From Raillietiella orientalis (taxonomy: Eukaryota): a stretch of DNA of 64,000 nt. A program made the translations under genes and the position numbers. The stretch spans positions 558,001 to 622,000 of the forward strand of contig JAYWIR010000050.1 in NCBI GenBank assembly GCA_036172245.1, read 5' to 3'. Of this stretch, positions 1-64,000 are shown in pieces. How positions within the stretch are numbered: position 1 is the first letter of the stretch; every line of letters starts with the position of its first letter. Below the pieces are notes generated by a model. The model did not search any database. It had not been told where the DNA came from and was given only the letters and a program-made list of their open reading frames with translations.

Positions 1-334
1 ATCTGCTTGGAGGTTAAAGCAATGCGGTTGACTGAAAGCGTAAGTTGCGATGCACAAATTCCATCGCCTCGGTGCTGCTCCGAGTTCTTGAACCTTCGAA
101 GAGCTGGAGTGCTTCCCGCACCTGTCGACTCTTCTACGGGTTTCCATTGCTTCCCGTAGACGCGTGGTAAACCTGTTGGCAATCGGAACGACGCTCTGGA
201 GGAGCGACTTGCCACCGGACACACAGGATAACCTCCTGATGTTTTATCATGGAGGAATCCTGTGCGGGACGGTAGCTTCGTGCACGGTATCACGTGACGC
301 GGAATCTGCACAGAGATGGATGCGAATGCCAGAT

Positions 335-460
335 AAAATAAATCTGTGCTGCTGGAACGTTAACCGTCTGTCGTGCTCTGAAGACTCCAAGTGCGGGGAG
401 GTAATTTGCATCACCCGGGTGGTAACCCTTGGACGCTTGCTGCCGCGTTCCGGATGAGCC
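335..460 (+). mobile_element. Possible remnant of a non-LTR retrotransposon APE endonuclease N-terminus
   Basis: Peptide INLCCWNVNRL resembles the APE start motif (I/L)xxWNVNGL; nothing recognisable follows. Confidence 0.25.
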
Positions 461-1524
461 CCCTTTGGTCGAGGTCCTCTTGACCTTAAAGTTTCACGTC
501 ATACTTGATGAGCTCGCACTAGAAGCCGAAAGGCACCTTCCTTGTGGCAGGCAGCACAGTGCTGGAAGCAGTGAGGTGGGAGCTTCTGGAAGCAGTAGCG
601 AGGAAGCATCCATTTGAGCTGTACTAGGGCTCACCTCTGGAAATAGCGGATTCCTCTAGCGTTGCTTTAGTTTGCTCCCTCGACTTCATTTCAATTGCAT
701 GATTTTTTCCTTCTCTAAAGTCATTACTTCTGCGCTGTTGCTTGCATAGGCATCCAATAGTTCGCGTTGTCTTTTCGCTGCAACAGGAACCGCCCTGGTG
801 ACGAGAATTCCTCCTTTCGAAAGAAGCAGATTCCGCCACGATGCATGGAGGAGGCACGACGCAAGCTCCAAACTTGACTTCTTTACTGGCTTACCTTTCA
901 GACCATCAGCGTAGTCCTCATGCAAAGGATCCACTGGCGAATGGCAACACCGATTTTCGTTCCACGTGAACCACCACACCAGCCCAGGAATCCACCAAGC
1001 ATCCTGCCACATTCTCCACCGCCCCGCAGACGTGGAGCTCTGCTGGATGCATTGCCAGCCACAGCTGCAGTTCCATGTGTTTAAGCAGTGACTCCGACAT
1101 CGGCAGCTCTACACATAGCTTGCTGAGTCTTTGGTGCCCTCACTACGTCACCTGGAATTCATGCTCCATCAGCTAAATTGATTCCATATTGCTAATTCGA
1201 TGATGAGTGCGCAGGGAATCAGCACACAAGCACGAAGCACATTACATGGAAAGTCGCATCTCTTGAGAAGGATCCTGTTGCTTTCTATTTGAACAAATGG
1301 AAACATTTTACCCTTCTTTTTACTTCTCACGAATCCTTTCCTTCGTGCATGGCAGTTTCCATTATCGCTGTCTTCTGCCAAGTTTTCTGAAGCAATGCCG
1401 ACTTCAGCATCTCCATTTTTCCTTACTGCTCACACTCCATCTTCATGATTAAAAGATGAAAAGTCACTCCCTCCATAGTTCCTTTTTTTTTTTTTTTCCG
1501 ATCAAATAAAACGTCGGATCACAG

Positions 1525-2721
1525 CGCCTTCGTGGGACCAAGCTCCCATCGGATGCCAATGCTCGCAGAGTGTTTACCGTGGGGACAGAAAGCCGCAGGA
1601 AGTGCGCGAGCCTCCGAGCCATTGCCGACGTAGAGGAAACAAGGGCATTGGGGGAGGATACGCTCGCATCAGTTTTCCGTAACCTAGGTAACGAAGTTGT
1701 ACTACAAACCAGGCAGAGCTTTCGTTCTTTTCCTATTTTTTTTCTGACTCTGAGATTTGTGCACATCGCATAAGATCGCTGCAACATGCCACTCCCGACC
1801 GACGGCAAAAGACAACCACCACGCCAGCCTTCACAGCCCCCACACAGGTCTAAGATCCCGGTCCCCGTCCCAGCCCCAATCGCGGAAAAAGAAGAGGCTG
1901 AGGAATCCCTTCCAGGAGCTGAAGCCTCCAGAGCACCTCGGATTCCAGTCCGCACACCCCCCCGGGATGCATCCGCGGTACCACTCCGCACTCCCCTCCA
2001 AGGCGCAGCTCCCAAGTCAACCGCGCCCACAAAGGTGGCGGGTGCCAGACCAAAGGATCCCCCTGCCCACGTTCGCTCAGCACAGTTAGTGTCGAGTAGC
2101 AAGGCCGCAACCGCTACCACCTTCAGTGCCCAAGGGGAGAAAGCTGTGGGTCGGCAGCCTCGCGCGAAACGCGACTACCCACCGCCCACAGCTCCGCTGC
2201 AGCTCAAGCGCGCACCCGCTGCTTCAGCAGCGGCCTCTTCCAGGAGCCCCCCACGCAAACGGAAGCAGGAAGTGCATCCCTCATATCCGTCGAAAACAGA
2301 GAGGCCCCCACGGAGCGACCAAACCCCGAGGTCAGCGCAAGAGGTCGAAGGCATGAAGAAACAAAGTGTGGACCTCGAGGTGCAAATGGATTTCTTGGGA
2401 ATCTTCCTACCCATGCTCTTTGGATCGGAATCTCCCGAGCTGTACTCAACGACGGAGTTCCAGAACTTCATAGCCAGGGCGACTCCCGATCAACCTGTGA
2501 GCACAGTTCCAGGAGTCGAGGACCGCTTGACCGAGATACTGCTCGAAAACGGAGTGATCTCAGTGGGCGATCTGTTGCAGTTGCTGAATTCTTCCATGTC
2601 CCTTGCATCCATTTTCTATTCCCGCTTGCAAGATATGGCGAAGGAAATCGATATTGACTTGCCTACGATTAGAACCATCTTTGCCTCGCTCATGCTCTGG
2701 AAATGTCGCCATTTGCAGTAG
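1525..2721 (+). CDS. Divergent BAF (barrier-to-autointegration factor)-like protein with a long Pro/Ala/Lys/Arg-rich N-terminal extension; 5'-incomplete model join(<1525..1687,1775..2721)
   Basis: The last ~91 aa (2446-2718, STTEFQNFIA...PVSTVPGV...L...L.ENG...F...LQD...RTIFASLMLWKCRHL) align by eye with human BAF without gaps over residues 3-65, keeping F10, A12, P19, V20, G25, L30, L34, G38, L46, F59, L63, D65, R75, F78, L81, W84 and L89. A phase-1 intron 1688-1774 (G|GTAACG, pyrimidine tract, CTGAC, TAAG|AT) joins an upstream open exon in frame. In-frame ATG at 1786. Confidence 0.65.
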
Positions 2722-2929
2722 TGCTGAGCCTGGAAAGCAGGAAAGTTGCAAGGAGAGAGAGTTTCAAGGCACTTGGGAAGGAATAAAAACGGTGGCGCAG
2801 CAAACACATTGGGACGAAGTCACTCGGGCAGAAGTGTGCACGCGTTTAGCCAGCGGGCGAGGTCGGATGAGGTCGGACATCTGAGATGAGTAAGTAAGCG
2901 GTAATCGGCGAAACCCAGTGGAATGGGTG

Positions 2930-3740
2930 ATTTCTGCGAGATGAATGGAAGCAAAGTGGCAACTTGGCCGGGTGAAGTCGGTCTGTCCACGGGATCCGGG
3001 GAGCAGCCAACTTGGATCCGGTTCCAGGATGGCTTCTGGAGGCACGGCACGGCCTTCTTGTTTGCTTCACTGGGTCGTCCTGCCCTTCGGCTGGAGTGTC
3101 TGCCACGTGCAGGTCGCGAAGCCGTCGGACGACCGCACATACGTGAGAGCTGTGGGTTTCGCAGTGGGCACCAAAGTGTCCTCGGGCAGTTTGTGTCCAC
3201 TCTTTGTTCGTTCCTAGCAGTGCTGAAAAACAGCTCTGTCGGCTGCAGAGATCCTTTGAGTAAAACGCACTTTTCTCGAGCAACCGCTCGATTCCAGACA
3301 TGTGGTGGTGTTGCTGAATTGATTACGAGGCAAAGCAATTACGCCGCAGCGATAGAACTTCTCATCCTGCATGGACCCCATGGATGTTTGCTGCGGCTCG
3401 CTTACCGCCTTTGGTTGGATTGGAACCGAATCGTAAGAAACGCACCATGAAAGGTGCCATCGCCCACTTCCTGCCATTGCCTTTGCGCCTTGAGTGGTTT
3501 GCTGTGCTCTGCCCGGAAACGGCCTCCTGGCGCTGGGAGGCTTCAGGTTTTGTCTAAGATTTGCCTTGATGCTCTCGATCTTTCATCTCGGATAGAGCAA
3601 GGACGGCAGAAGCCAAAGGTCCCTGTCCTTAATCCCTTCCACATTTTCATTTAATTTTTTTTATATATTCTTTTGTGGTTCCCTCCCTCCCGTTCCGGAC
3701 ATTTGGTTTTAGCGACCTGCGTGTCGGTGATCCTTCCCTC
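2930..3740 (+). mobile_element. Highly decayed LINE (L1/Tx1-like) ORF2 C-terminus and 3' UTR
   Basis: EQPTWIRF resembles GRPDWIRL of other copies; CLCALSGL resembles ALCCIRGI; a T-rich tract (~3645-3680) and the family 3' hairpin (CGAC-CTGCGT-GTCG, 3713-3726) follow. Confidence 0.45.
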
Positions 3741-4559
3741 CGTATTTCTGTACCCTTTGACTGGGAACATTTGTTCCGGAATCGTTTAGCAAGAAACTGC
3801 CCGGCGCACCCGGGTGGGAAACCTTGAGCAGCATCCGACTCGCGACGCGATCTCCACGGTAAAGTGTGGGACCCTGCAAAGTCCCGGGTCCGATCGAAAG
3901 ACTTGGTGGCGCCGCGCCAGGATGGGCATCCTGACCATGGGAAACGTCGGACTGCAGGTGCAGTTCTGTGTGCTGGCGCTGCGTGCCAAACTCTAGCGTA
4001 CACTAGGAAGTACACACGGACTCAAGGCAATTCAAGAACATGTCATGACGTGTTTGGGTGAAGTCAGGCTGCTCGTGTTGCGACTTTCTCTGAAGGACCC
4101 AAGAAGAATCACCTCTTCAGCGAGAACAGCCATCCTGTTGAACCATCGAGTTGTTGAATGAGCCCTCTTTAATCGAAAGCCTCATCTCTGAGTAAACGTC
4201 TGCTCACGCCTTCAGTTGGCTATTGATTTTCGGTCCCTCAACTGTATCGCACCGTCCGATGACCATCATCACAATCGCATAAGCAAACCCCTGATTTCTC
4301 AACAAAAAATAAAGGTGTGGCTCTCAACATTCCATCGCGTCCTGGTTCCTCATGTCATTCTGGAGGATCCAGCTGGAAAGCTGCTACTAGCGAAAGCCGA
4401 GCTCAGCGCTATTTGCTCGAATCAACGATTCAAAGGACAGCAACTGAGTTCGTTTTCTTCAGCTGGAGGGATGGACACGTCACGGCCGCGTGCACGCTGA
4501 AAGCACGTTGTGCACATGAATCAGCGAGTGGTGACTCTTCCAGCGGGCTGATGCAACGC

Positions 4560-5010
4560 TCAAGCAGGAAGTGGAAATAAGGGCGAGTGATGTTTGTTTT
4601 CGATTTATTTCTCGCCTACGGGGCTTCAGGTTATGACTGCTCTCGCTGCTGCTCTTCAGGAATTGTCCTGAGGACGAGTTACTTTTTGGAGATAGCAAAA
4701 GCATGCCGATCCCTGCTCAAACGTGCAGGACGCTTGGAACGCGCCCATCAGCATCTCTTTCAGCGGGCAGGCGGTGCACGGCCTGCCGGTGCGACGCGGG
4801 GCACAGTGGGGCTACAGTCTGAACCTTCTGTCCTTCAGCACCCATTTCGAGTTGGTGCTGAGAGCATGCAGGGAAGCTCTGGCTCCCCAGCCGCACGAAT
4901 GCCGTCTCAGCATGTGCGAACGATCTTCTGCTGCTGCTCCCCATGTCCACCCCGGTACTGAGCACTGGAAGACTTCTTCGAGCTGCTCACCCGCCGGTCA
5001 GGGCTGACTG
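4560..5010 (+). mobile_element. Decayed LINE reverse transcriptase fragment
   Basis: VFDLFLAYG (LDFxKAFD-like); GLPVRRGAQWGYSLNLLSFSTHFELVLRACREAL matches GVPVRGGIKQGDSLSPLLFSTYFGLVLRAYRETL of the 30684-31376 copy; VSACANDLLLLLPMS is a degenerate YADD motif; EDFFELL follows; frameshifted. Confidence 0.8.
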
Positions 5011-5279
5011 TGCTGAGCAGACTTTGCGCTCGGAACGTCGTGGACGAATTTTTGGGGGGCACTCAAACTTCCTGCGGCCCTTCGCTTCGCAGCCGCTGCA
5101 AACATTTTATATGCCTCCTCAGATGCCCTGCATTAATGCAGTTGCTGTTTTTCTCATAATCTTACTTTGCAGGAAAATCAGAAAGCACCGTAAAGTCCCC
5201 CGGTTTCCATACGGTAGGGAAGCCATTCCCCTTCCCGTACGGTCACGCATGCTGCAGCCAAGCCATTAAATAGGCCCTC

Positions 5280-5720
5280 ATATCCGGGAAAGAGGTTTGG
5301 CCCGCCCCAGTACGTGTGCAGCGTTGCGTATCCTTTAAGACTGCTGAGGACTTCACACTCGTCCATTCGCAGCCTCAAACCTCGTAGGTGAACCACTGCT
5401 GACTGGTCCGCCCTTCCGGGGTAGAGCCCCCTTTTCCTCGGTGGTTGTGGTGGTGTTGAGCAGTCGCTGAGCAAAGAGCTGCCTGCTCTTAGCCGGTCAG
5501 CTCAACGACTTCACCCCTGCTCACGATACAGAATGCTCCAAGGTCTCCATTCTCGATGTTCCCGTTGTGCAACCCCTTCCCGAAGGAACTTGCAACGGAC
5601 GCTGAACCTAATCGGGCCTAATACCTCGCAGGGCAGGGCAGGTAATCGTGGGCTACATTGTCCTCGGTTCCTGCTTGGGCAACGCGCCTGGCAGCCGAGA
5701 CAACTTGGCTCCACGTTCTT
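5280..5720 (-). mobile_element. Possible decayed LINE ORF1 (gag-like) remnant
   Basis: VHLRGLRLRMDECEVLSSLKGYATL resembles the RRM-like segment of L1/Tx1 ORF1 proteins; RTWSQVV lies upstream; interrupted by stops. Confidence 0.25.
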
Positions 5721-6269
5721 GTATTCCCACCATTGATGGAAACGAAAGCCCCGTTGCCCATCCGGGCTGCTGGCGAAGTCCCCGACTCACCTTCCGTAGA
5801 GGTGACGTTTGTCGTTTCCACCATTACGCGGGCACGTCCGCAAGCACGACGGCAGCCTTGTAGTCAGGTGGTACTCCGGGACGGAGGACCTGCCTTTGAA
5901 TCCGGGAAGGCCTCCGGGGAAAAGAGTTCGTCCCTCTCGCTGCTGGGAGGGGACCGCAGCGTCCAAGAATTCCCCGGTTCAACTTCTTTCCGTGCTTGGA
6001 TCGCTTTTTTCTCAACGGGGAATTCGGCCAACCCTTGCGGGATGCCACCATGCAATTCTCCATCATCTCTCTCCGTTTCCTTAGCAATGATGACGGACAC
6101 ATGCATGAAGTGAATAGGGAAGCTGAAATCCATCTTCCAGTCTCCCTGCATGCTGCTGCATTTCGCGCTATCCTTGTTGCTTTTCATTTGCTTGTTTTTT
6201 CGAGCGGCATTTTGATTCCCTTCGATTTTCTAAAATCCTATGTTCATGTATTCACCCCATGGGCATCAT

Positions 6270-6920
6270 TGTGTATTTCAACTTATCTATATAAATGTAT
6301 ACACGCACATATGTGTATGTATGTGCGCATGTGGAATTCATATACACAACACCCATATACATATAAATACGTATGTATTCATAGTAATATAGAAAATCTA
6401 CATACGAATACATAAATATATATACATCCATGAGTATGAATACACATATATATTTGCATACATATCAATTATTGTATTAGTATGTGTATATGAAATTGTT
6501 TATGTGGAAAAAGAGAAGTCTATGTATAGAATCACCAGAACATATTTGAGGAAAAACAAGCATACATGTGAATTTCTGTATAGAAAAACATGCATGTACA
6601 TAAATTTTCGTGTTCGCATCTCTGTATTCACATTTCCCTATGCATTTTTTATCCCATATTTCTACACATACTTATATTCATGCATATCTGTTCATATACG
6701 TACCTATATTGATATGGGAATACTTATGTTTTTTACATATATCAATATATGCAGAAAGTTTGTATGCTCATTTTTTTATATTCTGTAATATACACATCAA
6801 AAATTTTCATCAACAGCTTGTTGATATACATTAATCCTGTTCTACTGAGTTTGGATATTGCTCTATGCACAGTGTGCACACATATACATATTTTTTTCGT
6901 AATATTTATAACATACATGA
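6270..6920. repeat. AT-rich degenerate (TA/CA)n low-complexity tract
   Basis: Continuous atatac/acatat/atgtat-type motifs with a sharp drop in GC. Confidence 0.85.
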
Positions 6921-6959
6921 ATCATGGGCATGCCATACGAAGAATGCGTGGACGCGCCA

Positions 6960-8940
6960 AGCCTTTTGACTCCTCCCGATGGACCCTCAACTTGACGTTC
7001 TCATTTGTTCTCACCTGGAAGGATCTCTGCTCGAGACGGCTCAGTGGTCCAAACTTCCTTCATGGCAGAGTCTGCGCATCCGACGTGGCCCGTCGCCCCA
7101 GGCGCAGAGACGCGCCGAACGAACAGCCGCGCTCTGTTTTTGCGTGCAAGAAGTTCAAGGGAGGCGCTGGACCCACGTCCGCGCTTCAGGCTGGCACCTG
7201 GTCCTCATTCTGGACGCTCACCGGCTACATAGGGATCGAATTGGGTGCCTTCACCGCATAGCGGGTTCACGGCGAGGCTGATGAGGAGCCCATCGGATCT
7301 TTGAGGGTCTTTGCGGGTTGGTGACGGTAAAAGGCTTCAGAGTTTCCGTTTGGCCCTCTGGCAGCCAGTGGGACGCATTGCGTGGCTACCCATTCACCTT
7401 TCGAGACATTCACGTGGAAGGGCGTGGTGGAGCATTAGATACCCACGCGATACTCTGGAAGTAGCTACGCTTTTAATTCATGCTACTTTCCACGGCCTTT
7501 ACCCTTTACGTCCTTCCTGAATGCTCTGAAATGCTTGAAATCCATGTCTCTTCAAGAGAGGCTGAGCTCCGGGGCATTGGAATTGAGTTGCCGTGCGACC
7601 CAACGCCCACCAAGGCGCGCGGCAAAAAGTGACCATCCACCGCACGAGAAAGTACTTGACTTCGTCGGGAATTCTTGCCACAGGGACTTCCTTCCCAGTG
7701 GAGCACCACAGCGGAGGGTCGGATTGCGGGAGGAAGGCGCGGGAGTGCGTTTTCTTGCCGCGCTACTCTACGAGGTGTTTATATGGATGGTGGCTTTGCT
7801 GCCCGATGTGAAGAAGCAGATCTTTTCCTCTGTAACCTTCATGGCGAGAGGCTCCTAGAAAGTCTTCCATTACGCGACGTAGCTGAATTCACTGAGATGA
7901 CACTGAGATGTTCTTCCCATTCTCTCTTTTGCAGATAGAAACGATGGCGCAAAGATCGAAATCGTTGTTTTCTGTTGATCCTAGCTCAATCCAGGTAGAG
8001 GTGGCACATCTTCTTCGGCGTACTCGGTCCCTGAGAACCCTTTGAAATGAGGAACGACGAAAACGAGAACACCCTGGCGAGCTGTTCCCTTCCAAAATTC
8101 CATCGGGCCACGGGGGTTTCTGACACACGATTAAGGAGTAGCGGCAAAGAGCTTGCTTTCCCACCTCGCCGCAGCATTGTCCTTCCTCTTCGAACATATG
8201 GACAGCAGCCTTCCGGCAGGACGGGGGATGCCCGTAAAAATCTCCACATTGACAAAAGGACTAACGACGGGCCAGCTTACGAACACTGCGACTCTGAGAG
8301 CCCAGCTCCGAGCACACTGGGGCAAGCTGCTGGATATTCCGGAGGAAGACCTGCAATGGCCACCAGTGCAGTTGATCAGCAGCGCTCTCCTCTTGAAGAG
8401 ACAGGAGTTGGCGATGCTGCTGCTTCACTGGGACCTGCCATGTAGCGCCTGTCCGCATCACTGGACAAGGATGTGTGTGACCCTGAACTGTGTCAGGTGC
8501 GGGGAGTGCAAATCCTTCTTCTCCATCCACACCCCTTTCTAGGAACCCCGGTGGCAACTCCAGGGACCCAGGAAGACGCTTCCTCCTGCGTGACGCCCTT
8601 CGGCCGGCAGTCTCGTTGGCAGCTCTCTGCCCCCTGCGCGGGATCGTGGCAACTCGGAGCCAGGCAAGAGAAGGGCCGGATGACAGGGATGTCACATCCA
8701 CTTTGCCCTATAATTCATGAAGATGGCAACAAGATGACCCCGCCTGGAAAACAACATCCAGTAAGGTGTTGCCGGCATCCTCCAAACGATGCAGAGGATT
8801 TCCAACGCAGACGGCGATCCCTTCCCCCACCCTCCCCGAGATTTGTTTATTTACCTCTGTTTTTGTTTCTTTTGTTGTTTTGTTTGCTCCTGCCCCCCTA
8901 CTCAGCCGTGGAGGATTTCATCGGTCCTTTAGAAATGTTC
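6960..8940 (+). mobile_element. Decayed, internally deleted LINE (APE remnants through CCHC finger and 3' UTR)
   Basis: APE-like DVLICSHLE...GWHLVLIL and ETFTWKG. C-terminal WGKLLDIPEEDLQWPPV...KRQELAMLLLHWDLPCSA...CVRCGE is homologous to WVELLGILTDDLMWFPV...KWQESALLLLH at 29110-29225. LAALCPLRGIVA and a T-rich tail at ~8840-8890 follow. Confidence 0.75.
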
Positions 8941-9999
8941 CTTTGAAAATGGGTGCATGGTTGGACCATCCGTTTCTCCATACAAAACATGTGGATGTCA
9001 ATTTTTTAAAAAATAGACTCCTTGGCGTACCCTGGTGATAATCCGGATGTGCTGTGTGCTGGTGAGCGTTCCTGGAAGAAAACTGTCAGTACAACTTGTG
9101 TACATGGCAGTTATTCATAGTATGGTATTTGGAATGGTGGAGCAGGTGCACCTCCGTGGAATAGCGGCAGCGAGAAGCCGCGCCGAAGGTGAACAGTCAA
9201 ACGATCTGCTCACGTCGAAGGCCCTGTGGCTGCTGAGGTCTCCTCCCGTGGCAGCACTAAGCGTATTGGCGGATTCGAATACCCCGAAATGAATCGACGC
9301 AGTGCGTAGTGGGTTCGAGTTCCTCCCGCGAGATGACGCTGGGTGTCCTCCATTCATCCGGGCGCTTTTTGCGAGATGATTTTTGCGTCCCCGGCCCGAC
9401 TCAGAACACATCATTCCAGCAACCAAATAAATTTCAGCGCTCTTATGCCGCTGGTTTGTCTACCCAAACGAAAATTGCCTCGGGCTCTTTCCTGTTTGAC
9501 TCTTCATTCCGAAAGTGTTTTCATTCTGAAAGTCTGCTTCGCCTCCGCTTCCCTGGACATCGGCAGATTCACCGGGTCAGAATAAAAGAACGGCAGGGTA
9601 CTGGAAGCAAACCAACCAAGTGAAGAACTGAACCTGAATGGAGCATAATGCAGCATCCTGGGACTTTTCTGCCGATGAGATCGTGCAAGTTCCCTTTGAC
9701 AGCTGCTGGCAAGGGAATGCAGGGAGAACAGGAAGGAGCAAGAACGACGAAGCGCGGAGAGGATTAAGAATTGCATGAGGTGTGGGAAGCACAAGCAAAG
9801 GGCCGAATTGCAAGAAAATCTTCTACGGGAAGTAGTAGTGTCGGTGACTCAACGACGGAGCTTTCTGCTTTCAGAGAAGAGAAGAATCGAGGTCACGGTC
9901 CGAAGCACCGAAATGGAAGAGGGCAAAGGAACTCGCCTTGAAATTGTGGGCGTGAAGGAGTGCCAGAACGTCAGCTGAACTTCTGGTCTTGACCGAAAA

Positions 10000-10170
10000 C
10001 GCGACCTGTGTCGCCTCTGCAGCTGCAATGAAGACTGTCACGGCAGCTTACGACCCCTCCCGCCCTTCGATTCCATTCAGCTTTGGCTTATGAAGAGTTC
10101 CCGTTATTCGCAGAAGCTCTCGGAGCTCCTGGGCGCAGTGCAGGCTTCGAGTCTCCAGTGCCCATGAGGG
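10000..10170 (+). mobile_element. Possible LINE C-terminal zinc-finger remnant
   Basis: DLCRLCSCNEDCHGSLRPLPPFDSIQLW resembles the CxxC...E..H...C...W finger; isolated. Confidence 0.25.
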
Positions 10171-13100
10171 GTCACCGTGAACTCACGAGAGCCGAAAACG
10201 AGACGGGGCTACCTCTTGCCTTTGGGACGTGCTGCAGATCACAGTGATCTTACTGTAAGGGTGCAAATTCTGTTCGAGATTTTGTTGGTGACAGCTCTGC
10301 TCGCTACTTTGCAGCTTCGAGGGTTTTCGATTTTGTTCCTGCAGGCCGTGCGACAAAGGTCCTCCAACTTGAACAACTTGAAGACGACATACTCTTCGTC
10401 TTCCACCCAACACCGAGGACGATGCCGTGCCCGCTGCCGCGATGCCGATGGGCTGCCTCCGCTCAGCAGCCGAAAGGCATCCTTGGGTCGCTGCGACGAC
10501 ACCTTCGGACAGCTCATCGGATACGTGGAACCCGTCTCATCTGCAGTCCACGTAATGGACACTTGCCCATCTCTGTCTGGCACTACCGATGCGGTCCTCG
10601 CTCGCTCCCGCGTAAGGCACCGGCACCGCTCTTCAGCAAGGAGCCAAACTGTAACCAAAGCATCTTCAATGGCAGGGTACTGATCGACCACACTCACGTG
10701 GTGGCATGATGCCTTGGCACACCGCATAAAGATCATCCTTTGCTTGCAATTCCAATGATGCTGACTCCACAACGATCCTTAGAACCGCCGCCAGCACACA
10801 CGAAGAAACCACATGAGGGGCACGGCCACAGCTGCGCGGCCATTTCTATGACAACCGTGGCACTGATTCGGGACCCGATGATGAAAACGGAATTGCTCGA
10901 CCAGAAGATGCTGACGAAGATGGCGACATGATTTTTCCTGGCGGAGCACGAATTTGCTTCACTTCCTTCGCGTGCCAATGGCGATAAAATCATGGGGAAA
11001 TTTGGTAAGGGAGGTGGAGGGAGTGTCGTCTGCCTGGACAGAGGGCAGTGATCCATGCTGAAGAAAAAGGAACGAACCTTAGCTGATGAGGAATTTAGCA
11101 TCAAACACAATGACATAAGGGCGTCGATGTTGCATTCGAGAAGCTTAAAAGTATCTTATGAGGAATTTACTGACGGTTGTGGTGATGAACAGTGTGCTTT
11201 GGATGTCCCAATTCCAATTGAAGAACCATCGTGAACACTCCAAGAAATGCATAATTTAAAAACAGTGTATATTACAGTTGCAGCTTATCTCCATCAGACG
11301 TATTCCAGTCCATTAGCTCTTAATGCTTTCGGGAAACACCATGTCTTTTATGCAAAAGTTTGTCCCGCCATACCCACCTTAAAAATGAAAGAACGAAACC
11401 ATTTCAAAAGAGCGTGGTCAAGTATGGTCAGAAAAGGGGGGGAGCCTTCAATGGGCAAGCAGTTTGCGACCTGCGTTTCACAGTGGGAGCAGTTTGAAAC
11501 CAAATACCAGGGACGACTAAAAAAAAAGGGTTGCAGGGAACAGGATGACCCGACTCGGATGGCTGGAATACCATGATTTTGGGTAGAACAACAGTGACCC
11601 CAGCAGAAAGAAATTATCGTAAGTGCTTCAGCACAAGATTTTTGTAATAGAAGCACACAACGGTATGGATTTGGTAGTTACTCGACTGTGCTGATGGTAG
11701 TGAAGAGCACGCAGTGTTTTGATTTGGTGGTTGCGGAATCAACGAAAATTACGAACACGATGGGTTGTTGATTGGAGGAAGCGCGGCGACTCCAGAAGGT
11801 GCCCCAAGGAATTGTCTGAACATTACGAGGAAGTAAATGATGAACACATTTGATGCATTTCGTGGATTTCAGTACGTCACTTCGATACGAATGCCCGCGA
11901 TTTCATGCAAAAATTACAAGGCCGTGTTTGCCCCCGTTTGGGTTATGAAACGAGGATGCTGGGAGCCAGAACACCCCCAAACACCACGCAGTGAAGAAGC
12001 TGCAACGCGAATGAGGAAGATGTTTGTCCGAAGCAGCATCTCAGATCGCTTCCCTCACTGAGATCAATGCATCGGTGAATTCGGATTTCGTGACACCAAA
12101 GCGAACACACCTGATGGCAAACTGTGTCACGACCCTTGTGACCCCTTGTTTTATGGCTCTCTTTGACATCGTTTTAAAACGAGAACATGGAAAAAATAAT
12201 TGATTTATCTTTTCCTCTTATGATGTGATGGAGAAATAAAAAAATTGAAGAGGTGCCACACTTGACCGAGGTATTAGATGAAGAATTTAAAAGACGAATG
12301 TAGATATCGTGCATCGCAACTTTCTTGTTTTCAAGCGTATTATTGTATAATTATGGAGACAGAATTTGAAAAACTCCTTGAGTGCATTTCGTATTGCATT
12401 GCAATTTTATCACTTGAATAAAAAAGGTTTTTATTTTTTCTTGGGTTTTGGGCAAGAGCCACCATAAGATTTCACCCCTTCTTTAAAGAGTTTACGTGCA
12501 AAGCAATAGTTTCGGGTAATTATGGGTTGGTTGGTTTCACGGGAATCGTATGCTTCGGGAATTCTGAACAGTGGAGATGACTTCCTGGGAGGTCGGAAGA
12601 CTTTCCACAGATGCTGAACTGGTTTCAGCAAATTCGGGGAACTCTTAGACGGAACTGCTCCCGTGACGCTTGGAGGTTCTCCCAAGTGATTGGACGAGGC
12701 CGGAAATTTCCTCTGAAATTTTGGAAGATCGCCATCGGCCCGGTTTGATTGGATACTTGAAATGCAGTGTCGAGAGGGTGAGAAAAGAGTCTGTCCGCGC
12801 GGCACTGAGGGTCGCTGGCGGGTTCGAATACTAAAAAAAAGGGAATCGGCGCCGGGAACTTGCAAAAAGTTTGGACATGGTCCTCAGGAGAGGTGCGTTG
12901 CCGATGGGGGGGGGGGGGCAGATTCCGCCGGCGACCCTCTGGGTTCCTCGAGGCGAGAGATGCTGACAGCCTCTTCGGCGTGCTGCCAATTTTACCATCT
13001 GGGAGGTTCGGTATGATGACCTCCGGCCCGTTGTGCGTCGGCTTAACCATGGAGGGTCGCATGGTCTTCATGATGGTCGCGTTGAGAATGGGGCAGCAAC

Positions 13101-13369
13101 ATCCGCCAGAAGGGTCCGTCGGCAGCGCACCAATCGCGTCCTTGCTCGTGGCTGGGCTTACGTTAGGGCAGGTGGGCGTGACTCTTTTCGATTATCCTTC
13201 CCTCCCTCGTGCTGGTGCAAGTAACTTTAGTCAGCAAACATGTTCGAGCTAGGTCAATACTTTCAATCGGTCAGAAGCCCACGATCTTTTGATTTGAAAA
13301 GCTTTGAATGATTCTCATTGAAATAGTTTCTAAAGGGGAAAAAAGTCATTGATCCACCAAAATCAATGA

Positions 13370-14500
13370 CTTAAGCCTGAGCCACCTGCTCTTCAGCTGT
13401 GAGTTGGTGCTGAGAGCATACAGGGAGACTCTGGCAACCCTGCCGAGCTCGTGTCCCTGCACGCCTGCTGTGTCAGCCTATGCCGACAACGTTCTGCCCC
13501 TGCACCCTGGGTCCACCCCGGCATCGGCGCTCGAAAACTTCTTTGAGCTGCTGCGCCACGGGACAGGTCTGGAGGTGAGCAGAGAGAAATCTCGGATTGC
13601 TTTTACAAATACGAGGTAGGCTGGACGGCCGGACTGCATCCTCTTGGGGATCCCCACGGGCAGGTGCATCGAGTACCTTGGCGTTCCGTTAGGGGACTTC
13701 TGCGCAGCAGAAGCCTGTTCCGACCGTCTACAAAACGTGGAATTGGCTATCGGCCCGACCCAGAAGGGCAAGTTTTTGCTTACAAGAACGGGCCGCGGTA
13801 TGAAACGCTTCTGCGGCTCCACTCCTTCGCTTCGCACTTTCTGTTTGCCCTCCCCACCCATGATGAAATAAAGGATCGAGGACCTCCTAAGGAAAGCCCT
13901 TTGGGACACAGGGAGGTCCCGTGTCCGCTTAAAAGACTTGTGCGATGCACGCATGGACGGTGGATTGGGCCTCCTGCTGCTGGAGCGCATGGAGCGGCAG
14001 CTCCAATTCAGAGGACTCGCCCTTGCGCCGAAGTCTTGGGCGACTCCTTGGTGCGAACCCGCACACCCCCACGCCAGCAGCGGAACCGGCTGCGAATGAC
14101 TGTCCTCGATCCTTGTGGCATAACAGCGCAACCTGAACAACTGTGGCCGTGACCTGCGCCAGATGGTCTCCCTGATGAGGGAGAATACCTCGATCTCCTG
14201 CCTCCCCGCGAACTGCACTGCCTGGCTTCAGGAGTCAGTTTCCGCGTGCGCCAAGATCAACGGCTCGAGCGAGGCGGAGCACAACTGTCTCCGTCGAGGA
14301 CTCAACGCTCGACAGCCCCTGCAGGAGATAATCAACAACCGGCGGAAGTTTCTGTGGGCCTCTTTGACCCCCCTTGCCCCCGTGCTGTCCTCCCTCAAGA
14401 ACATTAGGAACAGCAACGAGCGAGCATTGTGGGAAGTGTCCTACCTCATCCGAGGAAGGGGAAATCCGCTGAAGGGGTGGACGACTCGGGAAGTATTGCA
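13370..14500 (+). mobile_element. Decayed 5'-truncated LINE RT and post-RT fragment (L1/Tx1-like)
   Basis: LVLRAYRETLATLPSSCPCTPAVSAYADNVL, ENFFELLR, GIPTGRCIEYLGVPLGDF, PANCTAWLQESV; colinear with the 28109 and 31250 copies; stops and frameshifts. Confidence 0.9.
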
Positions 14501-14699
14501 CGAGGATCCGCCACCGTCACCCCCACTTGCGCGAGACCCCTTTGGTGGCCTTCGGAACCTTCAGCAGGGTTTGGCAGTTTCCACAACGCGTGGACAGTGG
14601 CGATTTTGCCAAAGGCCTGAACGTCTTGACTGTCTGACCGGTCCTTTTATACTCCACTCAGCCGGACCACGAACGAGCTGGTGCGCCGTGGTGGGGAGT

Positions 14700-15110
14700 A
14701 TTTCCTGCCCATGAATAAAGAGTGGCGTGTGCAGCAAACGCTGCGTGAGGAGGGCGTCCTTGCTGGACACCTCCCAGGAGCCGCACCCACTCGTGGGCAT
14801 GACGGACTCCAGCTGGCCTTTTGGAACTCCAACACGCTGCAGCCCCTGGCCAAACAAGCGCCCAACCCGCTCAGGCATAAGGACACTCACCTTATACCTG
14901 AGTGCAGGCGTGTAGCCACTTGCCACGTACGCCTGCAGCTCAGGTCTGTGGGCGAAGGCCCCTTCTCAGTCCCGAGGGCGGGGACCTGGGCGAAGGTCCT
15001 TGCCGTCGGCAAGGAGAATGGCTCCTTGCTGGCGGACGTCGTCGCCATCTCCGGAGCGCAAACCGTTCCCCTATTTTTCTTTGGCTCTTTGCTTGCAGCC
15101 GTGCTCCGCA
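14700..15110 (+). mobile_element. LINE ORF1/ORF2 junction and APE endonuclease start
   Basis: LQLAFWNSNTL...HLIPECR...GSLLADVVAISG resembles the APE N-terminus; 14737-15015 recurs as a diverged copy at 23690-23955. Confidence 0.55.
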
Positions 15111-17149
15111 CAGGCACGGACGCAGCGAAAGGACAGAACACTCAGCCGCGCGCGGAGCGACACAAAAGCACGTCCGCACGCTCCGGGCGCTGACCAGGAT
15201 TCCCCAGGAGGAAGGCCAGTATGGGTCGCGCCTCCTTTCGCCTCCGCGTATCTCGCCACGGGAACGTTCGGGATATGTAAGGAGCACGATTGGTGGCCGC
15301 AGACGCTTTCCGGCGAGACGAGCACCTTGAATCATGGACAGCGCACCCCGATCAAGGTGGCTTCTTGGCATCGGGATGCATTTTAGCAGGCGAGAATGGA
15401 GAGCAAGGGGAGGAAAGGTACGACCCAGATTCAGGGGTCACGTCGCTGGTGGCATGCAGTCCCTCTTCGGAGATGTTCTTAACGAGGTTGCTGGTTCCTC
15501 AGCATCAGCACTCGAAGCCCAAGTTGCCGAGCAGACGTCTTCGAAGGAAGAATTCCCACCGTTTCGTTGTACTCTTTCGTATGGCACCAGCAAAAAAGTA
15601 TCAGCAAGTTGTACGAGATGATAGTGAAAAATGGAATCAGTGCAGGAAGGAAAATTAAGGGCCTCAGAGAAAGAAAAGGTGATGTGGAAATACGTGGAAC
15701 GTCAAGATTTGATGTGTCCCTTCGCTGCTTGTTCAGGATGTTATGCAAAGAACGAGGACGGAGATTCTTGTTAAAAAAAAAAGATAGGAAAAGGAAACGA
15801 TGGGATATCATGATGTCACGGAAGGTGATGAAGAAGAAGGGTAAGCAGCCAGCTAATAGCGCGTTCGAAGACTATCCTTTGAGGGTGAGTGTAAAAGGAG
15901 GATATTCTGATGATGATGCTCATGCAAAAGGAAGCTCCGTTTGAGCATTTCGAGAAGATGGTCGACCTCGAGGTGGTTTGTAATTGCGGATGATGGAAAT
16001 CATAATGAGAATGGAATTCACAGTTAGTGAAGGCCCGCGTCAAGAGCTCCTTTATTTTAGGAAATTCCTTGTGATTCGAGGTGGTGGTCCTGAGAAGATG
16101 GTTCTGTTGTTGTTCTCGGAGCCAATGTCACTTGCAGATGAATCTCTGAGAACGAGGATTTGATGCAGGGGGCATCCAGAATCGAAGACCGATGCTTATT
16201 CAATGGTGTTGTCGTAGGAAATGGGATCCTTTATCCTGGGAAACGCCATGTGGACTCACTGTGTTCTTCAAACCGTCTTTTTCTGTAGAGGAAGGTACAG
16301 CTTCATCCAGGGCATTGGATTCGCAGGTGCACACAGATTCTTGGATCCGAAAGAGAAGAATGTACCGTTAATGGGGATACAAAGACGCTCAGGGACAGCC
16401 ATTTAGTTGCACGAAAGAAAAAGAAACTGAAACGCACACCTTCTGCCCTCAACATGAAGAGTACACAGAAGGCTTCGATTTGCAAAGATCCTGATGGCTG
16501 TGAGAATCAATCGAGGCGTTCCCCTCTGTGAGCAGTGCGCGCGTCGTGTGCAGCGCCATCACGTCCAGGCCGTGTAAGACGGTGATTCATGGAGAAGAAG
16601 CATCTGGACCGCTCATATGGAGGAAACGAACGAGTTCGTCGCAGAGTGGCCCGAGCAGGGATGAGGTCCTTGTGGTCCATACTTCGTGAGCAACTTCTAG
16701 TTGCTCACGAGGAAAGGAGGTGGAGAAACGGAAGCTGCATCCATCTAACCTGAAGCTTCGACTTCTGGATGGACCCTTCAGCATGTTAGGAATAGGCGAT
16801 GAGACGGTGGGAGCGAAATGGGTCACCAAGAAGTGAGAGCTGAATTCACGTGACAGTTTTCTCCATGAACCCTGCAGAACGACCCGGGAATCTTGATTGA
16901 TTGTGGAAGCGCATCCCTTCTTAGAGGAGCGCAAGAGCGCGGGACGGGCGCTGGCGCTTCGCAGGGGATGAGCGGCGCTGGATCGGCGGAACGATCGCGC
17001 CATCGGCCAGCGTGCTTCGCCTTCGTTCTGGCTTTTTGGTGGCAGCTGCCGTTTCCTTTGCTTGCTGCTGACGCCGGTCTCCCGCCAGTTCCCTGGCAGA
17101 GCGCATATGACACTATGGTGGGAAGGGTAGCATGGCCGGTGGGCTCGGT

Positions 17150-17560
17150 GCATGGTGGGCAGGCGTTGCCGCGAAAGAAGTGGTCGGAGCGGGGCTGCGC
17201 GCGGGAACGGGCAAATCGAAGACTGGGTGTGGGAGTTGATCGTTTCTAAGCTCACGAGTTTCCGGTTTGTCCTCGAGTTGGGGATACTGCTGGCAAGGAG
17301 ACTGCCTCGACGAACAGACGGGAGTGCAGGTGAGAAGCTGCGGTGCACCGTCATCCAAGCCCGGAGCGTGGAAGAAGAGAGGGACTGGCGAGATGTGCGC
17401 ACCTGGTTGATCGGCTTGAGGTTTGGGGTGACGCAAGGCGGACCGACCACGTCCGTGGTATATTGGAGAAAGTGTGAGGTTGAGTGCGTCGTAAGAGTCA
17501 CGTAACGGCACGTGCAAATGTCGGTTGTCTCGCAGTGGAACGACTTCATTCCAGGGACTC
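17150..17560 (+). mobile_element. Decayed RT remnant of a second non-LTR family
   Basis: IEDWVWELIVSKLTSFRF (AFDSVxWxxLxxKL-like), LRFGVTQGGPTTSVVY (GVxQGxPLSP-like) and VSQWNDF (YADD-like) occur in the expected order. Confidence 0.35.
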
Positions 17561-17858
17561 GATGAAGCTCCCCTTCGACGCCGCGTCCTATGACCGACTA
17601 CCGAGCGACACGTGCAGCGGCGAAAGGGCGACGGCCTGGCAGTGGGGTCTGAATGGGGCGGAGTGGCGAGGAGGCAGCCGAGGCTGGACGGAAGAAAAGA
17701 AAGCGGAGGAAGGCCAGCGGCGGTCTCGTAGCAACGGACCATTGTTAGTCAAAATCATCCCCCATCGTCCCTGTTGTTCCTACTTTGGAGTCCCTGTTTC
17801 GCGAGGAGAAGGGCAACAGAAGGAGCAACGGAAGTTTTTAGCGGAGAGAGAAAGCCGA

Positions 17859-19610
17859 ATGACGGCATTCAAGGCGTGGATGCGCCCTCACTGGCTCCTG
17901 CTGCCAGCCCTGGCGGCGGCTGGCGCAGGATGTCTCCTCCTGCGGGAGAGGATCAGAAAGAAGCAACACACTGCAGGGAAGGTAAGTCCGTTTTCCTTCT
18001 TCCGCTGCTCCAGTCGTTTGGTTCGCGACCGCTTTCCGCGCACCTGTTCGAAATGAACGTGAGGAGTGTGGGGGAGGTTTTGGGGATGGAGGGGTAGCGC
18101 CCGGTGCCGCTACTGCTCTCGCTGTAGCCGCGGGCGTCACTAACGCCCGTGACGCCACCCTCGGCGTCATATCGCCTCGAACCGGAGGCGACGAGGGAAA
18201 GGAGGGGGCCTTTCCCATTTCCTCACTGCTCAGTGGCCCCCCGGGAGACCCCTCGCGACATGCGTCGCGCCTTACTTGCTTTCGTAGCTTTGTTTCCCGA
18301 GGCGCTCCGAACGCCGTCGGTGTTGCATGGTGCGTGCGCGCGCGCGCGTTGTCTCCACGCGGAAGACGCCTCTCCGCCGTCACCTGATGAAGACGCCAGG
18401 AGCCGAGAGAGGTACAGCGGGTGACACCCGTTGCCCGACATTCGACCATACCAGAAGGGACAACGAGGGAGGGAGCCCCAGGATTTGGAGGCGCGGCCGC
18501 TTTCCAGCGGCAGCTGCGAAAGGGCGACGCCTGCCGTGCCGAAACGCGCTCGTCCGGGAGTGCATTTTGCAGGGTTGAGCCGGCCCGGCGCCTCCTTCTT
18601 CCCTCATCTCCCTCCCGCATAGCTGTTTGTTGCAGAAGACGGATGCTCACCCGGAGGCCGGGCGGACTGATGAAGAGACGTCCCGCGCCGATGGTAGCGC
18701 CCTTCCCTACGTCGGGGGGCAGCCCGGAAAAGTCTCCGCACTAGTGGAGGACAACTTGCGCCTGCGGCAACAGTACCGAGAGGCGCTTCGGCAGGCCCAC
18801 CACTACCAGGTACGTCCCGTCCGCTCCGCTTGCCGCCGGGCCTCGGGGCTACCGAGGATGGGGCAGGCAGGCCCGGATGTCCGGCTCGCGTCCTCCTGCT
18901 TTCCGACACCCACCTTTTTCCAGGGGCTCTACCGGCTAAGCGAGCAAGCGAGAAGGGAGCAGAAAGAAGAGCTGGCGACCGCCACGCACATGTTGATCCT
19001 CGCTGCCGAGTTCCTGGAGGACAGCGACCCGACGCAGTCGCCAGGCAGCGCAGTGCGGGAGCAAATGGAGCCGGAAGTAGAAGACTTGGTGACTGAGAAC
19101 CCGGGAGAAGAAGACCTGGCGACTGAGAACCCGGGAGGAGAAGATCTGGTGACTGAGAACCCGGAAGAAGAAGACCTGGTGACTGAAATCCATGAGGGCG
19201 AGCAGGATGCGGACGGGGACGAAAGGTTGGCGGCTTTCGCTCCCGTCTGCCTTCCCTCGCCTTGCTGCGCTGTTTCCTGCGTGCCTGCCTGGTCCCGTCG
19301 TCCGAAAGAGGACGCCGACCCCGAACCCCCAAAATCGGACGGATCTCGAGAGCAGGAGCGCTTTTACGCCCATACTACTAGTAAGGTGGTGATGATCCGT
19401 GCGGTGGAGGGCTCCCCAGGAAAGCAGGAGGCGGTCTTCATGATTAAAAAGGACGCCACCAGGACGGTTGGTGGAGTCACCACCAGCTGCGCTTTGGGAA
19501 GCAAACGGATGACTGCAGAGATACCAAAAAGCCGTGACCCGTTGTGCTACGCCTACAGGATTGCTCCAGCGTGCTTCCAGCTACTCCACGACATGTTCCG
19601 CAGGCCATGA
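17859..19610 (+). CDS. Orphan protein with N-terminal signal/anchor, coiled-coil-like segment and acidic 10-aa repeats; join(17859..17981,18636..18809,18924..19610), 3' end uncertain
   Basis: MTAFKAWMRPHWLLLPALAAAGAGCLLLRERIRKK ends at AAG|GTAAGT. Acceptors TTGCAG|AAG (18636) and TTTTTCCAG|GGG (18924) and donor CAG|GTACGT are all phase 0 and in frame. The end is either read-through to 19610 or a further intron 19226-19308 ending at TAG 19381. Confidence 0.6.
19071..19190 (+). repeat. Coding minisatellite, 4 x 30 bp
   Basis: Units of ccgg(a/g)ag(t/a/g)agaaga(c/t)(t/c)tgg(t/c)gactga(g/a)a(a/t)c start at 19071, 19101, 19131 and 19161 and encode PxxEDLxTEN. Confidence 0.95.
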
Positions 19611-21389
19611 ATTTTCCGGTGCGTTTCCAGGGAACGGGGGCCTTGGAAACGACAAGAGGGGAAGGAGAAAGACAAGGAGGAATTGGAAGAAAAAGAGTAA
19701 GAGAAGTGAAAGGAAGAAGGCGAATGCCCGGCAGAGTTCGCCTCGCAGATGATTTTCCTGGGCACTGCCTCCTCTTCCCGGCGCCTCGCAGGCGCGGGTG
19801 CGTGTCACGACTCCACTCCCCATTCCTGTCTTTCCACCGGCGGAGCAGCGCGATCTCTTTGACTGTCGTTTCCCAGGACAGCTGCCCGCGCCCATTCACG
19901 TCCACCAAAAGTCGGCGCCAAGACGGGGGCTCTCGAGCGGGGGCGGACCGCTCTTGCAGCCTTTCCTCACTGGCAACCGACCCCTCCTCATGGTGTGGAG
20001 CGCCCGAAGGAGCCGCGGCGGATATGGCGCGAGGGCGTTCCTAAATAAACTTTCCATTCGAGGACCATCAAAATGTGGCGGTGTCGCGGCAGGGGTCAGT
20101 CTGCTGGAGGGAGTCGCCGTTGACCTGATTCCAAGCAGCAGGGTGCGGTCGGTGGAAGAAAAACCGCTCATGGAAGATGGATGGGATGGAAAGAGGGGAA
20201 ATAGCGTATCCACAGTTGCTGCTCCTGCGTTGCCCGGCCCCCGTTGCGGGCAGGAGCGACGCCTCCTTGACACTGGGCCGGTCCAGTGTCAAGGAGGCGT
20301 CGAAAATACGCAAGCGGAAGCACAAAGTGCCTGTGGGATCTAAGGGCCTTGCGTTCCTGCTTCCCGCGTCTCGTGGAACGGCTGGAAAGTGTTCCCCTCC
20401 CGATGGAACGAAAGCGGGTGCAGGGAAGCGAGGGGCAACCAGGGAACGGAAAGATGAGGAGGATGGGGGTGGAAGATTGATCGATCGCTTTGATCGATCC
20501 CCGGCACGCACTCCGAAGCTCCTTTTGCTGTTGCCTTCCCGGAGCAAGGAGCCTATGCGTGCACTTTTGGTTTTTTTCTCGCAGGCAATTCGCCTGCTAG
20601 AAGCGTTCCGCTTGCCGGACGCTCCATCCTTTCTGCACCCGCCGCGGTGGACTCCAGTATCTTCGACGCGCTCACCAAAAGGTGCACTCGCCTAGGATGC
20701 GTGAGGCCGTCACGTGTGTTCGCACGCGGCGGCGTACTCTTCTGCACACGAAGAGGCGCGTTGTGGCACCCACTTATCCGTGAGTGCGTGCCAGCGCCGT
20801 GTGTTGCTGCTGAGGGTGCGGCAACACGCAAGCGGCGGTCGCCTTCCCGCGGACTGCAACGTCCTGTCGTCGTCCAAGAGAGAATGCCATCGGGGATGCT
20901 GCCCACTGCCTGTTGCCCTTTCACCACGGCTACCAGCGATCCTTTTCTTTCCTTACACTCCATTTCGCTCGCCACGCGCCACTCGGCTTCGGCTGCGGAC
21001 TTGGCGCGTTGCCGACCCGCGTGTCGCCGATCCGAGCGCTTTCCTCTTCCTTCTCGCTTCTCGATCCGACGCTTGAAGGTTTCTCTGCGCGAAATACGCG
21101 CCCTTACGTCACCGAGTGGGAACGCCGCTGCAGTCTTCAGTGAGGGGGATCAAACCCGAGCAAGTTGGCATCTATCCGTGGGCCGTTGGCTACCGATGCG
21201 CCTTTCTGATGGAGGCTGGCAGGCTTGCAAGTTGATCCTCTGGTATCCTTCCAGGCCATGAAGGAGGCTTCCGAGGTTCCCTTCCGGCAGTGAGAATAGA
21301 ACTGTTCTTTCTCCCCACTCCCAAAGGACTCACCATCCGGGCTCGCAGGAACGATTATTATAGGAACAAACATACAAAGCGTACGGCCA

Positions 21390-22040
21390 TCGGCCATACA
21401 TTGTCCGAAAATGCTCGCAACCTGCCGAGTAACCGGCACGCAGACTGGCGAGGATCGCCTGGACTGCGGAAGGGAAGCGGAAAACAAAAATGAAAAAGCA
21501 TACAAGTCAGTAATAGGAAAAAATCTCAGGAGGGCCCTGAAAAAAGTCACTGTTTTCTGGGGCCAACGTGTACATCCTTTCGAGGATGCCGGTAAGTTGC
21601 ATCCGTGTATGGTAGTCAGGTGGGGCCATCTGGCTGCCGTCTCAGGAAGCGCAGGGCGAAGCAGATGGCGTCCCTGTCATCCTCTTGCATAGCTCCAGGC
21701 CGCGGCAATCCCACGTAGTCTGCAAAGAACTGCTGGGCATCAGCAGGCTCAAGACCATCGCGCACGAAGAGGTCTTTGGGTATGTCTGTGGCATCGTTCA
21801 CTGGTGCACATAGGGCGGTTGCAAATAGAAACCACAGAGGTCAGAGGGCAACACAGTCAAGAAGCAGGCTCAGGGGGTATTCTTGTACCCCGCACGCACT
21901 TGACGCATTTCTGGTCCACAGCCCTGCTGGTCCGGTGGAACCGGCGGGCGCTGCATTGGAGGCCCCATTGAAGCACGAGACTCATGCCACTTACAGGAGG
22001 GGGGGCAGGAGTGGGCTCTGTGGTTGGATCAGTGGTCCAA
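21390..22040 (-). mobile_element. LINE 3' fragment (C-terminal finger, ORF2 end, 3' UTR)
   Basis: Minus strand reads VLQWGLQCSARRFH...KCVKC and EDDRDAICFALRFLRR, then a T-rich tract and the family hairpin at 21432-21449. Confidence 0.75.
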
Positions 22041-22849
22041 CCAGGCGTAATTTAACGGAAGCCTGCCGAGTAACAGGAAGGCAGACTGATGATGACCCGC
22101 ACGACTCACGTGTCCGTTTTCGGCGTCGATCCTTCTCCCGGGGGGAATCGGAAACCGCCACGCTGGACATCACGCGCGGAAACCGCGGCCACGCGGACTC
22201 CGACCTGGACGACGTCCGCGAGTGCCGGAGAGTGTCTCTTCGGTCTCACGCACGCGCGTGGGGCGCTCAAGCGGATTTGTGCGACTGAAAGAGTCCGATT
22301 CTTCTCAACGCCCTCAAACCGCATCGGTTCTTCTGGTCCGTCCGCACCTGCGATCCGGATCGGAACGGGGTTTTTAAATCGACCACCCTCGTGTACTATC
22401 TGCTCGCGCGATGGTTTCCCGATTCATCCGGGCTGGCAACGAGCAGAGTGACTCGCAGCCAGGCAACTTGTAGAGCGTAACCGCAGACCGTCTTTTAACG
22501 GGATGGAGAGCGTCGTGGCTGATCGGCGGGCACGAGGGGGTCAGTGTCGATGCCGCCACCTCTCTTCAACGATGAGTAGGTGAAGACATCGGAAAAGGAA
22601 GCGATGAAATAGGAGGGAAGGAAGAAGAAGAGGAGCCTCGCCCCTCGAGTCCCTCTGGGTCCTCTTCGGCACTTCGAAGCAGACCAAAACGAGTCGGCAG
22701 ACCACCAACCCGCGTCGGCGATGGCGCGCCGGCTGCGACACGCAGTCTGCATCGGTGCGATGGATTCGAACCCGCATACTCCGGGGACGTTAGTTATAAA
22801 TGAAATAAACATTCAGGAAGAATGTGGTTAAGCCAATGGTGCGATCACG

Positions 22850-23260
22850 TTGTTTTCGGCTGCAATCTGCCGCGTTACCGGTTCGCAGACCACTGCAGTT
22901 TACCACAGCAGCAGAGGGGAGGGGTCAAACACAAAGGGAAAAAAAGAAACAAAAAATAAAATAAAATTAATAAATTTAAGGGCGGAGAGGGTGGGATGGG
23001 ATGGACCGTGTCCAGAAGAACATTGTCTTCTGGACACGGTCCACATGATCCTTTGTAGGATATTGGCATGGTCTTGCTGGATACGGCTTTTTAGTTGGGG
23101 TCATCTCGTTGCCATCCTCATGAAGCGGACGGCGAGGTGGATGTGGCACCACTGTCGCTGGGTCCTCCTCTTGCGTGGCTCTAGGCAGCGACCAATAACG
23201 AGGCTGCTGGAAGAAAAAACATTGCGTTCGGGAGGTGAGTATCAAAGTATCCCTGGATTT
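22850..23260 (-). mobile_element. LINE 3' end fragment
   Basis: Shares LHEDGNEMTP with IHEDGNKMTP at ~8715; T-rich tail (A-rich on + at 22935-22980); hairpin at 22879-22892. Confidence 0.65.
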
Positions 23261-23689
23261 GCCGCCGGGGGTTTCTTGGGTCGTGGCGAAGTGCTTCCGG
23301 TCGGAAGATACACTCCACTAGCAGTTGGGAGGAGGTTCCACGCTCCTCTTGTGTGCGATGAAGGCGCATCGGCGTCTGCGCATGTGGCCGTCCAAGTGTT
23401 ATCCTATCTAGAGGTCCACTGGGCTGGCGCAACGCCGCAGCGTCTGCGTCATAGGGATTCATTTGCTCCTTCTCATCTTCCTTTTTCCCCAAGACTGACT
23501 CGCGGTGGGGTTAGTTATTGAAACAAAAAGAACCATTCATACTACAGTGAAGCAAACACAGTACCCAATCACTGATGCGGCCCACGCGGGTACACAACTG
23601 GATCATCCTGGCAGCGCTGTTCGCAGTTCTGAGACAAGGTAGGAAATTTGTAGATGGGACTCTACCGCACGCCCGGATGTTTATTTATT

Positions 23690-23955
23690 AACGCTGCGTG
23701 TGGAGAGCGTCCTTGCTGGACACCTCCCAGGAGCCGCACCCACTCGTGGGCATGACGGACTGTAGCTGGCCTTTTTGAACTACAACATGCTGCACTCCTA
23801 GGCAAACCCGCTCAGGAAACGAACATTCACCTCATACCTGAGTGCAGACCTGTATCCATTGCCACGTACGCCTGCAGCTCAAGGCTGTCGGGCGAAGGTC
23901 GCTTCGCAGCCCCGAGGGCGAAGACCTGGGCGAATGCCCTCGCCGTCGGTAAGGA
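23690..23955 (+). mobile_element. LINE ORF2/APE start fragment abutting the inverted duplication
   Basis: Diverged copy of 14737-15015 (shared gcgtccttgctggacacctcccaggagccgcacccactcgtgggcatgacggact). Confidence 0.7.
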
Positions 23956-23973
23956 ACATTCGCATAGGTCGAG

Positions 23974-26900
23974 AATCGACTGTACAGACGATGTGTATGT
24001 GGCTCATCCTTAGGACAGCTTCATGTGCAGACAGGCCTGTTCTCCGAGAGAGCTGCTTCCAAATCCAGGTGCTGGGTTTGCAAAGACGAAAAAGTGGTTC
24101 GACGACGGTGACCTTGTGGTGGCCATAAAGGAGAGCTGCTTCTAGAATTCAGGTGCCTCATGCATCGCCACCGCCATCGGCACACGCTGTGCCAGCGGTT
24201 GACCGGGGGGCATCTCGTGAAATCGCAATTCATTTGTCCAAGGGGTTCCGTTGAACGCCTTGACCAAAGCCGGTCGTCTTTCTGGATGTTGACCTGAAAC
24301 GCGATGGGGAAACTTTCGTTTGGAAATTCTTGCGATCTATGAGCACGACCCGACCTTGCTTTCCGGAACTTCAAATGACCCGGCTCGCGGACTCGCGACG
24401 GGTTTCCTGCCTTGAAAACGAACCTGGGACGGACGCCAGTCGACAGTCTCAGAAGACACGCGACGGCCGTGAGGATTAACGTGCTGCAGCTCTGCGAGTC
24501 CATTAATGGCCAAGAAATTCGAAAACTCATCCACAGTGCGACGCTTTTCGAGATTTTCTCGTAGGATTCGCATTTCGAGCATTGCGAGACGCTTCACGCG
24601 GGTACCCAACGGCAGCATCCATCTCGTTTCTCATCTCATCTCGAATCTCTTGCAGCTAGCCAACGTCAGGCGACAAATGCGCTTCCAGTCGAGTAACGCG
24701 ATCATTCCCTATCTCTTCCGCGACATCCCATCAACCTATAGACCTATCCCATCAACGGAAAGCGCGACGGACCACGGACTCGGGAAAAAATTCACATTTT
24801 TCAATCTATTAATTTTCGCGACTCCAGAAGGGGAGAAGGGGAAGGCAGCAGCCATCCTTCTGTATGCACAAAGCGTGAGACTAATTATACGCTATCCGCA
24901 AAATTTCTCGGCAGAAAAGTGCGAGGTCCGTGGGAATTGGAGGTCACTCGGCCTACGCAGAAATCTGTGAAATCATAAAATTCGTCTCGATTTTTCATGT
25001 TCATCTTTATTTTCCGCTTCTTTCGTGTCAATTCCATCTGTACACGGAACATGCCATCGGCAAATCATAGAGAAGCAGAGCAACCTCTAAAACGGCTCTA
25101 CTCCGCCTCCGCCTCTTCCATCTCCAGTGGAACTTTGCAAGAGTTGAGGAACATCGAAATGTGGCATTGCCCGCAAGCAGGGAAGCTGCTGACGCTTCCA
25201 AGTGCTCCGTTATGAAACAGCGGTTGCCTTTTTTCAGGATTTCACTCACGAGTAATTACAACTGCACACGCTGCACGTGCAAAAATTACTTAACGACAGG
25301 AAATGCTCTTTTCTCAAACATCTGAGCTTTCAGATTCACCACTTCTCAGTGATGCAGTCTCTCGAGAAGAGCCTTCACCGCATACAGCTGCAAGAAATGG
25401 TCGAAGACGTATGTTGCTTTGTGAACACCGTGACCTTCGCTCGTTGCTGCACTGAAAGTAGCGGGAACGTGGGTCATGACCGTTCTTCCGGAAAGAGGCT
25501 GCAGGCTTCGGATGTTGCCGGAGATTGGTGTCCTTGCGCTGGTCACCAAGCCGCGAAACTTTTCCATCTAGAAAGCAAAAAAAAAGGGGGAAGAGCACAC
25601 CATTGCATCACTTCGGAGCTGCAAGCGTTACGAATCTCTTTTCACACGAATTCGCGTGTCCTTCGCAATTGCAGAAGTGCACGGCTGCAGTCGTACGTGC
25701 GTTGCTTCCGTACGAATTCGTTCGCCATTCGAAAGGCGGCTCCTTGCACGTTGGTACGCTTTTGCATTCGATCGACGTGCGCGTGTACGGATCCGAACAC
25801 GACGGCAACGCGAACCGTTTCGCCCGGTCACCACAACCAATGGTGAGATGAGATGGGAGAAAAGAAAGAAAGAGCGGAAGCAAAGACGAAAACTGCGGAT
25901 GGCTTTCGATGCTCGCAGGCGGCTAAGGAACGTTCCGCGCCCCTTCTTTGCCATTCCGTCTCGACTTTGACGGCGACTCCTTCCTGCGACGGGTCGCTGC
26001 AGGCGCCGCGCGACAACTCCGCCCGTGCGCAACCAACGATGACGTCATCGTCCATGGCGCACGATCCGTTGCGAACAAACCCCGCGTTTAGCGCGCCACT
26101 TGAAATCCGTTCCCTCCTTTGCATCCCCGAATCATGGAAGCCAAGCCGCACGAAACGTGGTCGCGATCCATCCATCCTCCATCGCTGCTTCCCATGCTGC
26201 CTTCCAGGAGACTCAGCGATGCGCGAAAAAAAACACCTTCCAAGGAACGCAGGACTTTGATGGCGTTCGGCGGTCAGAACGCATCCCCAGTGGATGACAA
26301 ACAGGATGACCACTCACGCATTCGCAAAAGTTCCCATCGCAGCTGCCATCCACGTCTCCTCCAGGCGAGTGGACACTCGGAAAATGCACGCGCGCGCGCT
26401 TGCGAAATTCGCAGTGTTTCGCGGAGGCGCGACTTTCCGTGAGCCACCGCCTGCCTCCGGTCGCAGAGCAGCGGGCAAAGTCAAAACGCATCGGGAAGAC
26501 ACGTCACGGAAGGACCTTTGGGACTTGTCCTCCTCATCTTGGATTCAAAGGTCAACCGCCGACCAACCACTCACAACGTCCACACTCGCAGGAAACGGCA
26601 AGTTTCGGTAGAAAAGGTGCCATCGCTCCTCGAAGAATCCGCCAAGGAAGCGCAGTTGGTGCGCTTCCGCGCGGCGCCTGCAAAACCGGTGCCGACAAGA
26701 GTTCCACCATTTGACTTTCCTTTTAGCGTGGCGCTTGCGCACGTTGGTGCGTCCTTTGAGCGACGGAAACGACCGCAGCAATCGCTTCTTCGTCGGCGCT
26801 CCCGCGACAGCGTAGCAGCAGAGAGGAACGACAGAACGCAAAGCACGGAGTTGTGAGTGTCCGAAGAGTCGTCGTTCCGCTCGTCCGAAGCGCGCCCAAT

Positions 26901-28104
26901 CTCTTCGCGCCAACGTGAACGTCGCTGCTGCTGCTGCTGCTGCATGCAACCGTTGCGAACGCTGACTGCGACCGCCAAACCGCTCGCGGGCGTACCTGCT
27001 CCTCGGAGATGCGCTGGAAATTTTCAAACAGCGTCCACGTGACCACTTCTTGGCATTCTGGAGTGGTCAGGGATCCGTTGTAGCGATGAAACATCGTCGA
27101 CTCGTCAGGGAACGAGACGAACTCATCCAGGCTGAAAGTTTGTTTCCCCTCCAGCTGCTTGGAGCTGCCTTCCACCGTCACGCTGGAGAGGTGGGACAGG
27201 AACTCCAGGAAACCGCGCAGCTTGCTACTCGCTTCCTCCACCTACGACGAGTGGGCGAAGCATGAGAAGCGCGCACTCCAGCTTTGCACACCTTTCCCGC
27301 TTCCGGCGGAAAGGCCCTCGCGCCTCCGCTCGGCGACAGGCCGACCACCCCGGCCTGCCGCCTGTCGACCCACCCCGCGCGCGCAGCCCTCCACACCGAA
27401 GGACGACGAACGCGCGAGACGTCCGTCCACTCGCAAACACGGCCACCAGACCACCAGCACGCGCAAGCGCGTGCTTCGCTCCGACGGATGCAGCGTGCGT
27501 GTTGGCTCCCCTCGCCACCGCCGCTCCTCTGGTGCTCGTATGTGGTCGCGTCGCGCTCGACGTCACGGCCTGTGGTGATGTAGCTTGTTTCAGAGGGCTC
27601 GGCAAACGCTGGCCGGTGCGAACGGTGCACTTTTCTCCAGCGCGTGGAGGAACGCAAGGCAGGGGATCCCCTCTTCCCTCCCTCCCCGCCCCACCCACCC
27701 ACACACACACACACACACACGCACGCACCTAGCTGGTGCGCACCACGTGGATGCCCGATGGAGAACGCTGCACCAAGCATCGTCATCCTAAAAATGGATC
27801 GTGCAGGCTGCAAACCAGAGACCCAGATGGTGTTTTCCGACAGAGAGACCGTTTCTGCTGTTTTCCCAGACGGCCTCGCGTAAATTGATTTTCGTCGGGC
27901 ATCCACACTTGGTCTTCGGCAAACCGCGTGAGCGCCCTCTCGCGCCAGCACGTCGTAATCTTCTACGAGCGAGGGCGTCAGCTTCGCGCGGAAAGCGGTC
28001 AAGTTTCGAAGCGGTGCTTCCGAAAGTCCTTTGCGGACGACGAGGAACGCGGGCCCGAAAGACTCCTTTCGCTCTGCTCCTTCGACCGTTCTTCGTCGAG
28101 GGAC
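23974..28104 (-). repeat. Inverted segmental duplication of 59338-63443 (left copy)
   Basis: Reverse-complement match end to end with mirrored ORF translations. By eye I found about ten substitutions, a 23-bp indel (26386-26408) and one CA-unit difference. Confidence 0.98.
25346..27241 (-). pseudogene. Partial alpha-carbonic anhydrase copy: exon 6 (27241-26996) and exon 7 (25567-25346) only
   Basis: Translations are identical to 60199-60444 and 61850-62071 (YNGSLTTPECQEVVTW; GNIRSLQPLSGRTV). The intron is retained, and the exons with the Zn ligands and start codon are absent. Confidence 0.9.
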
Positions 28105-28108
28105 AGAG

Positions 28109-29855
28109 CAGCATACGTCGACGATCTTCTGCTCCTGCTGCCCATGTCTTCTCCGGCAGCGGCAGTCGAGGATTTCTTCGATCTGCTACGCTGCGCGACG
28201 GAACTGCGGGTGAACAAAGCAAAGTTGTCGGTGATGGCTGTTGGTGCGACTTGGGTTGGACAGCCTGACTGTATCCGCTTGGGGATCCCCACGGCCAAGT
28301 ATCTGAAGTACCTGGTCGTTCCGTTGGGGGACTTCTTCCCCTCAGAAGCCTGGTCAGGTCGTTTCCAGAGGGTAGAGTTGGCGATAAGCCCGTTCCTGGA
28401 AGGCAGGTTTCTCCTGCCGGAACAGGCCTCGGTATGGAACGCGTTCGCGGTCCCCACCCTCCGCCCCCTGCTTTTTGTTTGCCCTGCCCCCAAACACTTG
28501 AAGAAGCGAACTAGGGACCTCCTCCGTATCGCCCTCTGTGGCAACGGGAGACCCCAGCTGGAGGGCTTGGAAATCCAGCTGCGATGGCGCACCATGGCCA
28601 TAGCAGCGAAGTTGTGGAGCACCCCTTGGTTCGTTCCGGCCCGCCTTCTTGCCAGCCGTGTCTCCAGGACGCAAGGACTCGCCTCTGATCTTCTGTGCCC
28701 CGGCCGGAAAATCAGAAGATGCGGCCTTCTCCTTGGACGCATGGTCGCATGGCCAACGTGAACGGCTGGATGGTATGCTGCCCCGCCAACTCTACCGCAT
28801 GGCTGGAGGAATCTGTTGGCACGTGGGCGAAGTTAAATGCTCAGAAAAGTCACAACTGGAACTGCCTGCGATTCGGCCCCTACGACCGCTGCACCCTGCT
28901 TACCATTCTGGAGTGTTCCACCAAGAGCCTGTGGGCGGAGACCACCCCTTTAGCCATGGCGCTGCCCTTGTTACGGAGGGCTCTCTTCAACAGCCGGACA
29001 CCAAAGTGGCAAGTCTCCTGTCGGATCGCTGGCAGAGAGAAGATGATCGGTTGGACCATGGTAGACCTGGCGGATGCCACGACCTCGAGTGTCCTTCCGC
29101 GTGGAATTCTGCGATGGGTCGAGCTGCTCGGCATCTTGACGGATGACCTGATGTGGTTCCCGGTATTGACAGGATCCAGGATTCTTCCTCTGAAGTGGCA
29201 AGAGTCGGCGCTTCTGTTGTTGCATTAGGGTGGACCCTGCAACGAGCACCGCTTCCACTGGACGTGGGAAAGAGTTAATCCTGAGTGTGCCAGGTGTGGG
29301 GAGCGGGAGTCCCTTCCCCACCTTATAGTTGACTGCCCTGACCTCCGGATTCTGTGGGAACGTCTCGGAACCACCCTTGGGATACCGGTTGGCGGCAACC
29401 CCAGAGATGTTTACAGTCTTCTCTTCGTGCGGGACACCCTGTGGCCAGCCGCAACCCTGGCAGCACTTTGCTGCATCCGTGGTATTGTGGCGGCATGGAG
29501 TGAAGCCGAAGATGAAGATTCCATCGTAACGGACGTTATCCCGTATGCTGTTCGCTTCCTGCAGAGAGCTACCGGATGGCCCAGGCTGGGTGGATTAAAG
29601 GAGGACTTCGAGGGCATCCTGCAGAGGATGGGCCCTCCTCCCAGTGGGCAGTGATCCCTTCCCCTCCCTCCAAAAACATTTTTTTTCTATTATTGTTTTA
29701 TTTTTATCTTTTTGTTTTTTTCTCCCCTCCCCTTCCACTGACGAGGAGAGTCACGCTGGTCTGCGTACCGGTGTCCCGTCAGGTCCGGCGAGATGTTGGC
29801 TGTTAGTGGGGCCTTGTACCACGTATTGTATTGACCATGGAAGAGTTTGAATAAA
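28109..29855 (+). mobile_element. L1/Tx1-like LINE 3' half (RT catalytic motif to 3' UTR), pseudogenised
   Basis: AYVDDLLLLLP, YLKYL, CARCGERESLPHLIVDC (C-x2-C-x7-H-x4-C); ORF2 stop at 29654; T-rich tract, hairpin at 29753-29774 and AATAAA near 29850. Frameshift near 28740 and premature TAG at 29226. Confidence 0.92.
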
Positions 29856-29859
29856 CGTC

Positions 29860-31250
29860 CCGGCGTTTCCGGGTGGCATCGCCCCCGCATCCAGTGGTGG
29901 TGGCGCGCGTTGCAGGAGACCACACCCCAGTGCAACAGCATAAGCGCCGACTCCTGCCACTTTAGGGGGAGGATCCTTCTTCCGGTTATCACTGGAGGCC
30001 ACTTCAGGTCATCCGTCGAGATGCCCAGCAGCTCTCCCCATCTCTTTAGTTTACGCGGGAGGGTCGTGGCGTCGGCCAGTTTTCCCATGGTCCAACCGCT
30101 TAACTTCTTCATTCTACATGCAATCTCGCAGGTGATCTGCACCTCGGCGTCTAGTTAGTGCCAAGTGCGCTCCTCAGGAAAGGCATCGTCGCAGAGGGGG
30201 GCCATCTCCACCCACGTGCCCCTGGCTGGACACTCCAGGACTTTCCGCAGCGAGCAGCGGGAAAGGTTGCTCATTAGCAGGCAGTTCCTTGCATGACTTG
30301 GCAGGTTTAACCTCGCCCACGTGCCAACTTTTTCTTCTAGCTATGCTCTAGAGTTGGTGGGGCTACACGTCATCCAGCTGTTCCCCTTCGCCATGCGTCC
30401 GAGAAGGAGGCCGCATCTTCTTTTCTTCTTGCCGCGGCACCGAAGATGAGACGCGAGTCCATCCGTTCCGGAGACACAGCGGGCGAGGAGGCGGGCCGGC
30501 ACGCACCAAGGAGTGCTCCAAAAATCCGCTGCGATGGCCAGAGTTCGCCATCGCAGCTGAAATTCCATCCGCTCAGGAGGACAAGACCGCCATCCCGACG
30601 CGGAGCGCACAAGTCCATCAAGGGGACTCGGGGCCTCCCCTTGCATCAAAGGGCGATGCGCAGGAGGTCCTTCGTCCTCTTCTTTATATCCACGGGAGGG
30701 GGCAAACCAAAAGTAGGGGGTACAGGATAGGGGCCGCAAACGCGTTCCATACCGCGGCCCGTTCCGGCAGGAGAAACTTGACTTCCAGGAACGGGCCGAT
30801 CGCCAACTGCACTTTCTGAAGACGACCTGACCAGGCTTCTGAAGGACAGAAGTCCCCCAACGGAACGCCTAGGTACTTCAGATACCTGACCGTGGGGATC
30901 CCCAAGCGGATCCAATCAGGTCGTCCTTCCCACGTCGCTCCAACTGCCGCCACCGACCACTTTGCCCTGTTGACCCGGAGTCCCGCCCCGCGTCCCAGCA
31001 GATCGAAAAAGCTTTCGACTGCGGACATGGGCAGCAGCAGCAAAAGATCGTCGGCATATGCCGACACGGCCGGCGTGCCGGGGCACCAGCTCGGCAGGGG
31101 GTCCAAAGTCTCCCTGTATGCTCTCAGCACCAACCCGAAGTAGGTGCTAAAGAGCAGAGGACTGAGGCTATCGCCCTGCTTTATGCCGCCGCGCACCGGC
31201 ACGCCGTACACATGTTGTCCCCTAAAAAGGATGTTCGTTATCGTGGCACC
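29860..31250 (-). mobile_element. L1/Tx1-like LINE RT fragment, tail-to-tail with the previous copy
   Basis: GIKQGDSLSPLLF, SAYADDLLLLLP, YLKYLG, WGELLGISTDDLKWPP...KWQESALMLLHW; frameshifted and lacks its 3' end. Confidence 0.93.
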
Positions 31251-31329
31251 ACCAGGTTTTTCACCCGGGTGAGCCGGGGCTTTTATTATTAAAATTTTTG
31301 CAACGAAACATTTCATAATAACGTCTTCT

Positions 31330-31880
31330 TTTGTTCTTGTGATTTTTTGTTTTTCAGTCAGACTGCCTTGGGGCACTTGTCCTTACCGACCTGCAGGCCG
31401 GTAAGGTCCTCTCCACTGGAGAAGGGGGCGGGAAAAACAGGAAAAAAAACGAAAAAAAGAAAACGCGTGGGGGTACAATGTTTTCGGGAGGGAAGGGATC
31501 ACGGTACGCAGTGTGGAGGCCTCTGCATCCGGTTTTGGATGCGAACAAGTGCAGGCAAATGTTTTCTAAGTCGGCGCCAAAGAGATGGCTGCCCAGTGGA
31601 TGGCATTCCGACTTCTTCGTCCTCTCCTGGTTGCGGTCCACTTGTCCAGGATTCCGCATATGCAAAACAGAGCACTGCTACACACCCGGAGGCTGGCATG
31701 GCGTCCCGCATCAGGAGGCGTCGAAAAATGTTTTCCGGGTTGCCTTCCGGAATGTTTTGGATCCCACATCTGGCGGAGGGCAACACATTCTGTAATCAAG
31801 TGGAGGAAGGTCTCTTGGGACCCTTTGGACGGGGGTCCCTTATCGCGTGGCCACACTTCGAATATCAGCCGGTAATGGCC
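31330..31880 (-). mobile_element. LINE 3' end fragment
   Basis: ETFLHLITECVALRQMW finger, ALFCICGILDKW, T-rich tract, hairpin at 31381-31406 and an A-rich tail on the minus strand. Confidence 0.7.
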
Positions 31881-33654
31881 CCGCTGCGGCCAGGTCGAGG
31901 CGGCCTGGGAGGGCGCGTGCGACGAGGTGGAACCGAAAGGACGGGTCGCTTCCGGACGCCTCCCGGAGCTGCACTGGCACAAGCAGAGGCGATGGGGAGC
32001 AGTGAAATCGTCACCGGTGGCCGACCAGCTGCGCCCGAGGCTCGCACGACCCTTGCGGTTGCGGCTTTATCCCTCGCCTACTGGGTCCGGCAGGAACGCC
32101 AGCCGTTGGCAAAGAGGCGCGGCCCCCAGTCCGAGCTGCCTTCGCCTCGAGCGTCCTGGACGCGAGGGCGGATGGCCGCACCGGAAAGCCGGCTTCCACC
32201 TGTGCCGAGGTGCCTTCCGTGGCTGCAGGCGCGGCCGCAGCCTCCCCTGGCTCCACCGCCGCGCGCGCCCTCCCAGGAACACGGAAGCGGCGCGCTGCCT
32301 CCCGACCGCATCGGTCGTTCGCTCGCTCGGTCCCCTGTATGGATGGGCACAGCGGCGCCGCGAAGGCCGCGTGGCGTCCTTGGGAAACCTCCTTGCTCTC
32401 ACGAGGACGGAGAGCGGCCGAAGAGCAGCGGCAGTTGCAGCGGGGAGCAAGGCAGCGGCGACATGGATGATGTTGGCGCGGATGAGGGTCCGTGCCGCGC
32501 CCACAGTCATGATGATGATGATTTCGATGCTGACTCTAATGCTCAGGCGCGGAGAGAGAGAGAGCTGCTCCCGTCCCCGCGTTTCAACCCAGCTGCTGCT
32601 CTCTCGCGCCTCGACCCTTCGGCCATACATCCGTCGACCGAACTGGTCGCCGCCCGCTCCTCCTCCGCGCCGCCGCGCTCGGCAGGCGCAGGGGTGGGTG
32701 GTGCGGTGGGACCCTGTTTTGCACCCGGAGGTCAGGCGTGGCGTCCTCCGTGACGCCGCCCCAGCCGAACGGATGCCGCCAACAAACTGTTCGACGGCCG
32801 ACAGCGGTGCGTGCTGGCGCCGCTCACCCCTGGCGGCGAGCGGGACGCGTTGCGGAAGGGAAAGAGGGGGGGGGGGGTGCTGGAAGTGACGGCAGCATCG
32901 CGCGCCAGTCTTCCCGGGTGAGGGTGGAGTATGTGTGGCTGGCGGAGGTCGGGCGAGGCTGCACAGCGGCGCTGCCATCTTGCGGGCGGAAATGCAATGA
33001 AATGTCGGAGGAAGAGCGGCCGACGGAGAGCGGAAGGGACTGCTCGCGCGGCGCTTCGGATCGCAGCCTCCGAGATGCTGCGCCTGCCTGCCGGACAGCC
33101 TGGCCCGACGGATCCGCTTCAGTGCCCAGGAAGGCGGACTTCTGCGTGGGCGTTCCTGGGGGCCGCAATCGCTGCCCGGGCCATCACGGAAGGCGAAAGG
33201 AAGGATGCTGCGACGTGAGCGCGCACCGACGGGCGCTCTCCTCCACTTCCGGGGAAAAAGCGCCACTCTCGTTGGACCGGTGGGCGTGGTTGCCCTGCTC
33301 CTCCGTCCAGCTTCTTCCGGGCGCCCGCAACCGAAGGAGCGCTGCTCCCCGTGAGTCGGGCAGGACTCCGGAGGGAGGAGGTGGGCGCGCGGGCGCAAAG
33401 GAAGGGAGGGAGAGGGGGAAGGATGGAGGGGGGGGGACGTCGGGCAGGGGAAGCTTTGGCCAACCGGCCGCAGGCGCGCTTTCCTGGGGGCCGTTGCCGC
33501 TTCACGACCGGCGGGCGGCGGGAAGCGGGGCACTGTGGGGGCGGCGTGCGCCCGTGCCAGACGGGCGCCCTCAGGCAGCAACACCTCGACCTCATCGGAT
33601 TCAGGCGCGCGAGCGAGGGCACTGGAAGCAAGGGAATGAATGGATCCACGAAGA

Positions 33655-34090
33655 AGTAAATAAATAAGAAAATAACGTGAACAGATAAATAAAATAAGGA
33701 AATGAAGAAAAATAAAGCAATTAATAGAATAAGCAAACAGCTGGATACATAGCTAAATAAACAGATAAAAGTCAATGAAATTAATACATAAATGAATAAA
33801 TAAAGAAATAAGGAGATACAAAATCAATGAAATAAATGTGTGAGTGAAATGATTGATTGATAGATAAATCAGCGGATAGATAAGCAAAGAATAGAAATAA
33901 ATAAATAACGAATGATTCAATGAATGAATAAATAAATGGACAAATGGATAAATAATGAATTAATGAATGAATAATAAATAATGGATAAATAATGAATGAA
34001 TGAATGAATAAACAAACAAATAAATGAACAAACGAATAAATAAATAAGTAAACGGAGAAATCAATAAACGAATGAATGAATACATAAAGA
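33655..34090. repeat. Degenerate (TAAA/TGAA)n simple repeat
   Basis: Runs of taaa, tgaa and caaa units. Confidence 0.9.
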
Positions 34091-34971
34091 GGACTTCCTT
34101 TGCTTGCTTGTCACAAGGAAAGTGGGGGTCTCGTCCGATCCGCCCAAGATGCCCTCTCGGGGCGCCTGCCTACCGCACCTCCCCGGCCCGGCAGCGCGCT
34201 CGTCGGCGCCGCCAGAGTTTCGTCCCATGGGCCGCGGCCCGCAGATGGCGCTGCACAGGAGGAGGAACGGGCCCAAAGATGCCCGGCAGGAGACAAAAGG
34301 CTCAGCCGTCCCGGTGAATCGGAGGGTGCCCGCGGTCCCCGGCAGCGGGAGCAGTGGGCCCCCCGCGACGGGAAGCGTGGCAACGGGAACGGTTCCCCGT
34401 CCCCCGAGATGCTCCCTGGGGACGGAGGTCGGCCGCCGCGCTCCTCCAGAGTCCAGTCGGGAGCAGGGCGCGCGGGATCTCGGGCTGCTGCCCCTTTCCA
34501 GCTTCGGAGCCAGGCGGCGAGGCCCGCGCCTCCCCCCCCTTCCCCTTCCAGGAGGAAGGAGGAACCCTCCCCCCATCCCTGAATCACCACCCTGGAAGAG
34601 GTGTTCGGGATTCAGGGATGGGGTGGTGTTCGGGTGCTTCCCATTTTCGAGCCGTGAATGAATGCGGCGCGTGCGCAAGCAGCGGGGTCGGGCGCGGAGC
34701 GCCGCCGGGAAGCCGCTGCATTTCGCCGGGGGCGGCGCGCGACCGAGTGGCGGCTTGGCGCGGGATAAAAGCGGGCGACGGAAGGAATTCGGGATGAACG
34801 GGGGAGACGCGAGCGCGTTCGAGCGGCCACGTCGGTGACGACAGCGCGTGTATCCATCTCCGTCGGGGCGCCGCCATCTTGTCGGAAAGCCGGCATTGTT
34901 GGCGGGTGGGCACCTTCTCGCGCATTGTTGCCGGACTCCATGTTGTTTACTTGCGCCGCCTGCGAGCTGAC

Positions 34972-37900
34972 ATGGCGGAGTTTCGCCGCGCCCCGTTGAT
35001 CCTCAGCCTGGTTTTGTTCCACCAAGTCCACCTCTCGTTGCCAGGGAACAGCCTGCGTGCTCCCCCCCCGGACCGGGAGAGCGGAAACGGCAGCTCGTTC
35101 GCATGGCTGGACGCCTCCGTCCCTTGCGGAAGGGCAAGGTCCGACCTGAGAGAGCGAATACTAAGGGGGAAAAATGTACCACCGCACAAATACCCATGGC
35201 AGGTACAGGATGACGGTTGGTCCATGGGGGGTCGCAGGCGGGTGACGAAGCACCCTCCGCGCCGGGCATGCGACCCAGCAGCATCCCGGCGATGCCCGTT
35301 GGGCCGGGCGCTTCCGCTGAAACGCGCCGTGCGGCCTATGGGGTCGCTCTCCTCGGCTCGGCCTCCCGCGGCGTGCCGGTCACGCCAGGCAATTTGCGCC
35401 CGGCGTGGAGGGGGCGCTTTCGCCAGTCCTTTCTCCCGGCCCCCTCTCTCTCTTCCCCTGCCCTCCGGCGCGCGCGGCGGTAGCTGGCGCGCGAGCCGGA
35501 GAATGACGACCCTGTGTCCTGGAGAGGTCTTGATGCACGTCTGGAGAGGCCCCAGCTACGGGTACTGCGGCGCCGCCCTCATCAACGGGAGATTCATCTT
35601 GACCGCAGGTCACTGCCTCGCTCCACTGGCGTGAGTTGCCCGTTCTTGCGCAGCGGATGGGGAGGTTCCAGCCCTCCCGCATTTTCCAGAGAGGGATCGG
35701 AAGTCCCGGACGTCATCCACGCTCTTCTCGGCAGGCACCGATTCGTCCTGCCGTCCCAAAAGATGCACTTCAACAACATCCGTGGTTACTGCATGCACCC
35801 CAAATTCGCGCTGAACTGCCACCTGCAGTGCCCGGACGTGGCCCTGGTCGAGTACGTTCCGCCGCGGTCGCAGCGGGGTCAAACTCGGGGCTGCAGGCTG
35901 GATCGGGAGGTCGAGTTCAGCGACCTGGTGGCTCCCATCTGCTTGCCTCCTCCGTCTATGAGCGTCCCGTCCATGGGCCCAGGGCCTTTCACCGTCGCCG
36001 GATGGGGCATCACGGAGAAGCAGGAATACCCTAAGGTCATCCAGGAGATCCAGCTGCGGATGTACCCGATCGTCCTGTGCAAGCGGCAGATCAAGAAATT
36101 TGACGAGGTCTCCGACGACAGGTCGCCTAAGCTCTTTTGCCTTACGCCGAAGAAGGCCAAGAGCAGCGTTTGCAAGGTGCGAGACTTGCTGACCTTTCGC
36201 CTTCCTTCCCGTCTCTCGGTCCCCCTTGCTCTTTCCCAGCCTGCGGATCGGGTTGGGTGGAAACATTTCCCTCCGGCTGCTGCCCTTCCATCTCCTGAGA
36301 TTTCCTTTCTTTCGTTTCCCTTTGCGAGGAGCACCGCCACGTGCCCCGGCGATCACGGTTCTCTTTGGTACGTGCGTGCATCGCAAGCACTTGCATATAC
36401 TGTACGGATGGAACCCCACGTTGAGGACATCGCCACAGCCCCCGCAACCTCTTCGTGGGGAGAGAGGGCCGAGTCAGTCACCTGAGAGGCGCGTGGTGTC
36501 GCCGCGGACGGGGGTGCTCTTCCGTATCTGGATTGACGCTCGTTTTCTTCTTCCCTCGCTGCTGCCTCCTCCCTGCCTTGTCTCGCTTCGGTCGGGGAAG
36601 GACGAACGGCTCTCCTCTCCATGCTGCGTCCATCTCGGCTTCTGAGTGATGCAGCGTCCGCAGCGGCATCTGATGTCGATACGTTTTATTGGTCCTCGTC
36701 GCGATGGCCGACAAGGTTCCACCGGTAGATGGCAGTGCAAGTTCCGCTGTCTGAGGAAATGCTGAGCCCCCGTGAAATTACATATATATCTACATAGAAA
36801 TCATTATCATGTATCAGTGCATCATTCACCACCACCGCTTTTATTGAGGGTACTCTTCGCCACCATTTTGAAGAGAATTACTGGAAAAACATTTACGGCG
36901 CGCAACACGAATGCTCTTCGTGTGCCACAGGTTTTTGTTTCCTCTAGGAAACAAAAATGATATCCTTGCTGCCGATCAGCTTGAATGCCGCGTGCTCCGT
37001 GGCTGCTTGGCATTTATCTCTGTGAGATGTAGAGGATCGGCCGCAGGAAGAATTTCTGGGTTTTGCTCGGGATGCGGATGGCTAATTTTCGGCAGCGCCA
37101 CTCGCGGAACCATCTGGAGGGAGGGCAGGGAGGGGGGAGGTTGCCGATGAAATAAAAGCACACGAACGTTTGCGGACGCTTCGTTTGCCAGCAGTGGCTC
37201 GCCCTTTCGGTTGCTATCTCCAGGGTCGAGGTGGATCGGAAGATGGGTAGAGGGCACGCTGCCACGCCTGGGAGGAAAGCGGAGCCGACGCCTTCCTCCC
37301 TGCCTGCTTGCTTTCTCGCAACTGGCCGTCCGATGCGCAGCGGGCGCTTGCGCCGTCCGCTCTGGGCGCCTTTGCTCTTCCCGTCAATCTGACGAACGCG
37401 CCTCTGGGTCCCATCTCTCTCCTTCCATCCGGGAAGTCCTTCCCCCTCCCCATCAAAATAAAAACCCTCTCTGCTCCGCTCCCGTCGTTCAACCCGCGCT
37501 GGAGACTAGGCCGTGCGGCAGCGGTCTCCGTGCGCGCGGCACTAGACGTCGTGAGTTTGAATCCCCACCCAGGAGTCATGGAGGGTGCGTCTCGTGGGTC
37601 TCGATTCCCCCAACCCCATTCCCGCAGGATGACCCACAAGCTTCGGGATGCGGCGCTGGCGGAAGCCAGAAGCCGTCGGACGCCCTCTCAGACTGACCGG
37701 GATTGAAAGTGGACCTTCCGGGGTCCTCCTAGGAAGCCAGGAGTCGGTTACCTTCGGGGTTCACCTCCGGTTGTAAAAATGGAGCCTTCCCTCGCTTCTT
37801 CCTCGAGAGGAAGGGGGGGGACCCTCCATCGCGTGGTATCATGGAGCTGGATGGTTGCGTCTCCGCGCTGCCTCCTTCGAGAGCAGCCCCCTTCAGGGAA

Positions 37901-40900
37901 ATCGGGAAGCGTTCCTTCGGGGTTCTCCCCGGACGAGGAAAGCCGGGAGCAGATTCTTTCCGGGGGTCCCTCCGGAGAGAAAAAAAGAGAGAGGTTCCCT
38001 TGGGAGTTTCCTCCCATACGCCAGCAGGTCATTTTCGGTGTGCCTGCGGGAAAGACGGAAGACGGAAGCTGGCGCCAGGCTTTTCCTGTGTGCTGGAACC
38101 CCCTCGCTCTGAGGGAACGTCCAGCGAAACGCATGCTTCGAGCCGTGCGGATGCGGTAGAGACGCCCCCTACACCCCATCCTCATCGTTCGTATCCTCGT
38201 TTTCGAGCTCCTAGCTCCCCTTCTGGGTATCTTTCATTACGAAGAAGGAGGGGTGGAGCGCGGGGATTCTTTGTCTTGGGGCGGAGCTCGCGCCGCTCTC
38301 TGAAAAATTCTTCAGAAGGAAGGGGGAGGGAAGACATTGTTCCAGGCAAACGGGAGAGCCGGGTGCCAGGCCGGGGGTCATCGAGACGGCAACAAAAACG
38401 AACGGTGCGCCTGCGTTCTGTTGCCGGGTAGCCCGCAGGGCGCCGCCCGGTCTGTCAGCGGAAGAGCCGGTGGCAGCGGAGGCGGCGGGCGTTCCGGAGG
38501 AGGGAAGGCGCCCGTCGCGGCGGGGGGGGGAAGTGCGCTGCTCCCCTGCTGCATCCCTCTCAGTCCCAAACCCCACATTTGCCTTGGTAACCGGGCTTCC
38601 CTCCCTTCGCGCGCGCGCGTTTTCCGGGAAAGTTTCTTTCGCCCCCCTCGGCCCACCACCTACCTCGCGGAGCCCGGCTGCTGCTGCTGCTGCTGCCCCT
38701 CTTCTCTGCCGTGCCTGCGCCTCGAAATCCGGCGGGAACTCGTGGGAAGCAATGCTCCTCCCCCGAAGAAGGGGACGCGGCCAGCCGGCCCTGCCTCTCT
38801 GGCTCGGAACCTCTCCGCCTCAGAAGGTGCACGTCCCCTCCAGCCCGCCCACGCCTGAGCCCTGCCGCTTCCCCTTTGTCAGCCCCTGCTTTTCCCTGAT
38901 TGAGCACCAGTCTCAGAGGATGCCTCGCCCTTCGTACGAGGTCTCTGCGCCGCAGGTGCCGGATGAAGCTGGTCTCCTCTCGGAGGGAGGGGGGACGACT
39001 GGCACTGCCGCATTCCTTGAGCGAACCTGACCTGACCCCCTCCCTCACGCACACCCCTTGGAAGTCACCGACGAGCGAACGGAGCGAGCCGTGCTCCACA
39101 GTTTGGGGGCGGAAAATCCTTGAAAAAAAAACGGGGCGGAAGGGTTAAGATGCGCATTCTGCCTGGACCGCTTGGGGGAGGGTCGGGTTCTTTCTTCTGG
39201 ATGACCCCACTCGCGCGATCCTTGTGAAGGAGGTGGCCTCGTCCCTGGACTCAATCCAGGCGTTTGCCTCCCTCGGCCTCCCCTTCACCAGGCCAACGTC
39301 CGGTTCAAATCCCCTCACACTCCCGCCCTCCTAGCAGCTTCTTCCTGGATGCGACGATTCCGAGCCACTGACCGCCGCAAAGGGGTCGCTGCCCCTCGAC
39401 ATCCGTCCCTCGCCGCGCGTTCCTACCCGGGAGGGAAATCTCCTTGGGCATCTTCTCCCGCTGCACGGTTGGCCCTGCCCCTCTGCCGCCGGCGTCGCCA
39501 CCCCTCACCTGAAGGAGGGAGAAGACCCTTCACCCCCTCTGGACGCCTTCTGCACCCCTGGGGTCCACGGGCCGCTTCGCATGCCCGACCTCCCTCTCCC
39601 TCTCCGTGGAGAGCTCACGGCTCGGTGACTTGCCTCTGAGCCTTGGGGGGTGTCCGCCACAAATCGCGTGCCTCCCGCAGCGCAGATTCTCTTTCCCTCT
39701 GCCTCCTTTCTGGGAGTCTCTCGGACCCCGGGTCACCGTCCTCCGCTTTAAAGGGAGGTCGCCCCCTCCTCCCCCGCCCGCTCTACGACGGCGGCGCGCC
39801 GGGCGGAGGAGCGAAGCTCCGACTTCTCCGGCGGCGGCAGGGTGCCTCCCCCTCCCTCATCCCCCGACTCCCGCGTTCTGGGGTCGCCGCGCTGCGGCGG
39901 GGGCGCTCATCGACGGCGGAACGCGAGGCGTCGGCGGCGGCGTACAGGAAGCGGGCGGGAGGCAGGCAACTGACGCGAAGTCGAAGAGGCAGTAGCACAT
40001 CCAGAGCGAGTCTCCTTCTTCTTCTTCCTTTCTGCCCCCCCTTCCTCCTACCTTCTCCCCGGGGGGGAGAGCGTGCAGCCAGCTCTGAAATCTCCTTCTC
40101 TCCCTCTCCCTCCTGCTGCCCCTCCCACGGAAAGGGCGATTCTGGAAGCAGCGTCATGTTCACGAGAAACGGCGTGTACTACACGGTGGGTGTGGTCTCG
40201 CTTTCCCTGAACGAGAGGTGCGAAGGAGTCAGCGTCCATGCAAGGCAAGTACCCTCCTGCCTCGGGGACGATAGAGGGGGGAGAAGAGGGAAGGAAGAGA
40301 CGGGCAGGCGCGAAAACAGCGGCCCCAGCCTCAGGGCTGCCTCTCATCCATCGGTCTGAGGCGCGCCAGAGTCCGAGGGCCCCTAAGGGGTGTCCTCCGG
40401 GGCCTCCCATCCGGGAACATGCTGTCTGCCGCCTTCAGGAAATGCTCAACTTGCCGGTCGTGGTATTCCTACACGTTTGCTAAGCGACCCTCACCCCACC
40501 CAACACCACAGAGCGCCCCCACGTGCTCTCGACTACACTGAAACCTGCTACTGAGCCTACGTGACTTCACCCAAGCCGCCCAGGGCTACCCTGCAATGCC
40601 CCACAAGCAGCCGCAGCTTCTCCAGAGAATCCACCTTACAGGCTGACCCTAACTTGACCCTCGAGCACGCGAACTCACGCTCGGCTGCCATGGATATGAC
40701 CTGCGCCATCCTCATCTCACCCGCGAACAAGAATTCCGGGAGAAGGTTTTTTTTTAGGGTTGGCCCCGTCTCCCCGTCGATGTGGCTCCCTCGTTTCCAA
40801 GCGCCAGAGGAAAAAAAAAAAGAAAGACGACCGCAGGGGGGTCTTATGCCTCCCCCGCACGTACTCCCCCTCAACTCGAAGGGCTCACTGGAGCGCAGGG

Positions 40901-43900
40901 CAGGTGGGTAGGGAGCGAGAGAGGAGGGAGCGGCGGTGGGCCCCGCGGCATCCATTGGGAACGAGGCACTCGTTTGTCTCCAGGCGAGGCGCCTGCGCGG
41001 CAAACGAAGGCAAAAAGAAGAGGCGAAGGTGGCGATCACGTGCTGAGTGGAAGGAAAACGCTGCTGCCGCTCGGGAAGAGCGAAGATAAGCCGCCTACGT
41101 GCGCTGCTAATTCGGGATGCCACGAGAGTTCTCCAGCTGCCTCCGCCGCAGGTGTTCCGCATCCCGCCCGGTGCACCTTGTCGGTGGGTGGCGGAGTTCC
41201 TCACTCCTTCCGACGGAAGAGGGAGGATTCGTTGACCTCTCCTTTCCCACGCCCAGAGCCGAGCGGGGCCGTTCTGCTGTGACGGGTGCGGCGTGAGCCG
41301 ACCGAGGTCTGCCGCAAAAGCGCACGCTCTCGGGGGAGCACGGGGTCTCCAGGAGAAGTCTCCTGGCGACCACCAGGGCGCTTTCGCGACAGGTCGCCTA
41401 TTTGGCACATGCCTGAGGTCCTAAGAGGTGGACCGCATGCTCCGGTGAGAGGTGCGAGGGGCGGGATAGGGCACAGAGGTCACGTAAGTTCACGTTCGTG
41501 CTCTCCAGCCACGCTCCCCCTGAGTTAGCTCCTCAAGCAGTCGGCACGCGCTCTGACCCGGAAGTGATGCAGGGACGGGACGCGGAAATGCCAGCCAGCT
41601 GCACATTCCTTCCTAGGATTCACCCTGCGTGCTCGTGAGAGGAAAGCAAAGGCGACCCCTCCCTAAGTTCTTCCGGGTAGAGCGGCTCCGTGATCGCCAT
41701 CGAGCGGGGGTCGCCTCTGCTCCCCGTGCGGCTTCCGCTTGCGTCGTCCGGGTCTGCATGCCGCCGCCAGAAATCTCGATCCTTCCGAGGATCCGGGAAA
41801 GGAAGGATCATAGGAGAGGCTGAAGAAACGAGGTATCTCGGCGGAACTCGACCCTCGGTGCTCCTCTTCCCCGAGCTTGGACCTTCCAGGTCCAGGTACG
41901 CTCCGGGGCCTCTCGGGATCAATTGGGGATTAAGCTCCGGGGTCTTCGCGAACAGGCACGCCGGTTTCCGCCGGAATCCGGAAGCTGCACGCAAGCGGGC
42001 CTGCCTCACGCAGATGATCTGGAGAGTTCTTTCTTTCCGGAGTGGCGCGGCCGGTCCCAGGCGCGTCCCCAGCTGCGATCGCGTGCTACCTCGGCCTCTG
42101 TGCAGACCACGGGTCACATCCGAAGGGACACGAAAACCCTAGTGATGCCTCTACCTCGGGGCGGCGTTGAAGCCCGCCATTTTCGATGAGGCCCCCCCTG
42201 TCGCTAGGGTCCCACGCTCGCTCGGCGCCGAGAACCCTCGCAACGCTCCCTTTTGCTCTCCCGCGTTGTCCCCTGCCCCTTCTCGGCCTTAAGCTTGCAC
42301 GCACCCATGTCCGGGAGAGGGTCGCCAGGTGGACGAGCGGACGGTCCGAGGAGAACCGCGCCCGCCCGTTCGTAGTCGTGGCGTGGAATGCAAATTCCAC
42401 GCGCAACTCTGGACGGGGCATGCGCGCGCGTGTGGGGAGCAGGCGCGATCCCTCTCTCTCACGTTGCGCCGTGAAGGCCGAGAGCTGAGATGGCACCTTC
42501 GCGGGGGAACGGTGCCCGCGGGCAGCGCGCGGGTATCCAAGAGTGGGTGGAGCTTCTGTGCTCGGGGAAGGACGGGTGCTGCCGGTGGGATAGGAACCGG
42601 CGTCCTTGAGCTCCTCTGCGGGGGGTTCCGCCGCCGTGCCAAGCGTGCGCCACCGTGCCAACCTTGCGCGCTGGATAAAATCCGTTGTCATCGTCGTCGG
42701 AGGGGAGGGGGGGAGGATGCGACTGCGCAGGTCCGCCTCTCGGTCCGGGAAAGGGGTCGGGAGGGAGTCAGCCGTTGCCGCTCGCGTTTTCTCCCCCTTT
42801 CCTCGCGAGGAGACGCGCGCGCCGTTTCCGGAAACTCGGATGCACCGTCTCCACCGCCTCGTCCGACCATCCGACCACAACGGTTCGCTTTCCACGTTCG
42901 TCGTCCACCGGCTGGGGTGAGGGGTGGAGCGCACCGCCGGGATTCGAACCCGCTCGGCTCCGGAGGGCTTCTGCCACCGTGCCAAGCGCTCGACCATTGT
43001 CTCTGCGCGGGCATAAAAGGCGTTGTCCCGTCGTCGTCGTCGGGGGGGGGGGGGGGGGGAGGGATCCGACTGAGCAGGTCTGCGCTCGCAGCGGGTGCCG
43101 TCCGAGCGGGCGCAGGACGTTCCCGGAACTCCCAGCTCCCTCTGGACGGCTCGTCGTTCTCGGGTTCCCGGGACGGCGGACAGATACTCGCGCAGGGGGA
43201 GGGAGTGGAAGGGTGGGAGCTCTCCTTTTCTTTCGCGCGCCACTGTGGAGGCTGCCAGCGCCAAGGGGCTGCACGCTTACCCCGGTAGGGTGGCGGCACG
43301 GCTACCTTCTTTCAGGCGTGGGGTCCGACCGCAAGGAGGAGTGCGCCTCTCATTTCGTCGAAAGGTCGACCACCGAGGAGATGCGGGGCGGCTGCATGGA
43401 AAGTTCCTCGACTTGCCCTTGTGTGGTCGAAAGGCTCCGAAAGTCGGATGTGGTGGCTGGTCGTCTGTGGCGAGTCGGACGGGTCGAGGTCGAAGCCGAG
43501 CCTCTCGGATGGCGCCGGTAGGGTGCAGGTTCGCGAAGAGGCGAGGGTGCGCGCAGCTGGTGCTTCCTCTAGAAGGGAGGCAGCGAGAGAGTCCCGAAGG
43601 AGGGTGCGCCTTTCGGGGGTCCGCTCGCGGCTGCGTCGCTTGGGGCCGTGAAGCCACGTAAAGTCAGTTTTTCTTTTTTTTTTCCCGTTTTGCCCCCTTT
43701 TCTCTCCTTGCTGTCGTTGCTGCCCTTTGCTTTTGTGCTCCGTTTTCACCCGTCTGCGTACGTGAGGAACGCGCGTGAGCATCGGAGAGACTCGTTCCGG
43801 CCCGCGCGCCACCTGCCCCGGCCGGCGCGAGCCGTCACAACCCACCGGATGGTTTGCGTTCCTCGTTGGAACCGGCGGAGGGAGATGCGCGCATCCCATT

Positions 43901-46900
43901 TGGCGCGTTCAGGTAGTCATTACCGTCGATTGCTTATCCGTCGCCACAGTTTGATGGATGGAGCTCTGACTGTTGCTTTCTAGGCATTACCACCACGCAA
44001 ATATCCACGGCATGCGTTGCGGATGGCTCACATTTTGCATGGAATCCATTACACTCGTCGTTTTTGTTGTTGATCGCATTTAGATATTTTTACCAGATCA
44101 GATTAAGATCGAAGGAAGCTGGATCTGATGCGGATCGATCGTGTTCTGATAGAGAACGGCGAATGTGGAACGAGGCTGGATGCCGTTCCATCACGGAACG
44201 GCTGAAGGAGAAACGGCGGCTTAACGACCCGCACGCGGAGGGGATGCAGGCGACGCACGCGTTGAGCCGCGCGCTCAGCGAAGGAGCGAGCTCGGCGGCC
44301 GGAAGTCCCTGAAGAACCCTTCCTCCTTCCCCCTCCCTCCTTCTTACACCACTCTCCTGCTTCCCCGTGAGAAGGCGCGCTTGCCATCCAGGAGGTCGCA
44401 CCGGGGGTCTGCACACTCCATGCCTCCCTCAGAGGCCGCTCTCCGGACGAACCGACGACGTCTTTCCGAGAGACAGAGAGTGGATCGTGTGAGGCTCCCA
44501 TCCCGGTGGGTGGCGCGCTTCCAGGACACGCCTTCCCTCGAAGGCGCCCGTCTTCGCGATCCGTCGAGTGGAAGCAGCCTTGGGTACCGTGGTGGCAGCT
44601 GCAGAAAAGCTGGCCTCCGGGGAGGAGGAGCAAGGGCTGCTCTGGTTCTTGGAGGTGGGACGGAGGAAAAGGAGGACGGGAGGAGCGAGCGAGCGCGCAG
44701 CACTTACGCACGGGTCTCTCCGTCCAAGAGACTCCGACCCCTGCGGGACACTCCTAGGGGCACCACGCATCTGCTTGCTCTTTCACGGAAAGAAAAAAAA
44801 AAATCGAAAATGCAGCAAGAAACCGGCAAAACCAGGAATGCCAGCCATCGGCGCATCTCTGGAATGCTCTCCGTCGCAGCATCCTCCCGATAAACGAAAA
44901 ACGAACGAACGAGAAAACGCCGCAGTTCTCCCGGCGAGGCGGGACGGTCGCAGTGTTCTCCTCTTCCTGCCTCCGTTCCTCTCCCCCTCTCCCCCTACGA
45001 CCGGCGGAGCCCGTCTTCGACTCGGCTGCTTCCAACAGATATCGCGCCGCGGATCAAAAGTCTCTCCTCTCTCGGAGGTCGGCTGATCCCGCTTCCAGAT
45101 GCGGAGGGGACCGAGCCGTCCCTCGCGGTCCTGGGCAAACGGTGCGAGGGCTCCTCCCGCAATGGCAGCCGACCCCACGCCAGATCTGCCCGCTTGATCT
45201 GAAGGGGCGTGCGGTGCAACGGGGCAGCGTTGGGCAGCATGGAAATCAGCTTGGGAAAAGTTCGATAATGCAATCGCAACGACTGGTCGATATGCAGATA
45301 ACCGCCGCGATCTGATGGGCCGTGATTTGATTTCTGAAACTCTTCCAGTGTCGTGGACGTGGTCCCCTGGATAAACGGGATCCTGCAGTACGGGCGATCG
45401 GAGGAAAACTGCAGCTACTTCGTACAATGTGCAAAAAGCCAGTGCCTGGCCCTGAGCCGACCGGACATCCAACGTAGGCCCACCCCCACGATCGTGCTCC
45501 CCAATCGAGTGGCGCAACGATGCCTGGGCCGTTCCTTCCTGCCTATTTGTTTTTGTTTTTTCCCCCTTTTCTTTCGCGCTGAGCGCGTTCCGGGCTCGTC
45601 GTGGCGGAGCTTCGCCAATAGGCGCTTTGCAACTCGTGGGCCCGAAGTGCAGAGGCGGGGAGCCAGCGAATGCCTATGCTTCGCTCTCCTGGCGACGAAG
45701 GTGTGCGTGTGTGTGTGTGGGGGGGGGGGGGGGGGGGGAGGATTCCCCACCTTCACCATCTCCCCCCCTCTTTTCTCCGTTTTCCATGATTCGGTGTTCG
45801 ATATCGCATCTCTCGATAGCTCGGGACGCGATATCTCCCAAGGCGGCGGTGATCTTTCGGGCTCTTTCCCCTCCCTCCCTTCCTTTTCCTTTCGACGGGA
45901 GGTTCCACGGGCACGCACGCCGTCGACGACCCGGCAGCGAAACAGACGACGGCTCCTTCGGAAAGTCTTCCAGCGGTGGGACGCAATCCAAGATTCCCGG
46001 AGGTGGGAGCGAGCGTTCCCTGGGGGAGGAGGGGGCTGCTGAGAGGGTGTACCGCAAAGCTCCGAAAAGAGTAAACGGAGGAGGGTGGAGGGGGAGAGAG
46101 TGGGGAAATTCCTCGGGGTTGCTATTCGCATCGCTGTCACCGGAGTCGCTGCTTCGTGCGCGTACGGGAACTCTCAAACCTTCTCTGGATGCGTCTCCGC
46201 GGAGACTCAAACCAGCCACTGTTTTGGCAACCGCCCGTGCGTGCGTGCGCGCGCGCGAAGTTCCCCGGTCGGGAAGGGAACGAGCAGCAAAGCACGGGAC
46301 GGACGGATTCCCCGCTCCGTTCCTCGCCGGGACCGTTCGAGCGGTCGCACGCCGCCTGCGTAGCCTCGCGCCTCGGTTCGGACGTGGCGACGAGCTGGCT
46401 GTGCGGCGCCGGATATGAGGCGGCGGTCCAGCTGCTGCCCCGGAAACGGGAAGCGAAAACGTTTCCCGCGGCGGCGGAGCTTGGCTCTCCCGCGCTGGGC
46501 AAAGCGCGGGAGCAGGGCTCGCGCCGTTCCCTCGACTCCTCCCCTCCCCCCCCCCCCCGTTTTTTCCCTCCGTAGAGGACCGCGCATCCGGGTGTCCGCA
46601 GAAGCTCGCGTGAAGAGCAACGCGACCACGAGGGATGACCGCGTGGGGAGGGGGAAGGGAGGGGTGCGGGCGGAAAGTGTCCTTCGACGTTTCAGCGTCC
46701 TTCTCTCCCGACGGCAACGTCGACGAGCAGCTAAGAGAGAGAGTGGGAGGAGGGTAGGAAGTGGGAAATTCAGCGGTGATGTACGGCGGCGCGGTGCGTC
46801 TTTGTAGGGTTTCGAAAGCGGCGGACGGGGCGCACTCCGATCTTCGTTTTACGTGGCTCAGAGGCTGCTGCGCCGCATGCACTCTCCAGCAAGGGTTGCG

Positions 46901-48395
46901 GGCGAGTGGGTCGCTCCTCTCTCCCTCCCTCTCCCGCTCCTGGGATCTTTGGCTCCGGTAACCATGGCGAAAAAGAATCAGTCGTCTCCCGGCTGCTGGC
47001 CAAGTAGGCGCTCCATTCAGACCCCACCCCCACCCTCTTCCCGCTCCGGGAAACGCTGAGGGAGGGGAGCAAAGAGAGGAGACACGGCGCTCGGGGATCG
47101 AGTCGGTGATCCCGATGCGGGGTGCTCGCGCACCGTGTCGTTCGGAAATCGGACTCCAGAAACCGGGGAGCAACAGATGAGGATGTGGCTCTTTTCACCC
47201 CACACACACGACTCCTGCACTGAAACGGCGATGGCACGCGACCCAAATTACGGAGCCACCCACCACCACCATTATCATCGTCCCACGCCGTCACTGTCGT
47301 CGTCGTCATCATCATCATCATCGTCACACCACCCACCTCTTCCTCCTCCACCGCATCGTCACTACTGTCATCATCGTCGCCATCAAGAGCACCACCACCA
47401 TGATCATCATCATCATCATTGTCATCACACCATCCTCCTCCTCACCATCACCACCATTCCGTCGCCAACGTTGCCGTCGTCAGCACTGACATCACCACCG
47501 TGATTGTCACCGCCATCGTGAATATTATCGTTGTCGTTGCCATTACCATCACCGTCACCGTCATCGTCCACATCGTCAGCGTCAGCGTCATCATAATTGT
47601 TATCGTGGCTACCATCATCACGTTGCGTCCACAGTCGTCGCCGTCGTCGTCATTGTCATCACATCGTCACAGGCACCGTTACCACCATCATCGTCATCAC
47701 GATCGTCGCCGCTGTCGTCGCGGCGATTGTCCTTATCTTGACCACTGTCGCCGCCATCACACCGCTACCACCGTCGTCATCGTCTTCTTCGTGGTCTTCG
47801 TGACCGTCGGCACCGCCTTAGCTGCTTCTCCGGCGCGCAGAGGCCGCCCGCTCTCCGCCGTTTCCCCTTCGTTGGCTGTGGAGGGTGCGCAGCGACGGAG
47901 GGAAACGCGCGTGCACCGCCTGTTCCAGGAACATCCTTCAAGCTGATCTCCTTCATCTTCCTCCTGCTGCTTCCCCTGCTGTGCACCTGCTTCCTCCTGT
48001 GCCTGTGCGCGCGGTGGATGCTGCTCACCAGGAACCTGCGGAGGCAGATGCAACCACCGGGACAGCCCCCCTTACTGGCCCCTCCCCCGTTCTTCAGGCA
48101 ACCAGTGGAAGGGTCGAGTACGTTCCTCCAGCCCGGCCCGGCCCGCCAAGCGCGATGCTTTTCCGGTCCTTCCCCCGGGAGGCCGGGCCGAAGAGACGAG
48201 AGGGGGGGGGGCACAGGGGGGTCTCCTCCTCACTTCCCGCTGCTTTCAGGCGTCGTGTACGTGCAGATGGTCCCTGTACCCGGTCAGCAGCAGCCACCAC
48301 GACTCGCCCTGGACCACTCCTCTGCCTCGGTCCTGGGCACCGGGGCCTCACCCTTCGAGGAGAGGAACCGGCGCCTCCGGTCGTTCACCATGTGA
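34972..48395 (+). CDS. Chymotrypsin-family (S1) serine protease, probably type-I membrane anchored; join(34972..35202,35527..35630,35690..35851,35897..36176,40135..40244,45349..45473,47929..48117,48250..48395), ~448 aa
   Basis: Signal-like N-terminus, CG...RER|ILRG activation site, YPWQV, CGAALI, TAGHC (His), DVAL (Asp), PICLP, AGWG, CK|GDSGS (Ser), GVVS, VPWINGIL. All junctions are phase-compatible (1347 nt). The protease domain is high confidence; linkage of the last two exons (TM segment and tail) rests on phase only. Confidence 0.85.
42929..43012 (-). mobile_element. Possible tRNA-derived SINE head / decayed tRNA-like sequence
   Basis: Minus strand has an A-box-like AATGGTCGAGCGC and a T-arm/B-box CGGGTTCGAATCCCG; no clean cloverleaf. 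Confidence 0.3.
47255..47805. repeat. Degenerate (CAT/CGT/CAC)n trinucleotide tract (intronic under the protease model)
   Basis: catcat/cgtcgt/caccac runs producing low-complexity poly-His/Ser/Ile ORFs. Confidence 0.85.
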
Positions 48396-49004
48396 CGGCG
48401 GTGGCGGCGCCGCTCCCATGGGGCGCGCAGGAGCAGCAGCAGCAGCAGCAGCCCCGCCAAGGACGCTCCCGGAATCGAATAGACGAGTCCCCGCCCGCCC
48501 ATCCGCCTGCCTGGGTCTTCGGGCGACCGCCGCCCCCGCGTTCGTAGGGGGAGAAAAAAACCGCCGGGGAAGGTAGCGAGGGCGCGCGAGACAGCAGGGC
48601 GTCCCACCTGAACGATTTGGGCTGTCCACTCTGACCCGGGGAGCCAACCTTCTCCCCATCCTCCACGAAGAAGATAAAGGGAGGATTCTCTCCTCTCCTC
48701 CGCTTCCCTCACTCCCTCCTTCCCCCGCCGCTGCTTCTCAGTCCGGTAACAGCGGAGGCGCGCTGCGCCCCCGCTTGCATCATCCAGATGTCATCTGCGG
48801 CTCGGGTGCGGGAAGCGGGGCGCGTATCGACCCCGGGATGCGCGTATCCTTTGCCGCCTCCCGGACCGCCCACCCAGCGGTTCCGGCGACGGGGTAGGAT
48901 CCCAGAACCGCCTCTCCTCTCTCGACGGGGCTCTCCGGCAGGCGTGCACGTGGGCCCGGGACGCAGACCACTCACAAGCACAGGCAACGAGTCAAGTGGG
49001 CAGC

Positions 49005-49390
49005 TCGCCGCCGTCGCCCCTGTCGACAGCGACGGCGTCGGCATTGCCGTCGTCGGCAACAGCACCACGGACGTCACTACCATTACCAGCAGCAGCAGCA
49101 GCGGGAGGCATGCTGCATCACCGCCAACAAAAGCGAGCAGCATCCAATCAACGGCGACATCCCACATCAACACTACCACCATCGTCAGCGACAGCAACAA
49201 CATCATTAGCGTTGCCGCAGCCACCATCACCGTCACCACGATCTGGACATCACACCGGTCTCACCAGCCAGCAACAGCAACCACCGACGTCAACGTCGTG
49301 GTTGTCACGCCGAGGAGACCGCCCGCCGCCACCAACGTGACTGTCGCGATCCATGACTGCTGTCCCCGTCGTTGTGGCGGTCGCTGAGGT
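49005..49390. repeat. Degenerate trinucleotide (CAG/CAC/CGT/CAA) tract
   Basis: 3-periodic low-complexity sequence similar to 47255-47805. Confidence 0.6.
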
Positions 49391-51639
49391 GGTGGTAGCG
49401 GGGGTTCCGCCTGCACGCGGGATTGTGCATGAGATCCTGGCACCTCTAGGAGATGGCGCCGCGGAGCTGACTCCGCCACCGCCTGGATGGCACCCTGCCT
49501 CCCCGCAGAGGAACCAGGGGAAACGGCGCGGGAGAGAGGCGAGAAGAGCGTGTGTGAAGGGGGGAGGGGAATCGAGATGGCGCTGCCCGCACGGAGGGAG
49601 GGGGGTGAGGCTGGACATGGAGATGGATGGAGGTCGCGGAGGGCGGGAAGGAGCAGCGCGTCGTCTTTCTCGTGCGACGACGGTGGTGGTGGTGGCAGTG
49701 GCAGGGTAGGGTGAGTGCACGGGCAGCCGGCTCTTCCGGTCGCCAGAAGGCACGCGAGACAAGGAGGCGCACCACAGTAGACATCCGGTCCGTTGACCGT
49801 CCGCCGCTCTGTCGGGCTCAGCCGGAAGCGGACACAGCGGGAATGCGTTCGCTTCCGGCCGCCAAAGGCAGCTCGCAAGGGACCCCTCCTTCCGACCCCC
49901 TCCGTTTCAGCCCTACCCTCCACGGACGCCCCAGCTCGCGGAACGGGAAGGTCGCTGCCTCTCTAATCGGCGGCGGCAGTCCGGGATCTTCCGCCGGGAG
50001 CGAGGTCTCAACGCCACGGCCCTTGCCCGACGGCTCCAGTGACGTCCCTCGGGCTGCTACCGCACGCCCAAAGGAAGGTGCCGGAGGGCAGGGTGGGCGC
50101 TGCTTCCGAAACGCATCCGGAACGCACCCGACGAGCAGAAGCGCCTGGCGAGGCGCGCGAACGGGATGTGCCGAAGAACGGGAGGAGTGGCTCGCGGAGG
50201 GTTCGTCTCGCGCGTGGGTGGTCCATGAGGAATTTCCTTGGCGCGCCGAAGGGAAGGCCTCGGGAAGGAAGGCAGGGAGCGGGAGGCAGGCGGGTCCGCG
50301 AGGGAACGCGCGCTCTCGCGGGAAGCGGACGTCGGCTCCGGCGTCAGCACGGCACCGTCGCGCCGCGTGGTTGGCTGCACCATCCGACCGGAGGAGACGC
50401 GGGCAAGGGACAGAAGGAGACACCTCCTCGGGCGCACGAGGAAGGAGGGAAGGAGCTTGGCGAGAGAGAGGGGGGAGGAAGGGCACCTCACCCCTCGGGA
50501 AAAAAAAGTAGAGGGGGCCACAAGGGAAGGGGAGACACGGGGAGCTCGCCTGGCTTGCGTGCGCTGTGTCCACCGACCACTGCAAGAACCGCAAGGAGCT
50601 CTTCCAGGTTCTAGAAGGCACGTGGGTGAAGGAGGGGAAGGAAGAAGAAGAGACGCCGGCCTTGGAGAGTCGACAACGACCTCGTTGGCTCGGGGGGTCC
50701 ACGTCTCCCGGGTGAACGGTCGGAGTGACCCTCCCGCGCCTCCACCTTGCGGCCGGCAGAGGACGTGCCCTCTGCAAGAACGGGGGCGTCTCGGCAAGGC
50801 GAGCGCTCCCCAGGCGGCCTCGGCTTTTTTGCCGCGCAGATCCCGTCCGCCGATCCCGGCGAGGTGGCTCACGAAGCAGCGGAAGGCCTACGGCAGCCGC
50901 CCCTAGAAACCGGGGGGTGCGCTGGTCCGTGAAGTCGCGCGCGATACGCTTGGGGTTCGTCTGGGCGTTTCCCAGCTACGGAGGAGGGGGAGCGAAGGGA
51001 ATAAACAGCTACCCCCCTTCTTTAGCTGTGATGCTACGGAGAGCATCCCGTCGCTGCCCCCCCCTCGGCCTCGGAGGTGCACCGAGAAGGCATGCATCGG
51101 TCTCCTCCTCGGGCACCTTCGGGCGGCGGCCCTCAGCCACGGAGAGGTGGGGAGCAATCCCGGCAGGGGGAAGCTCAGTGCTCGACCCCGTCTCCCCTTC
51201 GCCCCTTGAGCAAACTCCCCGCGCCGACCCTTCCGCGCATCAAAAATGCATGCGGGGCTCCCCGGAGATGCGGCGACCCGCTGGACTCCTAGCAACGAGG
51301 CGGGAGGAGCGAGCGCGAGAGAGGAGGAGGGAGGCAAGCCGAGGGCGCGCAGGGGCACCTCGGGAGCGCACAGCACGGCCCTGCAAGAGATCGGGTCGGA
51401 GTCACCCGCCCCCTCCGCGCGCGCGCGATACAAGAGCAGCGCCGTGCGCGCGCGCACGCGTCCGGGAGCGGCGGCGGGCGGGGGGGAGGGGCAACGGGGG
51501 AGGCGCGCAGAGGCGCCGCCGCCCGAACCGTGCACGCTGCGCGAAAGGAGAGGCGCATCCGAGGGAGCCCCAGCGGTGCCGCCAGTTCCGCCGCCGATCC
51601 GCCGCCGGACGCACGGACAGTCCCGCCGCCGAAGGAAAG

Positions 51640-54600
51640 ATGGCGCCTCTGCAGCTGTACCTATGGGGGGCGGCCCTCGCCCTCCTTTCCTGGCAAGGTA
51701 AGCCGCCGTCGCAAGCGGCCTCCCCCCTCCTCCCCTGCTTCCCTGGAGACCCCTGCCCTCGCTAGAGCGTTCAGTGCCGCCCCCACACTGCCCTGCTGCT
51801 CTCTGCTTCAGGTCCGCAGGCGTTCGCCGAGCATCGCTGGAGCTACGACGGCGTCGACGACGGTGAGTCCCGGAAGGGTGAGGATCCTCGCCACGCTCCC
51901 TCCAGTCCTCTCGACCCGCCGGAGGGGCTGGGGGAGGATCGGCCGCCTGCCCACAGTGGCGTGGCCCCGACGACCTCCCGACCCTCGCGCGTCGTCGTCC
52001 CCGCCCCGTGTCGTCCCGCGGAAACGCCTCCGCTGCCGGACGCGCCGCTGGCGCCGATCCGCGCGCTCGGCGCAACCCCGGGCCGCACCGGCGGCTTTCC
52101 GTTTCCCTGGGAACCCGGGTCGTGCTCGGCCCACCGCCCGGTCCGGACCAGACGGGCTGTTCGGGCGCCTGCATTGTTGCCGCGGCTGAAAACACGAGTC
52201 GCCGGGCATCGCCGGGGCAACGCGGAATCAACAGCCTCGGAGCGGAGTGCGAGCGCGCGCGTGGCAGCGGCAGGTTGCGGAGGCTGCGGGAAAGGACGAA
52301 GAAGGGGGAACCAAACTCTTCCTGTCCGAAGGAGAAGAGCGGAGGAGGAAGACGCGCGCGAGTGCGGAAATATGTACGGCGTCGAGTGACGAGTGTTAGC
52401 GCGCAGTGCATCCTTCAGCGACGCCTTTCGTGGGATATTCCTACGGAAGCAGCAGGCCGCGGGAAGAAGCACCGCTTGCAGAAAAAGACGCTCCCGAACG
52501 AAATGTGAGATGGGCGACAGAGAGCTGCCTGAGAGGGAGGGAGCAGCCACCACACCAAGGTAGGTTGTGGGGGTGTCACCGCTCTTCGATAAGCGCTCCC
52601 ACGCCTCAGCCACGGCGTGTCGCTCTTTCCCTCGTGTTGGGTGCGCGGCGGCGGGAGGTCCGAAAGGGTTGGTCGGCGTCGCAAACATGCAGTTCGGATT
52701 TCTGCAAACAGAGAAAGTCCCGGAAGGCTGGAAGGGATCCAAAGGGCTGAGGGGGCGGAACACGCCTGGCTTGTGTGCATTGCGGGGCGCGGCTGCCCCT
52801 ACGTCACGGAGCACCTGCTCGGAAGGCCCGAGACGCGGAGCGCGACGGCGGGCTCTGCCCTTAGGAGGAGAGGCGTGTTCGGCAGCCGGGAGCTGCAAAA
52901 GCACGGTGCAGCGTGTTTTTTCCAACCCGAAAATCTGGAGGTGATTCACGGGGATTCCGGAATCTGCAAAGTGCATACTTCCTGTGGCGTCTCGCGGAGT
53001 CATCCGCGCCTCCGTGGATGGGAGGGGAAAAAAATGAGCTCACTCAAGAACGCAGGAAAGGGGCGCGCGATATGGCTGTAAAATCCGAAAAACAGTCGAC
53101 TAAGAGCACCGGAAGCAGAGTAAGGCTGCCGTACGCAGTACTGTACTGTACGGCAGCAGCGAGGCAAATAAATCGGGGTCAGGATGGGGAAGGTCGCGGG
53201 CTTTTTGGAAACTTCAGTTCCCAAGCGCAAGCGGCGCTCTTCGAGCACATCCTTCCTGGCGGTGGTGGTGTTTCGCACCAGAGAGGGGGAGGGCAAAGCG
53301 AAAGGTGAAGACGGCAGCCTACAACTCGAAGCATACATCCCGGAAGGAGCTTCTCCTGGAAGGAGGGGATGGCACGCCCTTTGCCACAGCGCGGAAAGGT
53401 GCACGCATTCTTCCTGCACCTTTGATGCTTCCGCACGCAAAACCCTTCGGAGAATGCCAAAAGAAGCGATTCGGAAGGGCCGGTGGTGGCCATGACCGGT
53501 GACTGCCGAGTGAGTCTTCGCAAGCGACAAGTACAAAAGAAGGGAGTGGTGACCTGAGGCGCGCGGGCAAAACGACGAGGTCACCGGGACCCGGGCTCTC
53601 CGCGCACGCTCGAGAACGAGAACCGCTCCCGAGTTTGCGGAACGAGAAAGAGGGAAGGGGGGGAAAGGCGCTCCTGGAGCACTTGGAGCGGTCGCGCCAT
53701 CCGTTCCTCAAGTCTCTCAACATGAACGCCCGTGCCCAGCCTCTCAAGCCGCTTTGCGTCACAGCTCCGAGGCATCCGTGGGTGGTGGATGAAGGTCCGA
53801 AGAGGAAGAAGGGTGGAGAAGGGAGGGGCGGGTTCCAGTTTCCGAGCAATAGGTGCTCATCGATCCGCAAGACCAATGCTCGGTGAGGTGCCTCCTGGCG
53901 AAGACCGCTTTCAGCGGAGAGACGGTGCACCGAGGATGCGGACCTGTTGCAAAAGTAGCGTTGGCGTGCGAACCAGAGCGAGCGTTCCTTGGGTTCGCTG
54001 GCGGTGGCGGGAAAGATCTTCCCGTTACCGAACCCTGGGCCTTGCGTTTCATCCAGGGCGCGCCTGGCTGCCCCTTCCGAGCAAACAGACGAAAGGAGTC
54101 GGAACGGTCCGACCCGAGAAGAAGTTTGCCTCACGGAAAGCAGCCAACCCGCTTGGTTCCACTGGCGGAGGACCACGTTTCGGATGTTTCAGGTCAGCAT
54201 CAGTGGAGTCATCTGTTTCAAACATGCGGCGGGAAGTCTCAGTCTCCTGTCAACATCGCGAGGTGGGACGAGTACTTTGTCAACTTGCCAAACTTCGTAT
54301 TCAAAGGGCACAACATTAAGCCCAAAGTGGTCACCATTTCCAACAACGGCCACACGGGTAAGTGCTTGGCGCCACCTCGGTGGACTCCCCAGTTTCGTAA
54401 AAACAGCTCTTCTCTCCCTCTCCTCCGCCCCCCTTTCCGTTTTTGACCCTCTGTTTTTTTTTTTTTTTTTTTTTTGCCTTTCTTCCGCTTCCGCAGTCTG
54501 GCTGCTTTCTATCGCTGAAACCACCTGCTAGTCGTCCAAGGACCTACGACGCTGCGCTCTCTTTAATGTCTTTTAAGCGCATTTCCCCCCCCCCCCCCCG

Positions 54601-57600
54601 TTGAAAACTTCGAGTTACATCCGCCAGTTTTTCCTAGGCGACGCAACCAGGAACTGCAAAAAGCAGTTTTCCTCGACGAAACTTCTCTGTTGCTATCCAG
54701 AGTGCAAGATGCAAAGATTTTACCTGCATCGGCTGCAATGCAAAAAACACACACACACACACACACACTTTTTTTTTGTTTTTTTTTTTTCCCCTCATCC
54801 CCCAGAAATCCACACGATTTGACATGACGTTCTTGTTTCTTTTCATCCCTTCACTGCTTTGGTTCCAACAGGTTGTTCTCGGACGTTCCTGCTGGCTTCC
54901 TCGCAGTCCAAAGACCCCACACCCCCTGTACGAGTTGGGCGCTGCCCGCTGCTGTTCCGTGTACACTGGTGAGCAGCGGAGCCTACCGCGACTGGAAGGA
55001 TGCGACGGTCATCGCGATCTCTTGGAACCGGCGACAGTCGCTCCCTTGCGGAGTGCCACGAAGAATCGCATTCCCTGGACGTCGTTTTCCTGCTCTCCGT
55101 GGGCACACGTGCAAAGAGCGGGAAACGGCGATCCCGTTTCCCGTGAGGGCGCACGTGCCCACGTTCACTCCCGCCTCGTACTTTGCGCGCGGCAGCGGCT
55201 CTCCCGCCTATTCGTTTCCCCACTTGCAATCTTTACCGTGTTGGGTGTCCTCGGTGTGCAAATCCGGGAAGAAACGAACCGGGCTTCTTCCCGATCAACC
55301 ATCCTGGGAGAGGAACCGTCGACTTTTGCTCCAATAATCTCGGGACGTTGCGATTTCGAGCGCCTGTGGTCAAGCAAGTCAGCGATGGTAAAGGAGGAAG
55401 AAGCAAACAGACGGATGTCTTTTTTTTTTCCTGTTTCCATGTATCGAGTCCGATCTTTTTTTTCCGTGCAAGGGCTCGACGGGCCCGTCGCTCTTGGCCT
55501 AGCTGCATGCGGCGTTGGTAGGAGCTCTCGGTGAGCACTGGACCGGTGCACTGCGTGGCTTTTCTGATCGACCCTCGGGTGGTCAAAGCGTGCGAAACGG
55601 AGATCGTGCGGGAATCGGAATTCCAGCTTCGATGATAATGCGATCATATAACACCCACGCACGTCCTTGAACACAACATCCCCTGCGTAAGGACTTCCTT
55701 CCTGTCTCCCTCTTGACCGACAAATTCCATCCGCGCAAGCGGCGCAAGCACGCGCGTCCATCGTAGCATCTTCCAATGCCATCAGGTCGATGTCTGTAGA
55801 AGAATCGGCGTGTATACCTCTGTACAATTCGAAAAGCTGCGCGCACGCCTTCGTTGCCGATTGCTCTCACTTTGTTTCTGTTCCCAAAGTGCAATTGCAA
55901 TTCACTTACACTGGACCACAACCATCCGTAGCGGGAGGAGGACTTCCGGGAAGATTCCTCTTCCACAGCTTGCATTTCCACTGGGGCAACGCATCGGATC
56001 ACGGATCGGAACACTCCCTGGACGACATGCGGTGAGTCGAAAGTGGTCCAAACATTTCACGGAGCATCTTCGCGAGTTGGGCATGCAGCTTGGACCGGGA
56101 GTGCGTTGGACCGAACGGCCTTTTCCGCGCTTTCCCGTTTCCGAATCTGCCCAGAAACACCCTCCGTTCGCATTCAGCTGCTCCGACCGAGCTCCTACAC
56201 AAACCCCCACGTAGGGCATATGCCAACCCAATTAGCGCAAGTGTGTGACGTGGACCACGAGACCGCGCTGTTCCCAAGGTGCCTTTCCGAGTGTCACCAG
56301 GAAACGTGGAAAAGCGAACGGAACGGACAAGAAGCAAGTTGGAACGCTGCTGAGAACGAGCAGACCGCTGTCAGCCCTCTTCGCCCGAATGAGGCGCGGG
56401 ACCAGGGAGCCCCGAACGACGACCAACAGCAAACCGCCTTGGAGACTGTGCTGCCCGGAATTCCGTGGTGCTCAGCTCCGTAGGGCAGATGGCGGGGACA
56501 ACCGCGACCGTTCAAACCGCAAATGTTCCTGGGATGTTTCCAGTGAGTTTCCCGTGTTCTTTCCCGAAGAGCCACGATCGAGAACTCCCTCGTTTGCTGT
56601 TCTCTCGGTTCGATCGGTTGTCGGCTGGCTTACGAGATGAGCAGGGGCGAGCTGGGCACAGGTGTCAGTTTCGACGGTTATCCGAGTTTTTTCCGGAGTT
56701 TTCTTTTCCGTGGCCGTGGGTCCTTCCCAAATGCTCGAAGGAGATCGGAAGGGAGTTTTTCGGTGATCTGGTCGAAATCGTGGCGGAAATGCAATGTCTG
56801 CCAGTTTTCTCCATGCTGAGGAGGGAACGCTCGCACCAAACACGCAGCGCAGGCAAGAGAACCAGAAATTCCCAGCTGGCAGAGGCAGTGCGTACAAAGT
56901 AGGGATGAAATGCCTTTAAAGGAACCTGCTGCAGGGAAAAATCATCTGGATGGATGGAAGGATGCAGGGAACTCTGAGCGTTGGTTACAATAAAGAAAAT
57001 AGCAAAAAGAAGAAAAGGTTCGTTCCGTGGAGACAAGCGGCAGGAGGTTCCCCGCAGCTTCCGCAGGACCACTCGGATGATCTGAACTCGAAATCATTCG
57101 GTGCTCGCAAGAATGGCACAAACAACAGGTCCACTTGAATTGCAGGATTTTTTTTACGAATGGGACTCGTTTCCTGGAGGAATTCTGCAAAGAAGCATGT
57201 GATTTCAGGTTCAGGAAAGTGGCGGATTTTCTTTTTTGAAAGAAAAAAAGAAAAAGAAAGAAAAGGCCCATCGATTTTTCGGTCGAACCTCGGAAATCGG
57301 GTCCATCATGTCTCATCGCATCCTGAGGATGCTGGTTTCCTTGATCGTGCAAACAAGTTTCACTCTTGTGACGCCATGGTGCGACATGAACTCCGCCTAA
57401 TTGGCAACACGGACGTTCTTTCCAGATATCCAATGGAAGTCCACCTTGTCCATTACAACTCCAAATACAGCTTCACCAAAGCCCTGGAGCACCCGGATGG
57501 AATAGCAGTTCTGGGATTCTTTTACCAGGTGAGGCACTTCGTGAGCATTGCGAACTCCATTTCGGTGAGGGCGGAATACGCAGACGCAAAGGACGCTTGC

Positions 57601-60600
57601 TCTTGGCTCTTGAGGCTATTGGTTTTCCAAAGTCCATTGGCTGCTACCAGAATTTCAAAGAATGGATGAAAAGGTCTTCGCGTGATGTACTGAGTGTTGT
57701 GAGCACGCATCCGAAGTGTAGTCGCTTTTTCTCGTGTCCATCCTGGGTAGATGTTCGTGATTTATCCCAGTGGTCCTACTTTTGTGGCGCGTTCCTTTTT
57801 GATCACTTTTCACCTACCAGACTCCGCTTGCAGTGCATCTTTCCGGATTCATTTCCCATACTTGAATGTTCCCGATACTCGGATATAACCTTCAGTTCCC
57901 AATACTTGAATTTCGAAGTTGCGGCGAAACCCTTCCTCAAAAACATTCTTCTGTGACTCCTTCCTTGGCGTTCTTATCTCACTCGCGCAATTTTGCGTCG
58001 CATTCTTCCTTGTCCAAGCAATGCTTTGCATTCTCTTTCCATTTCACTGATTAAGGAAGAGCACATGGTTGATCTACCGGTGACCTTCACGCGGAAATCT
58101 CGAAGTCAACTCCGGAATGTGATCTGCCGCCATTCTTGAAAACACCCAAGTTTCTCGGACAAGCAGCTCCGGGTTTTCAGAGTGTATCGAAACACACACC
58201 TTTTCTACCATTCGGTGTTTGGGAACACTGAACGGCCGACTCTCGCGTTTTGTTGTCCAAAAGCAACGCGGTAGCTTTTGCATTCCTTCCGGGTTTCCTT
58301 CCGATTTCCAAAGTGAGCTTTGCATATCCAGACGACTCGATGGGCGACGGCTCGTCTGCGCTTCCGGCAGACTTCCCTCGAGAAACGAAGGCTCCAGCTT
58401 CCCGCCGGTGGTGACGCGGGGCCGAACGAACACCGGGAAGACTCCAGCGGTGGCCATGATCCTGCAGACAGGCGCGACTGGTCGAGTAACGTGATCCTGC
58501 TACTTGCGTTCGTGGCAAAAATGCTCTTTGCAGCGAAACCAATGCTGTGACTGGCAGGGTTGCCGCTACACGTGCATCTGGTGACAGCAGAAGCTGCTGC
58601 AAAGTCTCAGAACGTCGCTTTTTTCCTTTACGTTTTTGTGTGCTTTTCGACTCGTGGACCAATGAAGAAATTCTTCGCGAAATTCTTTCGCTCCTTTTTG
58701 TCCAGGAGGGATGTTTGCTTCCCACAGCGGCGGCAGCGCACAAGTGAAAAGACGTAAACACTCGTTTGTGTGTGTGATCGTAGATGAGAATGCGACAAGG
58801 GAAAAGGGATTTCCTTCCACACGAATCGCGTGATTCCCCGGTTCAAGCAAACTGGTCAGAGTCCACGCTCGTACCGCTTCCTCAGCAAAGTTTCCAGGTT
58901 TGCAACTGCGTGGAACTTGCGGAAATCTATTCGGTTTCCTTTTCACCGTTGGCCCTGTTCCCAGGTTTTCCTCGTAGGCGTCGTTATTTTCAGACTTGGG
59001 AGCGACCACGACCACGGAGAATTTCAAGAGCGACGCGTGTTCGCTTTCAACCAGAATCAGCAGTCGTTTGCTCGATCGCTCGCCAATCAGAATAGCAAGG
59101 AAGGGGCCATCAAGGGTCCTCTGCACACGAAACACATTCTCGAAGAAAGTACGCTGCTCTTCCGGACTGTTGCGTTTTCTTCCTCCAGAAGCTGCTAACT
59201 CTGGTGGCTGACTAACGCGCTTTCTTGCTTCTACCCGCCAAGGTCGGTAACAGCGCAGGGCGATCGCAGCGATTGGAGCTTCCGAATGCACTTTTTGTGG
59301 ATTGCGCGTCGGTTCTTGCCGGCGTGGACTCGAAATCGTCCCTCGACGAAGAACGGTCGAAGGAGCAGAGCGAAAGGAGTCTTTCGCGCCCGCGTTCCTC
59401 GTCGTCCGCAAAGGACTTTCGGAAGCACCGCTTCGAAACTTGACCGCTTTCCGCGCGAAGCTGACGCCCTCGCTCGTAGAAGATTACGACGTGCTGGCGC
59501 GAGAGGGCGCTCACGCGGTTTGCCGAAGACCAAGTGTGGATGCCCGACGAAAATCAATTTACGCGAGGCCGTCTGGGAAAACAGCAGAAACGGTCTCTCT
59601 GTCGGAAAACACCATCTGGGTCTCTGGTTTGCAGTCTGCACGATCCATTTTTAGGATGACGATGCTTGGTGCAGCGTTCTCCATCGGGCATCCACGTGGT
59701 GCTCACCAGCTAGGTGCGTGCGTGTGTGTGTGTGTGTGTGGGTGGGTGGGGCGGGGAGGGAGGGAAGAGGGGATCCCCTGCCTTGCGTTCCTCCACGCGC
59801 TGGAGAAAAGTGCACCGTTCGCACCGGCCAGCGTTTGCCGAGCCCTCTGAAACAAGCTACATCACCACAGGCCGTGACGTCGAGCGCGACGCGACCACAT
59901 ACGAGCACCAGAGGAGCGGCGGTGGCGAGGGGAGCCAACACGCACGCTGCATCCGTCGGAGCGAAGCACGCGCTTGCGCGTGCTGGTGGTCTGGTGGCCG
60001 GGTTTGCGAGTGGACGGACGTCTCGCGCGTTCGTCGTCCTTCGGTGTGGAGGGCTGCGCGCGCGGGGTGGGTCGACAGGCGGCAGGCCGGGGTGGTCGGC
60101 CTGTCGCCGAGCGGAGGCGCGAGGGCCTTTCCGCCGGAAGCGGGAAAGGTGTGCAAAGCTGGAGTGCGCGCTTCTCATGCTTCGCTCACTCGTCGTAGGT
60201 GGAGGAAGCGAGTAGCAAGCTGCGCGGTTTCCTGGAGTTCCTGTCCCACCTCTCCAGCGTGACGGTGGAAGGCAGCTCCAAGCAGCTGGAGGGGAAACAA
60301 ACTTTCAGCCTGGATGAGTTCGTCTCGTTCCCTGACGAGTCGACGATGTTTCATCGCTACAACGGATCCCTGACCACTCCAGAATGCCAAGAAGTGGTCA
60401 CGTGGACGCTGTTTGAAAATTTCCAGCGCATCTCCGAGGAGCAGGTACGCCCGCGAGCGGTTTGGCGGTCGCAGTCAGCGTTCGCAACGGTTGCATGCAG
60501 CAGCAGCAGCAGCAGCGACGTTCACGTTGGCGCGAAGAGATTGGGCGCGCTTCGGACGAGCGGAACGACGACTCTTCGGACACTCACAACTCCGTGCTTT

Positions 60601-62071
60601 GCGTTCTGTCGTTCCTCTCTGCTGCTACGCTGTCGCGGGAGCGCCGACGAAGAAGCGATTGCTGCGGTCGTTTCCGTCGCTCAAAGGACGCACCAACGTG
60701 CGCAAGCGCCACGCTAAAAGGAAAGTCAAATGGTGGAACTCTTGTCGGCACCGGTTTTGCAGGCGCCGCGCGGAAGCGCACCAACTGCGCTTCCTTGGCG
60801 GATTCTTCGAGGAGCGATGGCACCTTTTCTACCGAAACTTGCCGTTTCCTGCGAGTGTGGACGTTGTGAGTGGTTGGTCGGCGGTTGACCTTTGAATCCA
60901 AGATGAGGAGGACAAGTCCCAAAGGTCCTTCCGTGACGTGTCTTCCCGATGCGTTTCGACTTTGCCCGCTGCTCTGCGACCGGAGGCAGGCGGTGGCTCA
61001 CGGAAAGTCGCGCCTCCGCGAAACACTGCGAATTTTCCGAGTGTCCACTCGCCTGGAGGAGACGTGGATGGCAGCTGCGATGGGAACTTTTGCGAATGCG
61101 TGAGTGGTCATCCTGTTTGTCATCCACTGGGGATGCGTTCTGACCGCCGAACGCCATCAAAGTCCTGCGTTCCTTGGAAGGTGTTTTTTTTCGCGCATCG
61201 CTGAGTCTCCTGGAAGGCAGCATGGGAAGCAGCGATGGAGGATGGATGGATCGCGACCACGTTTCGTGCGGCTTGGCTTCCATGATTCGGGGATGCAAAG
61301 GAGGGAACGGATTTCAAGTGGCGCGCTAAACGCGGGGTTTGTTCGCAACGGATCGTGCGCCATGGACGATGACGTCATCGTTGGTTGCGCACGGGCGGAG
61401 TTGTCGCGCGGCGCCTGCAGCGACCCGTCGCAGGAAGGAGTCGCCGTCAAAGTCGAGACGGAATGGCAAAGAAGGGGCGCGGAACGTTCCTTAGCCGCCT
61501 GCGAGCATCGAAAGCCATCCGCAGTTTTCGTCTTTGCTTCCGCTCTTTCTTTCTTTTCTCCCATCTCATCTCACCATTGGTTGTGGTGACCGGGCGAAAC
61601 GGTTCGCGTTGCCGTCGTGTTCGGATCCGTACACGCGCACGTCGATCGAATGCAAAAGCGTACCAACGTGCAAGGAGCCGCCTTTCGAATGGCGAACGAA
61701 TTCGTACGGAAGCAACGCACGTACGACTGCAGCCGTGCACTTCTGCAATTGCGAAGGACACGCGAATTCGTGTGAAAAGAGATTCGTAACGCTTGCAGCT
61801 CCGAAGTGATGCAATGGTGTGCTCTTCCCCCTTTTTTTTTGCTTTCTAGATGGAAAAGTTTCGCGGCTTGGTGACCAGCGCAAGGACACCAATCTCCGGC
61901 AACATCCGAAGCCTGCAGCCTCTTTCCGGAAGAACGGTCATGACCCACGTTCCCGCTACTTTCAGTGCAGCAACGAGCGAAGGTCACGGTGTTCACAAAG
62001 CAACATACGTCTTCGACCATTTCTTGCAGCTGTATGCGGTGAAGGCTCTTCTCGAGAGACTGCATCACTGA
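51640..62071 (+). CDS. Alpha-carbonic anhydrase, secreted/extracellular type; join(51640..51697,51812..51862,54193..54357,55890..56031,57426..57528,60199..60444,61850..62071), 328 aa
   Basis: Signal peptide MAPLQLYLWGAALALLSWQGPQAFA, HRWSYDG, CGGKSQSPVNI, NNGHT, HFHWG...GSEH, EVHLVH, DGIAVLG, YNGSLTTPECQEVVTW, NIRSLQPLSGR. All introns are GT-AG and phase-consistent (987 nt). Confidence 0.95.
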
Positions 62072-63443
62072 GAAGTGGTGAATCTGAAAGCTCAGATGTT
62101 TGAGAAAAGAGCATTTCCTGTCGTTAAGTAATTTTTGCACGTGCAGCGTGTGCAGTTGTAATTACTCGTGAGTGAAATCCTGAAAAAAGGCAACCGCTGT
62201 TTCATAACGGAGCACTTGGAAGCGTCAGCAGCTTCCCTGCTTGCGGGCAATGCCACATTTCGATGTTCCTCAACTCTTGCAAAGTTCCACTGGAGATGGA
62301 AGAGGCGGAGGCGGAGTAGAGCAGTTTTAGAGGTTGCTCTGCTTCTCTATGATTTGCCGATGGCATGTTCCGTGTACAGATGGAATTGGCACGAAAGAAG
62401 CGGAAAATAAAGATGAACATGAAAAATCGAGACGAATTTTATGATTTCACAGATTTCTGCGTAGGCCGAGTGACCTCCAATTCCCACGGACCTCGCACTT
62501 TTCTGCCGAGAAATTTTGCGGATAGCGTATAATTAGTCTCACGCTTTGTGCATACAGAAGGATGGCTGCTGCCTTCCCCTTCTCCCCTTCTGGAGTCGCG
62601 AAAATTAATAGATTGAAAAATGTGGATTTTTTCCCGAGTCCGTGGTCCGTCGCGCTTTCCGTTGATGGGATAGGTCTATAGGTTGATGGGATGTCGCGGA
62701 AGAGATAGGGAATGATCGCGTTACTCGACTGGAAGCGCATTTGTCGCCTGACGTTGGCTAGCTGCAAGAGATTCGAGATGAGATGAGAAACAAGATGGAT
62801 GCTGCCGTTGGGTACCCGCGTGAAGCGTCTCGCAATGCTCGAAATGCGAATCCTACGAGAAAATCTCGAAAAGCGTCGCACTGTGGATGAGTTTTCGAAT
62901 TTCTTGGCCATTAATGGACTCGCAGAGCTGCAGCACGTTAATCCTCACGGCCGTCGCGTGTCTTCTGAGACTGTCGACTGGCGTCCGTCCCAGGTTCGTT
63001 TTCAAGGCAGGAAACCCGTCGCGAGTCCGCGAGCCGGGTCATTTGAAGTTCCGGAAAGCAAGGTCGGGTCGTGCTCATAGATCGCAAGAATTTCCAAACG
63101 AAAGTTTCCCCATCGCGTTTCAGGTCAACATCCAGAAAGACGACCGGCTTTGGTCAAGGCGTTCAACGGAACCCCTTGGACAAATGAATTGCGATTTCAC
63201 GAGATGCCCCCCGGTCAACCGCTGGCACAGCGTGTGCCGATGGCGGTGGCGATGCATGAGGCACCTGAATTCTAGAAGCAGCTCTCCTTTATGGCCACCA
63301 CAAGGTCACCGTCGTCGAACCACTTTTTCGTCTTTGCAAACCCAGCACCTGGATTTGGAAGCAGCTCTCTCGGAGAACAGGCCTGTCTGCACATGAAGCT
63401 GTCCTAAGGATGAGCCACATACACATCGTCTGTACAGTCGATT
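59338..63443 (+). repeat. Inverted segmental duplication (right/source copy, contains CA exons 6-7 and 3' flank)
   Basis: Reverse complement of 23974-28104. Confidence 0.98.
62406..62411 (+). terminator. Candidate polyadenylation signal of the CA gene
   Basis: AATAAA about 335 nt after the stop codon. Confidence 0.3.
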
Positions 63444-64000
63444 GTACGAACGCCGTTGCTGCTCGTAAGATGTGTCCGCCTACTGAGGTTTTCGCTTTTG
63501 CTTATGGACGCACCGCCGGTCAGGTGGGACACGGTTCCATCGGATGCCAATTGTGTGCCAAGAGTCGCGTTGCTGATTCCATCCTCAATCGGCAATGCCA
63601 TCGGCATGGGAATCGAATTTGTGAAAAGCTATCATCTCTTTATGGAATTCTTAAAGCTCTTTTAAATGATTCACAGAATCAACATGAAGGATAATCGTTT
63701 CAATTTGTCCGAATGTCCCATTTCCGCGTTACCTTGGAAGTCCTTGCTAACATCGTTTCCTCCGGGAGTCAGGATTCCTTCTGATAATGGATCTGCATTG
63801 TGTTGAATTTATGGACAAACTTATGCACTGCTAATGACGAAATTTAAGGCCGTCATGAACTATGTATGTGTACCTATATATGAGCGAGTCCAATTATTTA
63901 TGAGTTCGCTGGTTGCGTGAACCGTTCTCGGTCCCCACACTTCTCAGACTCGCTGGCATAAATTAATTGCCGCGTTCAGTGAAAGTTCGTTCATGACGAC

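Follow-up and report, generated by a model that had tools for sequence, protein, structure and literature searches.

BAF (BANF1) ranks with the most conserved of the small animal chromatin proteins. It is an obligate homodimer that binds double-stranded DNA, LEM domains and lamin, and its Gly-hydrophobic-Gly hairpin (G25, I26 and G27 in the human protein) contacts the DNA backbone. The protein (PF02961; PDB 1CI4, 7ABM and 7Z21) stands alone at 89-90 aa and has been described with five helices (PMC2173821). According to the same paper, DNA binding by human BAF is lost in the 6E and 27E mutants, these being two of the four single changes that abolish it (PMC2173821).

The vertebrate relative BAF-L (BANF2), which is 53% similar to BANF1 (PMC13443024), is reported to be unable to bind DNA, to heterodimerise with BAF and to be enriched in the testis (PMC13443024; bioRxiv 10.1101/2024.05.16.594580). 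It thus provides a precedent for a BAF paralogue that lacks DNA binding (bioRxiv 10.1101/2024.05.16.594580; review PMC13443024). BAF-L is the sole class of BAF paralogue found in the literature searched, and neither a tailed BAF-like protein nor any further paralogue or fused form was found there, which is not proof of absence.

Near one end of the window, as the whole 64,000-nucleotide stretch of DNA that was analysed is called here, lies an open reading frame (ORF) whose C-terminal domain carries a faint likeness to BAF. The features of this locus are as follows.

1483..1497, + strand: T15 tract upstream of the ORF, followed by AAATAAAA at 1504-1511; possible promoter-region features
1688..1774, + strand: candidate intron of the first-pass annotation, GT...AG and frame-compatible; just as possibly a 5'UTR intron or no intron at all
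1786..2721, + strand: candidate CDS, 311 codons plus TAG; its stop-to-stop frame opens at 1774
1786..2385, + strand: basic Pro/Ala/Arg/Ser-rich tail, residues 1-200; pI 10.8, 35 K+R, 18 D+E
2245..2265, + strand: SPPRKRK, residues 154-160; basic cluster adjoining an S-P site, possibly an NLS
2386..2445, + strand: hydrophobic/acidic linker, residues 201-220
2446..2718, + strand: C-terminal helical, acidic domain, 91 residues; pI 4.7, 7 K+R, 11 D+E
2455..2556, + strand: BAF-like segment, domain residues 4-37, equivalent to BAF residues 7-40 of the 90-aa forms (human 6-39)
2562..2563, + strand: equivalent of the BAF phase-0 intron (between codons 42 and 43), where the BAF likeness ends; nucleotides 2563-2568 read GTGGGC
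2782..2787, + strand: AATAAA, 61 nt past the stop codon; possible polyadenylation signal

The open + strand frame ending at 2721, as claimed in the first-pass annotation, was borne out. The strand is free of stops from 1774 to the TAG at 2719-2721, and the first ATG, at 1786 and with an A at -3, gives a product of 311 aa. No longer ORF occurs in the first 13 kb of the window, and a length of 315 codons was reached in only three of 400 Markov simulations of 13 kb, which places it above local chance. The 3-periodicity of the ORF is coding-like (p 1e-4); among 213 windows tested over the first 13 kb, eight reached p<0.005, and three of these eight lie inside the ORF. Furthermore, the GC1/2/3 of the C-terminal domain is 0.48/0.38/0.64, as against 0.55/0.37/0.75 for a carbonic anhydrase exon, and the order GC3 > GC1 > GC2 holds in each half of the domain, as it does in neighbouring real exons. 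The ORF probably marks a genuine gene that is lineage-restricted. A start at 1525 and an intron at 1688-1774 had been proposed for it, but both are conjecture: although the splice dinucleotides GT and AG occur there in compatible frames, no ATG lies in the upstream frame (1510-1687), which also lacks 3-periodicity (p 0.47).

The tail was correctly described as a stretch of more than 200 aa rich in Pro, Ala, Lys and Arg that includes SPPRKRK. Its first 200 residues hold 36 P, 29 A, 20 R, 20 S and 15 K, along with four S/T-P sites, two more of which follow downstream at residues 216 and 233. To call it H1-like is, however, an overstatement, as Lys contributes 7.5% of its residues and the 200 residues together carry a net charge of +17. 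It matches no Pfam family by HMMER. The periodicity here is moderate (chi2 per codon 0.097, p 0.003; p 1e-3 in the window 1861-2100), as against a chi2 per codon of 0.207 in the domain, and the GC3 of the tail does not exceed its GC1 and GC2.

The 91-aa domain ends at the stop codon, the frame being open for 220 codons upstream of it. When five cuts of the sequence were searched with HMMER, SAM_BAF (PF02961) was the best Pfam family in all, at 13.9-15.9 bits (E 0.019-0.078), which is under the gathering cutoff of 25 bits; the real BAFs used for comparison score 154 bits. As a control, three of 91 other ORFs in the window matched unrelated Pfam families at equal strength. Domain residues 4-44 align without a gap to positions 6-46 of the 88-position profile, always in the same register. 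The HMMER check proposed beforehand thus returned the expected family and register, at a sub-threshold score. In the ESM Atlas, BAF clusters took the top three places and 15 of the 30 matches to the domain. The first match stood at 0.93 (recognition 2793) and the ten best named matches all belong to one family or clan, although by the Atlas's stated figures shuffled proteins obtain a first match of at least 0.9 in 4-10 of 100 cases and, in a third of cases, have all ten of their best matches in one family. The 177 shared features fall in a range seen for nine of ten true family members, as against one or two of ten chance matches. With the whole protein, BAF clusters were again the top three, at only 0.77. 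The best Atlas cluster is 79 aa long and has SAM_BAF in 23% of its members; half of the four members with a known phylum are viral. By two different methods, HMMER below its threshold and the ESM Atlas, the nearest known family of the domain is BAF.

A profile was also made from an alignment of ten real BAFs, 64-72% identical pairwise. Against it, the ORF scored 7.9 bits (E 2.4e-4 as a single test), and 8.0 bits were reached by four of 20000 shuffles. In a six-frame scan of the whole window with this profile, the ORF came second of 1246 at E 1.9, behind a chance match. A comparison by hhalign gave the same register with P 0.0013 but a probability of only 18.6%. At this one ungapped register, helix 1 with its loop and the helix-hairpin-helix (HhH) each scored far above resampled residues (1 in 20000 each); the shared register scores 25.8, the next best of 43 registers -5.0. 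The hydropathy correlation of the N-terminal half likewise peaks here (r 0.42), a value that 13 of 5000 permutations matched.

The likeness spans columns 7-40 of the ten-BAF alignment and is lost from column 41 onwards. The C-terminal half of the domain gave a global z of 0.67 (353 of 1500 shuffles were as good), had no significant hydropathy correlation with BAF, and matched 0 Pfam families when run alone. Thus, the first-pass alignment of some 91 aa with the BAF fold stands, in its own register, for the first 34-41 residues or so; its second half, including the hydrophobic core said to be conserved, is no better than shuffles. Among the invariant columns of the alignment (4-51), five of 27 are kept in the ORF, F11, V21, G26, G39 and L47 (Phe10, Val20, Gly25, Gly38 and Leu46 in human numbering), 'invariant' being a generous word because the ten BAFs are closely related. 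At human positions 6, 27, 32, 33 and 47 the ORF reads E, E, E, I and Q in the shared register, just as was claimed, while Gly25 and Leu46 are retained. The hairpin, in turn, reads G-V-E where human BAF has G25-I26-G27, the second Gly having become Glu. The change K32>E, though present, means little, because the human K32 column is variable in real BAFs, where K, G, A, R and Q all occur.

Structure models add little to this picture. The single-sequence AF2 models were poor (pLDDT 62.4 and 65.9), the 91-aa domain being modelled at low confidence with five helices (pLDDT 65.9). Foldseek with both of these weak models found no match in the PDB at E<=0.001, and against BAF chains it gave E 4-7.6 and TM 0.30-0.38 (1ci4_B: E 6.4, TM 0.37). 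A wide VIA search with a weak model reached a top Z of 5.6, inside the stated noise of the tool, and in a second such search BAF chains stood at Z 2.2-2.4.

Compared with BAF, then, the domain has an ungapped match of 34-41 residues over helix 1, the loop and the HhH, the kept residues listed above, a similar size and five helices in a weak model, and it lies at the C-terminus of its protein. Unlike BAF, it is preceded by 220 residues, has 22 of 27 invariant columns changed, cannot be aligned in its second half, carries Glu at 6 and 27, Ile at 33 and Gln at 47, lacks an intron between codons 42 and 43, and has no structural match by weak models. The domain scores under the gathering cutoff, covers only part of the profile, has lost most invariant residues and lacks the second HhH glycine; on each of these counts it fails as a member of the BAF family. 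Descent from BAF is nevertheless plausible, with the chances about evenly balanced. The likeness to BAF-L, which was compared by description, is one of concept only: a BAF relative that would not bind DNA and may modulate BAF. BAF-L is small and stands alone, whereas the ORF is far more diverged and long-tailed.

Searches for relatives of the ORF came back empty. The 113-aa C-terminus was run by phmmer against 1.84 billion representatives and no relative was found; the sole match (E 8.5e-4) was to a repeat protein and was rejected as chance. A word-based search with the full protein weighed 5483 candidates, none of which reached E<=0.01; another with the 91-aa domain at E<=10 yielded a single, unscored candidate. 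A control search of the same kind with a trypsin-like ORF of the window also returned nothing, so these negatives show that the collection lacks close kin of the organism and not that the gene is unique. The PDB, searched by sequence, gave 8 and 11 matches at E 0.86-2.1, none of them BAF. Among metagenome contigs there were 391 pattern matches to the ORF, none confirmed; among viral contigs the ORF had one 17-residue match, rejected as chance, and the ten-BAF alignment had 158 pattern matches with no relative. Two tblastn matches to phages (E 2-4) were also rejected, and PHROGs yielded 0 families.

As for the surroundings, no terminal repeats or duplications were found to flank the ORF in a repeat search over 1-8000, and by self-BLAST 1-13 kb is unique within the window; a mobile-element origin was dropped on these grounds. 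Nothing viral or mobile flanks the ORF, which sets it apart from virus-encoded BAF homologues. The placement of the gene among LINE remnants had been put too loosely: ORFs of at least 55 aa within 1-10 kb hold no RT or endonuclease domain, and the nearest remnant lies at 13403-13944. Over the whole window, there were 0 Rfam families and, by ARAGORN, 0 tRNA genes.

The reading preferred here, tentatively and at somewhat less than an even chance, is that of a real, lineage-restricted, protein-coding gene in a GC-rich, animal-like genome. Its product would combine a disordered basic tail, which carries the NLS-like RKRK cluster and the S/T-P sites, with a C-terminal domain that is compact, acidic and helical and whose first third (helix 1 and the HhH) would descend from BAF. 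If translated, as it presumably is, the tail may direct the protein to the nucleus and may provide an unspecific electrostatic binding of nucleic acids. Given that 6E and 27E abolish binding in human BAF, it is a fair inference that a BAF-derived domain with Glu at both positions would have lost BAF-type DNA binding. With Glu in place of Lys6 and Gly27, the hairpin might now serve as a protein-protein or self-association module, any partner being equally putative.

The alternative that survives best, which is possible though somewhat unlikely, is a real orphan gene or exon with a helical domain that has no kinship to BAF. The likeness over 34 residues would then be due to chance or to convergence on a generic HhH pattern, in which hydrophobic-x-Gly-hydrophobic precedes an amphipathic helix and a turn with Gly. 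HHH_5 (PF14520) was indeed matched at 12.7 bits (E 0.19; residues 18-45 of a 51-aa cut; gathering cutoff of 27 bits not reached), and clusters of DUF4332 (PF14229) and HHH_5 follow BAF in the Atlas at 0.85-0.88. These families share with the ORF a hydrophobic-Pro-Gly-hydrophobic turn with an amphipathic helix and a Gly behind it; they differ in that they score below BAF, that the second hairpin Gly is Glu in the ORF and that the preceding helix matches BAF specifically. The noise level of the Pfam control (3 of 91), the window-wide E of 1.9, the rates at which shuffled proteins do well in the Atlas, the 22 lost columns of 27 and the failure of the weak models to match BAF structures all speak for an unrelated domain. 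Against it, two methods that work differently single out the same one of some 25,000 families, the BAF-specific helix 1 and loop outscore the HhH part in the same ungapped register, and the 177 shared features are typical of true family members. Were the likeness indeed due to chance, the locus would be one more orphan ORF.

A further reading, bolder than the preferred one and unlikely as it stands, is that of an independent BAF paralogue in a non-vertebrate animal, basic-tailed and dead for DNA binding, which would act as a BAF antagonist or regulator or as a germline chromatin protein and might have arisen from BAF exon 1 alone. In such a protein, fusion to the 200-residue basic disordered tail would have shifted DNA contact from the hairpin to the tail. 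The first-pass proposal of a non-DNA-binding BAF paralogue thus holds in part: BAF is the nearest family and Glu stands at 6 and 27, but half of the domain shows no likeness and the sequence tests of family membership fail. If true, it would parallel vertebrate BAF-L while being differently built, and this second, independently derived, DNA-binding-dead BAF relative would offer a natural experiment on the re-use of the dimer and the hairpin. In addition, it would become a candidate for a regulator in the biology of the nuclear envelope or of sperm chromatin.

That there is no gene at all, but a chance open frame in GC-rich, T-poor DNA with a weak motif match picked by eye, is decidedly unlikely. 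Long frames are common here: the window holds 267 stop-to-stop ORFs of at least 120 aa, 71 of them of at least 200 aa, and other frames across the same GC-rich stretch are open for 100-236 aa; the searches found no homologue, and no Pfam family scored above threshold. The length of the ORF is nonetheless rare in local simulations (3 of 400), both halves of the domain have GC3 > GC1 > GC2 like the neighbouring exons, three of the eight periodic windows in 13 kb lie inside it, and the AATAAA follows 61 nt past the stop.

The sharp end of the likeness raises another idea, namely a chimeric young gene that captured only the first coding exon of BAF (residues 1-42), for instance by a partial duplication reading through into the former intron. 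The other two thirds of the domain would then be unrelated to BAF, and the fold need not be that of BAF. In ten of ten genomic BAF loci, a pyrimidine tract and AG directly precede codon 43, which is the ground for placing a phase-0 intron between codons 42 and 43; four of the 14 loci examined are intronless or cDNA, so that this intron is common but not family-defining. In the ORF, the frame is continuous across nucleotides 2562 and 2563, without an intron, and the next bases, GTGGGC, begin with GT just where the likeness, confined to columns 7-40, has gone. Furthermore, the second half of canonical BAF is as conserved as the first, so that a whole-gene paralogue would not be expected to lose its likeness on one side only. 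However, a GT falls at any one position by chance in one case of 16, the domain length of 91 is near the 89-90 of BAF and fits a whole-domain relative better, the second half shares the coding-like codon-position pattern of the first, and the Pfam alignment extends to profile position 46. Exon capture is improbable on balance; if it did occur, this would be a clean case of new-gene birth by that route.

It is highly improbable that the product is just a small BAF-like protein that stands alone at 111 or 102 aa, made from the internal ATGs of the linker at 2386 or 2413, with the 200 codons upstream as an open but untranslated leader. The ATG at 2386 has A at -3 and G at +4, canonical BAF stands alone at about 90 aa, the tail has the weaker periodicity (0.097 vs 0.207) without a raised GC3, and neighbouring frames over the tail are also long and open; but the frame remains open for those 200 codons, the tail periodicity is significant (p 0.003; p 1e-3 over 1861-2100) and the first ATG, at 1786, likewise has its A at -3. 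A decaying BAF retrocopy or pseudogene is scarcely credible: the BAF-like part is intronless where BAF genes have an intron and is strongly divergent (5 of 27 invariant columns kept), yet in spite of this divergence the 311 codons are free of stops and frameshifts, the 3' end is not followed by a poly(A) tract and the codon-position pattern is coding-like.

An antisense ORF at 1464-2174 (236 aa) was also considered as the true gene and set aside; it matches no Pfam family, its periodicity is weaker, and its GC1/2/3 is 0.55/0.62/0.54.

The plus strand is free of stops from 1774 to the TAG at 2719-2721, and the earliest ATG in this frame lies at 1786, giving a product of 311 residues. The existence and composition of this ORF (nt 1786-2721) were confirmed. 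Its parts are as follows.

Residues 1-200 (+): tail, rich in Pro, Ala, Arg, Ser and Lys; pI 10.8; K+R 35 against D+E 18
Residues 154-160 (+): SPPRKRK
Residues 201-220 (+): linker, short and hydrophobic/acidic, in which two more ATGs fall (2386, 2413)
Residues 221-311, nt 2446-2718 (+): domain, acidic (pI 4.7) and predicted to be helical
61 nt downstream of the ORF stop codon (+): AATAAA

The whole protein carries six S/T-P sites, four of them within the tail. A start at 1525 with an intron at 1688-1774 had also been proposed; all that speaks for it is a GT at one end, an AG at the other and frames that fit together, and the frame upstream of the ORF is devoid of ATG and of 3-periodicity (p 0.47).

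As the window is G+C-rich (0.45-0.70) and crowded with long chance ORFs (267 at 120 aa or more), the length of the ORF alone is little proof of a gene. Locally, this length is unusual, 315 codons being reached in 3 of 400 simulated 13-kb sequences under a first-order model derived from the first 13 kb of the window. Furthermore, base composition by codon position in the domain resembles that of real exons in the window (GC1/2/3 0.48/0.38/0.64 vs 0.55/0.37/0.75 in a carbonic anhydrase exon), and this holds for each half of the domain. Across the first 13 kb, 3-periodicity at p<0.005 was observed in 8 of 213 sliding windows, three of which lie inside the ORF, with one in the tail. The ORF is very probably a real coding gene, and a chance open frame is unlikely. 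The periodicity of the tail is below that of the domain (0.097 vs 0.207 chi2 per codon), and the other frames stay open over it for 100-236 aa; the translation of the tail is, therefore, no more than likely. A short product lacking the tail is improbable, and a pseudogene is more improbable still.

The nearest family of the domain is BAF, the DNA-bridging protein BANF1 (Pfam PF02961, SAM_BAF), although every membership test either fell short or gave no clear verdict, and half of the domain is without likeness to it. In Pfam, SAM_BAF was the top family for every C-terminal cut containing the first half of the domain. Residues 4-44 are matched to profile positions 6-46, always ungapped and in the identical register to that of the first-pass annotation, at E 0.019-0.078. 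SAM_BAF is, thus, the best family for what had been called a BAF-like gene, but the 13.9-15.9 bits lie under its cutoff of 25. Three of 91 control ORFs (stop-to-stop, 55-119 aa, first 10 kb of the window) matched unrelated families equally well (E 0.031-0.038, 14.2-14.6 bits), and the SAM_BAF match alone is therefore at noise level. An ESM Atlas feature search, which works on another principle, concurs: with the domain, the best match reached 0.93 (177 shared features, recognition 2793). BAF clusters made up 15 of the 30 matches, and the ten best named matches all belong to one family or clan; clusters of the generic helix-hairpin-helix families DUF4332 (PF14229) and HHH_5 (PF14520) came lower, at 0.85-0.88. 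With the full protein, BAF clusters were again the top three, but at just 0.77. By the calibration that the Atlas tool supplies, each such value is a few-fold commoner among true relatives than among chance matches. The Pfam and ESM Atlas searches use the identical 91 residues, so their independence is incomplete.

Real BAFs were sourced by a short BAF motif scan of metagenome contigs, which gave 39 loci; ten full-length 90-aa reading frames from them form alignment A1. Two of its members, run against Pfam, scored 154 bits each over the whole SAM_BAF profile, and columns K7, G26, G28, L47 and G48 correspond to human residues 6, 25, 27, 46 and 47 of the literature with a constant shift of -1. 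At one of the metagenome loci, the second exon (L015:583-735, +; 58.7 bits against SAM_BAF, profile 41-87) is clearly the most diverged, and may be a BAF paralogue of some uncultured animal.

Against the A1 profile, the domain scored 7.9 bits (E 2.4e-4 when counted as one test), with 8.0 bits reached by 4 of 20000 shuffles, and hhalign returned P 0.0013, yet a probability of just 18.6%. When all six frames of the window were scanned, the ORF came second of 1246 (E 1.9), behind an obvious chance match. The ungapped BAF register scored 25.8 vs -5.0 for the runner-up among 43 registers, and domain residues 4-19 (helix 1 and loop) and 20-37 (hairpin) were each outscored by 1 of 20000 resamplings. 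The hydropathy correlation of the N-terminal half was also maximal in this register, with an r of 0.42 that 13 of 5000 permutations attained. From A1 column 41 onward, segment scores are those of the null (10537 and 4215 of 20000 resamplings). The second half of the domain gave z 0.67 in global alignment to BAF, no significant hydropathy correlation with it and no Pfam family, and the ORF keeps just 5 of the 27 invariant A1 columns. The claim that some 91 aa align with a conserved hydrophobic core, thus, holds for no more than about 34-41 residues.

Two single-sequence AlphaFold models were both too weak to decide on a BAF fold (pLDDT 62.4 and 65.9). With them, Foldseek found no match at E<=0.001, BAF chains appearing at E 4-7.6 and TM 0.30-0.38; VIA-align gave BAF chains Z 2.2-2.4, and its highest Z in a wide search, 5.6, is within the tool's stated noise. 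The better, still weak, model has five predicted helices, a weak agreement with the five that a figure legend gives for BAF (PMC2173821).

In the BAF register, the ORF keeps Gly25 and Leu46, whereas human positions 6 and 27 are both Glu, position 33 is Ile and position 47 is Gln. The human mutants 6E and 27E lose DNA binding (PMC2173821, section 6), and if the segment is BAF-derived, one may reasonably infer that DNA binding through the hairpin has been lost. The description of the surface as acidified is true of the DNA-contact positions and only modestly so globally, since canonical BAFs are also acidic (pI 5.1-5.8, K+R 11-14, vs pI 4.7 and K+R 7). A change of K32 to Glu carries less weight than supposed, the K32 column not being constant across real BAFs. 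Gln does stand at position 47, but the dimer-interface argument built on it is weaker than implied, as section 6 of PMC2173821 describes the 47E mutant as still folding and dimerising. BAF-L (BANF2), the vertebrate paralogue, is described in the relevant passages of a preprint (bioRxiv 10.1101/2024.05.16.594580) and a review (PMC13443024) as having absent or weak DNA binding and as capable of forming a heterodimer with BAF. Given BAF descent, the basic tail, which contains the RKRK motif, would be the natural candidate to direct the protein to the nucleus and to touch nucleic acids unspecifically. A real gene joining a BAF-derived, DNA-binding-dead hairpin module to a basic tail is proposed tentatively, as the likeliest single reading at less than even odds; the reading is attractive, its footing being a sub-threshold match of 34 residues. 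A real gene that resembles BAF only through chance or convergence is somewhat less probable.

Among the BAF loci from metagenome contigs, 10 of 10 genomic ones have a pyrimidine tract and AG immediately before codon 43, which indicates that an intron in phase 0 interrupts the gene at 42|43; four further loci that were checked are cDNA or lack introns. In the ORF, the resemblance to BAF ends where this junction would fall (nt 2562|2563), and GTGGGC follows. This coincidence suggests that only the first coding exon of BAF may be represented, although a chimera holding that exon alone is rather unlikely, slightly more so than a chance frame.

The surroundings of the ORF are single-copy within the window and lack terminal repeats, and the closest LINE remnant is 10.7 kb away. 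The neighbouring features are as follows.

53853-60447 (+): alpha-carbonic anhydrase gene, its exons near 53853-54443, 57427-57528 and 60199-60447, with canonical GT-AG splice sites, pyrimidine tracts and ~3 kb introns
23974-28104 and 59338-63443: inverted duplication of 4.1 kb, 99.15% identity
34798-36482 (+): pieces of a trypsin-like serine protease (profile 25-44 and 51-169 of 220), divided between two frames that overlap
30687-31382 (-): LINE reverse-transcriptase remnant (RVT_1, E 8.7e-8)
13403-13944 and 28162-28555: two degraded look-alikes of the LINE remnant, 72-81% identity

Together with a CpG observed/expected of 0.83-1.23, the carbonic anhydrase exons, the trypsin-like gene and the LINE remnants speak for a genome of animal type in which CpG is not depleted. 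The two frames of the trypsin-like pieces imply an intron or frameshift between them. Searches of proteins, a word-indexed collection among them, and of metagenome and viral contigs found no homologue of the ORF; this is weak evidence, because the trypsin-like ORF also had no relative in that collection.

Both duplication copies hold one same alpha-carbonic anhydrase exon (26726-27241, -, and 60199-60714, +; 60.2 bits each). At 18579-19607 (+), a 343-codon ORF with strong 3-periodicity (p 2.7e-8) and no Pfam family is probably a real exon of a gene of no named family; inside it, a 30-nt tandem repeat (19071-19186, 3.9 copies) encodes acidic 10-residue units. Just upstream of the BAF-like ORF, 961-1200 is 3-periodic (p 3e-4) in a phase matching a minus-strand ORF at 921-1139, has no Pfam match and might represent one exon of an adjacent gene. 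The stretch 48001-52000 is 69% G+C, with most of its six frames open as ORFs of 200-500 aa, and 47742-48392 weakly matches a proline-rich family. A microsatellite of ~190 nt, (AAAT)n / AAATGAAT, lies at 33895-34088.
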